A DNA stretch of 64,000 bases from an uncultured Actinomycetes bacterium (GTDB lineage: Bacteria; Actinomycetota; Thermoleophilia; UBA2241). How positions within the stretch are numbered: the first letter of the stretch is position 1; each line of letters starts with the position of its first letter. The notes beneath the pieces are model-generated. The model was not told where the DNA came from. It saw only the letters and a list, made by a program, of their open reading frames with translations, and did no database searches. The stretch covers positions 384,001 through 448,000 of the forward strand of contig CAVPVX010000011.1 in NCBI GenBank assembly GCA_963709345.1, written 5' to 3'. Positions 1 to 64,000 of this stretch are shown piece after piece. The translations under genes and the position numbers were made by a program.

Positions 1-739
1 CGAAGGCGACGCCGGCGGCGCGCGGCGAGACCGGGTTCATCTCGTCGACGACCCGGTCGACCAGTTCCCGCTGCTCGGGGGTGAGGCCGGCGACGACCGC
101 CCCGTCCGCCCCCATCAGTCCGAGCAGCCGCCTCTTGAAGAGCGTGCCGGCGGCCCAGTACGGCAGGTCGTGCCTGAAGACGGTCGCCAGCAGGTCGCCC
201 TGCCGGTTCGCCTGCGCCTGGTCCGGCGCGTCCGACGCGGCGACGCCGCAGGAGATGAGCGTGAGCGACGACACCCGCTCCGGGTGCAGCGCCGCAAAGA
301 GCAGGGCGGAGGGGCCGCCATGGCTGAGCGCCACGACGGCGGCCTTCTCTATCCCCAGGTGGTCGAGCAGACACGCGTAGGCGTGCGCCTGGTCGTCCCA
401 GGTGGCGCCCTTGTGGAAGGTGGAGCGCAGGTAGCCGAACCGCGACGGGGTGACGCGGCGGAAGCCGCTACCCAGGACGGCCTCCGCGACGAGCTCACCC
501 TGGTCGTAGCCGCCCCCGCTCCCGTGGATCACGAGAGCGGGGGGACCCGACCCGGCTACGGTGTACTCGATGTCGCCCCAGGGCGACGGCACGAGTGCGC
601 TCTTCCCCCGGATGCGGCCGTAGGCGCGCTTCATGTCCAGGGCATACGCGCCGGCCGCGGTGACGGCCGCCGCGGCCGCCGCGCCTGGGGCTGCGGCGGC
701 CGCGGCGCTCGCGGCGACCGCGCCCGCTACGGCCCTCAC
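1..739 (-). CDS. alpha/beta fold hydrolase (runs off the left edge)
   Basis: Hand translation from GTG at 739, which overlaps the upstream TGA: ...DIEYTVAGSGPPALVIHGSGGGYDQG...VVALSHGGPSALLFAALHPERV. It has the HG oxyanion motif and a nucleophile elbow. Absent from the ORF track because no stop lies in the window. Confidence 0.85.
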   Translation of the reverse strand, partial: MRAVAGAVAASAAAAAAPGAAAAAAVTAAGAYALDMKRAYGRIRGKSALVPSPWGDIEYTVAGSGPPALVIHGSGGGYDQGELVAEAVLGSGFRRVTPSRFGYLRSTFHKGATWDDQAHAYACLLDHLGIEKAAVVALSHGGPSALLFAALHPERVSSLTLISCGVAASDAPDQAQANRQGDLLATVFRHDLPYWAAGTLFKRRLLGLMGADGAVVAGLTPEQRELVDRVVDEMNPVSPRAAGVAF

Positions 740-1185
740 CGTGCATCCCCGGCCGGGACGGCCGCCTGCACCCGCGCGCTGCCGGCCGTCACGCGCCGGC
801 CGAGCGCCAGCCACAGCAGCGCGGCGTCCACCGCCAGCGGCAGGACGGCCCATCCGGAGATCCAGACGACCTGCACCACGAGGGACGCGATCACGCCGGT
901 GATGACGAGCCCGCGGAGCCAGGAGCCTGGGACGACCCACCCCAGGTAGGAGCCGGCGGCCAGCACGAGGCAGACGGCCGCCGTGATCCCGAGGATCGGC
1001 GTGAGCACGTCGCGGATGCCGCCCGCCGGCAGCAGCGTGGCCGTGTCGGCGAAGAACGGCCAGAGGAGACCGCCGCCGACCCACCACGGCGGCGGGCCCT
1101 GCCCGGCGGCGGCGGGCACGAGCGCCGTCAGATTGAGGTGGGCGCCGAGCAGCAGCAGGGCGACAATCGAGATTCTCTTGAACAT
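736..1185 (-). CDS. small integral membrane protein
   Basis: About four hydrophobic segments from MFKRISIV; AAGGAG RBS; stop overlaps the hydrolase start. Confidence 0.75.
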   Translation of the reverse strand: MFKRISIVALLLLGAHLNLTALVPAAAGQGPPPWWVGGGLLWPFFADTATLLPAGGIRDVLTPILGITAAVCLVLAAGSYLGWVVPGSWLRGLVITGVIASLVVQVVWISGWAVLPLAVDAALLWLALGRRVTAGSARVQAAVPAGDAR

Positions 1186-1204
1186 GGCGCTTCTCCTTCG
1201 TTCG

Positions 1205-1232
1205 TGGAAACCCAGGACATTCTGAGTTTCCA
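1205..1232. promoter_or_regulatory. putative TetR operator TGGAAAC-N14-GTTTCCA
   Basis: Inverted repeat upstream of the membrane-protein/hydrolase pair. The same motif occurs twice upstream of the TetR gene. Confidence 0.75.
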
Positions 1233-1284
1233 TGGGGCCTGAAGAGGCCGCACCTGGATGCGGCCGGTCTTGCCGATCGCCGGG

Positions 1285-1824
1285 CTACTCCACGAACCTG
1301 CCGATGCGCTCGAGCAGTTCCTTGTCGCGGTCGTAGGCCGGGTCTGCGTTCACGAGCAGGAGGTACTCGACGAGCATGGCGGCGATCATCTTCTCGACCA
1401 GGGTAGCGTCGCCGCACCGGAACTCGCCGGCGTCCATGCCGCCCTGCACCAGCTCGCGCAGCAGGTCGCCGTTGGCCTTGCGGAAGGCGTCGGCGGCTAT
1501 CTCGTACTCGCGCAGCCACTCGTCCTCGCCGGTCTTCACGATGTGGGCTCGGGCCACCTCGAGCAACGATCTCACGGTCGCCTCCACTCGCGCCGCGTGG
1601 GTCGGGAGCGGAGCCACCGCGGCGGCGAATTCGGCCTGCATCCGCAGCGCCTGGCGCGCGACCACCTGCGCGTAGATGTCGCGCTTGCCGCTGAAGTGCA
1701 CGTAGATCGTCTTCTTGGAGATCTTGAGCTCGCGGGCGACGTCGTCGAGGTTGGCCTTGTCGTAGCCACGGCTCTCGACCTGCCGCTCGAAGGCTTCTGC
1801 GATGCGCTGTCCTGTGGCGTTCAT
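1285..1824 (-). CDS. TetR/AcrR family transcriptional regulator
   Basis: HTH signature GYDKANLDDVARELKISKKTIYVHFSGK; start taken at MNATGQR. Confidence 0.92.
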   Translation of the reverse strand: MNATGQRIAEAFERQVESRGYDKANLDDVARELKISKKTIYVHFSGKRDIYAQVVARQALRMQAEFAAAVAPLPTHAARVEATVRSLLEVARAHIVKTGEDEWLREYEIAADAFRKANGDLLRELVQGGMDAGEFRCGDATLVEKMIAAMLVEYLLLVNADPAYDRDKELLERIGRFVE

Positions 1825-1843
1825 CCGGCCCACCCTGTGGTGA

Positions 1844-1902
1844 TGGAAACTTATTGCTCCCATAGTTTCCACGATGGGAACTCGGTTGTCAAGCAGTTTC
1901 CA
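1844..1902. promoter_or_regulatory. two tandem putative TetR operators
   Basis: TGGAAAC-N14-GTTTCCA at 1844-1871 and TGGGAAC-N14-GTTTCCA at 1875-1902. Confidence 0.75.
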
Positions 1903-2106
1903 ACAAGCAGCTCGACTCACCCCTGGTCGCGATGGGCGCGAGGAACCTGTCGTTGCATGTGATCCCGGTCTCCGCCGGGGCCGCGCCCCCGCGATAGAAT
2001 CGCGCTCGGGCGGGCTGGGCGGGCAGCTCACACGCGGCTGACGCGGGAGGCCGCCGCCGGTCTTCTTGCTGCGGCCCCTGAAGAAGCTGTGTGAGATGCG
2101 ATCTGG

Positions 2107-3078
2107 CTATCCGGCGCGCCGCGCCGCCATGCCCGCCAGCACCTCCAGGACGGTGGCGTGCGCCGCCAGCGCGGTGATGCCGGCGGGGTCGACCATGGGG
2201 TTCACCTCGACCAGGTCGAAGGCGCACAGGTCGAGCTCGGCGGCCATGCGTCCGGCGGCGCTGAGCAGTTCTCGCGTGGTGATGCCGCCGGCCTCCGGCG
2301 TGCCGGTCCCGGGCGCGAACGCCGGGTCGACCACGTCGATGTCCATGGTGAGATAGGTCAGTGGCGCCAGCTCGCGGGCGGCCGTGATGAGGTCGCCGAC
2401 GACCGCGCCCATGCCGCGCTCGGCGACCTCTTCCATCAGGACGATGCGCATGCCCTTGCCGCCCCAGAGGTCGATCTCCTCGCCCGTCGTGGGCCAGTAG
2501 CCGCGCACGCCGGCGACCAGGTGATGGTGCGGCAGGAGCGCACCCCGGTCGATGGCCTGCGAGAAGGGGTTGCCGTGGTCGATCTCGTCGAGCCCGAGCT
2601 CCACGTCGGCGTGAGCGTCCAGGTGGATGACGGCGTACCCCTCGGCGCCGAAGCGCGCGGCAAGGGCCTCAAGGACCGGCAGCGAGATCGAGTGGTCGCC
2701 GCCGAGGACCGCCGGTACGGCGCCTGCGGCCAGGGCCGCGGTCACGGCCGCGTGAAGCCCCTCGTGGATCGTCTCGATGCTGCTGGGGAAGGAGCCCACG
2801 TCGCCGTGGTCGACGATGCGCATCGTCTGGAACGGGTCGATGCGGCGCCCCGGGTGCAGGCGCGTGGCCGGAGGGCCGACGATGTCCGCGTCGCGGATGG
2901 CGCGCGGCCCGAACCTCGTGCCGGGCCGGTAGCTGGTGGCCTGGTCACAGGGTGCGCCGACGATCACGACGTCGGCGCCGCTGAGCCCCTCGGGGTCCAG
3001 CACGAGCGGGGCGTAGGCGAACGTGGGCCCCGGCCCGGCGTAGGCGAGCTGATCGTCCCGGTAGCTTCGGCTGCTCAT
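2107..3078 (-). CDS. speB: agmatinase / ureohydrolase (arginase family)
   Basis: RPGTRFGPRAIR, GGDHS, HLDAHAD and DIDVVDPAFAPGTGTPEAGG motifs. Exact substrate not certain. Confidence 0.88.
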   Translation of the reverse strand: MSSRSYRDDQLAYAGPGPTFAYAPLVLDPEGLSGADVVIVGAPCDQATSYRPGTRFGPRAIRDADIVGPPATRLHPGRRIDPFQTMRIVDHGDVGSFPSSIETIHEGLHAAVTAALAAGAVPAVLGGDHSISLPVLEALAARFGAEGYAVIHLDAHADVELGLDEIDHGNPFSQAIDRGALLPHHHLVAGVRGYWPTTGEEIDLWGGKGMRIVLMEEVAERGMGAVVGDLITAARELAPLTYLTMDIDVVDPAFAPGTGTPEAGGITTRELLSAAGRMAAELDLCAFDLVEVNPMVDPAGITALAAHATVLEVLAGMAARRAG

Positions 3079-3176
3079 CCCCGCATCCTCCTTGGGTGAC
3101 GCCGGGCGGCTGGCGCCCGCCCGGACTCAGTGCTGTGGGTGGCCATTCTACCGGGCGGTGCGCCGTGGGGGCGCTC

Positions 3177-3632
3177 TCAGGCCGCCGCCGCCACGGCGGC
3201 GCGGCGCTCCGCCTCGGCCTTCAGCGAGCGCAGCCCGTCGCGCAGGCCGGAGCGCAGCGTGCGCTCCATGCGCGAGCGGAAGAGCCGCGCGGGCAGGCCG
3301 TCCCAGGACTCGCTCTGGCGCACCAGCGTGCCGCCGTCCGAGGCCTCGAAGCTATAGGCGTCGACGGCCCTGATGCCGAGGGTCACGCCGGTCCAGACGA
3401 TCCTGCCGGGAGCATCCACCTCGGCGATGCTCGACTTGATCGTCCCCGGCCCCGCCTTCCAGTGGAACGACGCGCCCGGTGCGACCGGGCCGTTGAGCGT
3501 CACGGAGCTGACGGCCTCATTCCATGTCGGCCACTGCTCGATGTCGCCGAGCACGTCCCACACGGTCTGGACGTCCGCGGCGATGTGGATCTGCTCGTGC
3601 GCGATCACGGGTGCGTTCTGGTTGATGTCCAT
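3177..3632 (-). CDS. SRPBCC (polyketide cyclase/dehydrase-like) family protein
   Basis: IHIAADVQTVWDVLGDIEQWPTWN start and a C-terminal helix; AGGAGG RBS. Confidence 0.85.
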   Translation of the reverse strand: MDINQNAPVIAHEQIHIAADVQTVWDVLGDIEQWPTWNEAVSSVTLNGPVAPGASFHWKAGPGTIKSSIAEVDAPGRIVWTGVTLGIRAVDAYSFEASDGGTLVRQSESWDGLPARLFRSRMERTLRSGLRDGLRSLKAEAERRAAVAAAA

Positions 3633-4054
3633 CGGTGCGTCCCTCCTGGTTCGGTCTGCTACAGATGGAGATACCCCGGAGGGTACAGATGGACGACATC
3701 GCCGTGTTCATCGACCACGAGCCCGCACGAGGCTGAGCTGCTTCCATCGTCCGGGCCGCCCAGGCAGTGGCGTCTGTTCGCGCCGGGCGGCCCACGAGGA
3801 TCCCTCTTCAGGACCTACACCACATTGCGGGACTCGACTGGCATGTCTGCGGGTGACGTCCTGGCCCTGGCGACGAAGCGCGGCTGAGGTCGTGGCGGGA
3901 CGCCAGGAGCGCGCCTCACGCAGTACCTCGAGCGGTCGGAGCGCCGGGCAGCGGGGTTGGGCTCGCCCCAGGTCGCGCGCTTCGCGCATCCGCCCCTGAG
4001 GCCGCCGCGGCGCGATAGAATCCCCCGGCCCGCCGCGAACGCACGAGGACCGCC

Positions 4055-5540
4055 ATGACGCCTGAAGAGACCCTCGACCCCCAGGACTGGGCGGAGCTGC
4101 GCGCGCTCGCGCACCGCGCCGTGGACGACGCCGTGGACTACATGGCGTCCCTGCGCGAGCGCCCCGCCTGGGAGCACGCACCGGCGGAGGTCAAGGCGCA
4201 CTTCGCTCGGGCCGGCGCCGGCGGGGCCACAGCCCGTCGACGAGATCTACGCCGAATGGCTCGAGTACGTGCGGCCCTACCAGCTCGGCAACAGCCACCC
4301 GCGGTTCTGGGGCTGGGTGCTGGGCACCGGCACGCCCATGGGGATGATCGCCGAGATGCTGGCGGCGTCCACGGACGCGGTGAGCGGCATCTACTCGTTC
4401 GTCGCCAACAACTACGTCGAGCTACAGGTGCTGGACTGGTGCAAGCAGCTGCTCGGCTACCCGCTCGAGGCCGGGGGGCTGCTCACGAGCGGGTGCTCCG
4501 CCTCCAACCTGATCGCCCTGGCGGTGGCGCGCAACGCCAGGGCCGGGTTCGACGTGCGCGGGGAGGGGCTGGCCGGCGCGCCCGTGGGCACGGGCGGCGC
4601 GCCGGCGCGGCCGACGGTGTACTGCTCGTCCGAGGCGCACTCGTCGCTGACGAAGGCCGTCGAGCTGCTGGGCATGGGCACGAGGTCGCTGCGCCGCGTG
4701 CCCACCGACGGCGCCATGCGCATCGACCTCGGCGCGCTCGCGGACATGGTCGCGAACGACCGCGCCGCCGGGCTGCGCCCCGCGTGCGTCGTCGGCGTGG
4801 CCGGCACCACCAACACCGGGTCCATCGACGACCTGCCCGGGCTGGCCGACTTCTGCGCCGCGGAGGACCTGTGGTTCCACGTGGACGGCGCCTTCGGCGC
4901 CTGGGCCGCCATCGCCCCGGAGTCCCGTCACCTCGTCGCCGGCATGGAGCGCGCCGACTCGCTCGCCTTCGACCTGCACAAGTGGATGAACCTGACGTAC
5001 CCGGTCGGCTGCGTGCTGGTCCGCGACGCGCAGGCCCAGCTGGAGACGTTCTCGCTCACGCCGTCGTACCTGGCGCACGGCGAGGGCGACCGCGGCCTCA
5101 CGGCGGTGGACGTGCCCTGGCTCTCCGACTTCGGCTTCGAGCTGTCGCGCGGGTTCCACGCGCTCAAGGTGTGGATGGCGCTCAAGGAGCACGGCACGGA
5201 GAAGTTCGCGCGCGTGGTCCAGCAGAACATCGACCAGGCCAGGTACCTCGAGGGCCTGGTCGCGGCCGCACCCGAGCTGGAGCAGGCGCTGCCGGCGCAG
5301 CTGAACATCGTCTGCTTCCGCTACGTGCGCGCCGGCCGGGACGATGCCGCGCTGGACCAGCTCAACAAGGAGATCGAGCTTGAGCTGCAGGAGCGCGGCA
5401 TCGCGGTGCCGTCCGTCTCGACCATCCACGGCCGCAAGTACCTGCACGTGGCCGTCGCCAACCACCGCAGCCGCCGCGAGGACTTCGACCTGCTGGTGCG
5501 CGAGGTCGTGCGCCTGGGCGGGGAGCTCGCCGGCGATTGA
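4055..5540 (+). CDS. PLP-dependent group II (aromatic amino acid/glutamate-type) decarboxylase, one frameshift near 4205-4240
   Basis: N-terminus MTPEETLDPQDW in one frame; HPRFWGWV, AHSS, HVDGAFG and DLHKW in the next frame. Confidence 0.88.
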
Positions 5541-5557
5541 CGCGGGCCGGCGCCGTG

Positions 5558-5581
5558 TGTGGTTGTCAATTGACAACCACA
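5558..5581. promoter_or_regulatory. 24-bp perfect palindrome TGTGGTTGTCAATTGACAACCACA (putative operator)
   Basis: Seen directly; a 22/24 identical copy lies at 30711-30734. Confidence 0.6.
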
Positions 5582-5822
5582 GCACTGCTATCGACCCTCA
5601 TCGAGGGTCCCTGCGGCCGGAACCCGGAATCCCGAGAATCACCCGCCGCAGATCCATCGAGCGGTGGGCGGATGCGTCGCCATGCGGATGAAGCTTCGAC
5701 CATGGGACCAGGAGCCATCACACGATATCTAACCCCCAGTGGTCGAGAGTCGCGGCTGGACTCTGAGTGTGCCCATGGCAGAATCGAGCGAGCGCCGTAC
5801 TCGAGAATGCCGGAGGATCACT

Positions 5823-6668
5823 GTGGCTAGGGACTGGTCGGAATTCGAGGTCGAAGCCGTCATCGCTGACTACTTCGACATGCTCCGCACCGAGTTGCGT
5901 TGGGGGGACTAGAGCAAGAGCGTGCACCGGCACGCGCTCATGAGGCTGCTCAATGGTCGTTCCGATGGATCTGTTGAATTCAAACATCAGAACATCAGCG
6001 CTGTACTCATCGAGCTCGGCTATCCCTACATAGAGGGCTACAAACCGAGATGGAACCTTCAGGCCTTGCTGGCCGAAGCCGTGGATGTGAGGCTGAGCGC
6101 TGACCGCGAGCTCGAACGGGCCGTCAGATCAGCGGTGGACGCGCCCGCGGCTCCGACTGAGCTCGACGACCTGATTGACAGAATCGACGAGGCTCCGGCT
6201 CGGATTGAGAAGGCACGCCACAACGTCAAGTCGGAACCCGGCACCTTCTTGGTCAGTCCCACGATGAACTACCTGGAGCGCGAGGGCCGCAATCGGTCAC
6301 TGGGCCGCATGGGCGAGAAGTTCGCGCTGGCCTTTGAGACAGCACGGCTGGAGACGGCAGGCGCGACTCGACTATCGCGGCAGGTTGAGCACGTTTCCAC
6401 GACCCGAGGAGATGGACTCGGCTACGACATCCGGTCCTTCGAGGTTGGTGGAAGTGACAGGCTGATTGAGGTGAAGACGACGGGGTTCGGGAAGCAGACG
6501 CCCTTCTTCGTCAGCCGAAACGAGCTGATGGTGTCACGTCTCAGGCCTGAGTACTTCCTTTACCGGGCGTTCTCATACCGCACATCTCCGCGGCTCTACG
6601 TCCTGCAGGGGCCGATCGATCGCAACTTCAGCCTGGAGCCTGTCCATTATCGGGCTGGAATTGCCTAG
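5823..6668 (+). pseudogene. DUF3883 (NO VEIN C-terminal, PD-(D/E)XK-like) protein with in-frame TAG at 5910-5912
   Basis: GGAGG RBS then MARDWSEFEVEAVIADYFDML..GD*SKSVHR; C-terminal GDGLGYDIRSF..LIEVKTT..FFVSRNE. Confidence 0.75.
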
Positions 6669-7098
6669 CGGCCCCTTCCGCGGGGGCCGGGGACAGACCT
6701 CTCAGGCGAAGTTGTGAGCCAGGGAGTGACGAAGCCGATCAATGTGGCGGGTTTCGCACTCCCAGACGACGATGACTCGCCATCCCATTTGTTGAAGTTC
6801 TGCACTGACCGCTGTACATCGCCATCCGGTCGGATGGCACCAAGGCGTATCTCACCGGTGGGCTGATCCGTCACGCCGTCGTGATCGACACCGTCAAGGA
6901 TGTCGTACTCGGCGACGTCGGCCGCAAGCTGATTCAGACGGACGGTGTCGCTGTGCGGCCGTTCTGGTGGTCCACGGCCTGCGTGGAGGTCCTGCGCGAG
7001 GGCCAGTGACGAGGGCCAGGCGCCGGCGCTCTTCGCCATCGGCGGGCGTTGACGGCGCGCACTGCTTCGCTCACATCTTCTGGAATGCACGTTCCTGG

Positions 7099-7127
7099 TT
7101 GACGCGTTCCCACACTATCTGTAATCT
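7099..7127 (+). promoter_or_regulatory. sigma70-type promoter of the RpiR-led operon
   Basis: TTGACG-17 bp-TAATCT, about 35 bp before the ATG; imperfect palindrome GGAATGCACGTTCC just upstream. Confidence 0.55.
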
Positions 7128-7161
7128 CCTCTCCATTCCGAATCGCACTTGGGGGACGTTG

Positions 7162-8055
7162 ATGGCGACGGTGAGCACGGCTCGCGGCCCGCAGGGGCTC
7201 GTGAACCTGGTGAACGAGCGCATGCACGAGCTGACCGGCGCTGAGCGCAAGGTCGCCCGCGTCTTCCTCGCGTCGTATCCGATCTCAGGTCTTGAGCACG
7301 TGGCTCAGCTTGCGCATCGTGCCAAGGTCAGCGGGCCGACGGTGATGCGCTTTGTGAGCAAGATCGGCTTCGACGGCTATCTGGAGTTCCAGGAGGCGCT
7401 GCGTCGCGAGGTCCAGGAGAAGCTGACGTCGTCGCTCACGCAGTACCCGGAGCCCGATGTAGCCGCCGCCGGCGGCACGCTTCCTACGAGCCTGCGGGTG
7501 TTCCACGCCGAGCTGGACAAGAGCTTCGCCGGCCTTTCGGAGGCCGAGTTCGACGCGGTCGTCGAGCTCCTGGCCGACCCGCGCTACTCCATCTGCTGCA
7601 CCGGCGGGCGCTTCAGCCAGATCTTCGCCTACTTCCTCTTCCAGCATCTCAACATGATGCGTCCCAAGTGCCGGCACATTGTCGCCGCACCCACGCCGGG
7701 CTGGGACGAGCTCATCGATGTGGACAAGCGCACCGTCATGGTCGTCTTCGACTACCGCCGGTACCAGAACTCCACCATCGAGTTCGCCAGGCGGGCCGCC
7801 GAGCAGGGTAGCCAGATCGTCCTGTTCACGGACCCTTGGCTCAGCCCGGTGGCCGACGTCGCGCGCCACGTGCTCACGTCCACGGTGCAGGGACCATCGC
7901 CGTTCGACACCATGGTCACGGGGCTGGCGGTCATCGAGGCGGTCCTGGCCGGCCTGTCCGTCAAGCTCGGCGCGCAGGCCAAGCCGCGAATCGCCGAGCT
8001 CGAGCGCCTGCGGGCCGGTACCACGTGGGGCGAGCTTGTCATGGAAGCGGACTGA
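7162..8055 (+). CDS. MurR/RpiR family transcriptional regulator (HTH + SIS)
   Basis: LTGAERKVAR..LAHRAKVSGPTVMRFVSKIGFDGYLEFQ; SIS part with FTDPWLSPVA. Confidence 0.9.
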   Translation: MATVSTARGPQGLVNLVNERMHELTGAERKVARVFLASYPISGLEHVAQLAHRAKVSGPTVMRFVSKIGFDGYLEFQEALRREVQEKLTSSLTQYPEPDVAAAGGTLPTSLRVFHAELDKSFAGLSEAEFDAVVELLADPRYSICCTGGRFSQIFAYFLFQHLNMMRPKCRHIVAAPTPGWDELIDVDKRTVMVVFDYRRYQNSTIEFARRAAEQGSQIVLFTDPWLSPVADVARHVLTSTVQGPSPFDTMVTGLAVIEAVLAGLSVKLGAQAKPRIAELERLRAGTTWGELVMEAD

Positions 8056-8069
8056 ACGTGGGAGGCGTT

Positions 8070-9437
8070 GTGACGGCAGACGACGAGACGCGTATGGAAC
8101 AGCTTGTGGCCCGGTTGCGCGAGGCCGGCGTGAAGCATGTGGTCGCCACCATGGTGGACAGCGGCAGCATCACCAGGGTCAAGTGCTTCAGTCTGGACGA
8201 CCTCGCGTCCTTCGCGCGCTGGGGCTCCGGCTTCTCGATCCTGTGGGCTCTGGTGCTGAGCAACGACCACTTCACGACCACGGAGGCCATCCAGGGGCCG
8301 GCGGGCGACTTCCGCATGCTGCCCGACCCGGAGGTCGTGGTCCAGCTCGCGACCACGCCCAAGTGGGCGTGGACGCCCATGGACCTCTATGACCAGGAGG
8401 GCGAGCCGCTGTCCATCTGTCCGCGCGGCTTTCTGAAGCGGATGACCGCCGAGGCGGAGGCTCGCGGCTACTCCGTGCGCATGGCCTATGAGCTCGAGTG
8501 GCTCCTCGCCGCGATCCTCGACGACGGCCGTGTGGAGCCCGTCCATCGCGGCCCCGGGTACAGCTCCAACGCCTGGGCTCTGACCCACGAGTTCTCGGCC
8601 GACCTGCTCGAGGCGTTGGCGGACCAGGGCGTGCGCGTCGCCCAGCTCCACCCGGAGTACTCGGACGGCCAGATGGAGGTCTCGCTCGGCGTCGCCGATC
8701 CTCTCACCGCCGCCGACTGGCACGTGCTGTTCCGCCACACGGTGCGCACCATCAGCGAGCAGCACGGCTACAGGTCGTCGTTCTCGCCGGTCACCGTCCC
8801 CGGGCTCGGCAACGGCTGCCATCTCCACTTCAGCCTCTACGACCCGGCGGGCGAGAACCTCTTCTGCGGGGGGGATGGGGTGATCGGCCTCACGACGACG
8901 GGCGACGCTTTCCTCGCCGGCGTGCTCGCCGAGCTGAGCGCCATCCTCGCGCTCGCCTGCCCCACGGTGCCGTCTTACGAGCGCCTGCAGCCGCAGCACT
9001 GGGCAGGCGCGTACCGGGTCTGGGGCCACGAGAACCGCGAGGCGGCGCTGCGCTTCATCACCGGCATGGCCGGGGGCCGGAAGGACACGGCCAACATGGA
9101 GTTCAAAGCGGCGGACTGCTCCGGGCACCCGTACCTGCTGCCCGGCGCCATCATCGCCGCCGGCCTGCACGGTATCGAGCAGGGCATGATCCTGCCGGAG
9201 CCGTGTCGGGTCGACCCCGGGTCGCTCACGGAGGAGGAGCGGGCAGCTGCGGGCTACGAGCGGCTTCCCGCCAGTCTCAGCGCGGCTGCCGACGCGCTGG
9301 CGGGCTCCACGGTCCTGCGCGCGGCCATGGGCGACGTCCTGCACGACTGCATGATCGCTGTGCGCAGGGCGGAGGCCGAGGCCGACGAGGGACGGCCCAT
9401 CGAAGAGTTGGTCAAGGAGCAGCTGTGGCGCTTCTAG
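8070..9437 (+). CDS. glutamine synthetase-like gamma-glutamyl-amine ligase
   Basis: YELEW, HPEYSDGQME, GNGCHLHFSL, SYERLQP, WGHENREAALR and MEFK motifs. Confidence 0.9.
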   Translation: MTADDETRMEQLVARLREAGVKHVVATMVDSGSITRVKCFSLDDLASFARWGSGFSILWALVLSNDHFTTTEAIQGPAGDFRMLPDPEVVVQLATTPKWAWTPMDLYDQEGEPLSICPRGFLKRMTAEAEARGYSVRMAYELEWLLAAILDDGRVEPVHRGPGYSSNAWALTHEFSADLLEALADQGVRVAQLHPEYSDGQMEVSLGVADPLTAADWHVLFRHTVRTISEQHGYRSSFSPVTVPGLGNGCHLHFSLYDPAGENLFCGGDGVIGLTTTGDAFLAGVLAELSAILALACPTVPSYERLQPQHWAGAYRVWGHENREAALRFITGMAGGRKDTANMEFKAADCSGHPYLLPGAIIAAGLHGIEQGMILPEPCRVDPGSLTEEERAAAGYERLPASLSAAADALAGSTVLRAAMGDVLHDCMIAVRRAEAEADEGRPIEELVKEQLWRF

Positions 9438-9464
9438 AGCAGGTCACCCAAGGAGGATGCTGAG

Positions 9465-10652
9465 GTGAGCGCACACGCCAAGGTCGTGGACCTGACGGGG
9501 AGCCCCGTCATCGACGACCACTGCCACGGGTTCCGCGCCGCCGATCTCGTAGGCCTCGACCCGCTCGGCTGGGAGGACAGGCTCACGATGATGGGCATGT
9601 GCTTTCTCTCGTCGGGCCAGACCGACCCCGCGCTGGCCCGCCAGGTCACCGGGCTGAGAGACGGCACGGTCTTCGCGCTCACGGCGCGGCGCTGGCTTGC
9701 CCGGCGGCTCGGCGTGGAGCCGGAGGCGCACGCCCTTGCCGTCGCCCGCGCGGCAGCGATCGGCGCCGACCCCGAGGGCTACTGCGCCCGGCTCATGGCC
9801 GAGCAGAACATCACCGCCGTGATCGCCGACGAAGGCTACCCTCAGCCGCCCGTCCTCCGGGCGGAGTTCGAGCACAGCCTCGGCGTGCCCGTTCACCGGG
9901 TGGCACGCATCGAACCCATGATCGTCGACCTCCAGGCTCTGGATCTGGGCTGGCGGGACTTCGAGGCCGGTTTTGAGGCGCGCCTCGAAGAAGCGGCTAC
10001 GGATGCCCACACGGTCGGGTTCAAGTCGATCATCGCCTACCGCACCGGCCTTGATGTCGGCGCGCCTACGGCGGCCGAGGCCGGTCAGGCGTACGAGAAG
10101 TGGCGGGCTGCCGGCTGGCCCAAGGATCGTGGCTCGGGCAAGGTCGTTCGCGACTACTGCCTGCGCGCCACCCTGCGCGCCGCCCGGCGTCACGACCTCG
10201 TGATGCACCTGCACTGCGGCGGCGGCGACCCGGACATCGTCCTTGCTCACGTGCGCCCTCAGGACGTCTTCAGCCTGCTGCACGACCACATGGATCAGCC
10301 GATCATCCTCATCCACGGCGGGTATCCGTGGATGGCCGAGGCGGCATACATCGCCAGCATCCTCCCGTTCGTGTACATCGACCTCTCCGAGTTCCTGCCG
10401 TGGGCGACGCTCGGCATCGACCGCGAGCTCGAGATGCTGCTCGGCGTGGTGCCCGCCGGGAAGATCCTGTACGGATCGGACGAAGCGTCCGAGCCGGAGG
10501 TCTTCTGGCTCTCGGCGCGCATCGCGCGCGAGGCACTCGAGCGCGTGCTCGGGCGAGCCGTCCAGCGCGACTACCTGACGGTCGCTCAGGCGATAGAGCT
10601 CGGGCGCGGCGTGCTGGCAGGCAACACGGCGAGGCTGCATGGCATCGGCTGA
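9465..10652 (+). CDS. amidohydrolase family 2 protein (FluG N-terminal-like)
   Basis: IDDHCH, KSIIAYRTGL, HLHCGGGD, LIHGGYP and KILYGSD motifs. Confidence 0.87.
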   Translation: MSAHAKVVDLTGSPVIDDHCHGFRAADLVGLDPLGWEDRLTMMGMCFLSSGQTDPALARQVTGLRDGTVFALTARRWLARRLGVEPEAHALAVARAAAIGADPEGYCARLMAEQNITAVIADEGYPQPPVLRAEFEHSLGVPVHRVARIEPMIVDLQALDLGWRDFEAGFEARLEEAATDAHTVGFKSIIAYRTGLDVGAPTAAEAGQAYEKWRAAGWPKDRGSGKVVRDYCLRATLRAARRHDLVMHLHCGGGDPDIVLAHVRPQDVFSLLHDHMDQPIILIHGGYPWMAEAAYIASILPFVYIDLSEFLPWATLGIDRELEMLLGVVPAGKILYGSDEASEPEVFWLSARIAREALERVLGRAVQRDYLTVAQAIELGRGVLAGNTARLHGIG

Positions 10653-11853
10653 CGAGATCTGCGAGACCCGCGAGACCGGGGAGGCCGCGTCGTTGGCTGC
10701 CACGGAGGCAGGCTCCTGGGCAGCTGCGCACGCGGCTCGGTTCGTGCAGCGACTGGCCGAGCTTGTCGCCATCGACAGCGGCCCAGACGCGCCGGAGGGT
10801 CGCGAAGAAGTGGCCGGCCTGCTCGCCGGCTGGGCCGCCGCCTGCGGCTGCGAGACGGAGGTCGCGGCGCACCCCGGCGGTTCGCACCTCATCTGCCGCC
10901 TGCCCGGGAGCGGCGCCGGCAAGATCGTGCTCCTCGGCCACCACGACACCGTGTTCGCGAAGGGCACGGCGGCGGAGCGGCCGATGACCGTGAGCGACGG
11001 AGTGGCGTACGGCCCAGGCGTCGCCGACATGAAGGGCGGGCTGCTGGTCGCTCTCACCGCCATCGAGGCGCTCGCGAGCGGCGCGAGGCCGTTCGCTGCC
11101 GTTGAACTGCACAGCGTCCCGGACGAAGAGGTGAGGGTCGTGCCCTTCGCGACGATCGATCGAGTCGCCGACGCCGACGCCGTGTTCGTCCTCGAGTGTG
11201 GCCGCGAGAACGGCGACTTCGTCGCCGGCCGGAAGACCGGCGCTTGGCTGCGCCTGGCCGTCGAGGGTGGATCGGCGCACGCCGGCACAGAGCCCGGCCT
11301 GGGGAGGAGCGCGGTCGTCGGGCTGTGTCATGAGGTGCTGCGTCTCACTGCGCTCGACGGCGTTCGCCCGGGGCTCACCGTCGTCGCGGGGACCGTCGCC
11401 GGCGGCACCATCGCCAACGTGATCCCGGAGCACGCCGAGGCGATCATCGACGTGCGCGCCCCTGCGCGAGCCGACTTCGACTGGGCGGTGCGGGAGATCG
11501 CCCGCTCCGGCGAGCACGACGGGCTCACCGTGTCGGTCGAGAACCAAGGCACGTGGCCCGGCATCGAGCCCACGACCGCCGGCGACCTCCTGCTCGCGAC
11601 GGCCGTACGGCTCGCGCGCGAGCAGGGTCTCGGCGTCGGCGGGCAGATCAGCGGCGGCATGTCGGACGGCTGTTGGACCGCCGCCCGGGGAGTGCCCACG
11701 CTCGACGGGCTCGGCCCCGTGGGGGGGCTCGACCATTCGCCGTCCGAGTACATCGTGCTCGACTCGGTGCCGCGGCGCTGTGGCATCGTCGCGGGCCTCT
11801 GCACTGCGGTCGGCGGCGGGCTGCGCGACTCGGCGGCGGCACGGGCGGGTTGA
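10639..11853 (+). CDS. M20 metallopeptidase (glutamate carboxypeptidase-like)
   Basis: LLGHHDTVF, GPGVADMKGG, DEE, SAHAG, NVIP and GGMSDG..TLDGLGP..HSPSE motifs. Confidence 0.9.
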   Translation: MASADEICETRETGEAASLAATEAGSWAAAHAARFVQRLAELVAIDSGPDAPEGREEVAGLLAGWAAACGCETEVAAHPGGSHLICRLPGSGAGKIVLLGHHDTVFAKGTAAERPMTVSDGVAYGPGVADMKGGLLVALTAIEALASGARPFAAVELHSVPDEEVRVVPFATIDRVADADAVFVLECGRENGDFVAGRKTGAWLRLAVEGGSAHAGTEPGLGRSAVVGLCHEVLRLTALDGVRPGLTVVAGTVAGGTIANVIPEHAEAIIDVRAPARADFDWAVREIARSGEHDGLTVSVENQGTWPGIEPTTAGDLLLATAVRLAREQGLGVGGQISGGMSDGCWTAARGVPTLDGLGPVGGLDHSPSEYIVLDSVPRRCGIVAGLCTAVGGGLRDSAAARAG

Positions 11854-11972
11854 TGAAGACACGACAGAGGGAGTCGATGAGCAGACACATCCGCAGGCGG
11901 GCGCGTTCTTCAAGCCCAGGTAGGAAATGGCGGTCGCCCGGGAGGCGGACGGCCCAGACGAAGGGGAACAAC

Positions 11973-13166
11973 GTGAGGAAGCTCTATCTGACAGTGGGGT
12001 TGCTGCTGGTCGCAGTGGCGGCCGTGGCCTTGGTGGGCTGCGGCGGAAACGGGGATGACGCCGCCGACGGAGGCGGGGATGTCTTCAAGATCGGGTACTC
12101 CGCCGACCTCAGCGATGGGTACTCGTCCTACGACACGCCGATCCTGCAGGGCGTCGAGTTCGCGATCGATGAGATCAACGAGGCCGGCGGCATCAACGGC
12201 ATGATGCTCGAGCTCGAGTACAAGGACAACAAGAACGACAAGGCCCTCGCGATCCAGACGACGCAGGAACTCATCAACGGGGGCATCCAGTACATGGTCG
12301 GCACGACGGCGGACAACGTCACTGCCATCAACCGGCTGGCCGGCGACAAGGAGATCCCGTCCGACACCGGAGACGGCACCGCGCCCAACCTGCCGCGCGA
12401 CAACGGGGAGTTCTCCTTCCAGTACATCATGGGCGACAACGTCCAGGGCGCAGCGATGGCCAACTACTGCTACACCGATCTCGGGTATCGCTCCGCGTAC
12501 CTGCTTCGCTCCCAGGACGTCGCCTACACGGCGAACCTGCCCACGTACTTCTCGGATGTGTTCAAGCAGCTCGGCGGCAGCATCGTCGGCACCGCCGACT
12601 ACAAGCTTGGAGCAGGCGACTTCTCGGCTCAGGTCACCAAGATCAAGAACGCGAGCCCGAAGCCGGACATGATCTACACGCCGATGTTCATGCCCGACAC
12701 GCCTGTGTTCCTCAAGCAGCTCAAGGCGGCCGGCGTCGACATCCCGGTGGTCACCTCCGACGGCAACGACACGCCGGACATCCTCACCGCCGGCCCCGAG
12801 GCTCTTGACGGCATGATCCTCACCACGTTCGCGTATCCCGAGCCCGGTACCACGCTGGCCGACTTCTATGACAAGTACGAGGCCAAGACCGGCGCCCCAC
12901 CCGAGACGGTGATCGTGGCCAACGGCTACGACCTCATCCAGGTTCTCAAGGCGGGTCTCGAGGCGAGCGGCGGCGAGGGCGGCGCGGCGCTTCGCGACGC
13001 GATCGCCAATCTGAGCGGTGTCCAGCTCAGCACGACCGACGACTTCATCATGAATCCCACCACGCGGCAGGCGAAGCGCGAGGTCTGCCTGCTGAAGATG
13101 GACGGCAACGAGTTCACGTTCGTCAAGTACCTGCCGTACCCGGCGTTCGTGCCCGAGCCGCTGTGA
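11973..13166 (+). CDS. Liv-type ABC transporter substrate-binding lipoprotein
   Basis: Lipobox LVGC after a hydrophobic stretch; AIDEINEAGGING and DFSAQVTKIK. Confidence 0.9.
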   Translation: MRKLYLTVGLLLVAVAAVALVGCGGNGDDAADGGGDVFKIGYSADLSDGYSSYDTPILQGVEFAIDEINEAGGINGMMLELEYKDNKNDKALAIQTTQELINGGIQYMVGTTADNVTAINRLAGDKEIPSDTGDGTAPNLPRDNGEFSFQYIMGDNVQGAAMANYCYTDLGYRSAYLLRSQDVAYTANLPTYFSDVFKQLGGSIVGTADYKLGAGDFSAQVTKIKNASPKPDMIYTPMFMPDTPVFLKQLKAAGVDIPVVTSDGNDTPDILTAGPEALDGMILTTFAYPEPGTTLADFYDKYEAKTGAPPETVIVANGYDLIQVLKAGLEASGGEGGAALRDAIANLSGVQLSTTDDFIMNPTTRQAKREVCLLKMDGNEFTFVKYLPYPAFVPEPL

Positions 13167-13287
13167 GAAGCGCTCACCCGGCTGCGAGCGTGTGACCGGT
13201 GGTGCCGGCGGGGCGCGCAGCGCCCCGCCGGCACCCCGGGCCGCCGGAGCCGCCGTCGGCGCCTAAGGAAGAAGGAAGGACCGTAGC

Positions 13288-14640
13288 GTGGATGCTCGTC
13301 CACTGACCGAGACGCACGCCTGGCTGGGCCGCGAAGCCGCGGCCATGGGCGGCGTGCACAAGATCCGCTTCTATCCGTTCGTGCTGGAACGGGCGGAGGG
13401 CGTGCGCGTCTGGGACGTCGACGGCAACGAGTACCTGGACCTCATCGCTGCCGGCGGCGTGCTGCAGACGGGGAGTGGACACCCGCGGGTGCGCAGGGCC
13501 ATCCACGCCGAGCTCGACCGCTCGTGGTCGACGATGCTGTGCACGTACCCCGCGCCGCCGACGATCGCGCTTGCGGAGCGTCTCTGCGAGACCCTTCCCG
13601 GCGACGCTCCTCGTGCGGCGTGGTTCGGGACGAGCGGCTCCGACGCCAACGATTGCCTCGGCAAGCTCCTGCCGGTGGCGACGGGGCGCCGGAGGCTCGT
13701 CAGCTTCGTCGGCGCCTATCACGGTCAGACCGCCGGCTCGGCTGCGCTCTCCGGCCACTCGACCCAGGCGCGGACGATCGGCGCCGGCAACATCACCAAG
13801 GTGCCGTACCCCTACTGCTATCGCTGTCTCTGGGGCTGCAGCGGGCCAGACGACTGCGCGCTCGAGTGTCTGTCCTACCTTGAGGAGTTCGTACTGGCCA
13901 ACGTCTCGCCGGCGGACGACACGGCGGCGATCCTGCTCGAGGCGATGCAGTCCGACGGCGGCGACGTGCCGGCCCCTCCGCGGTTTCTCCGTGCCCTGCG
14001 CGAACTCTGCGACCGGCACGGCATCTGGCTCGTCTTCGACGAGGTCAAGTCCGGCCTCGGCCGAAGCGGCACGATGTGGGCCTTCGAGCAGAGCGGCGTG
14101 ACCGCCGATGCGCTCGCTGCCGGCAAGCCGCTGGGCGGGGGGCTGCCGCTCTCGGCGGTGGTCTCGCGGCGGGAGCTTCTCGATGCGGACATCTACAACC
14201 TGTTCACGCTCGGCGGCGCCCCGGTGCCCTGCGCCGCCGGGCTCGCGACTCTCGACGTCATCCGCGAGGAGGGCCTGATGGCCAACGCGAGCGCCGTCGG
14301 AGAGCATCTGCGCGCCGGGCTTCGCGAACTCGCCCGCTCGCACCCCTCCATCGGCGACGTGCGTGGCCTTGGCCTGATGCTCGGCTTCGAGCTCGTCGAG
14401 GACCGCGCGAGCAAGGCGCCGGCGTCGCGGCTCGCGGCGCGTCTCGTCTACCGCTGCTTTGAGCTGGGGCTCATGCTCATCTACTGCGGCCTGCTCGCGA
14501 ACGTCATCGAGATGACGCCGCCGCTGACGCTCACTCGGGATGACGCCGACAGGGCTCTGGCCATCATCGACCAGGCTCTGGCCGAGTGCGAGGCCGGCCA
14601 CTTCGACGATTCCAAGATCGCCCCCTACGCCGGCTGGTAA
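13288..14640 (+). CDS. class III aminotransferase (GabT-like)
   Basis: WDVDGNEYLD, SGSDAND, AYHG, FDEVKSGLGRSG, GKPLGGG and DVRGLGLM. Confidence 0.92.
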   Translation: MDARPLTETHAWLGREAAAMGGVHKIRFYPFVLERAEGVRVWDVDGNEYLDLIAAGGVLQTGSGHPRVRRAIHAELDRSWSTMLCTYPAPPTIALAERLCETLPGDAPRAAWFGTSGSDANDCLGKLLPVATGRRRLVSFVGAYHGQTAGSAALSGHSTQARTIGAGNITKVPYPYCYRCLWGCSGPDDCALECLSYLEEFVLANVSPADDTAAILLEAMQSDGGDVPAPPRFLRALRELCDRHGIWLVFDEVKSGLGRSGTMWAFEQSGVTADALAAGKPLGGGLPLSAVVSRRELLDADIYNLFTLGGAPVPCAAGLATLDVIREEGLMANASAVGEHLRAGLRELARSHPSIGDVRGLGLMLGFELVEDRASKAPASRLAARLVYRCFELGLMLIYCGLLANVIEMTPPLTLTRDDADRALAIIDQALAECEAGHFDDSKIAPYAGW

Positions 14641-14658
14641 GAGAGGAGACTGAGACTG

Positions 14659-15390
14659 GTGCAAGAGGACCGACCACTGCTCAAGCTCGACAAGGTGACG
14701 TCCGGGTATGGGCCGATCGTGGCCGTGCGCGACCTCTCGATCGAGGTGTATCCCGGAGAGGTCGTCACCCTGCTGGGCGCCAACGGCGCCGGCAAGAGCA
14801 CGACGCTGCTGACGATCGCCGGGCTTGTGCGGCCGTCCACCGGTACTGTCGAGTTCGACGGCTCCGACATACTGCATCTCAAGGCGGAGGATGTCGTTCG
14901 GCAAGGCATCGCTCTCACTCCCGAGGGCCGCGGCATCTTCGCTCACCTCTCGGTCACGGATAACCTGCGCATCGGCGCCACCGTCCGCAAGGACAAGGCC
15001 GGTGTGGCGGAGACGATGGACGAGATGCTCGATCTCTTCCCGATCCTGCGCGAGCGGTCGCGACAGCTCGCCGGCACGCTGTCCGGGGGCGAACAGCAGA
15101 TGCTTGCGCTGGCGCGATCGCTGATGAGCAAGCCGCGGCTCATGCTGCTCGACGAGCCGTCGCTCGGCTTGGCGCCGCGTATCGTCGCGCAGATCTTCGA
15201 GCTGCTCCGGCAGCTGCCGGAGCGCGGCGTCACGGTACTGCTCGTGGAGCAGAACGTGAGGCTGGCTCTCGATGTCGCGTCCCGCGGATACGTGCTGGCA
15301 TCCGGCGAACTGCAGCTGGCGGGATCGGCGGAGGAGCTCCTCAATGCCGTCGACCTCGAGAAGGCCTACCTGGGAGCGGATGTCGCATGA
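14659..15390 (+). CDS. ABC ATP-binding protein (LivF-like)
   Basis: GANGAGKST, LSGGEQQM, LLDEPSLGL and LLVEQN. Confidence 0.93.
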   Translation: MQEDRPLLKLDKVTSGYGPIVAVRDLSIEVYPGEVVTLLGANGAGKSTTLLTIAGLVRPSTGTVEFDGSDILHLKAEDVVRQGIALTPEGRGIFAHLSVTDNLRIGATVRKDKAGVAETMDEMLDLFPILRERSRQLAGTLSGGEQQMLALARSLMSKPRLMLLDEPSLGLAPRIVAQIFELLRQLPERGVTVLLVEQNVRLALDVASRGYVLASGELQLAGSAEELLNAVDLEKAYLGADVA

Positions 15391-16277
15391 GCGCCGCTGA
15401 GATCGCCCAACAGATCATCAACGCCCTGAGTTTGGGCAGCACCTACGCGCTGCTCGCGCTGGGCCTCGCCTTGGTCTTCGGGGTCATGGGCCTCGTCAAC
15501 TTCGCCTACGGCGAACTGGTGACGATCACCGGCTACACGATGTACCTGCTCACCGTGAACGGTGTCGCCTGGTGGATCGCGGTCTGCGCCGGACTCGTCT
15601 TCGCCACCGTCGCGTCGCTGCTCATGGAGCGCTTCGCCTTTCGGCCGCTGCGCAATGCCAGCTTCCTCACACTCCTTTTTGCGTCGTTCGCTCTCTCGGT
15701 CATCATCCAGAACGTGTTTCGCGCGACGGTCTCGCCCCGGACCAAGGGCATCGAAGGCCCGTCGCTGCTCATCCGGGCGGTCCACCTGGGCCCGCTCTCC
15801 ATCAGCTGGCTGAGCATCATCACCATCGCTATCGGCATCGCCTGCCTGCTCGGCCTACTGCTGTTCATGCGTGGTTCACTGGCCGGCATCGGGATGCGTG
15901 CCGCGGCCGAGAACTTCGCCGTCGCGCGCCTTATGGGTGTGAGGGCCAACCGGGTCATCGCCCTCGCCTTCGTCATCAGCGGCCTGCTCGCCGGAATCGC
16001 GGGCGTGCTCTGGGTGTCGCGCAGCGGATCCGTTGACCCGGGCATGGGGTTCACGCCGATCATCAAGGCGTTCATCGCCACCGTGATCGGCGGTCTGGGA
16101 AGTCTTCCGGGAGCGGTGCTCGGCGGCTTCATCCTTGCCGCCGCCGAGGTCTTCTTCATTGCGGTGCTGCCCACAAGCGTTCAGCCGTTCAGCGACCCCT
16201 TCGCGCTGCTCCTGGTGATCGCCATCCTCTACTTCAAGCCCAACGGCCTACTGGCTCCTGTTGCGGAGCGTGCCTGA
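15387..16277 (+). CDS. ABC permease (LivH-like)
   Basis: YALLALGLALVFGVMGLVNFAYG and IGGLGSLPGA. Confidence 0.92.
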   Translation: MSAAEIAQQIINALSLGSTYALLALGLALVFGVMGLVNFAYGELVTITGYTMYLLTVNGVAWWIAVCAGLVFATVASLLMERFAFRPLRNASFLTLLFASFALSVIIQNVFRATVSPRTKGIEGPSLLIRAVHLGPLSISWLSIITIAIGIACLLGLLLFMRGSLAGIGMRAAAENFAVARLMGVRANRVIALAFVISGLLAGIAGVLWVSRSGSVDPGMGFTPIIKAFIATVIGGLGSLPGAVLGGFILAAAEVFFIAVLPTSVQPFSDPFALLLVIAILYFKPNGLLAPVAERA

Positions 16278-17380
16278 TGAACCGGCTACTCACCTCACTC
16301 TACGTCCGCAACGTCGCCGGCACTTCGGGGCTGCTCATCGCCATCCTCGCCGTGGTCGCTCTGATCGGGGCTTTCAGCGCCGGCTCGGGCAGCAGCCTCA
16401 CCCTGATCATCCCGAACTTCTTCATCACCGTGATCGTCGTCATCGCCCTTCAGATGTTCACGGGTAACTCCGGCGTGGTCTCGTGGGGCCACGCCGCCTT
16501 CGTCGGCATCGGCGCCTACGTGACCGCCTGGCTGACAGTCCCCACGGTCATCAAGAGTGACGTGTTCCGCGGGATGCCGTCGTGGCTGCTCGACGCGCAG
16601 TGGAGCTTCATCCCGACGATCATCGTGGCTACTCTGGCGGGCACCCTCGTCGCCGCGCTCATCGGTCTCGTCCTGAGTCGCATGAAGGAGACCGCCATGG
16701 CGATGAGCACGCTCGCCCTGCTGGTCATCGCGCACGGCGTGTACGCGAACTGGTTCGGCATGACTCGCGGGGCCCAGGGGGTATACGGACTGCCTCAGAA
16801 CACCACGCTCTGGGGCGCATTCGCCTTCGCCTCCTTCGCCGTGATCGTCGGCGTCATGTTTCGCGATTCCCGGGTCGGGCTTCGGCTGCAGGCCAGCCGA
16901 GAGGATCCGCTCGCGGCCGAAGCGACCGGTGTCAGCGTGGTGCGCGCCCGCTACATCGCCTGGGTCGCCTCGGCGGCTCTGGCCGCCCTGTGCGGCTCGG
17001 TGTGGGCGCAGTTCAACCTCGCGTTCGACCCATCCCAGTTCTACTACACGCAGGTGTTCGCGGTACTGTCGATGCTGGTCATCGGGGGCATGGCGACGGT
17101 GTCGGGAGCCATCGTCGGCGCCGGCGTCGTCACCGTCCTGTCACAGATCCTCTACGACATCGAGGGTGGCAGCTTCCTCGGCATGGAGGTTCCGCGCATC
17201 AGCGGACTGCAGCAGATGATCCTTGCGATCGTCACCCTGCTCATCCTCATCTACCGGCGCAACGGCATTCTGAGCTGGTGGGAGCTCGACGAGTGGGTGC
17301 GCAAGGGCCGGCGTCGCTTCTTCTCCGGGGGGCGTACCCCGGACGCTCGGCCTCTGGGTGACGACAAGGAAGGGGGCTGA
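16277..17380 (+). CDS. ABC permease (LivM-like)
   Basis: GVVSWGHAAFVGIGAY and ASREDPLAAEATGV. Confidence 0.92.
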   Translation: MNRLLTSLYVRNVAGTSGLLIAILAVVALIGAFSAGSGSSLTLIIPNFFITVIVVIALQMFTGNSGVVSWGHAAFVGIGAYVTAWLTVPTVIKSDVFRGMPSWLLDAQWSFIPTIIVATLAGTLVAALIGLVLSRMKETAMAMSTLALLVIAHGVYANWFGMTRGAQGVYGLPQNTTLWGAFAFASFAVIVGVMFRDSRVGLRLQASREDPLAAEATGVSVVRARYIAWVASAALAALCGSVWAQFNLAFDPSQFYYTQVFAVLSMLVIGGMATVSGAIVGAGVVTVLSQILYDIEGGSFLGMEVPRISGLQQMILAIVTLLILIYRRNGILSWWELDEWVRKGRRRFFSGGRTPDARPLGDDKEGG

Positions 17381-17381
17381 C

Positions 17382-18191
17382 ATGGGCGCCGCCAATGAAG
17401 AGAGAAGCGCGGCGGCCACGGCCGAGGCTCCGGCCGCGTCTCGGGCTCCGGCCGCGACCTCCCATCTCCTCGAGGCGGTCGCCGTCAGCAAGCACTTCCG
17501 CGGCGTCCACGCTCTGGATGGGGTATCGCTGGAGATCGCGGCCGGCGAGATCGTGGGACTCATCGGCCCCAACGGCTCCGGCAAGACGACGCTTCTCAAC
17601 GTGCTCTCCGGAGTGTACGCGCCGACATCCGGCAGAGTCCGCTGCGACGGACGGGAGGTCGCGGGCTTCAAGCCCAACCGCATTGCTCACATGGGCGTGG
17701 GACGGACCTTCCAGAACATCCGGCTCTTCAGCCACCTCACGGTGCGCCAGAACATCGAGGTCGGCTCAGTAAGCGGACACTCGACAAAAGGGTTGGACCA
17801 CCGCGCCGACGTCGACAAGCTCCTCCGCCGGTTCGGCCTGGGGGCGAGCGCCGACGTCCAGTCGCTGAACCTGCCGTACGGGGCGCAGCGCCGCGTCGAG
17901 ATCGCCCGCGCCCTTGCGGGGCGGCCCTACTTCCTGCTGCTCGACGAGCCGGCTGCCGGGATGAACGAGGCCGAGTCGGACACCCTGCTTGAGACCATCA
18001 TGGGTGTGCGAGCCGAGTTCGGCTGCGGCATCCTCATCGTCGACCACGACTTGCGGCTCATCATGCGCTTGTGCGAGCGCATCCACGTCTTTGCGGAGGG
18101 CACGACGCTGGCGACGGGCACTCCGGAGGAGGTCCGGCACGATCCGACCGTCATCGAGGTGTTCCTCGGTGACGCGCTCGAGGACACCTGA
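17382..18191 (+). CDS. ABC ATP-binding protein (LivG-like)
   Basis: GPNGSGKTT, RTFQNIRLF, LPYGAQRRVEIARAL and LLDEPAAG. Confidence 0.93.
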   Translation: MGAANEERSAAATAEAPAASRAPAATSHLLEAVAVSKHFRGVHALDGVSLEIAAGEIVGLIGPNGSGKTTLLNVLSGVYAPTSGRVRCDGREVAGFKPNRIAHMGVGRTFQNIRLFSHLTVRQNIEVGSVSGHSTKGLDHRADVDKLLRRFGLGASADVQSLNLPYGAQRRVEIARALAGRPYFLLLDEPAAGMNEAESDTLLETIMGVRAEFGCGILIVDHDLRLIMRLCERIHVFAEGTTLATGTPEEVRHDPTVIEVFLGDALEDT

Positions 18192-18216
18192 GGTGGACGA
18201 ACTGCGGTAGGGCGTC

Positions 18217-19115
18217 GTGCACGCTATCGGGCGGGACCGCGTCATCTATGACACGGACAAGACGAATGCGCCGGCCCTGCGGGTGCGGGGCGGTGACGTC
18301 GTGCTGGCCGAGTGTCACGATTGCTTCGGCGGATTCATCCAGACCGCCCAGGACGACCCTCAGGACCTCGATCACCGTCTTCTCAACCCGGCGACCGGGC
18401 CGATCTTCGTGGACGGCGCCGAGCCCGGTGACGTCCTCGCCGTGGACCTGCTGCGCATCGAGGTCGGCGAACAGGGTGCTGCGCCGCTCTATCCCGGGGA
18501 GTTCGGTCTTCTCAAGGACGACCATATCGGGGCCTTCACCAAGATCGCACGCGTCGAGAACGGCGTCATCCTGTATCGCGACGACGTGAGGATCCCCGTG
18601 CGCCCTATGGTCGGGACGCTGGGCGTGGCGCCGTCAGGGGAGAGCGTGTCCACTCTGTACATGGGTGACCACGGCGCCAACATGGACCACAAGGACGTCT
18701 GCGTCGGCAACACGGTCTACCTGCCGGTGTTCGTGCCGGGCGCGCTCCTGGCGCTCGGTGACGCCCACGCGATCAGTGGCGACGGGGAGGCGGCCGCGGC
18801 CGCCTCGAGGTGCCCTCCGTGGTGACGCTCCGCGTCGACGTGCTCAAGGGGCAGTCGCTTCCGCGTCCCATCATCGAGAGCCCCACTGAGCTCATGACCT
18901 GCGGCTGGGGCATGACGATGGAAGAGGCCACGAGCTGCGCCATGCGCGACATGGTCGACTTTCTGGAGCGCAAACTCGACATGCCGAGGGCAGAGGCCTA
19001 CAACCTGGCCGGCATGGTCGGCGACGCTCGTCCAGGCAACGCGGTTTGCAGTCCGGGCGCCATGCGCTTCTCGATGCCGAAGGGGATCTTCGTCAACGGG
19101 ATCAGCATCCCCTGA
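18217..19115 (+). CDS. acetamidase/formamidase family protein, frameshift near 18800
   Basis: NPATGPIFVDGAEPGDVL, HGANMD, LPVFVPGALLALGDAHA..GDGE; the C-terminus continues in ORF 18810-19115. Confidence 0.85.
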
Positions 19116-19120
19116 CGATG

Positions 19121-19164
19121 GGATGCGGTCGCCGGCGGACGAAGAGCCCGCCGGCGACCGCATC
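19121..19164 (+). terminator. GC-rich stem-loop ending the operon
   Basis: GATGCGGTCGCCGGCGG / CCGCCGGCGACCGCATC inverted repeat just after the stop. Confidence 0.65.
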
Positions 19165-19375
19165 TCGTCAGCCGGCCGGCGCCGGGAAGGACGTGAACGG
19201 GGCCGCGGCGACGAAGTCCCACGCGGCGAGCGCCTCTACCTGGCGGCGAGGCCCACGGGCCGGTCCCGGGTCGTCCGCTCCCAGATACGTCACTCTCGCG
19301 CACATGGTCGCCCCCTTCTTGTAGCCCTGCAGTGGCCTGCTCCGGGGCGTCTTCTCGGGGCGGGCGGCAGGTCGT

Positions 19376-21436
19376 TCAGCCGCGGACCAGTCTCAGGAAC
19401 TCGTCGGCGTCGACATGGATCAGGAGTTGCTGGCGGGCAGGCAGACTCGCGCGCTCGAACCGCGGCTTGCCGGCCAGCGAGCTCATCTGCACGATCGCCT
19501 CCATGGAGCGTGCGCCGTGGATGTACTCGCCGATCTCAAGGAACGCGCGCAGCACGCCGTCGTCTATCTGCATGAGCGGCTCTCCGCCCCGGACCGGGGA
19601 GAGCATCTGCGGCGCGCGCCCGGCCAGCAGCGACCGCAACACCAGTGCGCGACGCAGGGGTGCGGCGACGTCGCCGGGATCCTGACGGTTGGGGCCGGTG
19701 ACGTCCACGTAGCCGCGCAGCCGGCTCACGAAGTCCGGCTTCTTGGCCGCGCGCTCCTGCCGCTCGTCCTTGAAGCCGATGAAGTCCTCGAACGACGACG
19801 CCGTGCCGCCGGCGAACACGAAGATGGCCGTGCCCAGCGGGTGGGACCCGTGCCCGTCGTGGAAGCGGCCGTCGGCCATGGGCGAGAGGAAGTGGGGCAG
19901 CCAGCCGAGCAACTGACCCTGGAGCGGGGCGTCGAACTCGTCCCAGAACACGAGCGCGAGGTCGCCACGCAGGGCCACGTCGCGGATCTCGTGGAAGGCC
20001 GCGTGCAGGCCTTCGGCGGAGCGCATCTGCGAGAGGTCGTACTCCAGCCGGTCGACGCGGCCGGAGAAGAGCACCGTGGCGAGCTGCCGGACGGCAAACG
20101 TCTTGCCGGCGCCGGGAGGCCCGAACACGGCGATCGGCAGGGGCGCGATCCCACTCCCGCCGCGCAGGCCCTGCTGCACGTACTCGCTGAGGATGTTGCG
20201 GATGCTGCGCATGTTCTCGATCTCGATCCGGTCGATCGACGACCAGGCGCCCACCGTCTCGACCGGGATGCCGGAGGGAAGTCCGCGCACACCGTGGACG
20301 GCGGCGTTGACGGCCACGGCGGCCATGGACATGTCGGCGCAGGTCTGCTCGAGGATCGAGGTGCCACGGTTGGGACGGTAGGCGACGCTGGCGAACTCCG
20401 TCGGCTCGCGCTGGAGCGCCGTGGCGACGGCGCCGAGGGGGAAGGGGCTGCACGGCTGCTCCGGGTCATCGCCCACCTGGAAGCCTTCCACGTGGGCGCT
20501 CCGCGCGGCGCCCAGGCCGCGCTGCACGGCGGCCACCAGGCCGGCCTCGCTCTGCGTCGTCAGCTGCAGGGTCACGGCGGCGTCGATACAGCGGCCGTAG
20601 CCGGCGCCGACGCCAGGGTACTGCTGGCTCCAGTCGCCCTCCTGGGTGTGTGGGTCGAAGACCAGCACATCGTCGCCCTCGCGGTCGATGATGACGGCGC
20701 CGCTGGCGCCGACGACGACGATCACCCGCCGCGCACGCGCCAGCGGGTGCGCACGCACCGCGGCGGAGATCTCCTCGGTCATCTGCTCCCACGAGAGCGA
20801 ATAGCCGACCTGCAGGCCTGCCTTGCGGAGTTCGTCGGCCGATATGAGCGCCGTGAGACGGTCGGCGTGCTCCCCGAGCAGCAGGTCGGCGAGCGGCGAG
20901 CCGGAGAGCGGCGCCCCCGTCTGCCAGATGACGTTGGCCGGCTCTGCGGCGAGCAGACTCGGCAGGTCCGGGAAACTGCTCCGGTAGCCGATGGCGTGGT
21001 CGACGATGAGGACCGTGTCGACCTTGTCGGGAGCGCGGGGGGGCTCACAGCCCGGCCCCGACTTCGCGGGGTTCGTGCCCTTGAACTCGACGATGCGCCA
21101 CGCGGTGTCGCTGCGATCGCCGAGGGTCCGGGGGAACTCGGCGATGTCGGCGTAGGTGTGGGAGTAGCATGGATGGAACGGTGATCTGAGAGCATCAGGG
21201 GAGACGTCCGCGCCGAAGATCTCCACATCATCGAGCCCGGCGGCTGCGACCGTGCGCCGCAGGATGTCGGTGTGCGACGCCGCGCCGCCGGCGCTCGCCA
21301 GCTGGCGTCCGGCGTAGTCCCCGCCCCACATCCAGATGAAGTCGAGAGCGCCGCGCTCTCGCGGCGCCTGCGAGAGCAGGAGCCAGTCGATGGTGACGTC
21401 ACCTGTGATGACGACCGTGCGCGTGCTGTTGGCCAT
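19376..21436 (-). CDS. ATPase with N-terminal PfkB/ribokinase-like domain and C-terminal AAA-type domain
   Basis: VVITGDVTIDW..AGGAA at the N-terminus; Walker A VFGPPGAGKT, Walker B LVFWDEFD, IFVFAGGT and KPDFVSRLRG. Confidence 0.75.
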   Translation of the reverse strand: MANSTRTVVITGDVTIDWLLLSQAPRERGALDFIWMWGGDYAGRQLASAGGAASHTDILRRTVAAAGLDDVEIFGADVSPDALRSPFHPCYSHTYADIAEFPRTLGDRSDTAWRIVEFKGTNPAKSGPGCEPPRAPDKVDTVLIVDHAIGYRSSFPDLPSLLAAEPANVIWQTGAPLSGSPLADLLLGEHADRLTALISADELRKAGLQVGYSLSWEQMTEEISAAVRAHPLARARRVIVVVGASGAVIIDREGDDVLVFDPHTQEGDWSQQYPGVGAGYGRCIDAAVTLQLTTQSEAGLVAAVQRGLGAARSAHVEGFQVGDDPEQPCSPFPLGAVATALQREPTEFASVAYRPNRGTSILEQTCADMSMAAVAVNAAVHGVRGLPSGIPVETVGAWSSIDRIEIENMRSIRNILSEYVQQGLRGGSGIAPLPIAVFGPPGAGKTFAVRQLATVLFSGRVDRLEYDLSQMRSAEGLHAAFHEIRDVALRGDLALVFWDEFDAPLQGQLLGWLPHFLSPMADGRFHDGHGSHPLGTAIFVFAGGTASSFEDFIGFKDERQERAAKKPDFVSRLRGYVDVTGPNRQDPGDVAAPLRRALVLRSLLAGRAPQMLSPVRGGEPLMQIDDGVLRAFLEIGEYIHGARSMEAIVQMSSLAGKPRFERASLPARQQLLIHVDADEFLRLVRG

Positions 21437-21631
21437 GATCGACTCCGGATCGGTGTGTGCGACGCAGTCATCGTACCCGCTGGAGCATCGACCTGCTCAT
21501 CGGCTTGCCGAGTCTCGAGGACGTGGCGCGCTGTGGAACCTTGCGGAGCGCTCCGCCGGGCTGGATGATGTTCACGGCCCTGTTCCGCGTCAGTCAGCCA
21601 GATGACTCAGGCCGACAAGGACCGCGCCGTC

Positions 21632-21705
21632 GCCATGAACCCGATCACCTGGACGCGGACGTAGATCCGGGCGACGGCCGGGCAGAGCCCGGATTCGATC
21701 GGGAT
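21632..21705 (+). pseudogene. relic of a DUF3089-like gene
   Basis: GCCATGAACCCGATCACCTGGACGCGGA matches 26151-26178 (AMNPITWTR), followed by an in-frame TAG. Confidence 0.5.
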
Positions 21706-21876
21706 CGACTCCACGACCGGGATGCTGCTGCTGAGCAAGGGGTATGCTGTGCCATCGGGCGGCTGAGGCGGAACGTGTCGAGCCGCAGTGCGTGCTGCAC
21801 CGACGCGAGCGTCGCGGCGTGAGGAACGCTCGATGAGTGAGGCGATCTCGCCGATGCTCGGTCTGAGACGGGAGGC

Positions 21877-22785
21877 ATGATGAGCGACGACGCAGATCGC
21901 TACAAGGAGATCCTCGACAACCTCTACGACGGTGTCTATTTCGTCGATCGCGACCGCGTGGTCACCTACTGGAACAAAGGCGCCGAGCGCATCAGCGGCT
22001 ATTCTGCGGACGTGATGATCGGCCACTCCTGTCGCGATCACCTGCTCAACCACGTCAATGCCGACGGCGTGCCTCTGTGTGAGGACCACTGCCCGCTGGC
22101 CGCGTGTATCACTGACGGACTACCTCGCGAGGCCGACGTCTTTCTCCATCACGCCGACGGCCACCGCGTGCCGGTGCTCGTACGAGGCGCCGCGCTCCGT
22201 GACTCCTCGGGCGAGATCGTCGGGGCCGTCGAGACCTTCAGCGGAGACACGGCCGGGCACGCGATGCGCACCGAGGTGCGCGAGCTGCGCCGCAGCACGC
22301 AGCGCGACGCGCTCACGGGCGTGGGCAGCCGTGGCTACACCGAGGGACGGCTGCGCGCCGTGGTCGCCGAGTTCGAGGGCCGAGAGCCCGCGGCCGGCCT
22401 GTTGTTCGGCGACGTCGACCGCTTCAAGAACTTCAACGATACCTACGGCCACGAGGTCGGCGACCGGGTCCTGCGCATGGTGGCGTCGACCCTCCGGGGC
22501 AGTGTCCGCGGTGACGACGTGGTCGGCCGCTGGGGCGGCGAGGAGTTCGTCGTTCTGGTGCACGAGGTGAGCTTGGAGGCTGAGGTCGCCGCCCTCGGCG
22601 AGAAGTTGAGAGCTCTCGTCGAGGCCTCCCGCCTCGATCTGGCCGAGGAGAGCGTCAGCGTCACGGTCTCGCTGGGCGCCACCCTTCTGCAGTCCGGCGA
22701 CTCGCCCGAGAGCCTGGTGCGCCGGGCCGACCAGCTGATGTACGTCAGCAAGGAGGCCGGGCGGAATCGCGTCACGGTCGGCTGA
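21877..22785 (+). CDS. PAS-domain diguanylate cyclase
   Basis: PAS region YWNKGAERISGY; DALTG, DVDRFKNFNDTYGHEVGD and RWGGEEF. Confidence 0.93.
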   Translation: MMSDDADRYKEILDNLYDGVYFVDRDRVVTYWNKGAERISGYSADVMIGHSCRDHLLNHVNADGVPLCEDHCPLAACITDGLPREADVFLHHADGHRVPVLVRGAALRDSSGEIVGAVETFSGDTAGHAMRTEVRELRRSTQRDALTGVGSRGYTEGRLRAVVAEFEGREPAAGLLFGDVDRFKNFNDTYGHEVGDRVLRMVASTLRGSVRGDDVVGRWGGEEFVVLVHEVSLEAEVAALGEKLRALVEASRLDLAEESVSVTVSLGATLLQSGDSPESLVRRADQLMYVSKEAGRNRVTVG

Positions 22786-22931
22786 GACGACCGGTAGAGT
22801 GCCGACACACAGGGCGTGCGACTTCGCCGTCGCATCCCTCCCGGTCTCCCTTTGGCCCGTGCCGCAGCTTGGCCCACACGACGTCGAGATCGGGTCTTGG
22901 CGGCGTGCCTGCAACCCGGCGGCCGAGCGGG

Positions 22932-22958
22932 CAGCTATCCGGAATCTCCGGATAGTTG
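22932..22958. repeat. intergenic inverted repeat CAGCTATCCGGA-ATC-TCCGGATAGTTG
   Basis: Seen directly; one mismatch between the arms. Confidence 0.5.
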
Positions 22959-23044
22959 AATCCGGCTTGACCACACTCTCGATTCCCCGTGGATTTGTCG
23001 TGAGACGTCGTGACGGCAACTCAGTCCTCTGAGTGGTCTTACTC

Positions 23045-23211
23045 AAGACTTCGTCTTCGCGTCCGGCGACGAGCCCATTTTGCCGGGCGCCGCCTGGATC
23101 GACGAGCAGTGGGAGGCGGCGCGGGCGACCGCCCCGTCGGCGCCGACCGTGCTGGCGCTCGACGAGATCCACAAGATCCCCGGGTGGGCAGAGCGGGTCA
23201 AGGCTAACTGG
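23045..23211 (+). pseudogene. N-terminal fragment of an AAA_14/DUF4143-type ATPase
   Basis: Translates FASGDEP..WIDEQWEAAR..VLALDEIHKIPGWAERVKANW (Walker B region). Confidence 0.65.
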
Positions 23212-23424
23212 GCTTGACGTTCTGCCATGACAACACCCGTGCCGCCGATCCCTTGACCCGATGCGCCTCCGGGTGATCAGATGATGCCGGGCATACTTGC
23301 GACGAGCGTCACAACGGCATCGGGAGAGACCGAAGCGTCAGGGCGCGTAGCGGTCGTCACTCCACCTTGAGCGGGGGAGGGCTCGCGTCGTCCATGCAGC
23401 GCTGCGTTCACCAGGAGGTACCAA

Positions 23425-24423
23425 ATGCACTCTGCTGAGACTCTCTTGGGCTCGCCAGTTGGGCCCTCCCGCGCCCGCCGGTATTTCGCGGTGGCGCTGC
23501 TCATGCTCGCCTTCGCTTGTGCACTACCGGCCACGGCGGCGGCGTGGTCGGATGCGCCCTCGATCACCGTTGACACCCCGGCCGCCGGGTCCGTCTGGGC
23601 CGGCAGCGACACGCAGACCGTCGCCTGGACCTTGAGCTACGCCATCGACATGGGCAAGTTCTGCGTGTGGATCCCGGTCGCCGGCAACCCGGACATGGGC
23701 TACTTCGTTGAAGTTCTGGATGCGGCGCCTGGCCAGACCTCGTACTCGACGAACGTGACCGTGACCGGCGTCCCCCCTGGGGACGGATACCAGGTCAGTG
23801 TCCAACTGTGGACGCCCTGGCTGGACACCTGGGATCCGGGGCCGATCGGCCACAGCGGCAGCTTCACAATGCAGTCGGCCGGTCCGACGCCCGCCATCCG
23901 ATCCCTCTCTCCGAAGCGAGCCATGGTCGGCAAACTGGTGATCATCAGAGGCACGAACTTTGGCGCCATTCGAGGGTACAACTACGTCCTCTTTGGTAAG
24001 ACCGAGGCCAGGATCAAGAGCTGGAGCGCCACACAGATAAGGGTTGTGGTTCCCGCGGGTGCCCATGCCGGTCGCTGCGCCGTCACCGTGCGCGACGCCA
24101 ATCGCGCGTCAAAGGGAGTCTCGTTCACGGTCACGGCTCCGCGCGGCGGGGACGCCGGGCTGGTCGGCTCGTGGCACGACAACAGCTTGCTGGGCTGGTC
24201 CGAGATGTACAAGTTCACTGCGGCGGGTACGTTCGCCTACGTCATCGCCAACACCGACCAGATAAGCAAGACTGTCGGTTCGTACCGCGCGCGCGGAGAC
24301 AAGATCCGCTTGTTCAACCAGTGGTCGGACGGCAGGCGCGTGCCCAACGTCACCTTGACCTACAGCTATCGGGACTGGGGGAAGACGCTGATCATCGGTG
24401 CGGGGTCGTTCCGCAAGAAGTGA
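23425..24423 (+). CDS. secreted protein with IPT/TIG domain
   Basis: Signal peptide; PAIRSLSP..GKLVIIRGTNFG..SWSATQIRVVVP; AGGAGG RBS. Confidence 0.8.
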   Translation: MHSAETLLGSPVGPSRARRYFAVALLMLAFACALPATAAAWSDAPSITVDTPAAGSVWAGSDTQTVAWTLSYAIDMGKFCVWIPVAGNPDMGYFVEVLDAAPGQTSYSTNVTVTGVPPGDGYQVSVQLWTPWLDTWDPGPIGHSGSFTMQSAGPTPAIRSLSPKRAMVGKLVIIRGTNFGAIRGYNYVLFGKTEARIKSWSATQIRVVVPAGAHAGRCAVTVRDANRASKGVSFTVTAPRGGDAGLVGSWHDNSLLGWSEMYKFTAAGTFAYVIANTDQISKTVGSYRARGDKIRLFNQWSDGRRVPNVTLTYSYRDWGKTLIIGAGSFRKK

Positions 24424-24540
24424 CGCCTGTGGGGACCAGGGATGGGGTGCCGCGAGCCGGTGGCCGTCACGCCCCTCGAGCGCGCGAGGCGGTGAGGTAC
24501 GTGCCTACCCACCGCCCGGATCGGGCATCTCCGGCTCTCC

Positions 24541-25143
24541 TCAGAACTTCACGTACGCGGCGCCCGCAGCCGCTCCTGCCTGGGGGTCGGCTATCCATCT
24601 ACCGTCGGAAACGGCTGTGAACGTCATGTCCACAGTGGTTGGTTCCGGCACCAGTGGCGCTTCCCGCCATGCCTTGTCGAGGACAGCGATGATGGCCGCG
24701 TCCGGGGTGTCCTCAGTGATCTGCCCGCCGATCGTCTCGAACTGGGTGTCCAACGACGAAGACATGTCGAGGCCCCGGATAGCGACGGTCACGGTGGCGC
24801 TTTCACCATCGACTTTCTCATCGGCGACGGTGAACTCCACCTTGGAAAGCCCTGCCAGCATGGCTTCGGTGAGCTGGGCTTCCTGCTCGGCGGTCGGGCT
24901 GACCCCCCACGTCTCCAGCATGCTTTGGTTGGCGCTCCCGAACACCCCTTCCTCTGTGAGCTCGGTGTCCGGATTGTATTCTTTGAGCCCAGACACGTCC
25001 CCTCGCATCGCGTCCAGATAGAGCACGGCAACATCACTGGGAGATGGTCCCTCGGATGCCTGCTCTGCCGTGCCGCATCCGGTAACGGCGGCTGCCAGTA
25101 GCAAGGCGATCAACAGGGTGGACAGTCTGGTGACTCTCTTCAT
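24541..25143 (-). CDS. lipoprotein of unknown function
   Basis: Lipobox VTGC; acidic NTF2-like pattern EKVDGESATVTVAI. Confidence 0.75.
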   Translation of the reverse strand: MKRVTRLSTLLIALLLAAAVTGCGTAEQASEGPSPSDVAVLYLDAMRGDVSGLKEYNPDTELTEEGVFGSANQSMLETWGVSPTAEQEAQLTEAMLAGLSKVEFTVADEKVDGESATVTVAIRGLDMSSSLDTQFETIGGQITEDTPDAAIIAVLDKAWREAPLVPEPTTVDMTFTAVSDGRWIADPQAGAAAGAAYVKF

Positions 25144-25167
25144 CGGTGCTCCCCAGTTCGATTGGCA

Positions 25168-25359
25168 TCAATCCTTCCATGCAGAGACGGGCACGTCCAG
25201 ATGGTACGCCCCGGGTTTGACGGGCCCTGCGACGAGCGCCACCACCACCGTGCGCAGGCTGAGGCCCGCCATGCCCTCGCGCGAGAGCAGATCCAGGGCC
25301 GTGGAGACGATGGCCTCCTGGCTCAGCGGCGCCTGCGACGGGCGCGCCCGCCGGCTCAC
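25168..25359 (-). pseudogene. truncated TetR-family regulator (HTH relic)
   Basis: LSQEAIVSTALDLLSREGMAGLSLRTV then loss of similarity; GAACAC(C/A)GTTC operator-like repeats at 25404-25430. Confidence 0.55.
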
Positions 25360-25572
25360 TACTTCGCGTCGTCACGTGCGCTCATGAGGCCATGATGGCG
25401 AACGAACACCGTTCGGCAAGAACACAGTTCGTTGAGAAGGAAGGGGTGCGGTCAGCCCGCGCGAATCGGACCCCGCAGGTGCTGTCCTTCGCCAGGTCAA
25501 GGTGACGGTCGGCGCTGCCTATAGAGTCGGGGGAGAGGTCAGTTAGGCGGTCGGGCCTACGGAGGGAGCCGC

Positions 25573-26240
25573 ATGAACGTCAAGAGGTCTCTGCTCGCGG
25601 GGGTCGCGGCGCTCATGCTCGTCGCCGCGCTGGCTTCGGTCGCCGGACTGGCTTCGGTCGCCGCGCCAGCTCCGGCGACGCCGATCACACCGACCGACTA
25701 CTCCCAGAAGGCGCACTGGTTGCATGTGCAGCAGGCGGCCCGCTGGAAGGTCGACGTGTTCTACGTCTACCCGACCGCCTCTACTCCAGGACCGACCCCA
25801 GCCAGCCCATCTTCTGCCCGGCCGACGACCCCGGCATGATGCAGGGCGCGCAGAGCGCGTACACGCGGCAGGCCTGGGCGTTTCGCACCTTCGCCAACAT
25901 CTACGCTCCCTACTACCGGCAGATCGACGCCACCTACCAGCTCTCCGACTACATGAAGGCCCACCCGCGCGTGTACAAACGGATGGTGGCCGCGTACATC
26001 GTCGGCCAGTCGATCACCCGCCCGTACTTCCGCGCGAACCCCCATCTCAAGTACGCCAGAGGCGCGCGCGACACCGGCGTGATCGTCTCCTGGAACACCG
26101 AGGCGCCCGAGGTCGACGGCACCAACCTCGTCTTGCTGGCCGGGGGTATCGCCATGAACCCGATCACCTGGACGCGGAAGCAGACCCACGCCAAGGCCAG
26201 AGCTGAGCACTTCCTTGCGGCGCATCCGGCCATGAGGTGA
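25573..26240 (+). pseudogene. DUF3089 family secreted hydrolase, frameshifted and internally deleted
   Basis: DYSQKAHW, VDVFYVYPT, NIYAPYYRQ and VAAYIVG motifs in two frames; the GHSQG region is absent. Confidence 0.7.
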
Positions 26241-26434
26241 TCAGGCGCGTCCCGCTGCACGCGGCGCGCACGGCCGGCGCCGTGACCCGCGGTGCGAGGT
26301 CGAGCTCGTTGGCGTAGTCTGTCGGTGGACCGGTCATGGCGACATCGTCGCACACGCATCCGTCATGCGCCGATGTCGATGACGGTCCACCCATCCTTCG
26401 CCCCTTGCCGGCGGGGAGGCGATGAGGGGTGAGC

Positions 26435-27923
26435 CTATTGATACGTCGCCAACAGGTTCACAAGAAAATCCCACACCCGAGGGATCGAGGGGATGTGCAG
26501 GCGCTCATTCGGCGAATGGGCATCCTTGATCGTGGGACCAAGCGAGATCATGTCCATGCCCTCGTAGACCGACCCGATGATCCCGCATTCAAGCCCGGCG
26601 TGACACGATTCGACTCCAGGCTCTGTTCCGAAGAGCTTGCGATACGTCTCCTGACAGCGGGCCAGCAGTGGCGACGCCATGTTCGGATTCCAGCCCGGGT
26701 ACGCGCGGCTGCTGGTGACGGAAGCTCCAGCAAGCAGAGCCAGCGCCTCGATCCGGGCCGTGAGTTCGTCCAGCTGTGACCTCGCGGAGCTCCGTTGACT
26801 GCTCAGGACCTGGAGCAGGCCGTCGCGGATCTCGACGACGGCGAGATTGTTCGACGTTTCCACAAGCCCTTCGATGAACGGCGACATGCGGGCCACTCCA
26901 TGCGGAAGCGCGCACAGGAGGTCGATGACGGTATCTGTGTTCTGCTGACTCAGTCCGGTACGAAGCCGTTCTGTGGCGAAGTAGTCGAAGGCCGCCGTCG
27001 CATAGCCTGTGAAGTCGGAATCCGCTTCGGTGAGACGGATCGTCACCTGGGGATCGTCAGGGTACTCCTGCCGGACGATGCATTCATGGTCGGCCATCTG
27101 CGCCTGTATCGCCGGAGCATGTTTCGGGTCGACCGCGAACGTGGCTTCGGCTTCGCGCGGGATGGCGTTCGCGATGGAGCCACCTTTGAAGGCGACTAAT
27201 CTGATCTCGAAGGACGCCCGGATCCTGTTCAGGGCGCGCGCCACGGTCTTGTTGGCATTCGCTCTGTATTCTCGAATGTCGTCTCCGGAGTGCCCTCCCC
27301 TCATGCCTGCTGCACTCAATGTGAAGGTCTTCACATGCTCCGGCAGCGAAGCAAACATGAGCGGCAGCATGATGGTCGTGTTTCTGCCGCCGGCGCAGCC
27401 GATGGTGAACATGCCTTCCTCTTCGGAATCGATGTTCAGCAAGATCCGGCCCCGCACAAACTCCGGCTCCAGGGCGCTTGCTCCGCTCATCCCGACCTCT
27501 TCATCCACCGTATACAGCAATTCCAGAGGCGGGTGCGCCGAGGTTTGGATCCTTTGCCAGAATCAAGCCCATGGCAACTCCGATGCCATTGTCAGCGCCG
27601 AGCGTGGTCTGATCGGCTTTCAGCCAATCCCCGTCGTAGACGAGTCGAATCGGGTCGGTCTTGAAATCATGGTTCGACTCAGGCGTCTTCTGCCCGACCA
27701 TGTCGGTGTGTCCCTGAATGACCACAGTCGGAGCCTGTTCATATCCAGCCGTCGCCGGAATGCGGATGACCACATTCCCCGCGCTGTCGGCCTGATACTC
27801 AGAACCATGATCCGCGGCCCACTGTTGCAGCCAGCGCGAGATGGCTTCCTCATTGCCTGAGCAGCGAGGGATCGCCGCGATCTGGCTGAACGTGTCAAGG
27901 ATCTCTTGCGTTACTGCATCCAA
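26435..27923 (-). CDS. pepD: aminoacyl-histidine dipeptidase (M20C), frameshift near 27520-27545
   Basis: IPRCSGNE, QGHTDMV, TTLGADNGIG, TVDEEVGM, GGHSG and HAGLECG..HSPNE; TTG start with GGAG RBS. Confidence 0.88.
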
Positions 27924-28031
27924 GGGGTGTCTCTCCTTTGAAGCTGCAGGAATAATCCATTGCGGCAAGCAAGACCAGTCAGGTTGGCTCCTTTGGGAGC
28001 CAACCTGACTGGTCCGGGGAAACCTCGAATG

Positions 28032-29471
28032 CTACGCTGCCAGTTTCTCCTCCTCCTTCGCAAGATACCTCCGCTTCGTGAGCCAGGACCATCCGTACCC
28101 CAAGGCAATCAGGACAATCGGCCCGGCATACGTCTCGAGCACCAGGCGTATCGCCTCGCCGGTGCTCTCCGTGCCCATGACATAGTCCAACCCGGCGCCG
28201 AAATACGCGGCAAGACCCAACGCCAGTGTGACGCCGGCTGCGGTGTATGCGCCCGAATCCGCCCGCAACATGGTGAACGGCGCTTCCATCTTCTTGTACC
28301 TGAAGGCGACATACGCCACGACGAGGAGGATGTACGGGATCACCAGCGACAGCGCCGTCATGTTGGTCACGAGTACGAAGAACGATTCCACACCACCGAT
28401 CCCGATCAGCGGAACCGCTATCAGGACGATCAGGACCAGGGCCTGCGTCCAAAGCGCGTTCTTCAACGTGCCGTTCTTGTCTTTGCTGGTAAGGAACTTC
28501 GGGAACGTGCCCTTAGGCACGTCGGCGAACATCGCTCTGATCGGCGATTCCATCCAGACGACGAAGGCGCCTACCGAGGCGATGAAGGTGACGGCGGCGA
28601 ACACGCGGACCGTTATTGCGCCGTTGAGTCCGAAGTTCTCCGCCAGGATCTGATACACGACGTATTCGGCATTCGCCAACCCAGCCTCTTCAAGGGCCTC
28701 CGGCGAGGCGACAAGACTCACGGCAAGCGAGCCGACGACGTACGCCGCAGCCACCAACAACGTCGCGATGATCACGCCGCGCGGGAAGTTCCTCTTCGGC
28801 TTGTCGACGTCGGTGATGTAGGTGCCGGCGACTTCGGCGCCCGCGACGGCGAGGAGCAGCCATGCGAACGTGGCGAAGTAGGTGAAGTCGAAATCAGGGG
28901 TCACGTTCCCGGCCGTGAACGTCGTCGCAGTCGGTTCGCCGAGCAGGTATCCGACAATGGCGAACACGACGAACAGCACGACGAGCACGATGGTGAGCGG
29001 GCCTCCCACATCACTGAGTCGTGAGAAGGAGCGCACGCCTCTGACGGCGATCAAGGTCAGCAGGATACACAGGATCATGCCCATGTACGGCAACCAGTTG
29101 GCATTCGCATCAGTGAATCTGTTCTCCCCGAAGATCGCCCACGACACCATGACGGGTAGTCGGGCGAAGACGTACTGGAGATAGAACAGGTTCGCAACGA
29201 AATACGACCAGGTGCTGATGAAAGCCCATCGCTCCCCAAGGCTGCATTCGACCCAACTGTAGATCCCGCCGCCTTTCTCCTGGTTGGCGGACGCCAGTTC
29301 GGCGATGATGATCGAGAGCGGCAGGAAGAAGAAGAGAGAGACCACGACCCACGACGGGATCGCAGCCGGACCCAACGCCACGGCGTTGGTGGTGACGTTG
29401 CGGAACCCGAAGGTCGGCACGAAGATCAGCATGACCAGCGTAAGCAGGCCTAGCTTCTTTGCGGTTGTCAC
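28032..29471 (-). CDS. APC family amino acid permease (GadC/YjeM-like)
   Basis: About 12 TM segments; GGGIYSWV and AGAEVAG. Confidence 0.88.
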   Translation of the reverse strand: MTTAKKLGLLTLVMLIFVPTFGFRNVTTNAVALGPAAIPSWVVVSLFFFLPLSIIIAELASANQEKGGGIYSWVECSLGERWAFISTWSYFVANLFYLQYVFARLPVMVSWAIFGENRFTDANANWLPYMGMILCILLTLIAVRGVRSFSRLSDVGGPLTIVLVVLFVVFAIVGYLLGEPTATTFTAGNVTPDFDFTYFATFAWLLLAVAGAEVAGTYITDVDKPKRNFPRGVIIATLLVAAAYVVGSLAVSLVASPEALEEAGLANAEYVVYQILAENFGLNGAITVRVFAAVTFIASVGAFVVWMESPIRAMFADVPKGTFPKFLTSKDKNGTLKNALWTQALVLIVLIAVPLIGIGGVESFFVLVTNMTALSLVIPYILLVVAYVAFRYKKMEAPFTMLRADSGAYTAAGVTLALGLAAYFGAGLDYVMGTESTGEAIRLVLETYAGPIVLIALGYGWSWLTKRRYLAKEEEKLAA

Positions 29472-29654
29472 GAGCGCCCCCTTCTCATGCCGTTTTCGGA
29501 TGCCGCGGTGCCCCCTCGTCGATCACCTGCCGGGGCATCGACGATCATGAAGCCACGGTGGCCGCTTCCCATCCGGGGCTTCAACAGGCCGTTTAGACCA
29601 CAGTCATTGTCGTATGTCAATGGTCATATCGGAGAACGGCAGACCGCATCTCGT

Positions 29655-30113
29655 TCACGGCGCAGGCTGGATGCGCCGCCCCCAGCGCAGACCGCAGTCG
29701 CTCTGCACGGACGGCGCCAGGCTCGTCAGCGCGATGAGCGCGCCGACGGACCCCCAGATGGGCTGCTGGACGTTGTAGCCGATCACCCCGTACTCGACCA
29801 CCTCGAAGATGATCAGGCCGCAGCCCACGGCGAAGGCGCCGTACCAGGCCCAGGGCCGGCGCTGCAGCAGGCCGATCGCCACGACGAGCGGGAAGACGCC
29901 GAGGATCAGGAAGAGCAGCAGGCCGGGGACCCGGTAGTCGTGGAACGGCGAGTCCTGGATGTACGAGAGCGGCATCTTGAGCAGGCTGCCGTCCGGTCTG
30001 GCGGCCAGAGCGCCACCACCCGCGAGGCCGCCGACAGCCTGCAGCACGAGCAGCGCGAAGAGCACCCAGCTCAGTAGCGGTCGGCGGCGGCCGTCTGCTG
30101 CGTCTCGTGCCAT
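29655..30113 (-). CDS. hypothetical membrane protein
   Basis: Four TM segments; DGSLL..SPFHDYRVPGLLL. Confidence 0.7.
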   Translation of the reverse strand: MARDAADGRRRPLLSWVLFALLVLQAVGGLAGGGALAARPDGSLLKMPLSYIQDSPFHDYRVPGLLLFLILGVFPLVVAIGLLQRRPWAWYGAFAVGCGLIIFEVVEYGVIGYNVQQPIWGSVGALIALTSLAPSVQSDCGLRWGRRIQPAP

Positions 30114-30179
30114 GGCCGGCTCCTCTCGCGTTGAAGGCGTTGCCGCGCGACAGCGTACCATCCGGCGCCGGGCCGGTGA

Positions 30180-30375
30180 AGACCGCGAGCGAGACCACAA
30201 GGTGAACTACGCGATCGAGGACGCCCAAGGCCTGACGGCCATCGAGGTCAAGAGCGGCCGCGAGCGTGACGGCGACCGTCGCGGCCTCGCGGCCTTCGTG
30301 ACTCGCAACGCCTCTGCGCGCGTGCGCGCGGTCGGCTCAGGCGGTACGCCGCTCGACGAGTTCCTCGCCGAGTAG
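30180..30375 (+). pseudogene. C-terminal fragment of a DUF4143-type ATPase/nuclease
   Basis: ERDHKVNYAIE..LTAIEVKSGR..GLAAF..VGSGGTPLDEFLAE. Confidence 0.65.
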
Positions 30376-30468
30376 GGAGGGGCGAGCGGGCTGCGCGCAG
30401 CACATCGAGCGCCCGCAGCGTCACCCAGCCGCTTCGACAGACCGGCGAGTCGTGCCTACACCGGCCTT

Positions 30469-30519
30469 GGTCGGGTAGTGCGTAGCGGCCCCCGGCCTTT
30501 CTCTTTGGGCAGGATGACC
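30469..30519 (-). ncRNA. DUF3800 3' relic plus conserved hairpin motif (copy B)
   Basis: Minus strand reads VILPKE codons then GGCCGGGGGCCGCTACGCACTACCCGACC, homologous to 32160-32210. Confidence 0.5.
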
Positions 30520-30541
30520 TCGCGCTGATGAGCGGGCGTGT

Positions 30542-30642
30542 ACTACGTGGGGCTCACCGACGTCGCCGCGCTCCTGGGAGTCACGAGGCAGAACGTCCGG
30601 AAGCTCATGCTCGGGTGCGACGCTCCCGCACCCTCGCCGGTG
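30542..30642 (+). repeat. partial duplicate of the HTH segment of CDS 30861-31391
   Basis: Near-identical to about 31105-31205. Confidence 0.85.
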
Positions 30643-30710
30643 GTGGACATTCCCGGTCACCCGTTGAACCGGGCATCCCCGTTCGAGACACTCACGCGGC
30701 ACAGCGTCCT

Positions 30711-30734
30711 TGTGGTTGTCATTTGACAACCGCA
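30711..30734. promoter_or_regulatory. palindromic operator candidate of a TA-like operon
   Basis: TGTGGTTGTCATTTGACAACCGCA upstream of a toxin relic and the HTH gene. Confidence 0.6.
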
Positions 30735-30759
30735 GCCCATCTGCCGATACTGCGAGGGA

Positions 30760-30857
30760 GCATCGTGCCGCGGAGCCCGGAGAACCACGCACGGCAGTTG
30801 CGGCGTGTGGTCGACAGATGCGTCGGGCAGCAGAGGCCCGACGACGGAGAGGAGTGA
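30760..30857 (+). pseudogene. 3' remnant of a small HicA-like toxin gene
   Basis: PRSPENHARQLRRVVDRC resembles, from recall, the end of small genes that precede this DNA-binding protein family; no start present. Confidence 0.45.
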
Positions 30858-30860
30858 CGG

Positions 30861-31391
30861 ATGAGCGAGTTCGAGTTCACGCTCACCTTCTCGCTGCCGC
30901 AGCGGGTCGCCGACGACATCGACGGGCTCGTGGAGAGATTGGGCGCCGCCGGATGCGACGACGCCGTGGTCGGCATCGGGAGGTGGGGCAGGTTGGCGCT
31001 CGCGTTCAGTCGCGAGGCCGATTCCGCGTCCGCCGCGCTCATCAGCGCCTTGGCGGACGTCCGCCGGGCGGAGCCTCGGGCGAGGCTGACGGAGGCTTCT
31101 CCGGACTACGTAGGGCTCACCGACGTCGCCGCGCTCCTGGGAGTCACGAGGCAGAACGTCCGGAAGCTCATCCTCGGGTGCGACGCTCCCGCACCCTCGC
31201 CGGTGCACGCGGGGCACCCCACCATCTGGCGCCTCGCCAGGCTGCTCCGCTGGCTGCGGGATGAGAAGGGCTACCGCGTGCCGCAGGAACTCCTGGACGT
31301 CGCGACAGCGACCCTCCAGGCCAACCTGGCCGTCGAGGCCCGCGACGCGGACGGCGAGGCGCAGAAGGAGCTGGCCGGCCTGCTCGCCTGA
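30861..31391 (+). CDS. HTH DNA-binding protein (HicB-like antitoxin candidate)
   Basis: EFEFTLTF..GCDDAVVGIG..LAFSREA..PDYVGLTDVAALLGVTRQNVRKL. Confidence 0.75.
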   Translation: MSEFEFTLTFSLPQRVADDIDGLVERLGAAGCDDAVVGIGRWGRLALAFSREADSASAALISALADVRRAEPRARLTEASPDYVGLTDVAALLGVTRQNVRKLILGCDAPAPSPVHAGHPTIWRLARLLRWLRDEKGYRVPQELLDVATATLQANLAVEARDADGEAQKELAGLLA

Positions 31392-31442
31392 TGCGGTTCG
31401 ACGGGCTCCGTCGACCCGCCAGTTGACGTTTCACCCCCGTGC

Positions 31443-31535
31443 TTGACCCGGGGCACCGGGCGCGCATAATGGACTCACTGACCCCGCGCCTGACGCGGGG
31501 CGCGAAGCCGCCTCCGGGCGGCTTCTGCTTCTTCC
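31443..31535 (+). ncRNA. promoter plus short structured RNA / orphan leader
   Basis: TTGACC-16 bp-CATAAT, then hairpins CCCCGCG/CGCGGGG and GAAGCCGCC/GGCGGCTTC with a pyrimidine tail; no downstream ORF. Confidence 0.4.
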
Positions 31536-31599
31536 AAGGGTCTCAAGTCGGCATTTGCCCCAAAGACGAAGAAGCCGCGGTGTGCGGCGTGACGTCTGG

Positions 31600-31761
31600 A
31601 TGGCCAAGCGCTTCGAGCTTGAATCGGCGGACAGCTGCGTCATCTCCGTGGCGGCGTAGCCGGCATCGACGATCACGCCACCGAGAACGAACACCGGGTA
31701 CTGCGGGTCGATGACGCTCAGGCTGTGGTCGCCGGACTCGTCGAGGAAGAGGACTTTCATC
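31600..31761 (-). pseudogene. 5' fragment of a DUF3800 gene
   Basis: MKVLFLDESGDHSLSVIDPQYPVFVLGGVIVDAGY, nearly identical to the start of 32189-32929. Confidence 0.85.
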
Positions 31762-31849
31762 CGGCCATCGTAGGCGGGCGCGACGAGCGCGCACAGAGTG
31801 ACAATCGAGGCGCGGCGCGATGGCCGCGGAGAGCGCCGCGGACGCGGCC

Positions 31850-32102
31850 TCAGAGCACCTTCACCCCGTGCCCCTGCAGCCGGGCGGCGGTGGCGTCGAG
31901 CTCGGCCAGCGGCGGGACGAAGATGACCGCCCCATCGCGGCCGCGCGTGAGCAGCACGCGGTAGGCGTTGACGCGCAGCTGGAAGGGATCGCGCACGTGG
32001 GTGCCGCGCGCGTGGTTCTTGGCGCGGGCGTTGGACCAGGCGTCGCCGGTCCACAGCAGGTCGGTGCCCCAGGCGAGCAGCACGCCGTCGAGCTCGAGGC
32101 CC
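31850..32102 (-). pseudogene. orphan 3' end of DUF2075 helicase (copy 3)
   Basis: QGLELD..AWGTD..DPFQLRVNAYRVLLTRGRDG..GVKVL. Confidence 0.85.
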
Positions 32103-32159
32103 TGACCTTCGTCGATTCGCCTTGACACCTCGGCGCATGGTACCGATACTGCTTGCAGA

Positions 32160-32188
32160 GGTCGGGAACTGCGTAGCGGGTCCCGGCC
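32160..32188 (-). ncRNA. conserved hairpin directly 3' of DUF3800 (copy A)
   Basis: GGCCGGGACCCGCTACGCAGTTCCCGACC right after the TAA. Confidence 0.5.
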
Positions 32189-32929
32189 TTACTCTTTGGG
32201 CAGGATGACCAGCCCGGCGCCGAGATAGTCGCCCTTCCTGCGCCGCAGCTTGGACTCCACGATCGCCCAGTCCTCTCGCGGCTTCTTGCCGGCCACGAAG
32301 CGGCCGATGGGGGAGACGACCAGGTCGGCGAGCTCCAGCCCGGCGATGCCCGCCCCTTTGCCCTCGAGTCTCAGGTGGGCGATGCGGTCCCGGATCGCCC
32401 CCGGCCTGAGGAACGCAGTGCCTCGTTCACGCAACTGCTGCGATGACGCGAGCAGAGCGGAATCCAGAACTTGATCGCGGCGCTCTGCAACGATGACGCC
32501 CGGCTGCGTCTCGTGAGTGTCCGCCAACGCGAAACAGAAGCGCTCGACCATCACGCTCAGGCTGAGCGTGTAGGGGTCGAGCGCGGCCGCCCCGTATGCG
32601 GCGAGGTGCGCCTCCTTGCGGATGGTGCAGGCGATCACGGTGTGGTCGAGTCGCCGCATGAGAGCGTTGAGACCGTCGCGAAACGCGCGACGGCGGCCGG
32701 GGTCGACGAGCATGGCGAAGTCTCCCTGCTGGCGAACGATGTCCGCGGTGTGCAGCGTGACGTCATCGCGGCCGAACGGCTCGCGCTTGAACTGGCGCAC
32801 AGCAGCGTCCATCTCCCCAGAGGCGTAGCCGGCATCGACGATCACGCCACCGAGAACGAACACCGGGTACTGCGGGTCGATGACGCTGAGGCTGTGATCG
32901 CCGGACTCGTCGAGGAAGAGGATCTTCAT
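32189..32929 (-). CDS. DUF3800 domain protein
   Basis: LFLDESG N-terminal motif and GLELADLV C-terminal motif. Confidence 0.88.
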   Translation of the reverse strand: MKILFLDESGDHSLSVIDPQYPVFVLGGVIVDAGYASGEMDAAVRQFKREPFGRDDVTLHTADIVRQQGDFAMLVDPGRRRAFRDGLNALMRRLDHTVIACTIRKEAHLAAYGAAALDPYTLSLSVMVERFCFALADTHETQPGVIVAERRDQVLDSALLASSQQLRERGTAFLRPGAIRDRIAHLRLEGKGAGIAGLELADLVVSPIGRFVAGKKPREDWAIVESKLRRRKGDYLGAGLVILPKE

Positions 32930-33017
32930 TCGGCAATCGTAGGCGGGTGCGAAGAGCGCGCACAGAGTGACAATCGAGGGCGGCGCGATGGCCGCGGAGA
33001 GCGCCGCGGACGCGGCC

Positions 33018-33553
33018 TCAGAGCACCTTCACCCCGTGCCCCTGCAGCCGGGCGGCGGTGGCGTCGAGCTCGGCCACGGGCGGGACGAAGATGACCGCCC
33101 CATCGCGGCCGCGCGGTGAGCAGCACGCGGTAGGCGTTGACGCGCAGCTGGAAGGGTCGCGCACATGGGTGCCGCGCGCGTGGTTCTTGGCGCGGGCGTT
33201 GGACCAGGCGTCGCCGGTCCACAGCAGGTCGGTCCCCCAGGCGAGGAGCACGCCGCCCGAGCTCGCAGGCCCTGGGCGCCGAACTCGGTGACGCACTCGC
33301 GCAGGTGCCGGCAGGAGCGATGGCTCTCGTCGCCGTCGCCGTACCAGGGGCCGAGACGCATGACCTTGGTGGACTGGTAGTCGTTGGGGATGCCCCACTC
33401 GGCGAGGATCTTGTCGCGCGAGGAGGCGACGAGGCCGTAGCGGGCGGCGGGAGCCTCCGCATAGCGCTTGTGGAAGTAGCTCTTGGCGGCCTCGAGGTCG
33501 CGGGTCATCCGGAGGTGGTAGCCGGCGGTCTCGAGGCGTTCGGTGAGCTCGCG
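33018..33553 (-). pseudogene. orphan 3' end of DUF2075 helicase (copy 2)
   Basis: GYHLRMTRDLEAAK..RYGLVASSRDK..TEFGAQGL..RVNAYRVLL..GVKVL. Confidence 0.85.
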
Positions 33554-33744
33554 TCTGTCGCACCCGCTCACGGGGTTGGCGCCGATGGCGGCCGCGTCGC
33601 GCCTCCGTGTGAGCAGCGCCCGCGCCCAACGAGCCGGCGTCTCCCTGAATGCCGGGTGCCTCGAGCTTGGATCGGTGAACGCTCAGCCGCCTGCATTGAT
33701 TGCGGAGTATTGCGGAATGCGAGCTCCCATTGCGTCCGGGTGAC

Positions 33745-34790
33745 TCAATTCGAATCGCCCTCGAAACCGGCCGCGAACCAACGGCCGGCGCGGGTGCGAC
33801 CGCGACTCACGACAAGGCCATCGCTGCGCAGTTGCTTCACGAGGTACTGAATCTGGTCTTTCGAAAGCGCCGGCAGCACTTGCCGAAGCTCCGCAAGCGG
33901 ACACCCAACGCTACCGCTGTCCAAGATGTGCCTGAGGAGGAGTTGCTTGTTGGTCTCCTGATCAAGGCCACGTCGCCTCGTGTAGGTGCCGGTGGCCTCG
34001 GTGAACTGATAGTAGCGGCGCGAAAGCACATACCGCACACCGGCGCCACGGCCCACGGACTCCAGCACTCCCGCTTCCACAAGGCGGTGTGCGTGGGGCC
34101 GCAGCTCGGCGGGCATCCTGTCGCCGCTCTCCGCGACGTCGAGCGACATGAAGTCCCGCGTCGAGAACGTCCTGAGCGTCTTCTCGCCGACACTCTCAAG
34201 GAAGCGCAGGAAGAGAGGATTGCGGATCGTCCCGCTGAGCAGAACTGAGACCTGATACTCGTCTGTCTGAGAGTAGTCGGGGCGCGGCTTGCTCTCTCGA
34301 ATGCAGGACTCCAGCATGCGTCGCACTCCCTGGCCTGAGCGGTCGACCAGCCCGCATCGCTCCAGGACGTCTGCGACACGCCGGTTTCGCGGGTCTTGGC
34401 GCCACAGCATGTTCTCGGTGGTGATTCCCGGTGGAAGACCGCCGGGACTGACGACCTCCAGAAGGTCGGGAGCCTGGCGGATGAAGATCGAGCCAGGGCG
34501 GCTGTAGTCGCGGTGCGCGATGGCGTTGAGGATCGCCTCTCGGACGACCTTCTCGCTGAACATCGCGATGTCGCGCACGAGCAGGCCCTCTTGGATCTGG
34601 TGAACGTCGTTGCGGGCGTTGATGACGTCCCAGAGGTCGTCATGACAGAGAAGGAACCCTTGCCGGAACTCCCGCCTCTGCTGATAGCGAAGACTGCTTG
34701 GCTGACTCCGGTACTCGAAGACGACCTCCGCCACCAGCCCGACGCAGAGCACGAGGCTGACGCGGGTGCGCTCTCCCGCCGTCGGGTCGA
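33745..34790 (-). pseudogene. 5'-truncated AlbA/RecG-C type ATP-binding protein (HATPase_c_4 + wHTH)
   Basis: VREAILNAIAHRDY, VSPGGLPPG, PRNRRVADVL, DRSGQGV; the N-terminal domain is missing. Confidence 0.75.
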
Positions 34791-34926
34791 CACCGGCATG
34801 GCGCCAAAGCCGGCTTCATCACCGACCTCGTCGGCGTTTGATATGGGATTACAATGTGATTCATGTGGGTCAGACTCTGTGATTTGGGGTAGGCTGCTAA
34901 TGGAGGCGAACCCGATCGGAGGCGTC

Positions 34927-35322
34927 ATGGCTCAGTTGGCCCCATCCAAGCCAGATCTCACTGCCTACGAGAACTCAATCCGTCTTGAGCCGGCGGAGAT
35001 CGTCCGTGAGCTCAGGGCTCACTTGGGCGCCCGGCTCGTGGCCTTCGTCGCAGGAGTCTCTGAGACTCGAGCCGTTCACGAGTGGGCCGCAGGCGAGCGG
35101 CACATCCGGCAGTCCGACGTACTAGACCGGCTGCGCCTTGCCTATCAGATCGTGCAGTTGATCGGCGCTCGTGACGACGACGCCGTGATCCAGGCGTGGT
35201 TCCAGGGGCTGAATCCCAAGCTGGACGACAGATCTCCTGCGAGGCTGCTCCGCGATGGCCAACTTCACGACGTGGGCCCGGATATCCTGGCGGCTGCGCG
35301 GGCGTTCGCGGCAATCGGCTGA
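34927..35322 (+). CDS. Xre/MbcA-like antitoxin
   Basis: LGARLVAFVAGVSETRAVHEWAAG..QAWFQGLNPKLDDRSPARLLR; GGAGG RBS; precedes a RES gene. Confidence 0.78.
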   Translation: MAQLAPSKPDLTAYENSIRLEPAEIVRELRAHLGARLVAFVAGVSETRAVHEWAAGERHIRQSDVLDRLRLAYQIVQLIGARDDDAVIQAWFQGLNPKLDDRSPARLLRDGQLHDVGPDILAAARAFAAIG

Positions 35323-35327
35323 GGCGC

Positions 35328-36047
35328 ATGACGCTCTGCTTCACGCAGACGGAGGGTCTGGTCTTCCGCGTCGGCTACTCGCCAGACCCCTGGGCGTGGG
35401 TGCCGTGGGAGTACGCCCCGTTCACCGGTCGGTGGGACGATCCTGAGGCGCTCTACCGGACCATCTATGCGGCTTCTTCTGTCGAGGCGTGCTACATCGA
35501 GATCCTGGCGCAGTTTCGGCCCGATCCCGGACTCGATCCGGATCTCGGCGCCATCGTCGGCTGCCCCGAGGATGAAGACTTCAAGAGCAACCCGCCCGGT
35601 GTGGTCGGTCGCAGTTGGCTTCTGGAGCGTCGGCTTGGGTCGGCGCACATCGACGGCCGGTTCGTGGACGTCGGTCACTCACGGACGATCGCCGAGCTCA
35701 GGCCGGTGTTCCTTCCGGTGGCGCTGGGGTTCGGGCTGCCCGACTTCGACGCGGCGGCCGTCCGCATGCATGCTCCTCGCGAGATGACTCAGCTGATCTC
35801 CAGGCACCTGTACGGCCGCGAGACGGCGGACGGCGGTCTCGTATCAGGCGTCGCCTTCGGGTCAAGGCACGGTGACGAACTGCGCCTCTGGGCGCTGTTC
35901 GAGCGCGAGGCCGACGTCGGCAGGGACAGCAGTCACCTCCTGCTGGATTGCCGCGATGAGGTGATCGATGCCGGCAGCGAGGCGTTCAGGCAAGCGCTTG
36001 AGCTTCACGAACTGAGGCTTGAAAGTAGCAGGTCGGGAGCTGCGTAG
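35328..36047 (+). CDS. RES domain toxin
   Basis: VFRVG, GRWDDP..RTIYAA..IEILA and SRHG..WALFE (R-E-S residues). Confidence 0.82.
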   Translation: MTLCFTQTEGLVFRVGYSPDPWAWVPWEYAPFTGRWDDPEALYRTIYAASSVEACYIEILAQFRPDPGLDPDLGAIVGCPEDEDFKSNPPGVVGRSWLLERRLGSAHIDGRFVDVGHSRTIAELRPVFLPVALGFGLPDFDAAAVRMHAPREMTQLISRHLYGRETADGGLVSGVAFGSRHGDELRLWALFEREADVGRDSSHLLLDCRDEVIDAGSEAFRQALELHELRLESSRSGAA

Positions 36048-36073
36048 AAGGCGCCTCACGGCGGGGATGCGGC

Positions 36074-36497
36074 TCAGAGCACCTTCACCCCGTGCCCCTG
36101 CAGCCGGGCGGCGGTGGCGTCGAGCTCGGCCACGGGCGGGACGAAGATGACCGCCCCATCGCGCCCGCGCGTGAGCAGCACGCGGTAGGCGTTGACGCGC
36201 AGCTGGAAGGGATCGCGCACGTGGGTGCCGCGCGCATGGTTCTTGGCGCGGGCGTTGGACCAGGCGTCGCCGGTCCACAGGAGGTCGGTGCCCCAGGCGA
36301 GGAGCACGCCGCCCGAGCTCGAGGCCCTGGGCGCCGAACTCGGTGACGCACTCGCGCAGGTGCCGGCAGGAGCGATGGCTCTCGTCGCCGTCGCCGTACC
36401 AGGGGCCGAGACGCATGACCTTGGTGGACTGGTAGTCGTTGGGGATGCCCCACTCGGCGAGGATCTTGTCTCGTGAGGAGGCGACGAGACCGTAGGT
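36074..36497 (-). pseudogene. orphan 3' end of DUF2075 helicase (copy 1)
   Basis: Near-identical at DNA level to 33018-33440. Confidence 0.85.
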
Positions 36498-36608
36498 GCA
36501 GGGCATGGGGCTCACCTACGCGGCGCGCCGGCGCGGAGACGGGTGGCGCTGGATGACGGGGATGTCCTCGCGGATAGGACCGCTCTGCAAGGTGCGGCTC
36601 GAGAAGAC

Positions 36609-37278
36609 CTACTTGCCCTCGAACGGCACTAGCTTGAAGCGCCAGATCTTGTATCCGGAGCGCCCTCTCTCCTCCCAGTACTTCTCCACGCGATAGAGGC
36701 CTGTCGTATCGATAACCGGCCTTCGGTCCCGAGCCGCCGGGCTCACGCCAGCCTCGGGTCACCCGAACGGGGAGGTCCCAGTCACAGCTGCGCACGAGGG
36801 ACAGATTGGTGCCAGTGAGCGTCTGGTCTGCGATCTGCTGACCGGTTGCAGGGTCCTTTCCTCCGTGGCCGGTGTAGATGATCTCGTCTCTCGAGTCGAC
36901 GTCGTCTTCGTAGCCGCCGTTGAGAACGATGGACTCCGCGCCCGTATCGCCACTCCCGCAGATGCCCGCCTGGAGCGGGCGATGGATGCCCGCCTCGCGC
37001 AGGGCCTTGCGGTTCGGGAAGACGGTGCCCACCGCGACGTCAGGAATCGTACCAATCACGCCGGCCTTCACGGGCCGAGGCGCGGGGAGCTCTGGAATAA
37101 CCTCGTGGGGGATGTCGACGAGCTCGTTGAGCTTAGCCAGGACGCCGGTGGACGGCGTGACGAAGGTCTTCTTGTTGTACCAGCGGCTGCCCGTCCAAAC
37201 ATAGGTCACACCGTCCAGAACATGCTCGGACGCCTGTCCCTCTTTGGCTCTGCGCGGGGATTCGTGCTCAACCGGCAC
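36609..37278 (-). CDS. stand-alone SRA/YDG domain protein, frameshift near 36702
   Basis: AGIHRPLQAGI, AESIVLNGGYEDDVD, IIYTGHGG, PVRVTRG, GYRYD / GLYRVEKYW..IWRFKL, then stop with no HNH domain. Confidence 0.85.
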
Positions 37279-39306
37279 GGGTGTCGAAGGTGAGGGCCAG
37301 TCGGGAGGCGGAGTCCTCGATCGTTGGCTTCCTGATCGCCCAGCATCTTGACCCCAAGTCCCTGGAGCCAGGCGGCAGTCAGGTCGAGCCGAGGGTCTTG
37401 CGGAACGAAGATCACCGCGGCGTCGCGTCCTCGCGTGAGAAGAACGCGATAGGCGTTGACTCTTAGTTGGTAGGGATCCTTGACGTGGGAGCCTCGCTGG
37501 TGGCGCTTGGCGTACTCATCCGACCACTCCTCGGCGGCCATTCGGCCTGACGATGCGGATGAAGTCCATGCCCCACGCGAGCAGAACTGCGTCCGAGTTC
37601 GAGTCCCTGAGCGCCGAATTCCGTGACGCACTGGGTCAGGTTTCTGCACGAGCGGGAGTCGCCATCGCCCTCGCCATACCAAGGACCCAACTGCAAGACG
37701 CTGAGTGGAGTGCCAGCCATTGGCACACCCCAGTCGGTCTCGAAGGACCTTGTCGCGAGACGAAGCGAGCAGACCAAAGCGCGCGTCTGGTGCGTCCGCG
37801 TACCGGCCGACCAGGTAGGCCTTGGCGGTCTCCAGATCGCGAGTCATGCGTAGGTGATAACCGGCCGCCTCCAGGCGCTTCGCCAGTTCGCGGCCGCGCT
37901 GCATGTCGTCGCCTTCGAGAAGCGTTCTCGACCCAGTCATCGAGGTCATCAGCGAAGTGGAAGCGAAGCTCGACGGTGAGTTCGAGGGCTGGGCTTGGCT
38001 GAGTCCTGCGGCGAGTCGCTCTCCGCTGCTCCAGTCCGGTCCGAAGAAGGTGTCCAGCACCCTCTGTGGAGCGTGCACCGTCCAAGACCCGGGGTCGCCG
38101 GCCTTCTCCAGCGCTGTGCGCCACTGACCAAGGCCGGCCTCTTCGCCGACGTGGATCTCCTGACCGGAGCCAATGAGACCGACCAGGACGCTCCAGCCCG
38201 GGATGCGTTCACCGAAGTCGACGAACGCCTCTGGCTCGCTCTTCGGAACGGCAGGCGTGCTTGCTGATGACTTGCTCGAGATCCCAGGCGCGCTGCGCCT
38301 CGTCGTAGACAATCACGTGTTGCGGCGGGACCTGCCGGCTGTCGCCGAGGTACTGCTTGACGTAGTTCTTGACGTCTCGGACGAACGTCTTGCCGCCACC
38401 GCCGGCTCCGCGGAGTTCGTACTGAAGGACCTGGACGAGCGGGCCGTTCCCGCTCAAGAAGATGGCCGGTGCAGTGGGCTTGCCGCCGGCCCTGTCCACC
38501 GACGAGGTCATTGAGCGCCGGATTGTGGACGGCGCTGAGCCCAACCAGAGTCTTGCCAGAGCCCGGCACGCCGGTGACGAGCACGAGGTGGCGCGTATGG
38601 GTGTCGGGCTGCCTCGTGGGCGATCCGCGCGATCTCGTCGATTGCCGGCTGGGTCTCGGCGCGAGCCCGATGAATCGGCCGAACCTTGCCCTCTAGGAAG
38701 AGTTCGCGCGCCGCCTGAACCAGCGTAGGGAGAGGGCAGTAGGCGTCGTGGGCGAGGAACTCCTCAGCCGTGAGCGGGCCATCTTCCCACGGCCGCTGGA
38801 AGTCGGCGATGAGCTGATGTAGAGATGCCGGTCCGCAGATGTGCACGCCGTCGCGCACGCCGATGTAGCCGGGTGCTTGCGTCGGCACGACGACCGCGTG
38901 CACTTCGCGCTCTGCACAGTGCCTGTGGTAGCAGCGGAGGTCACGCGCGTACGCCGATGCCTGGTCGAGGTCAGCCTGGTCAGGCTCGGCCTTGCCCTTC
39001 AGTTCGAGGACCACCACGGCGCCATTGATGAGCAGAACGACGTCTGGGCGACGCGACTCCATCGGCAGCTCGTACTCAAGAATGGCGGTGTACTGGTCGG
39101 CAAGCCCATCAATCTCGACGACCTTGCCAGCCTCCACCTGGATCTTCGGGATGGAGTCGTCCCAGGCGCGGATCTTGCGAGTCGCCGGTCTCGCCGAGGA
39201 ACTCCTCCAGAGAGATGCGGACGATGCGCGGCTCAGCCTCCGAGAAGGTGGGGAAGTCGCTCTCCCAGCCGTAGCGTGCGCGTGCGGAATCGGACTCAGG
39301 CGTCAT
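37206..39306 (-). CDS. DUF2075 (Schlafen group 3-like) helicase with N-terminal PD-(D/E)XK-like domain, multiply frameshifted
   Basis: ILEYELPMESRRPDVVLL..VLELKG; VTGVPGSGKT; VYDEAQRAW; LIGSGQEIHVGEE; TEFGAQGLE; RVNAYRVLLTRGRD, spread over several frames. Confidence 0.85.
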
Positions 39307-39455
39307 GAAGTCGCTCCAATGTCGGCCCCTGCGCTGGCAGTGACGATACTAGTTGACGATTCGGACGGAGCTCAAGGAATCGAGGCTCGACGATCCTAGT
39401 TTGATCGTGGCACACTCGCCCTGCTGACCCGAACCCGCGACCCCGGGAGGTCCTC

Positions 39456-39995
39456 ATGGGCGAGCTCCTTGCCGTCACCTGCGACTCGTGCGGCGAGCCG
39501 ATGGTCCCCAACGTGAGCACGCTGGACGACGACGGCTGCGGCTGGATCTGCCTGAGCCCCGGCTGCCCGGAGCTGGCTGCCGGGGAGCTGGAGGCCGAGG
39601 ACCTGGTGGAGGCCGGCGTGCCGGAGGCGCTCGCCGGCCGTCTCGCGCGGCTGGTCGATCACTACGTGGACGCGGAGGAGGCGCGCGGCCGTGAGGCGGA
39701 CGCGCCCGCGCGGGCGCGCGAGCGGGCGCAGGCCGATCTCGCGCGCCTCCACGCGCTCCTGCTCGAGCTGGGGCGCCTCGCCGAAGGCGCAGGCGCCCTC
39801 GCCGCCCATCTGAGCGACTCGCTCGTCGTCTCGTACCACTCGGACGACTTCGATGAGGCCGAGCAAGCCCGCCAGGCCCTCGCCGCCGTCGGCGCCCTCT
39901 GCGGCGTCCTGCGCCGCACCGCCGGCGACGCCCAGGACCATCTCGCCGGCGTCGACTCCGAGCTGCCGGGGCTGCTCGCCACAGACCACTTCTGA
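39456..39995 (+). CDS. hypothetical Cys-motif protein (repeat gene copy 1)
   Basis: CDSC..GCGWICLSPGC, then a helical Ala-rich body; GGAGG RBS. Confidence 0.7.
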   Translation: MGELLAVTCDSCGEPMVPNVSTLDDDGCGWICLSPGCPELAAGELEAEDLVEAGVPEALAGRLARLVDHYVDAEEARGREADAPARARERAQADLARLHALLLELGRLAEGAGALAAHLSDSLVVSYHSDDFDEAEQARQALAAVGALCGVLRRTAGDAQDHLAGVDSELPGLLATDHF

Positions 39996-40168
39996 GGCGC
40001 CCCCACTCCGCAACGTCCACCGCGAGTGGCCATCGTCACTCTGGTCGTCGCGGCGCGCGCGTCGCAGGCTTCATGCATGCCCGCTGTCACCTCCACACGC
40101 ACTCGCGCCCGCCTCTGCCGGTCTCCATCAGTGGCCCGCAACGTCACCCTCATCCCGCCGCAACGTTG

Positions 40169-40250
40169 TTGCTCTCGGACGCGGGAAAGGTATACTCGTC
40201 TCAATCCTCCCCGCCGTCCGGGTAGTGCCGCACCGGCGGGGCTTTCTTTT
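40169..40250 (+). promoter_or_regulatory. promoter and terminator-like leader of NYN gene 1
   Basis: TTGCTC-16 bp-TATACT, then CCCCGCC..GGCGGGG plus a T-tract; the leader is repeated at 43086-43137. Confidence 0.6.
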
Positions 40251-40270
40251 GACCATTCTCGGACGCCGTC

Positions 40271-40898
40271 GTGACTGCCGGGTCGTCCCGGCGGGTGGTC
40301 GTCTTCCTCGACTATCAGAACGTCTATCACCGCGCTCGTGAGGCCTTCTGTGCCCGAGACGCCCCGGCTCGCGAAGGCCAGGTTGATCTGCTCGCGTCTG
40401 GGTCGTCTGTTGGCGTCCCGAGTCTCGGGCGGCAGCCTCACAAGCGTCCGCGCCTATCGCGGTCGACCAAGCAGGCGGCTTGACCCGCGCTCCTACGCCG
40501 CGTTCCGGCGGCAGACGTGGGCGCAGGCCGAGCGCGGCGCCGGGCTTGTGACCGTCATCGCTCGCGACCTGCGCTATCCGCCTGACTGGCCGACATGGCG
40601 CGCTCAGGAGAAGGGAATCGATGTCGCGCTTGCGGTCGACTTCGTGATGATGGCCGCTCGCCACGAGCACGACGTCGGCGTCTTGTTCTCCAGCGACACA
40701 GATCTTGTGCCTGCGTTGGAGGCGGTGATCGCTCTGCGACCCGGGAGCCCGCCTGCGTGCGAAGTAGCGGCCTGGGCAGCACCCGGCATGCGCCCACGGA
40801 CGCTCTCGGTGAGGGGCGTGCGGCTCCGTCGTCACCTGCTCACAGAGGCCGACTTCCGAGCGGTCGCGGATCCAACGGACTACGCGCGCACGCCATGA
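40271..40898 (+). CDS. NYN domain (PIN-like) ribonuclease, frameshift near 40397
   Basis: VVFLDYQNV, QEKGIDVALAVD and LFSSDTDLVPALE. Confidence 0.85.
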
Positions 40899-40922
40899 GC
40901 GCGCTGCCCCGGCGCGTCAGCG

Positions 40923-41233
40923 CCGGGAGGTCCTCAGGGCGAGCCTCCGCACCGCGACTCCTGCTCGAGCTGGGGCGCCTCGCCGAAGGCGCAGGCGCGA
41001 CGCTGCGCCGCCCACCTGAGCCCGACTGCCGGAGCTGGCTGCCGGGGAGCTGGAGGCCGGACTGGCGGACGACGTTACGCCGAGGCCGGCCAGGAGTCGA
41101 AGCAGGCGCTCGCGGCCGATCTGGCGCCCTCTGCGCCATCTGCTGAGCCGACGGCCGGCGAGGCGCAGGCGCCTGGCCGCCCGCCTGGATCGACTCCGAG
41201 CTGCAGGGGCTGCTCACCGTGGGCGAGTTCTGA
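40923..41233 (+). pseudogene. scrambled copy of the Cys-motif repeat gene (copy 2)
   Basis: Blocks matching 39442-39995 appear in shuffled order. Confidence 0.65.
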
Positions 41234-41371
41234 CTCGTCGCGCTTCGCGTTGAAGGCGGCGCCGGGCGGCGGCCGGAGTCAGGATGGTTGACAATTAGTC
41301 AATCGGTCTTGCCTTCGATGCAATCGGGAATGATAGAATCACAAGCGCTATCGCGACCCGAAGGAGATGCC

Positions 41372-41713
41372 GTGCCGGCAGCCTTGGACACTCAAGCCAG
41401 CCTCGTGGCTCGAATCGTCGAGTTCAGGCAGCAGAGGGACCTCAACCAGAAGCAGCTCGCCGAGGCCATCGGCATTGACCCGGCGTCGATGAACCGCGTC
41501 GAGAAGGGAGAGCGCTCTGTCTCTGTGGCCGAACTCGTCCGGCTGGCATCTGTGCTGAACGTGCGTGTCGAGGATCTGCTCACGTCCACCGAGCCCGTTC
41601 AGAGTATCTGGCTTCGGGCGTCGGGCGAGTCGTCTGCGGTGGTCGTTGAGTCGCTGGACCTCTTTCGAGATGTCATCCGCGACTACTTCGGCGCGCGAGC
41701 GACGGTGGAGTAG
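41372..41713 (+). CDS. XRE-family HTH regulator
   Basis: LNQKQLAEAIGIDPASMNRVEKGER; upstream palindrome TTGAC-AATTA-GTCAA at 41288-41302. Confidence 0.88.
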   Translation: MPAALDTQASLVARIVEFRQQRDLNQKQLAEAIGIDPASMNRVEKGERSVSVAELVRLASVLNVRVEDLLTSTEPVQSIWLRASGESSAVVVESLDLFRDVIRDYFGARATVE

Positions 41714-41719
41714 ACGAGC

Positions 41720-42481
41720 GTGAGCGGATCTCCTGAGAATGCGGCGCGTGAGGCGCGACGCGATCTCTCACTCGGTGCCGACGGGCCTGTCTCCGATCTT
41801 CTTCAGCGCATTGAGATCGGCGATGGAGTCAATGTCGTTCTCGCGAAGCTGCCGGAGGGTGGCCCGGCGGGCGCGTACACGCGGGAGCGCGACGTGCCGT
41901 TCATCCTCGTCAACTCGCGGGAGCCTGTCGTCCGCCAGCGATTCACGCTTGCGCACGAGTACGGCCATCACCGTCTTGGCCACGGGAGCGTCTGCGACGA
42001 GCGCATCTGGTGGGGAGCGACCGACGCACGGGAGGTCGCAGCCAATCGCTTCGCTGCCGAGTTTCTCGTTCCGGTCGCGGGTGTCGATCTCTGGTTCCAG
42101 GCAGAGCAACCAGACACCGTCGGCCTCGAGACGCTTGTGCGCTTGGCCAACTCGTTCGGCGTGAGCTGCGAGACGGCGCTCTGGCGCATCAAGGCGGCTC
42201 GGCGCATGAGCGCCTCGGCGGCCGATCGAGTAAAGAGGCGGCTGGACGCTCACGAACATCACGGACTGCGTAGCGAGCTCGGACTCAGTGTGATCGCTGA
42301 CACGATCAGCATGGCCCAGGGCCTCGAGGTCCGTGTGCCGTCTCGCATGTCGAGCGACGTGGTCAAGGCTCTGGAGTTCGGCATCATCACTCGGGAGCAG
42401 GCGGCCGAGAAGCTGCGCCTGACGGCGTCGCAGCTGGACATCGCGCTGGAGGATCGCAGCCGGGCGCAAGAAGACGAGTAG
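41720..42481 (+). CDS. ImmA/IrrE family zinc metallo-endopeptidase
   Basis: RQRFTLAHEYGH, EVAANRFAAEFLVP and LANSFGVS. Confidence 0.9.
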   Translation: MSGSPENAAREARRDLSLGADGPVSDLLQRIEIGDGVNVVLAKLPEGGPAGAYTRERDVPFILVNSREPVVRQRFTLAHEYGHHRLGHGSVCDERIWWGATDAREVAANRFAAEFLVPVAGVDLWFQAEQPDTVGLETLVRLANSFGVSCETALWRIKAARRMSASAADRVKRRLDAHEHHGLRSELGLSVIADTISMAQGLEVRVPSRMSSDVVKALEFGIITREQAAEKLRLTASQLDIALEDRSRAQEDE

Positions 42482-42487
42482 ACGAAG

Positions 42488-43081
42488 ATGCCGGCCCCCG
42501 TCGAGAAGGCCTCGGTGCCTGTTGTCGCCGGTGCCGAGATCGTCGTGGCCGACACGTCGCCCATTAGGGTTTTCGTTGAGGCCGGTGCTCAACGTGCGTT
42601 CGCGGACTACCTGGGCACCCGCGTTCGGATCACCGTAGATGTCAGGCGTGAGCTTGAAGATGCTGCGCGGTCCCTGGCGGGGCTGCGGCTTCTACTACGG
42701 GAGTGGCCTCCGAGCGACCCAGTCGATTTGCCGCTGGCCCTCATGCAGAAGGCCACGGACATCCTCGGCTTCATCGCCGACGATCCGCGGGCCAGCCTCC
42801 AAGACCTGGGCGAAGTGACGAGCGTCCTCCTGGCCGAGCATTTGCGGGCCATTGGCGAGTGCCGGCGCCCGCTCTTGCTTCTGGACGACGCGCGCCACGG
42901 CAAGAGCCTCGCCAGGCCCCGAGGTCTCGACGTTGTCGACACGCCGGGGCTCGTCGTTGAGATGGTCTGTGCCGAGGCGATCTCGCGGGAGCTCGGCAAG
43001 AAGGTCTGGCGGGCCGCGTTCTCTGATCGAAGCAAGTGGCCGGCGTTCGATGAACGACTTCTGCGGACTTGCGGCAAATAG
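42488..43081 (+). CDS. PIN-like domain protein
   Basis: VVADTS, DVRREL, DLGEVTSV and LLLDD..GKSLA..GL acidic pattern. Confidence 0.65.
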   Translation: MPAPVEKASVPVVAGAEIVVADTSPIRVFVEAGAQRAFADYLGTRVRITVDVRRELEDAARSLAGLRLLLREWPPSDPVDLPLALMQKATDILGFIADDPRASLQDLGEVTSVLLAEHLRAIGECRRPLLLLDDARHGKSLARPRGLDVVDTPGLVVEMVCAEAISRELGKKVWRAAFSDRSKWPAFDERLLRTCGK

Positions 43082-43085
43082 TCGG

Positions 43086-43137
43086 CAATCGTCCTCCCCG
43101 CCGTCCGGGTCCGCCCGCACAGGCGGGGCTTTTTCTT
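43086..43137 (+). promoter_or_regulatory. terminator-like leader of NYN gene 2
   Basis: TCCTCCCCGCCGTCCGGGT..GCAC.GGCGGGGCTTT shared with 40205-40245. Confidence 0.6.
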
Positions 43138-43157
43138 GCGACCTACGGCGCGTGCCC

Positions 43158-43784
43158 GTGACCAGCCCGGTATCGCAACGCGTCGTCGTCTTTCTGGACT
43201 ATCAGAACGTGTATCACCGTGCCCGCGATGCGTTCTGCTCTCCCCGTGCTTCTGCGAACGAGGGCCAAGTCGATCCGGTGGCGCTCGGCCATCTGCTCGC
43301 GGCCCGCGTCCCCGGCGGCTGCCTCTCGGGCGTACGTGTCTATCGCGGCCGTCCCAGTCAGCGTCGCGGACTACGGTCCCACGCCGCGTGTCGGCGACAG
43401 TCGGCCCGATAGGTCAGTCGCGGGGACGGCCTCGTCGTAGTGATGTCGCGCGAACTGCGCTATCCCCCCGACTGGCCAAGGCGACCCGCTCAGGAGAAGG
43501 GTATCGACGTTGCCCTTGCCGTGGATGTCGTCATGCTGATCGCTCGCCGTGAATGCGACGTGGGCATCCTGTTCTCAAGCGACACGGACCTGGTCCCGGC
43601 ATTGGAGGCGGTTCTGGCGCTGCGGCCCGGTGAGGTGGTGGCGTGCGAGGTGGCCGCTTGGGCTGCCCCCGGCAGGCGCCCGCGTTCGCTTTCGGTGCGC
43701 GGCGCGGTTATCCGGAGCCACCACCTTACGGAGACCGACTACCGCGCCGTGGCAGATCCGACTGACTACACGCGCACCGAGTGA
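43158..43784 (+). pseudogene. second NYN domain gene with in-frame TAG at 43410-43412
   Basis: VVFLDYQNV..RRQSAR*VSRG..QEKGIDVALAVD..SSDTD, all in one frame. Confidence 0.8.
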
Positions 43785-43823
43785 CCGGCGCTGCCGCGTC
43801 ACCCGCGACCCCGGGAGGTCCTC

Positions 43824-44363
43824 ATGGGCGAGCTCCTTGCCGTCACCTGCGACTCGTGCGGCGAGCCGATGGTCCCCAACGTGAGCACGCTGGACGACGA
43901 CGGCTGCGGCTGGATCTGCCTGAGCCCCGGCTGCCCGGAGCTGGCTGCCGGGGAGCTGGAGGCCGAGGACCTGGTGGAGGCCGGCGTGCCGCAGGCGCTC
44001 GCCGGCCGTCTCGCGCGGCTCATTGATCACTACGTGGACGCGGAGGAGGCGCGCGGCCGTGAGGCGGACGCGCCCGCGCGGGCGCGCGAGCGGGCGCAGG
44101 CCGATCTCGCGCGCCTCCACGCGCTCCTGCTCGAGCTGGGGCGCCTGGCCGAAGGCGCAGGCGCCCTCGCCGCCCAGCTGAGCGACGCGCTCGCCGTCTC
44201 GTACCACTCGGGCGACTTCGCCGAGGCCGAGCAAGCCCGCCAGACCCTCGCCGCCGCCGGCGCCCTCTGCGGCGTCCTCCGTCGCACCGCCGGCGACGCC
44301 CAGGACCATCTCGCCGGCGTCGACCCCGAGCTGCCGGGGCTGCTCGCTACGGGCGAGCTCTGA
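43824..44363 (+). CDS. hypothetical Cys-motif protein (repeat gene copy 3)
   Basis: 179 aa, nearly identical to 39456-39995. Confidence 0.7.
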   Translation: MGELLAVTCDSCGEPMVPNVSTLDDDGCGWICLSPGCPELAAGELEAEDLVEAGVPQALAGRLARLIDHYVDAEEARGREADAPARARERAQADLARLHALLLELGRLAEGAGALAAQLSDALAVSYHSGDFAEAEQARQTLAAAGALCGVLRRTAGDAQDHLAGVDPELPGLLATGEL

Positions 44364-44537
44364 CAAGTCGAAGCCTGTGATCGTCCACTCCACGTCGCGA
44401 TCGTCACTCTGGTACGTGGCCTCTCGGAGTCGCAAGCTGTGCCTATGACTCCTGCCGCGACAACTGTGGCTCCTCGCATTCTCCGCACAGGGGCGCCTTG
44501 CGTTGTGCATGCGGTAGCGACTAGCATTAGTAGTCAA

Positions 44538-45146
44538 ATGACTACGAATCACAGTCACAGCGGGATCTCGGCGCTCTTCGCCTCCGCGACCCTGGGCCAG
44601 TTGCTCTACCTCTTCATGCTCGAGCCGGGGCGCGAGTACTACCAGCGCGAGCTGCAGCGACTCAGCGGCGCCCACCTGAGGCAGTTGCAGCGCGATCTCG
44701 AGCGGCTGCAGCGGTCGGGGCTGGTCGCTTGTCGTACCCACGGCAACCGCACGTACTACCGGGCAGTGCCGGCGCATCCGGCGTTCGCGGATCTGCGCGT
44801 CGCGGTCATGAAGACGCTGGGCCTTGGCAACGAGCTGGGCGCTGCGCTGGCAGGCCTCGGTGACGCGGTCACCCTTGCCTTCGTCTACGGCTCCTTCGCG
44901 CGCGGGGACGATGTTGCCGCGAGCGACGTGGACTTGTTCATCGTGGGGTCATCGACGCGGCGCGCTGTCGCGAGCGCTCTGGCGGACGTGGCGCGCTCAT
45001 TGGGCCGCGAGCTGAATCCGGTCATCCTGACGCCCGCGGACCTCACCGGACGGTGGCGCGCCGGCGACCATTTCGTCACATCCGTCCTCGCCGGCCCGCG
45101 GATCTGGCTCGTCGGTGACGACGCCTCGCTTGCAGCACTGGCTTGA
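44538..45146 (+). CDS. wHTH + minimal nucleotidyltransferase (MNT antitoxin)
   Basis: YYQRELQRL HTH region; FVYGSFARG..SDVDLFIV. Confidence 0.88.
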   Translation: MTTNHSHSGISALFASATLGQLLYLFMLEPGREYYQRELQRLSGAHLRQLQRDLERLQRSGLVACRTHGNRTYYRAVPAHPAFADLRVAVMKTLGLGNELGAALAGLGDAVTLAFVYGSFARGDDVAASDVDLFIVGSSTRRAVASALADVARSLGRELNPVILTPADLTGRWRAGDHFVTSVLAGPRIWLVGDDASLAALA

Positions 45147-45579
45147 CGCCGGCGCTCTGCGGCGGCACCGTACCTCGCGGCGTGAGGTCGCGGACCTCCT
45201 GGCGGTCGCGGAACGCGACGTTGCCGATGCCCGCGTGACCGCGCTTTCGCTGGATCGGAGATTCGCGACCGCCTATTCCGCGGCGCTGCAACTGGCGACG
45301 ATCGTGCTCGCGGCTTCGGGCCTCAGGACCACGGCTCAGCGCGGGCACCACGTCGTGACGTGGCAGGCGCTGCCCGAGCTCATGGGCGTCGCCATCGGCG
45401 ACACCGCCGCCTACTTCGATTCGTGCCGGACCTTGAGAAACCGGAGCGACTACGACCGCGTCGGCGTCGCATCCGAGGCGGAGGTCGACGAGGTCCTGCG
45501 CGAGACCGATATCTTTCGCGATCAGGTCGTCGACTGGCTGAACCGCGAGCATCCGCTACTCGTGGGGGGCCCCAGCTAG
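45115..45579 (+). CDS. HEPN domain protein (toxin partner)
   Basis: AERDVADA..AYSAAL..GHH..RTLRNRSDY; overlaps the MNT gene. Confidence 0.8.
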   Translation: MTTPRLQHWLDAGALRRHRTSRREVADLLAVAERDVADARVTALSLDRRFATAYSAALQLATIVLAASGLRTTAQRGHHVVTWQALPELMGVAIGDTAAYFDSCRTLRNRSDYDRVGVASEAEVDEVLRETDIFRDQVVDWLNREHPLLVGGPS

Positions 45580-45596
45580 AGGTCGGGCTCGCGCCG

Positions 45597-45626
45597 CCGA
45601 ACCCTCGACTCCGGGAGGTCCTCATG
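45597..45626 (+). repeat. 5' boundary motif of the Cys-motif repeat gene (copy 4, no gene body)
   Basis: CCGAACCCTCGACTCCGGGAGGTCCTCATG versus CCGAACCCGCGACCCCGGGAGGTCCTCATG at 39429-39458. Confidence 0.75.
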
Positions 45627-45753
45627 CCGGACGGCGGCTACGCTGACCGTCAACTAAGCGGCGGACAACCCTGAGCAAAGGGGTCGGCGGCGGGGCGTGA
45701 TGACCAGCCGGAGCATCTCCGCGTGGATCCGCGGCTTCGCCGCAGCCGGCGTG

Positions 45754-46830
45754 TCAGTCGCCGCCCTCCTCCTTCCGGCCTCCTGGGTGGCAGCGCACGC
45801 AGTCGGTGAGCGCCGCGAGCGGCCTGCCCTCGTGTTCGTCGAGGACGTTGGCCGTCGTGTGCTCGTGGCAGCCAAGGCAGGTGTAGGCGCGGGTGCCGTC
45901 CGGGTGGCACGTCCGGCAGGTGGCCCGTCGCTCCTCGCTGCCGTGGTCGAGGGGGAAGATGCTGTGGTCGAAGGTCACATCGTCCCACGCGCGGGCCGAG
46001 TGGCAGTCGCCGCACTTCCGGCCGTAGGCGCCGTCGTGCTCGTCGTCCTCGGCGTGGCAGCCGTAGCACTCGCGGGGGGCGCTCCGGTACTCCCGACTGG
46101 TCCGCGCACCCTCGTGGCAGGCCTCGCAGGCGACGTCCGTGTGCTTGCCGGTGAGCCTGAAGGCGAACCGGTCGTGGTCGATGCGCGTGGCGCCCGTGCC
46201 GTCGTGGCAGGCCAGGCAGTCCCGGCCGAAGGCGGCCTCGTGATCGCGCAGGAAGGCCGCGTCCAGCCCCGTGTGGCAGTCCATGCAGACGGCTTGGTCG
46301 AAGCCGGTGTAGCCGCGCGAATGGCAGTCGGCGCACGTGAACGCGGCGCCCGACCCCGTCTTCCGGTGAGTCTGGAGCGAGAAGCCGGTGATCTCGTGCG
46401 TGGCGCGGAACGCGTTCTCGTCGAACGCCGTCAGCGGGCCGTAGGGACCGCCGTGCTCCGGGTGGCAGCCGTCACAGGCGGGTGAGGCGCGTAGGCCCTC
46501 GAGCCGGCCGTGGAGACCCTTGCCGCCGCTGATCTGCTCGCCGACGTCCGCGTGGCACGCCAGGCAAGCGTCGGCCATGCTCCGCGAACTCCATGGGGCG
46601 GGGTGGCAGGCGCCGCAGTCGTCACTGAGGCCGGCGTGGCTGGTCACGCCGCCGAGTGGCTTGGGCGAGGCGGCCGGGTCGTTCGCGAGGTCGGCGCTGG
46701 TCTGCGCGTTCAAGGGGCCGGGGCTGAAGAGGCTCTGCCCGTCGAGGAGTGTCACGGCGCCGGTTGCCACGATCACGACCGCAGCCGCCACGAGGCCGGT
46801 CGCGGAGAAGAACCCCGGTCGGCGGCTCAC
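45754..46830 (-). CDS. multiheme c-type cytochrome (12 CxxCH)
   Basis: Twelve CxxCH motifs counted; N-terminal signal/anchor helix. Confidence 0.92.
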   Translation of the reverse strand: MSRRPGFFSATGLVAAAVVIVATGAVTLLDGQSLFSPGPLNAQTSADLANDPAASPKPLGGVTSHAGLSDDCGACHPAPWSSRSMADACLACHADVGEQISGGKGLHGRLEGLRASPACDGCHPEHGGPYGPLTAFDENAFRATHEITGFSLQTHRKTGSGAAFTCADCHSRGYTGFDQAVCMDCHTGLDAAFLRDHEAAFGRDCLACHDGTGATRIDHDRFAFRLTGKHTDVACEACHEGARTSREYRSAPRECYGCHAEDDEHDGAYGRKCGDCHSARAWDDVTFDHSIFPLDHGSEERRATCRTCHPDGTRAYTCLGCHEHTTANVLDEHEGRPLAALTDCVRCHPGGRKEEGGD

Positions 46831-46834
46831 ACCG

Positions 46835-47392
46835 TCACCGTCGCAGCGTCGCGTAGTAGAGAGCCGCCACGATGTGGATGATGGCGGCAGCGAACAAGGC
46901 CCACGTCAGCGGCAGGTGGACGAGGTGCCACAGCGCGAAGGCGCGCCGCCGGCCGGCGGCCGCAGGCGTGCGCGGCACGCGTGTGTAGAGGAACCGGCCC
47001 GTCAGGCCGCTGGCGACCACGAGAGCCGTCAGCAGCATCGCGAGTCCGGCGAGACCGCGCAAGCCCAGCGCCGTGTGCAGCAGCACCATGTAGGGGCCGA
47101 CGAGGCCGGTCACCATGTGGAAGCGGAGCCAGGACGCCGTGCTGCCCCAGCTCGCGTCGGAGCGCAGCTTGCGCAGCGAGTACAGCGTCGCGGTCATGAG
47201 TATGAGTACGAACCCGGCCACGCCGATGCCGTGGCCGACCCATCCTGAGGCCGCGGGCCAGCGGCCGCCGAGCGCGAAGGCCGTCCCGTTGAGGGCGGTG
47301 ACGGCGACGATGGCCGCGAGCGCATACCACAGCTCGCGGCCGCGGCCGGCCCGCGGCCGGGCCGGCGCAAGGCCGCTGTCAAGCACCGTCAT
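46835..47392 (-). CDS. His-rich membrane protein (cytochrome b-like candidate)
   Basis: GHGIG, YSLRK, WLRFHM..LLH, SGLTGRFLY and WHLVHLPL..IIHI. Confidence 0.7.
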   Translation of the reverse strand: MTVLDSGLAPARPRAGRGRELWYALAAIVAVTALNGTAFALGGRWPAASGWVGHGIGVAGFVLILMTATLYSLRKLRSDASWGSTASWLRFHMVTGLVGPYMVLLHTALGLRGLAGLAMLLTALVVASGLTGRFLYTRVPRTPAAAGRRRAFALWHLVHLPLTWALFAAAIIHIVAALYYATLRR

Positions 47393-48719
47393 CGCCTCCT
47401 CCTCCGGCCATCCAGTCGGTCCACAGTCCGTTGATGATGTCGGCGATCGGCGCCTGCGGCGCCTCCAGCGCCGGGATCGCGCGCGAGACGTCCGCGCGCG
47501 CCTCGACTAGCTCCTGCAGGGCGCGCGAGAGCGTCTGGTCGCCCATCACGACGGCGCCGGCGATGGCGCGCCCGTCCAGCGCCAGGCGGATGTGCGCGTC
47601 GCCGCGCTGTGCCTCCACCACCTCCCGGTCGCGCAGATCCGACCAGGTCTGGCTGTCGCCTCGTGAGAGGCCTTGCAGGTCGGCGTCGGCGCCGCTGCCC
47701 ACGCGGCCGATGATCGTCGTGTGCAGCCCGGCGAGCCGAGTGACGTTGAGAGGGATGTCCTGGACATAGGTGCGCGGCCCGGCGCCGGGCCGCGCCGCCA
47801 TGTTCGCGCCCGCCACCCGGCCCTTGCGCAGCGCGGTGTTCCAGAGCACGTGCAGGGTGCGCCGCCCGGTCTCGGGGTCCTTGGTCTCGGCGATGTCGCC
47901 GGCGGCGAACACGTCGGGGTCGCCGGCGCACAGGCGGTCGTCCACCAGCACGCCGCGGTCGCAGGGCAGTCCGGCGTCTCGCGCCAGCTCCGCCGCCGGC
48001 CGCACGCCGACGGCGAGGGCGACGACGCCGCAGGGGATCACGTCGCCGTCGACGGTCTCCACGGCCGCCACTCGTCCCTCGCGTCCGTGGATGGCCGCGA
48101 GCTCCGTGTGCGCGTGCACCTCGACCCCCTCACGTCGCAGCGCGGTCTCCACGATGCGCGACTCGGCCTCTGACAACACGTTGCTCCAGTACCGCTCGCG
48201 GCGCAGCAGGTAGTGGACGCGCATGCGGCGGGCCCGCAGTCCTTCGACGATCTCCAGAGCTGTGATGCCGCCGCCGACCACTACCGCGGCGCCGCCGGCC
48301 GCGCAGCGCCGAACGATGTCGCGGCCGTCGTCCATCCCGTCGAGCGTCACGACGCCGTCGAGCTCTGCCCCGAGGACCTGGGGCCTGATGGCCTGCGACC
48401 CGGTGGCGAGCAGCAGACGATCGTAGGAGAGGCGCCGCCCACCCTGCAGCATCACGGTGTGAGCGGCCGCGTCCACCGCCACCGCCGTCTCGGTCACCCA
48501 GGTGACGCCGAGGCCACGCAGGTCGTCGGGGCCGAAGGGGAAGAGCAGGTCCCGGGGCAGCTCGCGACTGAGGTAGTAGGCTACTCCGGGTCGCGAGTAG
48601 TAGCCGTACGGGTCGGCGCAGACCACCGTGATCGCGGCGCCGTCGTCGGTGGCGCGGATCGTCTCGGCCGCCGCCACGGTGGCGGCTCCGCCGCCGACGA
48701 GTACGTGCCGGACGGCCAC
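47379..48719 (-). CDS. FAD-dependent NAD(P)H oxidoreductase (rubredoxin/nitrite reductase-like)
   Basis: YDRLLLATGS, VVVGGGITALE and VFAAGDIAE. Confidence 0.88.
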   Translation of the reverse strand: MAVRHVLVGGGAATVAAAETIRATDDGAAITVVCADPYGYYSRPGVAYYLSRELPRDLLFPFGPDDLRGLGVTWVTETAVAVDAAAHTVMLQGGRRLSYDRLLLATGSQAIRPQVLGAELDGVVTLDGMDDGRDIVRRCAAGGAAVVVGGGITALEIVEGLRARRMRVHYLLRRERYWSNVLSEAESRIVETALRREGVEVHAHTELAAIHGREGRVAAVETVDGDVIPCGVVALAVGVRPAAELARDAGLPCDRGVLVDDRLCAGDPDVFAAGDIAETKDPETGRRTLHVLWNTALRKGRVAGANMAARPGAGPRTYVQDIPLNVTRLAGLHTTIIGRVGSGADADLQGLSRGDSQTWSDLRDREVVEAQRGDAHIRLALDGRAIAGAVVMGDQTLSRALQELVEARADVSRAIPALEAPQAPIADIINGLWTDWMAGGGGDDGA

Positions 48720-48720
48720 G

Positions 48721-49014
48721 TCAGCGGCTTCGGGCGGCGGTGGAGCCGATGGGTTCGAACCGCAGCAGCCCACGCGGGCAGCGCGCGACGCATTCGCCGC
48801 ACGCGAGGCACCCGCCGTCGCTCACCGGCTCTCCTCGCCAGACGTACCGGCGCACGTCGATGCCCATGGGGCAGTTGAAGCTGCACACCCCACACTGCAC
48901 GCAACGTATCGGCTCTGGAGCCACCCACGCGCCTGCCAGCGTCCGGTATTTCTCTCTGTCCGCCGTGAAGAGGCCCACTCCGGCATCGTATCCGGTACGC
49001 GCGCTCATCGCCAT
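48721..49014 (-). CDS. 2x[4Fe-4S] ferredoxin
   Basis: CVQCGVCSFNCP and CLACGECVARCP. Confidence 0.88.
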   Translation of the reverse strand: MAMSARTGYDAGVGLFTADREKYRTLAGAWVAPEPIRCVQCGVCSFNCPMGIDVRRYVWRGEPVSDGGCLACGECVARCPRGLLRFEPIGSTAARSR

Positions 49015-49130
49015 CAATGCCGCACGCCATCCGGCCGCTCCGCCGGCGCGGACGCAGTCAGCTCGCCGATGCTCTCCCAGGACGCGTTGATCGCGAGCTG
49101 CTGCTCGAACACCGGTGAGTCGGTCATCAT
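49014..49130 (-). CDS. possible 38-aa peptide heading the redox operon
   Basis: MMTDSPVFEQQLAINASWESIGELTASAPAERPDGVRH; GAGG RBS; TGATG overlap with the ferredoxin start. Confidence 0.4.
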   Translation of the reverse strand: MMTDSPVFEQQLAINASWESIGELTASAPAERPDGVRH

Positions 49131-49372
49131 CGTCCATCCCCTCGTTGGTTCCGATGCCGTAGCCGCAGGTGATCACGCTGCCGTACCCGCTCGTCTACTT
49201 CACGGGGCGCGGCCCCGCCGCCCTGTCGCGTCCGCATCCCCGTGGGAACGCCCACGGCTCCGTGCCCATGTCCTCGAGTCCACGCTCCGTGGGGCGGCGA
49301 GGGGATGAAGTCGCGTTCCTTGGGTATGAAGGCGTCACGATGCCATGCCCGGTCGACAGGTGGAGGTGAGCG

Positions 49373-49448
49373 ATGAGCAAGAAGAAGGACAAGAAGAAGG
49401 ACAAGAAGAAGGCACAAGAAGGCCAAGAAGAAGAGCAAGAAGAAGTAG
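49373..49448 (+). CDS. small Lys-rich peptide (about 24 aa if one extra base near 49413 is removed)
   Basis: GGAGGTGA RBS, ATG AGC AAG AAG AAG GAC..., AAG-rich until TAG, then a GC hairpin. Confidence 0.5.
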
Positions 49449-49532
49449 CGAAGTCGCCGGACGGGGCGGGGCGGCCTGCGCGGCGCCCCGCCCCGTACTC
49501 GGCTCCGGAGCCGGGCAGGCCACCCAGCCCGG

Positions 49533-50504
49533 TCAGTCCTGCTCCAGCTCGCGCTGCGCGCGCAGATACGCGACGAGCAGGGAGTCGCGCTCCACTACCA
49601 GCTCGTCGTAGGTGCGCGCCCTCTTTTCGGCGGCGAGGCCGTCGGCGAGGGCCTCGCCCGTCTTCGGCGGGAACTCCGTCCAGGTCGCGAGGTCGCGCAG
49701 CATCCCCTCCTTGACGGCGGCCAGGTGCTCCACGTGGCCGAGGATGCCCTCCTCGCCACCGCCCAGGTCGTAGAGCAGGTGCGGGCCCATGGCGGCCCAG
49801 CGCAGGCCGGGGCCGTAGGCGACGGCCTTGTCGACATCCTCCACGGTGGCGATGCCCCGGAGCACGAGGTCGACCGCCTCCCGCCACAGCGCCGCGGAGA
49901 GCCGGTTGGCGATGTAGCCGGGCAGGTCGCGTGTGAGCTTGACCGGCTTCTTGCCGACGGCCGTGTAGAAGGCGGCCGCGCGCGCCATCGCCTCCGGCGA
50001 GGTCAGCGCGCCCGGGGCGAGCTCCACCAGCGGTACAAGGTGCGGCGGGTTGTACGGGTGGGCGGCGAGGCAGCGCTCCGGGTGTGCCGCCGCCGTCTGC
50101 ATCTCGCTGATCGAGAGGCCGGAAGAACTCGTGCAGATGAGCGCCCCGACTGGCGCGGCCGCGCCGATCGCGGCGAAGACCGTGCGCTTGAGGGCCAGCT
50201 CCTCGCGCACGCACTCCTGGACGTGGCTCGCGCCGTCGACGGCCGCGGCGAGGTCGGTCGTCGTGGTCAGGGCGGCCAGTCCGCGCTCGACGGCGTCCGG
50301 CTCGGCGAGGCCGCTGCCGGCGAGGAAGCGCGCCGCTGCCGCGCCGCGCTCGGCCGCGCCGGCAAGCCGCTCGCCGCTCACGTCGTGGATGCGCACCTCG
50401 AGGCCGGCGGCCGCGAAGAGCCCGGCCCAGCTGCCTCCGGTCAGGCCGGCCCCCACGACGGCCACGGGGCTGTGCGGCGCGCTCGATTGCTCTGTCGATC
50501 CCAT
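49533..50504 (-). CDS. 3-hydroxyacyl-CoA dehydrogenase family protein (carnitine/L-gulonate dehydrogenase-like)
   Basis: VVGAGLTG, VQECVRE, SSSG, HPYNPPHLVPLVE, GYIANRL and GPGLRWAAMGP. Confidence 0.9.
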   Translation of the reverse strand: MGSTEQSSAPHSPVAVVGAGLTGGSWAGLFAAAGLEVRIHDVSGERLAGAAERGAAAARFLAGSGLAEPDAVERGLAALTTTTDLAAAVDGASHVQECVREELALKRTVFAAIGAAAPVGALICTSSSGLSISEMQTAAAHPERCLAAHPYNPPHLVPLVELAPGALTSPEAMARAAAFYTAVGKKPVKLTRDLPGYIANRLSAALWREAVDLVLRGIATVEDVDKAVAYGPGLRWAAMGPHLLYDLGGGEEGILGHVEHLAAVKEGMLRDLATWTEFPPKTGEALADGLAAEKRARTYDELVVERDSLLVAYLRAQRELEQD

Positions 50505-50580
50505 GGGGGCTCCCTTCGGTGGCTGGGGCGGATTCTAACGCGAGGCGGATCCGCAACGTGCTCGGCCCGCGCGTCGCGCC

Positions 50581-50640
50581 GGCCGCCGGTCAAGACGCGC
50601 GGCGCGCCGGCCGCCGGTCAAGACGCGCGGCGCGCCGGCC
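50581..50640. repeat. 28-bp tandem duplication
   Basis: GGCCGCCGGTCAAGACGCGCGGCGCGCC occurs twice. Confidence 0.85.
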
Positions 50641-50770
50641 GACACGCGGGTGAGATCGCTGGGGATGGAGACAAGCCCTCGAGACCGGCGTCAGGCACGA
50701 CCGGCCGCGAAACGACGGGGCAGGCAGGTCCCGGCATGTCGATGGCGGGAGGAGATCATGGTGAGAGTGG

Positions 50771-51405
50771 ATGAACGGGGAGACCACGAGTGCGGTGCGG
50801 GCCGGAGATAGAGGGCGGGGGCCGTCGCCGTCCTTCTTTCGGTCGTGCTGCTGCTTGCAGCGGCGCTGCTCGCGGTGGCGTGCGGAGACGAGGGTACCTC
50901 GTCGCCGAGTCCCACCACCGCCGGCGCCTTCAGCGACTACCCGCCATTCAGCTTCGTGCCCTCCGAGGGCGGCGAGGCGACGGGCATCGCCGTCGACTAC
51001 TGGAATCTCATGGCGTATCGGCTGGGCGTGGGGCTCGAGCTGACCCCGATCCTCTTCACCGAGCAGATCGAGGGGCTCAAGGACGGCCGCTTCGACTCGC
51101 TCACCGGCATCTTCCCGCTCCCCGAACGCGAGCAGTGGTTCGCGTTCTCGCGCGCCTGGTTCATGATCGACACGCGCATCTACACGGACGCCGGCCACAC
51201 GGCCGACAAGACCCTGCAGGGCCTGAAGGGGCTCACCGTCGCCGTCGTCGCGGTGGGCAAGCCCGTGGCCGGCGGTGAGATGACGCTGCCGGTGCGCAAG
51301 GACGAGACGATGCTCCTCCAGATCACGAACAAGGGAATCTCCATGGTGGGCGAGGCCGAGTTCCAAGGCATCTACGAGACCTGCATGGGCGAGGGCGGGG
51401 ACTGA
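50771..51405 (+). pseudogene. family 3 solute-binding lipoprotein, frameshifted and apparently internally deleted
   Basis: Lipobox AVAC, DYPPFSF, GIAVD, LKDGRFD..ER and LKGLTVAVV, then a jump to the C-terminal part. Confidence 0.65.
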
Positions 51406-51590
51406 ACGGTGCGCGCGGTCCGAGCGGGACTGAGGAGGCCCGGGCGCCGGCCGCGGCGGTGACGGCTGAGTCGCCGCGCCCGCCGGCTGAGTCGCCGCGC
51501 CCGCCGGCCGACTCCCGGGAGCGCCGTCGCGGGGCGATCCGCGTCGTGAGTACGCGGGAGGGGTCCGTCGGGGGTGTCGCTTCCGCCCGT

Positions 51591-51719
51591 GGCACCACTG
51601 CCGGCACCACTGCCGGCACCACTACCGGCACCGCTACCGGCACCACTGCCGGCACCACTACCGACGCTACTGCCGGCACCGCTACCGGCACCACTGCCGG
51701 CACCACTGCCGGCACCACT
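51591..51719. repeat. 12-bp minisatellite (GGCACCACTGCC), about 11 units
   Basis: Seen directly; some units vary. Confidence 0.9.
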
Positions 51720-51820
51720 CGTGGCCCTGCTTCTCGCGGCATCAGTCGCCGCGCACGGCGGGATGGCGGCACGCGGCGCCGGCGGCCGCGCACGTCACTC
51801 GCAGGCGCGGCGTCTCCCCG

Positions 51821-52258
51821 TCAGTCGTAGGCGCGCCGCGTCGCCTCGTCGGTCAGCACGTCCTTGATCCGCTGCTGCCACTTCACGGACTTCCAGGTGC
51901 CCAGTTCCTGATGCGTGTCGAAGTAGTTCTGGGGGATCGGGTGCGTCCCGATGACGACCTCGAGCCCGTACTTGGCGCCGAGGAACTCGTCGAACTCTCC
52001 GATGCGCGGGCACGGCGGGTAGCCGACCACAAGGCCGGTGGCGAGGTGGATCACTTCGGCGCCGTTCTTCTTCATCTCCGCCGGGGCGTACTCGATGTTG
52101 CCGCCGGGGCAGCCGCCGCAGGTGGTGTAGCCGACCAGCTCGATCTCTTCGTCGCCGTAGCGCGCGAAGGCGCCCTCCCGGTCCCGCATGGCGCGCAGGC
52201 ACTTGCCTCCCGCGCAGCGGTGATAGCGGTCGCAGATGACGATGCCTACCTTCTTCAC
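51821..52258 (-). CDS. CGGC domain protein
   Basis: ICDRYHRCAGGKC, TTCGGCPG, PPCP and VIGTH. Confidence 0.9.
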   Translation of the reverse strand: MKKVGIVICDRYHRCAGGKCLRAMRDREGAFARYGDEEIELVGYTTCGGCPGGNIEYAPAEMKKNGAEVIHLATGLVVGYPPCPRIGEFDEFLGAKYGLEVVIGTHPIPQNYFDTHQELGTWKSVKWQQRIKDVLTDEATRRAYD

Positions 52259-52378
52259 GTCGATCACTCCCTCGTGGAAATGTGTCACGTGGCGCTGCTG
52301 CTCCCGTGTCTATCTCGCCGGCGTTGGGCGTGAGAGTAGGATGAGCAGGAGAGTCGGCTGACAAGGGACGGTGACGAC

Positions 52379-53179
52379 GTGACGGACCAGGATCCGCCGG
52401 TGCGCATCGCGCTCGTGCAGATGAGCCTCGCGGACGGTGACGAGGCTCGCAATCTGGCCGCGGCAGAGCACGGCGTGGCCGAGGCGGCGCAGGCCGGCGC
52501 GGGCATCGTCGTGCTCCCCGAGATGACGCTCACCGGCTTCCCCTACGACCGCATCGAGGCGCTCGCCGAACCGCTCGGCGGGCCGGGCGCCGCCGCCTTC
52601 GCGCGGATGGCCGGCGACCACGAGATCGCGGTCGTCGCCGGCCTGCCCCGGCGCGACGAGGGTGACGGCCGGGTCTTCAACACCACCATCGTGCTTGATC
52701 CGGCCGGAGACCTGCTCGCGACCTACGACAAGACCCACCTCTTCGATCAGGAGAAGACGGTCTTCGCGCCCGGGGCCACTCTCAACGGCGTGTTCACCTA
52801 CCGCGGCGTCTCCTACGGCCTGCTCTGCTGCTTCGACATCGAGATGCCGGAGGCGGCACGCAAGCTCGCCCTGCTCGGCGCCCAGTGCCTGCTGGTGCCC
52901 AGCGCCAACATGGAGCCCTGGGGTCTGCATCACCGCATCTTCGCGCGCTCGCGCGCGCTCGAGAACCACGTCTTCGTCGCCTACTGCAACGGCGTCGGGC
53001 CTTGCGCCGGCGCGACGCTGGTCGGCGAGAGCTGCCTTGTCGACCCGCTCGGGAGCGTCCTGTGCGACGCGGGCGCCGGCGAGTCCGTCGTCTGGGGCGA
53101 CGTGGACATGGCCGTCGCCCACGAGTCGCGCCGCGCCTACGACTACCTGCGCGAGCGACGGCCGGACCTGTATGGCTGA
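52379..53179 (+). CDS. carbon-nitrogen hydrolase (nitrilase superfamily)
   Basis: VLPEM, YDKTHLF, CCFDIEMPE and RALEN (E-K-C triad). Confidence 0.92.
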   Translation: MTDQDPPVRIALVQMSLADGDEARNLAAAEHGVAEAAQAGAGIVVLPEMTLTGFPYDRIEALAEPLGGPGAAAFARMAGDHEIAVVAGLPRRDEGDGRVFNTTIVLDPAGDLLATYDKTHLFDQEKTVFAPGATLNGVFTYRGVSYGLLCCFDIEMPEAARKLALLGAQCLLVPSANMEPWGLHHRIFARSRALENHVFVAYCNGVGPCAGATLVGESCLVDPLGSVLCDAGAGESVVWGDVDMAVAHESRRAYDYLRERRPDLYG

Positions 53180-53188
53180 GGTCTGATC

Positions 53189-54082
53189 ATGATCATGTCC
53201 ATCCTGCCCGCCGTTGCGATCGTCGCGTCCGTCACCTGGGCGATCCTGCTGGTGCTCGCCCATCGCATGACCCCCGGGCAGGACGCGCTCAGCATGGGGA
53301 TGAGCGGGCTCGTCCACGGGCGAGCGCGCGTGGTCATGAAGGCCGCGTTCTTGGCGCGGGGCGGCGCGGCACTGGCGCTCGTCGCGGCCCTGCCGGCTGT
53401 GGTACCTCGCGGCGGCCTGACGATCGCCGGCCTCGTTCTCTTCTGGCTCTGGGGAGCGGCATCGGCGCTGCTGGCGCTCTACGACACCGACATGCCCGGC
53501 GAGGCGCCGACCCGACAGGGTGTGGCGCACGCCGTCGCGGCCACTGTCGCGTACGTCGCCGGCGTCGCCGGGATGCTGGCGCTCTCGCTGGTGCTGCGCG
53601 GCGAAGCCGCGACCGCCGGCGTCGCGCGATGGGCGCTGCTCATCGCGGCGGCGGCGGCGGTCGCCATGGTCGCGCAGTTCGCCGGCTTCGCCGCGGCGGC
53701 GCGCGTGGCGGGCGCCGCGCGCGAGTCTGGCGCGCCCGACCCGGCCGGTGGAGCGTCTGTGACGGCCGGCCCCGGCGGAGCGCCTCCGGCCGCCCCCGGT
53801 GGAGCGTCTGCGACGGCCGGCCCCGGCGGAGCGCCTCCGGCCGCCGCCCCGGCGGCCGCCTCTGTGACGGCCGCTGCCGCCGGCCCGGCCGCGCCTCCTC
53901 AGCTGGCGGCCTCGGCCGGGAAGCCCGCGGCGCGCCGGTCACGCTCGTCGGGTTCCTCGCGCTCGTCGTCTCCCGCCGGCGCCTCCGGGCTCGAGGCCCT
54001 CGCTCCCTACGCCGGCCTGCTGCAGCGTGTCTGCGTCGCGCTCGTCATGCTGTGGGTCGTGGTCGTCGCTCTGGGCATCTGA
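53189..54082 (+). CDS. DUF998-like membrane protein with a repeat-expanded loop
   Basis: TM helices, YDTD..H motif, GLLQR near the end; Ala/Pro/Gly repeat insertion at about 53745-53900. Confidence 0.6.
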   Translation: MIMSILPAVAIVASVTWAILLVLAHRMTPGQDALSMGMSGLVHGRARVVMKAAFLARGGAALALVAALPAVVPRGGLTIAGLVLFWLWGAASALLALYDTDMPGEAPTRQGVAHAVAATVAYVAGVAGMLALSLVLRGEAATAGVARWALLIAAAAAVAMVAQFAGFAAAARVAGAARESGAPDPAGGASVTAGPGGAPPAAPGGASATAGPGGAPPAAAPAAASVTAAAAGPAAPPQLAASAGKPAARRSRSSGSSRSSSPAGASGLEALAPYAGLLQRVCVALVMLWVVVVALGI

Positions 54083-54142
54083 CAGCCGCCTACACCGGTC
54101 CGTCGAAGGGCCGTCGCCACCATCCGGCTCTCCCTCTCCCCG

Positions 54143-54205
54143 TGGACTCCACCGGCGCGAAGTCCTACGATGGCGGTAGCTCGCAGGCGGTGAGCGCGCT
54201 CACCG
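54143..54205 (+). promoter_or_regulatory. promoter and 18-bp palindromic operator
   Basis: TGGACT-17 bp-TACGAT; CGGTGAGCGCGCTCACCG at 54188-54205. Confidence 0.6.
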
Positions 54206-54255
54206 TGGGTGTCCGAAGTGGAGGGCAGCGCCATGAGCGACCAGGGGGCAGAGCC

Positions 54256-55146
54256 ATGACCTACGACGACGTTCGCGCGCGCCTCAACCTCCTTGCGGTT
54301 CTTCCCAACCTCGAGGACGTGGTGGCGGGCGACGCGGAGATGCAGGGGCTCGTGAGCGATGCCCGCATCACCGTCAAGTTCAACGTCGCCGGCGGGCCCA
54401 AGGCCTGGGTGCGCCTTGCCGGCGGCGTCTGTACGGTCGGCGAGGGCATCGGCCCGGGGAAGAGGGAGGCCGGCGCCGCAGGCGCTCCGGCCGAGGGGGG
54501 CGGAGCCGCAGGCCCCGCCGCCCCGTCCGTCCCGTCGGTCGTCCTCGCCTTCACGTCCGCGCGGCACCTCAACAGGATGTTCGACGGGTCGTCCCAGCCC
54601 GTGCCCGTCTGGGGCTTCAACCACCTCGGGTTCCTGCAGGGGCCGTTCAGCGAGCTCACCGACCGCCTGGCGTACTACCTCGCGCCCAGCGACGAGCTGC
54701 TTGCGCATCCCGGCTACCTGGCGATGAACACGCAGCTGACGATGAACACGGCGGCCTTCGCCGTGCCGCAGCTGCTGGCCGCCGACCCCGACTGCATGCC
54801 GCTGCGTCACGGCCTGGCGCACGGCACGATCGTGCTCAAGGTCCTGCCCGACGGCCCCGCCGTCAGCCTCGTCTGCGGGGCCTCAGGTGTGCTGCCCGTC
54901 AAGGGCGAGCTGCCGCACCCCAGCGCGCTCGTGCTGCTGCCGGGCCTGCAGGTCGCGAACGACTTTCTGAACGGCAAGCTCGACACGTTCGCCGCGGTCG
55001 CGAAGGGCGACATCGCGATCTGGGGCCGTATCGGCCTGGTCGACACGCTCGGCCTGGTGCTCGACCGCGTGCCCAGGTACCTGGGGCCGGCGGGCGAAGC
55101 CGGCCCGGCGTCCGCATCGTCCACCGCGACCGCCGCCGCCGGCTGA
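54256..55146 (+). CDS. hypothetical protein with two SCP2-like lipid-binding folds
   Basis: VKFNVAGGPKAWV and NDFLNGKLDTFAAVAKGDIAIWG pattern. Confidence 0.6.
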   Translation: MTYDDVRARLNLLAVLPNLEDVVAGDAEMQGLVSDARITVKFNVAGGPKAWVRLAGGVCTVGEGIGPGKREAGAAGAPAEGGGAAGPAAPSVPSVVLAFTSARHLNRMFDGSSQPVPVWGFNHLGFLQGPFSELTDRLAYYLAPSDELLAHPGYLAMNTQLTMNTAAFAVPQLLAADPDCMPLRHGLAHGTIVLKVLPDGPAVSLVCGASGVLPVKGELPHPSALVLLPGLQVANDFLNGKLDTFAAVAKGDIAIWGRIGLVDTLGLVLDRVPRYLGPAGEAGPASASSTATAAAG

Positions 55147-55162
55147 GGGAGGAGCGAACGCC

Positions 55163-56419
55163 ATGGAGACTTACTCGTTCGCCCGGTCGCAGGAGCTCTT
55201 CGAGCGTGCGACCCGCGTCATCCCCTGCGGCATCTACGGCCACTTCAGCCCGGCGCCGCTGGTGCCGCCGACCAGCTATCCGTTCTACGCCCGGAGCGGC
55301 ACCGGCGCCCACTTCACCGACGTGGACGGCAACGACTTCATCGACTACATGTGCGCCTACGGGCCGATGGTCCTCGGTTACGACAACAAGGTCGTGCACG
55401 ACGCCGCCGCCGCGCAGCGCAAGCTCGGCGACACGCTCGCCTGCCCGTCGCCCGTGATGGTGGAGCTGGCCGAGAAGCTCGTGGACCTCATCCCGTTCGC
55501 CGCCTGGGCCTTCTTCGCCAAGAACGGCGGCGACATGACGAACTACGCGACGATGATCGCGCGCGCGGCCACCGGCCGCCCGCTCATCGTTGCCATCGAC
55601 GGCGGCTATCACGGCGTCTCGCCGTGGATGCAGGGCGGAGGCCACCACGGCGTCACCGCCGGCGACGTCGCCGGCACGGTGCGCATCCCGTGGAATGACA
55701 CCGCCGCCTTCGAGCGCGTGCTGGCGGAGAGGCCGGGAAAGGTCGCCGGCTTCATCGCCACGCCGTACCACCACCCGACCTTCGCCGACAGCGCGCTGCC
55801 GGCCGAGGGCTACTGGCAGCGCGTCCGCGAGCTCTGCGACCGCGAGGGCGTCGTGCTCATCATCGACGACGTGCGCTGCGGCTTCCGCCTCAGCCTGCAC
55901 GGCTCCGCCGAGTACTTCGGCTTCACGCCGGACCTCGCCTGCTACTGCAAGGCGCTCGCCAACGGGTACCCGATCTCGGCGCTGGTCGGGACGGACGCGC
56001 TCAAGGGCGACGCGGCCAGGGTCTTCTACACCGGCAGCTACTGGTACCAGGCGGCGCCCATGGCGGCGGCGCTTGCCTGCCTCGACGAGCTCGTCCGCCT
56101 CGACGCGTCGCGCGTGATGCAGGAGTACGGCCGCCAGCTCACCGACGGGCTCAAGCGGCTGGCCGACAAGCGCGGCTACGAGCTCAAGGTCACGGGCGTG
56201 CCGAGCATGCCGTATCTGCGCCTCACCGACGACCCCAGCCTGATGCTCCACCAGCGCTTCTGCGCCGAGGCCACCCACCGCGGTGCCTACTTCACCTCGC
56301 ACCACAACTGGTTCATGAGCTGCGCCCACACGCAGGACGACCTCGATCGCACGCTGGCGATCGCCGACGACGCGTTCACGGCGCTCGAGAAGAGCCCCGA
56401 GGGGCAAGGGGGTAGCTGA
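55163..56419 (+). CDS. class III aminotransferase, glutamate-1-semialdehyde aminomutase-like
   Basis: DVDGNDFIDYMCAYGPMVLG, KNGGD, DDVRCGFR and CKALANGYPISA. Confidence 0.88.
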   Translation: METYSFARSQELFERATRVIPCGIYGHFSPAPLVPPTSYPFYARSGTGAHFTDVDGNDFIDYMCAYGPMVLGYDNKVVHDAAAAQRKLGDTLACPSPVMVELAEKLVDLIPFAAWAFFAKNGGDMTNYATMIARAATGRPLIVAIDGGYHGVSPWMQGGGHHGVTAGDVAGTVRIPWNDTAAFERVLAERPGKVAGFIATPYHHPTFADSALPAEGYWQRVRELCDREGVVLIIDDVRCGFRLSLHGSAEYFGFTPDLACYCKALANGYPISALVGTDALKGDAARVFYTGSYWYQAAPMAAALACLDELVRLDASRVMQEYGRQLTDGLKRLADKRGYELKVTGVPSMPYLRLTDDPSLMLHQRFCAEATHRGAYFTSHHNWFMSCAHTQDDLDRTLAIADDAFTALEKSPEGQGGS

Positions 56420-57297
56420 TGCCACTGTCAGCCGGCGAGATCACGAAGCTCGAGGCCAAGGCGAAGCAGCTGCGCTGCGACATGGTCGACGTGACCGTCT
56501 GGGCGGGCGGCGCCCACATCGGCGGCTCGCTGAGCATGGCCGACGCGCTCACCGCCCTCTACTACCACTACCTGAACATCAGGCCGGACGAGCCGGACTG
56601 GCCCGAGCGCGACCGCTTCGTGCTCAGCAAAGGCCACGGCGGCGTCGGCCTCTCCGCCGTTCTCGCCGACAAGGGCTACTTCGACAGGGAGCTCCTGCAC
56701 GAGTTCAACCACTTCAAGAGCCCCTTTGGCATGCACCTCGACGGCAACAAGGTACCCGGCGTGGACGCCAGCACCGGGTCGCTCGGCCACGGCCTCTCGA
56801 TGTCGGTCGGCCTGGCGCTCGGCGCCAGATTCCAGAAGCAGGTCTGGCGCACCTACTGTCTCCTCGGCGACGGGGAGTGCAACGAGGGCTCCGTCTGGGA
56901 GGCGGCGATGGCCGCCCACCACTACAAGGTCGACACGCTCACGGCCTTCGTCGACCGTAACCAGATGATGATCGACGGCCGCACCGAGGACATCATGAGC
57001 CTCGAGCCGCTGGCCGAGAAGTGGCAGGCGTTCGGCTGGGAGGTCCGTGAGATCGACGGCCACGACTTCGCGCAGATCGGCGACGCCGTGGAGGGCGCCC
57101 AGGCGACGAAGGGCGCCCCCACCGTGATCATCCTCGACACGGTCAAGGGCAGGGGCGTCGACTTCATGGAGGGCGACGTCAAGTGGCACTACGGCAGCAT
57201 CGACTCCGAACTCGCCGCGAGGGCGAAGGCGTCGATCATGAGCGGGACGGCCGGCGCCGCAAGAGCCGGCGCGCCGGCCGCGGGAGGTGCGACATGA
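56419..57297 (+). CDS. transketolase, N-terminal (ThDP-binding) subunit
   Basis: HIGGSLS, RDRFVLSKGH, TGSLGHG, GDGECNEG and TVKGRG. Confidence 0.93.
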   Translation: MPLSAGEITKLEAKAKQLRCDMVDVTVWAGGAHIGGSLSMADALTALYYHYLNIRPDEPDWPERDRFVLSKGHGGVGLSAVLADKGYFDRELLHEFNHFKSPFGMHLDGNKVPGVDASTGSLGHGLSMSVGLALGARFQKQVWRTYCLLGDGECNEGSVWEAAMAAHHYKVDTLTAFVDRNQMMIDGRTEDIMSLEPLAEKWQAFGWEVREIDGHDFAQIGDAVEGAQATKGAPTVIILDTVKGRGVDFMEGDVKWHYGSIDSELAARAKASIMSGTAGAARAGAPAAGGAT

Positions 57298-58310
57298 CCG
57301 AGGTCACCGGCACCACCTGGAACGTCTACGACGCCAACACGCTCACGCAGGCCGAGATCTACGGTCGCGTGCTCTGCGACCTGGCCGAGGCCGACCCGCG
57401 CATCGTGGCGCTGACCGCCGATCTCGCCAGAAGCACCAAGATCGGCGTGTTCCAGGACAAGTTCCCGCACCGGGTGTTCAACGTCGGCATCGCCGAGCAG
57501 AACCTCTTCGGCATCGCCGCGGGCATGGCCAAGAGCGGCCTGCTGCCCTTCGTCAGCACCATGAGCGCGTTCGCCAGCATGCGCGCGCTCGAGCAGGTGC
57601 GCACCGATATCTGCTATCAGAATCTCGACGTCAAGATCATCGCCACGCACGGCGGCGTCAGCTTCGGCCAGGCCGGCACGACGCACCACTGCACCGAGGA
57701 CATCGCCATCCAGCGCTCGCTGGCCAACATGTGCGTGATCGTGCCGGCCGACGGCTGGGAGACCGCCAACGCCGTGCGCGCCGCGGTCAAGCGCCCCGGC
57801 CCCGTCTACATCCGTCTGGGCCGAGGCTTCGAGCCCACCCACTTCGAGAGCGACGACTACGGCTTCGAGATCGGCAAGGCGGTGACCATCAACGAGGGCA
57901 CCGACATCACCGTCATCGCCTGCGGCGTCGCCGTGTACCACGCCGCGGAGGCCGCCAAGCTGCTCAAGGACCAGGACGGCATCGGCGTTCGCGTCCTCGA
58001 CGTGCATACCATCAAGCCCATCGACGAGGAGGCGATCCTCAAGGCGGTCACCGACACGCGCCGCATCCTCGTGGTCGAGGAGCACAACGTCATCGGCGGC
58101 CTCGGCAGCGCCGTCGCCGACGTGATCGCCGCCAGCGGCAAGGGCTGCGCCTTCGCCAAGGCCGGCCTGCCGGACTGCTACAGCGAGGTCGGCTACCCCG
58201 AAGATCTCTACAGCCACTACTGCATCGACGGCGACGGCATCGTCGGCACGGTGCGGGAACTGCTCAAGCGAGAGTTCGAGGCAGACGAAGACTGGGAGGA
58301 CGAGTTCTGA
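57294..58310 (+). CDS. transketolase, C-terminal subunit
   Basis: NVGIAEQN, GTTHH, GPVYIRL, TIKPID and EEHNVIGGLGSAV. Confidence 0.93.
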   Translation: MTEVTGTTWNVYDANTLTQAEIYGRVLCDLAEADPRIVALTADLARSTKIGVFQDKFPHRVFNVGIAEQNLFGIAAGMAKSGLLPFVSTMSAFASMRALEQVRTDICYQNLDVKIIATHGGVSFGQAGTTHHCTEDIAIQRSLANMCVIVPADGWETANAVRAAVKRPGPVYIRLGRGFEPTHFESDDYGFEIGKAVTINEGTDITVIACGVAVYHAAEAAKLLKDQDGIGVRVLDVHTIKPIDEEAILKAVTDTRRILVVEEHNVIGGLGSAVADVIAASGKGCAFAKAGLPDCYSEVGYPEDLYSHYCIDGDGIVGTVRELLKREFEADEDWEDEF

Positions 58311-59236
58311 TGGGCGCCGGACCTGCAGCGGCGGCCGGCGCCCCGGACCCGGCGGAGGCCGTCAAGCAGCCCGCGGCCGGCGCCCCGCAGGCGCCGCCGG
58401 CCAGGCCCGCCGTCGCGCCCCCGCGCAACACGCTGCCACAGGCGCGCACCCGCGAGGTCCTCCGGACGCGCCTGTTCCTGCGCGCCGCGCTGCCGTGCGT
58501 CAAGGTGATGCTCGAAGACGACCCAGCGACGAAGAAGCGCTTCAAGAGCGTGAACGCCGTCGTGCAGTTCGTCGCCAAGAACCAGCCGCGCGCCGTCGGC
58601 GCCTTCCTTTGGTTCGAGGACGGCGACGTCCGCGTCGAGCAGGGCTTCTGGGACGCGGACGGCCTCGGCCGCGAACCCGACATCACGTTCACCTTCGCCT
58701 CGCTGGCCAAGCTCAACGACTTCTTCGCCGGCAAGACGGCGCTGCCGGGCATCCGCGGGCTCACCCACCCCGGGCTGGTGGCGAAGGTCGTGCGCTTGCT
58801 CCTCGGCCTCAAGCTGATGCTGCCGGGCGCGCAGCCCAAGGATCCGGTCAAACGGGCTCTGAAGCTCAAGCTCACCCTCTATATGATCACGACCGCCCTC
58901 AGCCAGTACAACAAGGGCGGCGACCCCGAGATGGAGCGCTGGACCGCCAAACAGCCCGACCGCATCTACCAGTTCTCGGTGGAGCCCGAGGGCATCGCCG
59001 CCTACTTGCGCGTACGCGGCGGGCAGACCAAAGCCGGGCGGGGCGTCTACGAGCGCCGCCGCCCCTTCGTCCACATGCGCTTCAACGGTGTCGACGGCGC
59101 CCTGGCGGTGATGAACAAGGAGGTCGACTTCGTGGACGGCGTCGGCAAGGGCTTCGTGCGCATCGACGGCTCGCCCGAGTATGCCGCCAACCTGAACGAC
59201 TTCATGATGCGCGTGCAGGGCCTGCTCACCGGGTGA
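58310..59236 (+). CDS. hypothetical protein with SCP2-like folds
   Basis: NAVVQF..EDG..VEQG..PDITFTF and VGKGFVRIDG; translationally coupled to transketolase. Confidence 0.6.
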   Translation: MGAGPAAAAGAPDPAEAVKQPAAGAPQAPPARPAVAPPRNTLPQARTREVLRTRLFLRAALPCVKVMLEDDPATKKRFKSVNAVVQFVAKNQPRAVGAFLWFEDGDVRVEQGFWDADGLGREPDITFTFASLAKLNDFFAGKTALPGIRGLTHPGLVAKVVRLLLGLKLMLPGAQPKDPVKRALKLKLTLYMITTALSQYNKGGDPEMERWTAKQPDRIYQFSVEPEGIAAYLRVRGGQTKAGRGVYERRRPFVHMRFNGVDGALAVMNKEVDFVDGVGKGFVRIDGSPEYAANLNDFMMRVQGLLTG

Positions 59237-60406
59237 TGGGCGTCGCCGGCGATCCGTCACGGCAGTCCGCCTGGACCCGGCTCCTGCCGGCCGACCCGCT
59301 CCCGTGGCTGCTGGCGGCCGAGGAGCCGGCTGCCCGCTGGGTCACGCTCGTAGAGCTGCTCGACCGGCCGGCCCGCGACCGTGAGGTGGTAGCTGCGCAC
59401 GCCGCCGTGCTGGCCGGCCCGCAGAGCGCCGACCTGCTGGGCCGCGTCGGGGACTGGGAAGCGGCGCAGCGGATCAGCGGGCACGACTCGCCGGCGTTCG
59501 CACCCAATCTCGCGCACCTGCTGCTCGATACCGGCGTCGCTCCGGCCGACGATCCGCGCCTCGATCGCCTTGCCGATCAGATGCTCGCCCACGCCGACGA
59601 CGACGGCCGCTTCGCCGCGCACGTGCCGCTTCGCGGCAAGGGCGAGTCGGCCTGGTCGGCGCTCCAGTGCGACACGTTCGCCATCGCCGGGGTCCTTGCC
59701 CGGCTGGGCCGCGGCGACGATCCCCGGTTCGGACGGGCCCTGGACCGCATCGAGGCGGACGTGGAAGAGACGACCCAGGGGCTCGCGTGGCGCTGCCGCC
59801 CGGACCCGGTGAGCCGATTCAGGGGCCCGGGTCGCAAGGCCGACTACTGCCCGATGCTCGTGGTGGAGGCACTCCGCCTGTACTCGTGGCTCCCCTTCGA
59901 GCGGCGGCCGCCGTGGCTTCTCGAGAGTGCGCGCGTACTGCTGCGCGGCTGGCGTGAGCGCGGTGCGGAGAAGCCGTACATCTTCGGTCACGGCCGGCAG
60001 TTCAAGACAGTCAAGTGGCCACCGACCTGGTATGGGGCCTGCCTCGTGCTCGACGCCGTGGGCCGGTACTCGGAGTTGTGGCGTGGGGAAGGACCACGGC
60101 GACGGCGACGGCGGCGCGGAGGCGGTGGCCGCCGACAGGCGGGCCGTCGCCGAGATCGCCGCCTGCCTCATCGCCTACAACGTCGCTGCCGACGGGCGCG
60201 TCACACCACTCTCCGCGCGGCGGGGGTTCGAGCTGCACTCATTCGGCCAGAAGAAGGCGCCGTCGCCGTGGGCGACGGCGCGCCTCTGCGTTGTGCTGCG
60301 CCGGGTCGAGGATCTCGCGGACGACATCGCCGCCGTCGACGTCCTGGCGCTGGGGAGCTCCAAGGGCGGCAGCGGCACGCCGCTGCCGCCGAGAGTCCGG
60401 CGCTGA
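59236..60406 (+). CDS. alpha/alpha-toroid (prenyltransferase/squalene cyclase-like) protein, frameshift near 60090
   Basis: DPLPWLL..EPAARW..LLD, GWRC-like segments, FGQKKAPSPWAT. Confidence 0.6.
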
Positions 60407-60467
60407 CCGGCGCCGCGAGCCATCGTCGCTCGCCACTCGGCCGCGCTTGACTCCGTCAGGTCTACAT

Positions 60468-60487
60468 TGTTCACTACACAGTGAACA
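60468..60487. promoter_or_regulatory. operator candidate for the GbsR/MarR regulator
   Basis: TGTTCACT-ACAC-AGTGAACA plus an extra AGTGAAC half-site; TTGACT at 60447. Confidence 0.6.
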
Positions 60488-60554
60488 GAGTGAACGTGGA
60501 GAACGCCGCCGCGACGCGCGCTTCGCGTGCCGGCGGCGGGACGAGGCGGTGCAC

Positions 60555-61031
60555 ATGGCGGGCAAGCGCGGTCGCAGAGCGAGCCACGAGGAGTTGTTGC
60601 GCTTCGTCGACGACGTCGCCCTTCTTTACGAGCGCGGCGGGCACTCCCGCATGGCGGGGCGCATCCTGGGCTGGCTGCTCGTGTGCGACCCGCCACACCA
60701 GACGGCCGGTCAGCTCGCCGAGGCGCTGCAGGCGAGCAAGGCGTCGATAAGCACCAACATCCGGCTGTTCGTGGACATCGGCCTCGTCGAGCGCACCACC
60801 TTCCCGCCCGACCGCAGGGACTACTACCTCATTGCCGCCGACGTGTGGCCGCATGCCATGGAGCGCACGCTACCCATGCTCGGCGACTTCCGCGATCTGG
60901 CGGGGCGCGGCGTCGGACTGGTGGGCGGCGGGGCAGCGGCAGCCCGGCTGCGCGACGCCCGGGGCTTCTACGACTACTACCAGCGCGAGACGCGCGCCTT
61001 GCTGGCGCGCTGGCGCGACGGGGACAGGTGA
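60555..61031 (+). CDS. GbsR/MarR family regulator
   Basis: SRMAGRILGWLLVCDP..QLAEALQASKASISTN..DRRDYY. Confidence 0.88.
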   Translation: MAGKRGRRASHEELLRFVDDVALLYERGGHSRMAGRILGWLLVCDPPHQTAGQLAEALQASKASISTNIRLFVDIGLVERTTFPPDRRDYYLIAADVWPHAMERTLPMLGDFRDLAGRGVGLVGGGAAAARLRDARGFYDYYQRETRALLARWRDGDR

Positions 61032-61038
61032 TGCGGGC

Positions 61039-61950
61039 ATGACGAGTGAGACGGTGGTCATCGGGACGGAGGGTCTCTCGAAGCGGTACGCGGGCGACCG
61101 CGGCATCCTCGACCTGGACCTCGAGGTCGAGAGGGGAGAGGTGTTCGGCTTTCTCGGTCCCAACGGAGCCGGCAAGACGACCACGATCCGGCTGCTGCTC
61201 GACCTGATCAGGCCGACGGCGGGCTCCGCCCGGGTCCTCGGCCTGGACAGCCGCCACGACTCCGTGGCCATACGCCGGCGCTGCGGCTACCTGCCCGGGG
61301 AGCTCAGCCTCTACGGCCGGCTCACCGGGGAAGAGACGTTGCGCTACTTCGCCGGCCTGCGCGGCGGCGTCGACTGGGCGGTCGTGCGCGACCTCGCCGA
61401 GCGCCTCGACTGCGACCTCACGCGCCGCAACGCCGACCTCTCCTCGGGCAACAAGCGCAAGCTCGGGCTGCTCCAGGCGTTCATGCACCGGCCCGAGCTC
61501 CTGATCCTCGACGAGCCCACATCGGGCCTCGATCCCCTGGTGCAACGCGAGTTCCACGCCATGGTGCGCGAGGCGCAGGCGGCGGGGCAGAGCATCTTTC
61601 TCTCGTCGCACGTGCTGCCCGAGGTGCAGCGCATCTGCGACCGCGTCGCCTTCATCCGCGAGGCTCGCCTCGTGGCGGTGGAGAACGTCGGCGACCTCGT
61701 CGGCCGCGCCGTGCGCGAGGTCGAGGTCGTGTTCGCCGGCCCCGTTGCGCCGGAGGGCTTCTCGGCGCTCCCCGGCGTGACGCTCGCTGAGGAGAACGGG
61801 GCCGGCCTGCGCCTCAAGGTCGCCGGCCCCATGAACGCCCTCGTGAAGGCCCTCGCGGCGCACGAGGTCCTGAGCCTCACCAGCCGGGAGCCGGACCTCG
61901 AGGACGTCTTCATGACGTTCTACGGCGAAGGGAGCGGCGATGCTGCGTAG
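61039..61950 (+). CDS. ABC-2 type exporter ATP-binding protein
   Basis: GPNGAGKTT, LSSGNKRK, ILDEPTSGLDP and LSSH. Confidence 0.93.
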   Translation: MTSETVVIGTEGLSKRYAGDRGILDLDLEVERGEVFGFLGPNGAGKTTTIRLLLDLIRPTAGSARVLGLDSRHDSVAIRRRCGYLPGELSLYGRLTGEETLRYFAGLRGGVDWAVVRDLAERLDCDLTRRNADLSSGNKRKLGLLQAFMHRPELLILDEPTSGLDPLVQREFHAMVREAQAAGQSIFLSSHVLPEVQRICDRVAFIREARLVAVENVGDLVGRAVREVEVVFAGPVAPEGFSALPGVTLAEENGAGLRLKVAGPMNALVKALAAHEVLSLTSREPDLEDVFMTFYGEGSGDAA

Positions 61951-62743
61951 CGTCTTTCTCAAGGGTCTGCGCGACCTGCGCCGCTCGTTCATCTTCTGGG
62001 CCTTGGGCACCGCGATCCTGCCGATCTGGCTCGGCCTCATGTATCCGAGCATCGAGAAGAGCGCCGGGGTCATGCAGGACTACCTGGAGAACATGCCCGA
62101 GGCCTTCACCAACATGTTCGTCGGCGAGGGCGGCGACTTCACCTCGCCCATGGGGTTCATCGACGCTGAGCTCTTCTCGTTCATGGGTCCCATCGTCCTC
62201 ATCGTCTTCGGTATCGCCCTGGCCGTGCGGCAGATCGCCGGCGAGGAGGAGGGCGGCACGCTCGGGCTGCTGCTTTCGTACCCGGTCTCGCGCGGGCTCC
62301 TGCTCCTTGAGAAGCTCGCGGTCACGGTCGTCGGCGTGGCCGGCATCAGCGTCGTGACGTTCGTTGCGCTGGTGCTGGGCGTGCGGATGGGCGGCGCCGA
62401 CCTCGGGGTCGGCACCATGGCCGCGGCGACGACGTCGCTCTTCCTTCTCACGCTGGCGGTGGCGGCGATCGCCTTCGCCGTCGGCGCCGCCACCGGCAGT
62501 CGCGGCGCGGCGATGGGCGTTGCGACGATCGCCGCCGCCGGGTCGTATCTGCTCAACGCCCTCGCGCCGCTGGTCGAGTCGCTCGAGCCCCTGCAGAAGG
62601 TCTCCCTCTTCTACTACTACGGCGGTGTGCAGCCGCTGCGCGAGGGGTTGCGAGCCGGCAACGTGGCGGTGCTGCTGGGGGTGACGCTCGTCGCCGTCGC
62701 CGCGTCGTACGTGCTCTTCGCACGCCGCGACGTGCGCGGCTGA
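61940..62743 (+). CDS. ABC-2 type exporter permease
   Basis: AGEEEGGTLGLLLSYPVSR; six TM segments; FARRDV end. Confidence 0.9.
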   Translation: MLRSVFLKGLRDLRRSFIFWALGTAILPIWLGLMYPSIEKSAGVMQDYLENMPEAFTNMFVGEGGDFTSPMGFIDAELFSFMGPIVLIVFGIALAVRQIAGEEEGGTLGLLLSYPVSRGLLLLEKLAVTVVGVAGISVVTFVALVLGVRMGGADLGVGTMAAATTSLFLLTLAVAAIAFAVGAATGSRGAAMGVATIAAAGSYLLNALAPLVESLEPLQKVSLFYYYGGVQPLREGLRAGNVAVLLGVTLVAVAASYVLFARRDVRG

Positions 62744-62782
62744 CGCCGACGCACGGCGTCGAGTCGGCGTGTACGGGGCGCG

Positions 62783-63442
62783 TCAGCCGCGCCCGGTGCG
62801 CGCGAGGCCCCACACGGCCAGGCTGAGGGCGACGATGAAGAGGATCACCGACAGGGTCAGGACGATGTTCGCGATCTGGTCGGTGGCCCCGAGCCAGCCG
62901 AGGTCACCGAGGATGGCGTGCCAGTCGTGACCGGCGCCGGAACCGTCGTCGCCGAACAGGGGCAGCACCATGACTTCGGCGTCGCCGATGTAGACCGAGA
63001 CGTTGTGCAGGGATTCCGCCGCCCACGCGACCATCAGGATCACGGCGAACTCGTCACGGCGCCACCAGAAGTAGCCGGCGAGGCCGAGCGGAGCAGCGAC
63101 TTGCAGGAACGAGCCGGCGAGCGAGCACAGGAGCGGCGGCGCCCAGAAGGTCAGCAGGTGGCCGAACTCGTGCACGCCGAGGTCGAAGGCCGAGAGTATG
63201 GGGATCCAGCCGCCCAGGGAGTAGGTCAGCCAGGCGAGCAGGACGGTCACGACGGCGGCGACGACCCACTGGACGGTCGTGTGCCACGGCGTCGCCCCGG
63301 GCCTCGCCGGCGGGCGGCGTGCGAGCAGGCGGCGCGCGCGGGAGGCGCGGACGCGCGCGTCCGCGCCGGTCCGCGCGCCCGCGCCGCCGCAGTGTTCGAG
63401 GGGCGGCGGCGCTTCGGCCGCCGCGCCCGGTCGCTCGGTCAT
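62783..63442 (-). CDS. membrane protein with HExxH motif (M50-like)
   Basis: VHEFGHLL, YIGDA and GHDW. Confidence 0.7.
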   Translation of the reverse strand: MTERPGAAAEAPPPLEHCGGAGARTGADARVRASRARRLLARRPPARPGATPWHTTVQWVVAAVVTVLLAWLTYSLGGWIPILSAFDLGVHEFGHLLTFWAPPLLCSLAGSFLQVAAPLGLAGYFWWRRDEFAVILMVAWAAESLHNVSVYIGDAEVMVLPLFGDDGSGAGHDWHAILGDLGWLGATDQIANIVLTLSVILFIVALSLAVWGLARTGRG

Positions 63443-63801
63443 CTGGTCTCCTCTCACCACCGGGCATCGGCAGACCGCCGCCGAGTGTTGAGCGCCGGGC
63501 GGTGATCCGTCCGTCGTCCGCCGGCGGCTACCGGTCGGCAGCCGGCCATCGGACTGCCGTCGGCCATCGGGAGCCCCGTCCGCCGGCCGCCGTGGCCTGC
63601 CGCCGGCCGCCGCTGTCTGCTCCGGCTACGGCGATGTCTGCCGGGAGCCGCTCCGCCGCGTCCGGCTCAGGCTCGCCGGCGCACGATGGCCTGCGACGAC
63701 GGGCCTTCGTGCCCATGCGGCACGGGAACCCCGGCTCCGACCTCTCTGAGTGAGAGAGTCCGGCGCCTCGCGGCCATGGGGCAGGGAATCTGGAGGATCT
63801 G

Positions 63802-64000
63802 ATGGACGTGCTCATCGCGCATCATGGAGAAGCGCCCCGCAAGGGACTTGTGACGGCCCTGAGCGGGCAGGAATACGAACTCCTCGAGGTCACCGGCGGC
63901 GATGAAGCCCTCGGCCTGCTTCTCGCCGGTGATGCGCCGCGCGTCGCACTCGTCGATTGGGATCTCCCCGGCATCGACGGACCGGAGCTGTGCCGGCTGG
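63802..64000 (+). CDS. response regulator receiver domain (runs off the right edge)
   Basis: GGAGG RBS; MDVLIA..GDEAL..ALVDWDLPGIDGPELCR. Confidence 0.8.
   Translation, partial: MDVLIAHHGEAPRKGLVTALSGQEYELLEVTGGDEALGLLLAGDAPRVALVDWDLPGIDGPELCRL

Follow-up and report, generated by a model that had tools for sequence, protein, structure and literature searches.

Gene content of the island

The 64,000-nt window, a stretch of the genome of an uncultured Actinomycetes bacterium, contains a gene island arranged around two divergent genes, D and X (Table 1). On domain content, D is predicted to be a nuclease-helicase of the PDC-S41 or Nhi-like kind, here fused to an SRA domain, and X a small zinc-ribbon protein. 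The genes flanking the island are long and intact.

Table 1. Features of the island, with their positions in the window.
Feature	Position	Strand	Basis or remarks
C-terminal relic of DUF4143/AAA_14 ATPase gene, island left edge	30184..30373	+	73.8% nucleotide identity to 3' end of L023:8711-9907
Orphan 3' end of DUF3800 gene (last codons + ~30 nt downstream)	30469..30519	-	51-nt repeat
PDC-M06 candidate defence pair	30528..31391	+	PADLOC
Second DUF3800 gene, 5' fragment + upstream region, continuous with tail A	31575..31849	-	DUF3800 profile positions 2-27
Orphan tail A	31850..32104	-	Last ~85 codons of D1-type DUF2075 gene, no indel
DUF3800 gene, apparently intact	32189..32929	-	Pfam PF12686 E 9e-09, whole profile
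Orphan tail B	33018..33564	-	Last ~180 codons of D1-type gene; 5 one-base indels as assembled
AlbA_2/HATPase_c_4 ('RecG-C') gene, 3' relic, AlbA_2 missing	33745..34815	-	HATPase_c_4 E 2.4e-16
RES-domain gene (35196-36047) + upstream 149-codon open frame, presumed antitoxin	34873..36047	+	RES (Pfam) E 1.6e-06
Orphan tail C	36074..36495	-	Last ~140 codons of D1-type gene; one +1 indel, common to B
Spacer of other origin, ~110 nt, resident gene end to tail C	36496..36607	-	77% identical to L056:5059-5137
Resident gene D2-SRA: PD-(D/E)xK-type nuclease + DUF2075 helicase + SRA	36608..39306	-	tblastn with G012 orthologue
Gene X copy 1 (divergent from D): zinc ribbon + coiled coil, 179 aa, no family	39456..39995	+	Sequence comparison
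NYN-domain gene copy 1	40275..40898	+	Pfam NYN E 2.5e-07; PADLOC HEC-09 weak
X2', scrambled gene X relic	40923..41233	+	Repeat search, self-BLAST
HTH (CapH-like), M78 peptidase (CapP-like), unknown 199-codon frame	41288..43081	+	HTH_3, Peptidase_M78; PADLOC capH, capP
NYN-domain gene copy 2, one in-frame stop as assembled	43092..43785	+	72% identical to copy 1
Gene X copy 3 (X3), full length	43824..44363	+	~99% to copy 1 over hyperconserved 5' part
PDC-M05A/B pair, after X copy 3	44364-45579		PADLOC

The original prediction described one full nuclease-DUF2075 gene at 37206-39306, with SRA among the downstream cargo. This is indeed the resident nuclease-DUF2075 gene (Pfam matches to PF09848 and, at E 1.7e-33, SAD_SRA), but as assembled it is divided into at least six frame segments, and it extends beyond that span, taking in the SRA domain and stopping at ~36608. 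Because the orthologues in two relatives (G012 and G002) each have one nuclease-DUF2075-SRA frame that is open from stop to stop (972 and 897 codons), SRA is the gene's own C-terminal domain rather than cargo. The resident gene carries 15 one- or two-base indels relative to orthologues; since its dN/dS of 0.08 gives no sign of relaxed selection, these may be consensus errors. D orthologues matched the PADLOC candidate PDC-S41 end to end (E 1e-118 to 1e-122), and no model named Nhi matched them at E ≤ 0.001 in that search. A literature search on PDC-S41 found no paper and no tested function.

Self-BLAST and a repeat search of the window confirmed three orphan, 5'-truncated 3' ends of a DUF2075 helicase gene at the predicted places, all 3' of D on its own strand and separated by unlike cargo. 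Each matches PF09848, the Pfam family of DUF2075 / SLFN-g3 helicases (profile positions ~170-353 of 354). The repeats extend by self-BLAST over 31834-32104 (A), 33002-33542 (B; to ~33564 against full genes) and 36059-36495 (C). Identities among the tails are 96.6% over 440 columns (B-C), 95.6% over 272 (A-C) and 92.7% over 534 (A-B), compared with 68.5-73.7% between each tail and segment 37342-37882 of the resident gene; the predicted motif contrast, GVKVL and DPFQ in the tails versus GVKML and DPYQ in the resident gene, also holds. The tails share a constant 3' boundary (stop codon plus ~16-19 nt) and differ at their 5' ends (codons ~486, 524 and 578 of the G021 protein), giving lengths of 255, 422 and 547 nt. 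No further DUF2075 copies were found in the 3.1-Mb assembly, save one weak match to a different helicase.

The cargo on this side of D is a mixture of complete genes and relics. In the RES/Xre toxin-antitoxin pair that had been predicted next to tail C, the RES gene is real, but neither Pfam nor PADLOC gave a match for the presumed Xre partner; the two frames together are 79.7% identical to L027:3565-4742. The 'RecG-C' relic, 90.6% identical to L056:9603-10692, is a 3' relic as predicted: the homologue in G076, an L056 open frame, comprises AlbA_2 and HATPase_c_4, and homology to the window begins ~288 codons into it. An HTH/TA relic was expected beyond tail A but was not found; that stretch holds the DUF3800 5' fragment, the PDC-M06 pair and the DUF3800 3' stub. 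Within the pair, 30861-31391 is PDC-M06B (E 4.9e-65, PADLOC), 30528-30857 is a partial PDC-M06A match (E 5e-07 over 24 residues), and 30542-30642 is a 101-nt copy, 98% identical, of 31105-31205. The 51-nt stub is 90% identical to 32160-32210, and the same stretch occurs in G018, G019, G027 and G024. At the left edge, the open frame matched by the ATPase relic encodes AAA_14 and DUF4143 domains.

Gene X has piled up likewise on the other side of D. Its 5' half is hyperconserved: across all 15 pairs formed by the window and five relatives, nucleotide identity is 89-98%, versus 66-91% for D, and the proportion of synonymous differences (pS) is 0.02-0.21, versus 0.38-0.61 for D in the same genomes. 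X2' has lost its start codon and its pieces are permuted, with the 3' end retained. Because this side keeps full X copies with a ribosome-binding site, not 3' stubs, and because the two copies are homologous across the NYN-to-X junction (72%), it resembles an array that was inherited or transferred more than a set of fresh illegitimate joins.

Allelic history and junctions of the orphan tails

The resident gene is ~80% identical to its G012 and G002 orthologues and ~75% identical to the allele from which the tails derive. Judged by these comparisons, it represents another allele from end to end, foreign to the tails. It follows that the last event would have swapped the entire gene, with a crossover outside the helicase 3' half; the original proposal that recombination within that half replaces only the tail does not fit.

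Tails B and C differ by eight synonymous and no non-synonymous substitutions in 139 codons. By simple arithmetic, with ~26% synonymous sites, the chance that all eight would be synonymous is ~2e-05, so B and C diverged as working alleles. Between C and the intact G076 allele there are 12 synonymous and two non-synonymous differences. The tails thus look like the displaced ends of once-functional alleles, and this pattern, with their common strand and the unlike cargo between them, supports the prediction that old tails were displaced downstream together with cargo. A +1 indel that B and C share at one column would, if real, mean that one was copied from the other once it was a pseudogene; it would contradict independent origins unless it is a repeated consensus error. 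In a tree of tails, A, B and C group with an orphan from another species (G004) at a weak support of 81/90, which does not resolve separate from common origin.

Junction A (32104/32105), analysed with the G017 DUF3800 region and tail B as parental sequences, is a non-homologous join: sequence ~90 nt past a DUF3800 stop is fused to D1 codon ~578, with at most a few bases in common and no shared core. On the other side of tail A, homology to B continues for 275 nt into the start of a DUF3800 gene (the 31575-31849 fragment, part of the 534-column repeat at 92.7%), and A and B together form a 1170-nt tandem-type repeat. B and C share only the tail and ~16 nt, and the 2.6 kb between them is unique. 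At its 5' junction, tail C is separated by the spacer from the end of the resident gene.

Recurrence in related genomes

Comparison with relatives, as the original prediction had proposed, revealed variable cargo and further orphan tails. Among the 54 genomes of the genus, 27 bear tails; at least two separate tail copies lie on one contig in nine of these 27, and at least two X-core pieces in seven. X 3' orphans occur in four of 18 X-bearing loci. Many of the copies in relatives comprise just the final 40-100 nt of the gene. Several 5' boundaries cluster, those of tail B and three G076 copies lying near codons 484-494, and two G076 orphans are sisters in the tail tree (support 100/99). In G027, 12 kb away from D, a tail stub lies immediately next to the gene homologous to the left flank gene of the window. 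When 71 D loci from many phyla were compared by self-BLAST, the fragments outside D comprised no heads, no middles and seven tails, two of the seven being doubtful, and one gammaproteobacterial metagenome-assembled genome (MAG) also has a comparable array.

Profile searches for Phage_integrase, Resolvase, rve and DDE_Tnp_1 found none in the island or in four comparable islands, in line with the prediction of an integrase-free locus. Five genomes were covered per family: G000, G027, G019 and G018 for all four, the fifth being G003 in the Phage_integrase search and G076 in the rest. Tyrosine recombinases are encoded elsewhere in these genomes, and a ComEC homologue is present. Ku was searched for and not found, which makes classical end joining an unlikely source of any illegitimate step. 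No donor or pre-insertion haplotype was found, and no event could therefore be reconstructed end to end.

Origin of the array and comparison with known systems

The best reading of the locus is a fast-turning-over defence island around the divergent D-X pair. As to how it turns over, we favour displacement in series by homology-anchored illegitimate recombination, of the kind put forward for Rhs and type VI secretion system (T6SS) loci, and give it an even chance of being right. DNA of related strains or species would enter repeatedly, guided by homology in the conserved D-X core; the far, non-homologous end would be joined illegitimately, within or past the resident gene. With each event a whole new D (or X) would arrive together with the genes that adjoin it in the donor, and the core-proximal part of what was there would be removed, leaving the old 3' end and cargo further out. 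Repetition would yield the stack C, B, A on the D side and X2' and X3 on the X side, and the tail copies could later serve as substrates for ordinary homologous recombination, by which intervening segments are reshuffled, duplicated or lost. For this model we infer which event came when, what serves as the anchor, how the DNA enters and which enzymes act. The anchor is likely the D-X core, above all the X 5' half, whose hyperconservation fits such a role. In favour of displacement are the constant 3' and varying 5' boundaries of the tails, the synonymous-only divergence of B and C, junction A, the foreign resident allele, the relics consistent with core-side truncation (X2', the 3' relic of RecG-C and the 3' stub of DUF3800), the orphaning of tails only, the recurrence in relatives, the stub by the flank gene in G027, the ComEC homologue and the lack of recombinases in the islands searched. 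The DUF3800 5' fragment and the DUF4143 relic do not fit core-side truncation, and the 1170-nt A/B repeat would also arise from simple local duplication.

Local rearrangement might account for the array without repeated foreign import, if the 3' part of D, with the genes next to it, was duplicated on the spot by unequal crossing-over or replication template switching and the cargo was exchanged afterwards. The A/B unit of tail plus DUF3800 start would suit this, as would the mosaics (the permuted pieces of X2', the 101-nt internal duplicate) and a segment order permuted relative to G018; the B/C indel, the sister orphans of G076 and the weak clustering of A, B and C point the same way. Decay in place, however, should give mostly non-synonymous differences, not the eight-to-zero excess of synonymous ones between B and C. 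The unique sequence between B and C, the whole-length difference of the resident allele and the placement of the G004 orphan among the window's tails also argue against this explanation, and we consider it unlikely.

Site-specific mobile elements that use the end of D as their attachment site, with an integrase that acts in trans or has been lost, could replace gene ends and stack in tandem as tRNA-gene islands do. The constant 3' boundary, the att-like size of the short copies in relatives, the recurrent 5' boundaries near codons 484-494 and the recombinases encoded elsewhere would suit them. Yet the islands searched lack all four recombinase families, the repeats differ in length and 5' end, junction A has no common core, a repeat search found no element-like ends on the cargo segments, and a swap of the entire gene for a 75%-identical allele is unlike attachment-site integration; this origin is improbable.

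Chaining of alternative island haplotypes from several strains by the assembler or polisher, such that the orphans would not lie on one chromosome, is more improbable still. In its favour, the genome is a multi-contig assembly whose best public run holds a fraction of 0.14 of the sampled words, reads from similar alleles could have disturbed the consensus and given the resident gene and tail B their many one-base indels, chained haplotypes would also differ as live alleles do, and a search of the metagenome collection for exact 28-mers from two junctions had no match. Against it, each orphan begins mid-gene beside unrelated sequence, a join that chaining would itself require in reads, comparable arrays occur in eight other genomes of the genus, including highly fragmented assemblies (350-1070 contigs), and in the gammaproteobacterial MAG, the flanking genes are undamaged, and the assembly holds no alternative island contig.

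Tyrosine-integrase islands occupy the 3' ends of tRNA or protein-coding genes, and integrons carry cassette arrays. As in these, direct 3'-end repeats bracket the cargo here, with new cargo adjoining the intact gene and older cargo further off, but the window has no integrase, fixed-length core repeat or attC-like sites, and its boundaries vary.

The T6SS effector-immunity arrays of Vibrio cholerae, as presented by Kirchberger et al. 2017 (PMC5361080), consist of a complete gene followed by orphan 3' regions and old neighbours, with no integrase, an arrangement that the window shares. For those arrays, illegitimate recombination facilitated by homology and anchored in a conserved upstream part was proposed, with later movement between strains by ordinary homologous recombination, and C-terminal displacement is cited for Rhs genes (Jackson et al. 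2009). The likeness to polymorphic toxins drawn in the original prediction extends to mechanism but not to diversification of the helicase itself. In V. cholerae the displaced ends are variable toxin domains with cognate immunity genes, an obvious reason to retain them, whereas in the window they hardly differ in the protein they encode, what is kept with them consists of unrelated defence and toxin-antitoxin modules, and the piling-up flanks a divergent gene pair on both sides.

D itself resembles Nhi and Nhi-like proteins, described in two preprints as single-gene anti-phage nuclease-helicases (bioRxiv 10.1101/776245, 10.1101/2022.05.11.491447), in its N-terminal PD-(D/E)xK-type nuclease and DUF2075 SF1 helicase. 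The window allele differs from Nhi and PDC-S41 by its added SRA domain and, in Actinomycetota, its partner X. Core defence hotspots, as discussed by Johnson et al. 2023 (PMC10250203), are likewise chromosomal sites of changing defence content; they have conserved flanking genes and few mobile-element scars, and transfer by homologous recombination through the flanks was proposed. In the window, by contrast, the conserved homology lies mid-island, in the D-X core, and turnover can be read from the gene stubs that it leaves stacked up.

The resident gene and the orphan 3' ends

The array consists of one full-length gene encoding a nuclease-DUF2075-SRA protein (gene D, whose resident allele we term D2-SRA), followed downstream on the same strand by three 5'-truncated orphan copies of the 3' end of a DUF2075 gene (tails A, B and C; see the table). 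Self-BLAST and Pfam searches bore out the coordinates and motifs that the original prediction gave for the three orphans. Its account of the resident gene needs revision: 37206-39306 had been read as one full gene, but HMM and tblastn matches fall in at least six frame segments rather than in one open frame, and SRA had been read as separate cargo. The same allele is a single open frame, stop to stop, in two relatives (G012, 972 codons; G002, 897 codons), where it encodes nuclease, DUF2075 helicase and SRA domains. The window copy is collinear with these orthologues to within 3 residues of the end, with its stop at ~36608; what had been taken for an SRA cassette is therefore the C-terminal domain of the gene itself. 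This domain matches Pfam SAD_SRA with an E-value of 1.7e-33, and the nuclease domain matches HSDR_N weakly (E 0.0037). SRA and nuclease are thus fused in one polypeptide in these orthologues, as in modification-dependent (Type IV) restriction enzymes with an SRA reader; the window copy is broken by indels as assembled.

Relative to its orthologues, the 2.7 kb of D2-SRA contain 14 indels of one base and a single deletion of two bases. Its dN/dS to the intact orthologues is 0.08, equal to the value between the two intact orthologues themselves, which rules out a long-standing pseudogene and leaves indels that are either very recent, as very recent pseudogenization would produce, or errors of the consensus. 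The indels lie outside long homopolymers and have no common motif that we could see. They are dense in D2-SRA and in tail B and sparse in the adjacent cargo, and their density falls sharply at the borders of D2-SRA; as assembled, tails B, C and A carry 5, 1 and 0, respectively. We lean towards consensus error, possibly from polishing that was disturbed by reads of similar alleles.

The gene family corresponds to the PADLOC candidate PDC-S41, which is matched end to end by intact orthologues of 664 aa (locus L027, E 1.2e-122) and 899 aa (locus L033, E 5.4e-118) over profile positions 6-634 of 657; the window copy matches both orthologues piecewise by tblastn. In two preprints (bioRxiv 10.1101/776245 and 10.1101/2022.05.11.491447), Nhi and Nhi-like defence proteins have the same architecture as D. 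On domain content, D is thus a candidate anti-phage nuclease-helicase of PDC-S41 or Nhi-like type. We found no paper naming PDC-S41 in a literature search that left aside supplementary tables, where the family may be defined.

The three tails cover positions ~170-353 of 354 in the DUF2075/SLFN-g3 helicase model. They are far closer to one another (B-C 96.6% identity over 440 columns, A-C 95.6% over 272, A-B 92.7% over 534) than to the corresponding stretch of the resident gene (37342-37882; 68.5-73.7% for all three), and the A-B repeat extends beyond the stop codon to take in 275 nt at the start of the DUF3800 sequence. The repeats are 255, 422 and 547 nt long: their 3' limit is constant, ~16-19 nt beyond the stop, and their 5' limits vary. 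Elsewhere in the genome, a search for DUF2075 genes returned only one weak match to an unrelated helicase. The allele type of the tails (D1) is intact or nearly so in four relatives, with identities to the tails of 92% (G017), 89% (G010), 86% (G021) and 94-95% (locus L056 in G076). The resident D2 allele is ~80% identical to its G012 and G002 orthologues versus ~75% to D1, and the divergence extends along the whole gene; the last event would therefore have replaced the entire gene.

Substitutions among the tails were read in the frame of intact D1. The B-C pair has 8 synonymous and 0 non-synonymous differences over 139 codons; for C against the G076 allele, the counts are 12 and 2. Tail A is set apart from each of the other two by ~6 synonymous and ~4.5 non-synonymous changes, which fall partly in the first aligned codons at the junction end and partly further in. 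Because decay in place should give mostly non-synonymous change, the tails probably diverged while they were parts of working genes, and they look like the ends of once-working alleles. Purely local duplication, in which the copies arose within the locus, seems unlikely to us beside this pattern. It would suit a +1 insertion that B and C have in common at one column and that D2 has at the homologous place, a feature that counts against separate allelic origins. In a tree of the last 255 nt, which is too short to resolve the question, the three tails cluster at weak support with the orphan of G004, a different species. An extra G directly follows GAGCTC or GAACTC in B (~33256-33266), C (~36312) and the resident gene (~37597); A has the same context without it.

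Features of the island in the window, and a recurrent downstream gene in relatives
Feature	Position	Strand	Remarks
DUF4143 ATPase relic	30184-30373		C-terminal part
DUF3800 3' stub	30469-30519
DUF3800 5' fragment	31575-31849
Tail A	31834-32104	minus	limits by self-BLAST
Tail B	33002-33542	minus	limits by self-BLAST; to ~33564 against full genes
RecG-C open frame	33745-34815		3' part of an AlbA_2/HATPase_c_4 gene; complete gene in G076
Tail C	36059-36495	minus	limits by self-BLAST
D2-SRA	36608-39306	minus	resident gene
X1	39456-39995	divergent from D	179 residues; zinc ribbon and coiled coil
X2'	40923-41233		scrambled relic of X
CapH/CapP-like HTH + M78 pair	41288-42481
X3	43824-44363		full copy; ~99% identical to X1 over the hyperconserved 5' part
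PDC-M05A/B pair	44364-45579		directly after X3
SQHop_cyclase_C-like gene	L024:14582-15661
SQHop_cyclase_C-like gene	L021:14187-15209
SQHop_cyclase_C-like gene	L027:4775-5863
SQHop_cyclase_C-like gene	L029:9747-10859
SQHop_cyclase_C-like gene	L030:11757-13094
SQHop_cyclase_C-like gene	L032:10454-11491
SQHop_cyclase_C-like gene	L025:7547-8728

The cargo that accompanies the tails comprises DUF3800, RES, the AlbA_2/HATPase_c_4 relic and PDC-M06. We compared junction A with two parents, the region downstream of DUF3800 in G017 and tail B taken as an uninterrupted gene. The sequence switches cleanly from the one to the other, ~90 nt past the DUF3800 stop and into D1 codon ~578, with at most a few shared bases, and this distal junction is thus illegitimate, made without homology. 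Junction C has an unrelated spacer of ~110 nt between the D2-SRA stop and the point at 36495 where D1 homology begins. Most, not all, of the RecG-C, DUF3800 and DUF4143 relics are what truncation from the D side would be expected to leave. No tail stub was found beside the left flank gene of the window, where the DUF4143 relic lies instead.

The divergent partner gene

Divergent from D lies X, a small zinc-ribbon gene with more than 250 homologues, all unnamed; X itself has no Pfam or PADLOC family. Different cargo separates the copies of X in the window (X1, X2' and X3): two NYN genes and, between these, an HTH and M78 peptidase pair of CapH/CapP-like type together with an unknown gene. The HTH-M78 pair has no obvious effector operon. 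A nucleotidyltransferase and its partner (the PDC-M05A/B pair) come directly after X3. D, X and the following PDC-M05 pair are contiguous in G021, so the window holds ~3.8 kb extra, bracketed by X copies. The X-side copies are whole, and the NYN-to-X junction is homologous at 72%; together, these features suggest an array that was inherited or transferred instead of newly joined.

The two halves of X evolve differently. Across all 15 pairs of six genomes (the window's and five relatives), nucleotide identity is 89-98% in the 5' half of X compared with 66-91% in D. The proportion of synonymous differences (pS) is 0.02-0.21 in that half of X versus 0.38-0.61 in D. By these measures, the 5' half of X would be the segment best suited as a homology anchor. 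The 3' half is fast-evolving (proportion of non-synonymous differences, pN, 0.06-0.18; pS 0.02-0.27). Within the window, the X 5' half and 23 nt upstream are ~99% identical between copies (39433-39790 versus 43801-44158).

Two ideas about X and its conserved core were tried and rejected. X as a hidden recombinase found no backing in its AlphaFold model (pLDDT 80), a zinc ribbon with a helical hairpin for which a Foldseek search against the PDB returned nothing below E = 1. A structured RNA or tRNA behind the core fared no better: Rfam searches over 29000-46000 gave nothing significant, with only two matches at chance level, and the sole tRNA of the window is at 58327-58424.

Recurrence in related genomes

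A match to the tails occurs in 27 of the 54 genomes of the genus, that of the window included. At least two separate tail copies lie on one contig in nine of these 27 (G000, which is the window's genome, and G076, G018, G019, G003, G027, G004, G064 and G067), and at least two pieces of the X core do so in seven. In G027, a tail stub of 50 nt lies 12 kb from D, directly against the gene homologous to the window's left flank gene. Across 71 D loci from many phyla, self-searches with the first, middle and last 300 nt of the gene yielded 0, 0 and 7 fragments outside it, two of the seven being doubtful and one being the 51-nt repeat of the gammaproteobacterial MAG described below. In a protein-level search, only 3 of 80 D loci from all phyla had orphan tails, which indicates that the habit is concentrated in this Thermoleophilia genus.

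Cargo in the relatives includes RhuM, AbiEii, a DUF4143 ATPase, NYN, AlbA_2, SacI endonuclease, NOV_C, GNAT and DUF6941, as well as TetR, a PLP decarboxylase and peptidases. Seven relatives have, downstream of D and sometimes directly after it, a gene that spans 340-445 codons from stop to stop and is weakly similar to SQHop_cyclase_C and the prenyltransferase toroid; this gene was not seen in the window. At one locus of G018 (L022:5956-7038), a 360-codon AlbA_2 (Schlafen core) frame continues in frame into a DUF2075 tail fragment and ends at the tail stop, forming a Schlafen-like mosaic. A gammaproteobacterial MAG (L101:2335-6367) has a PDC-S41 gene with an orphan tail 1.9 kb downstream in which there is a 51-nt perfect repeat, and DUF899 and an unknown gene lie between the two.

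Routes to the island and likeness to toxin arrays

Serial displacement is the best fit for the island, and we hold it with evenly balanced confidence. Related incoming DNA would pair with the conserved D-X core, and its far, non-homologous end would be joined illegitimately within or beyond the resident gene. A complete new gene would thereby be installed together with its donor neighbours, and the resident 3' end and the old neighbours would be pushed outward. No donor or pre-insertion haplotype of the island was found. A ComEC homologue is present; Ku was not found.

Accumulation of site-specific elements, with an integrase that acts in trans or has been lost, is an improbable route. Searches for Phage_integrase (PF00589), Resolvase (PF00239), rve (PF00665) and DDE_Tnp_1 (PF01609) found none in the islands of five genomes per family (G000, G027, G019 and G018 throughout, with G003 as the fifth genome for Phage_integrase and G076 as the fifth for Resolvase, rve and DDE_Tnp_1). 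Of the hallmarks of an integron or CALIN, a tyrosine recombinase gene was not seen in the island, and Rfam gave no significant match in 29000-46000. The lack of recombinase genes speaks against site-specific elements, as do the repeats, among which we found no direct repeats of fixed extent with a common crossover core: lengths and 5' ends differ, and junction A has no core.

An assembly artefact is slightly more improbable still. The host assembly comprises 11 contigs and 3.1 Mb at 98% completeness. Among the public sequencing runs searched, none contained more than 0.14 of the sampled words; contigs built from the four best-matching runs were all short, belonged to other organisms and had small-sided joints that we did not trust. 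Exact 28-mers over junctions A and C were absent from a metagenome contig collection, an absence that does not count against the junctions. The window has a G+C content of 69%. The flank genes on both sides are long open frames with the usual third-position G+C bias; the stretch from ~30.2 to 45.6 kb is rich in repeats and has a patchy coding signal. Self-comparison of the whole window also showed two palindromic stretches, one of 42 nt (27973-28014, 90% self-complementary) and one of ~61 nt (63328-63388, 82%).

We offer a broader reading tentatively, with more doubt than belief: an accretion system driven by RecA, with no integrase, may have the D-X pair at its hub. As a cross-species homology handle for capturing a new helicase allele along with flanking defence genes of the donor, it would use the near-invariant 5' half of X and, less so, D. 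The island would then enlarge to either side in onion-like layers, with older modules kept behind stubs of the core genes, and the stubs would serve as portable homology for the loss, duplication and exchange of cassettes. If true, such accretion would be a general route to defence islands that needs no mobile-element machinery and leaves a readable stratigraphy of acquisitions.

The locus bears on how systems enter and leave chromosomal defence islands that show no mobile-element genes; our search of the literature for gene fragments in such islands brought up only general papers on hotspots. It is an unusually legible record, with three stacked defence-gene stubs that bear sequence signs of former working alleles, mirrored repeats of the partner gene, and a pattern that recurs in about one in three of the gene-bearing related genomes.

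Serial displacement is not a new kind of machinery. A displacement process has been proposed for T6SS effector-immunity arrays and Rhs genes (PMC5361080), and if our reading holds, anti-phage islands too are built by that process, with a conserved gene pair providing the homology handle. The island resembles T6SS, Rhs and CdiA arrays in having a full gene followed by 5'-truncated 3' orphans on the same strand, and in the illegitimate distal junction at A. It differs from the T6SS and Rhs arrays in three respects. The displaced ends are not polymorphic: the products of the tails are nearly identical helicase C-termini rather than polymorphic toxin domains with cognate immunity genes. Unrelated defence and toxin-antitoxin modules make up the retained genes, and copies are left by each member of a divergent gene pair.
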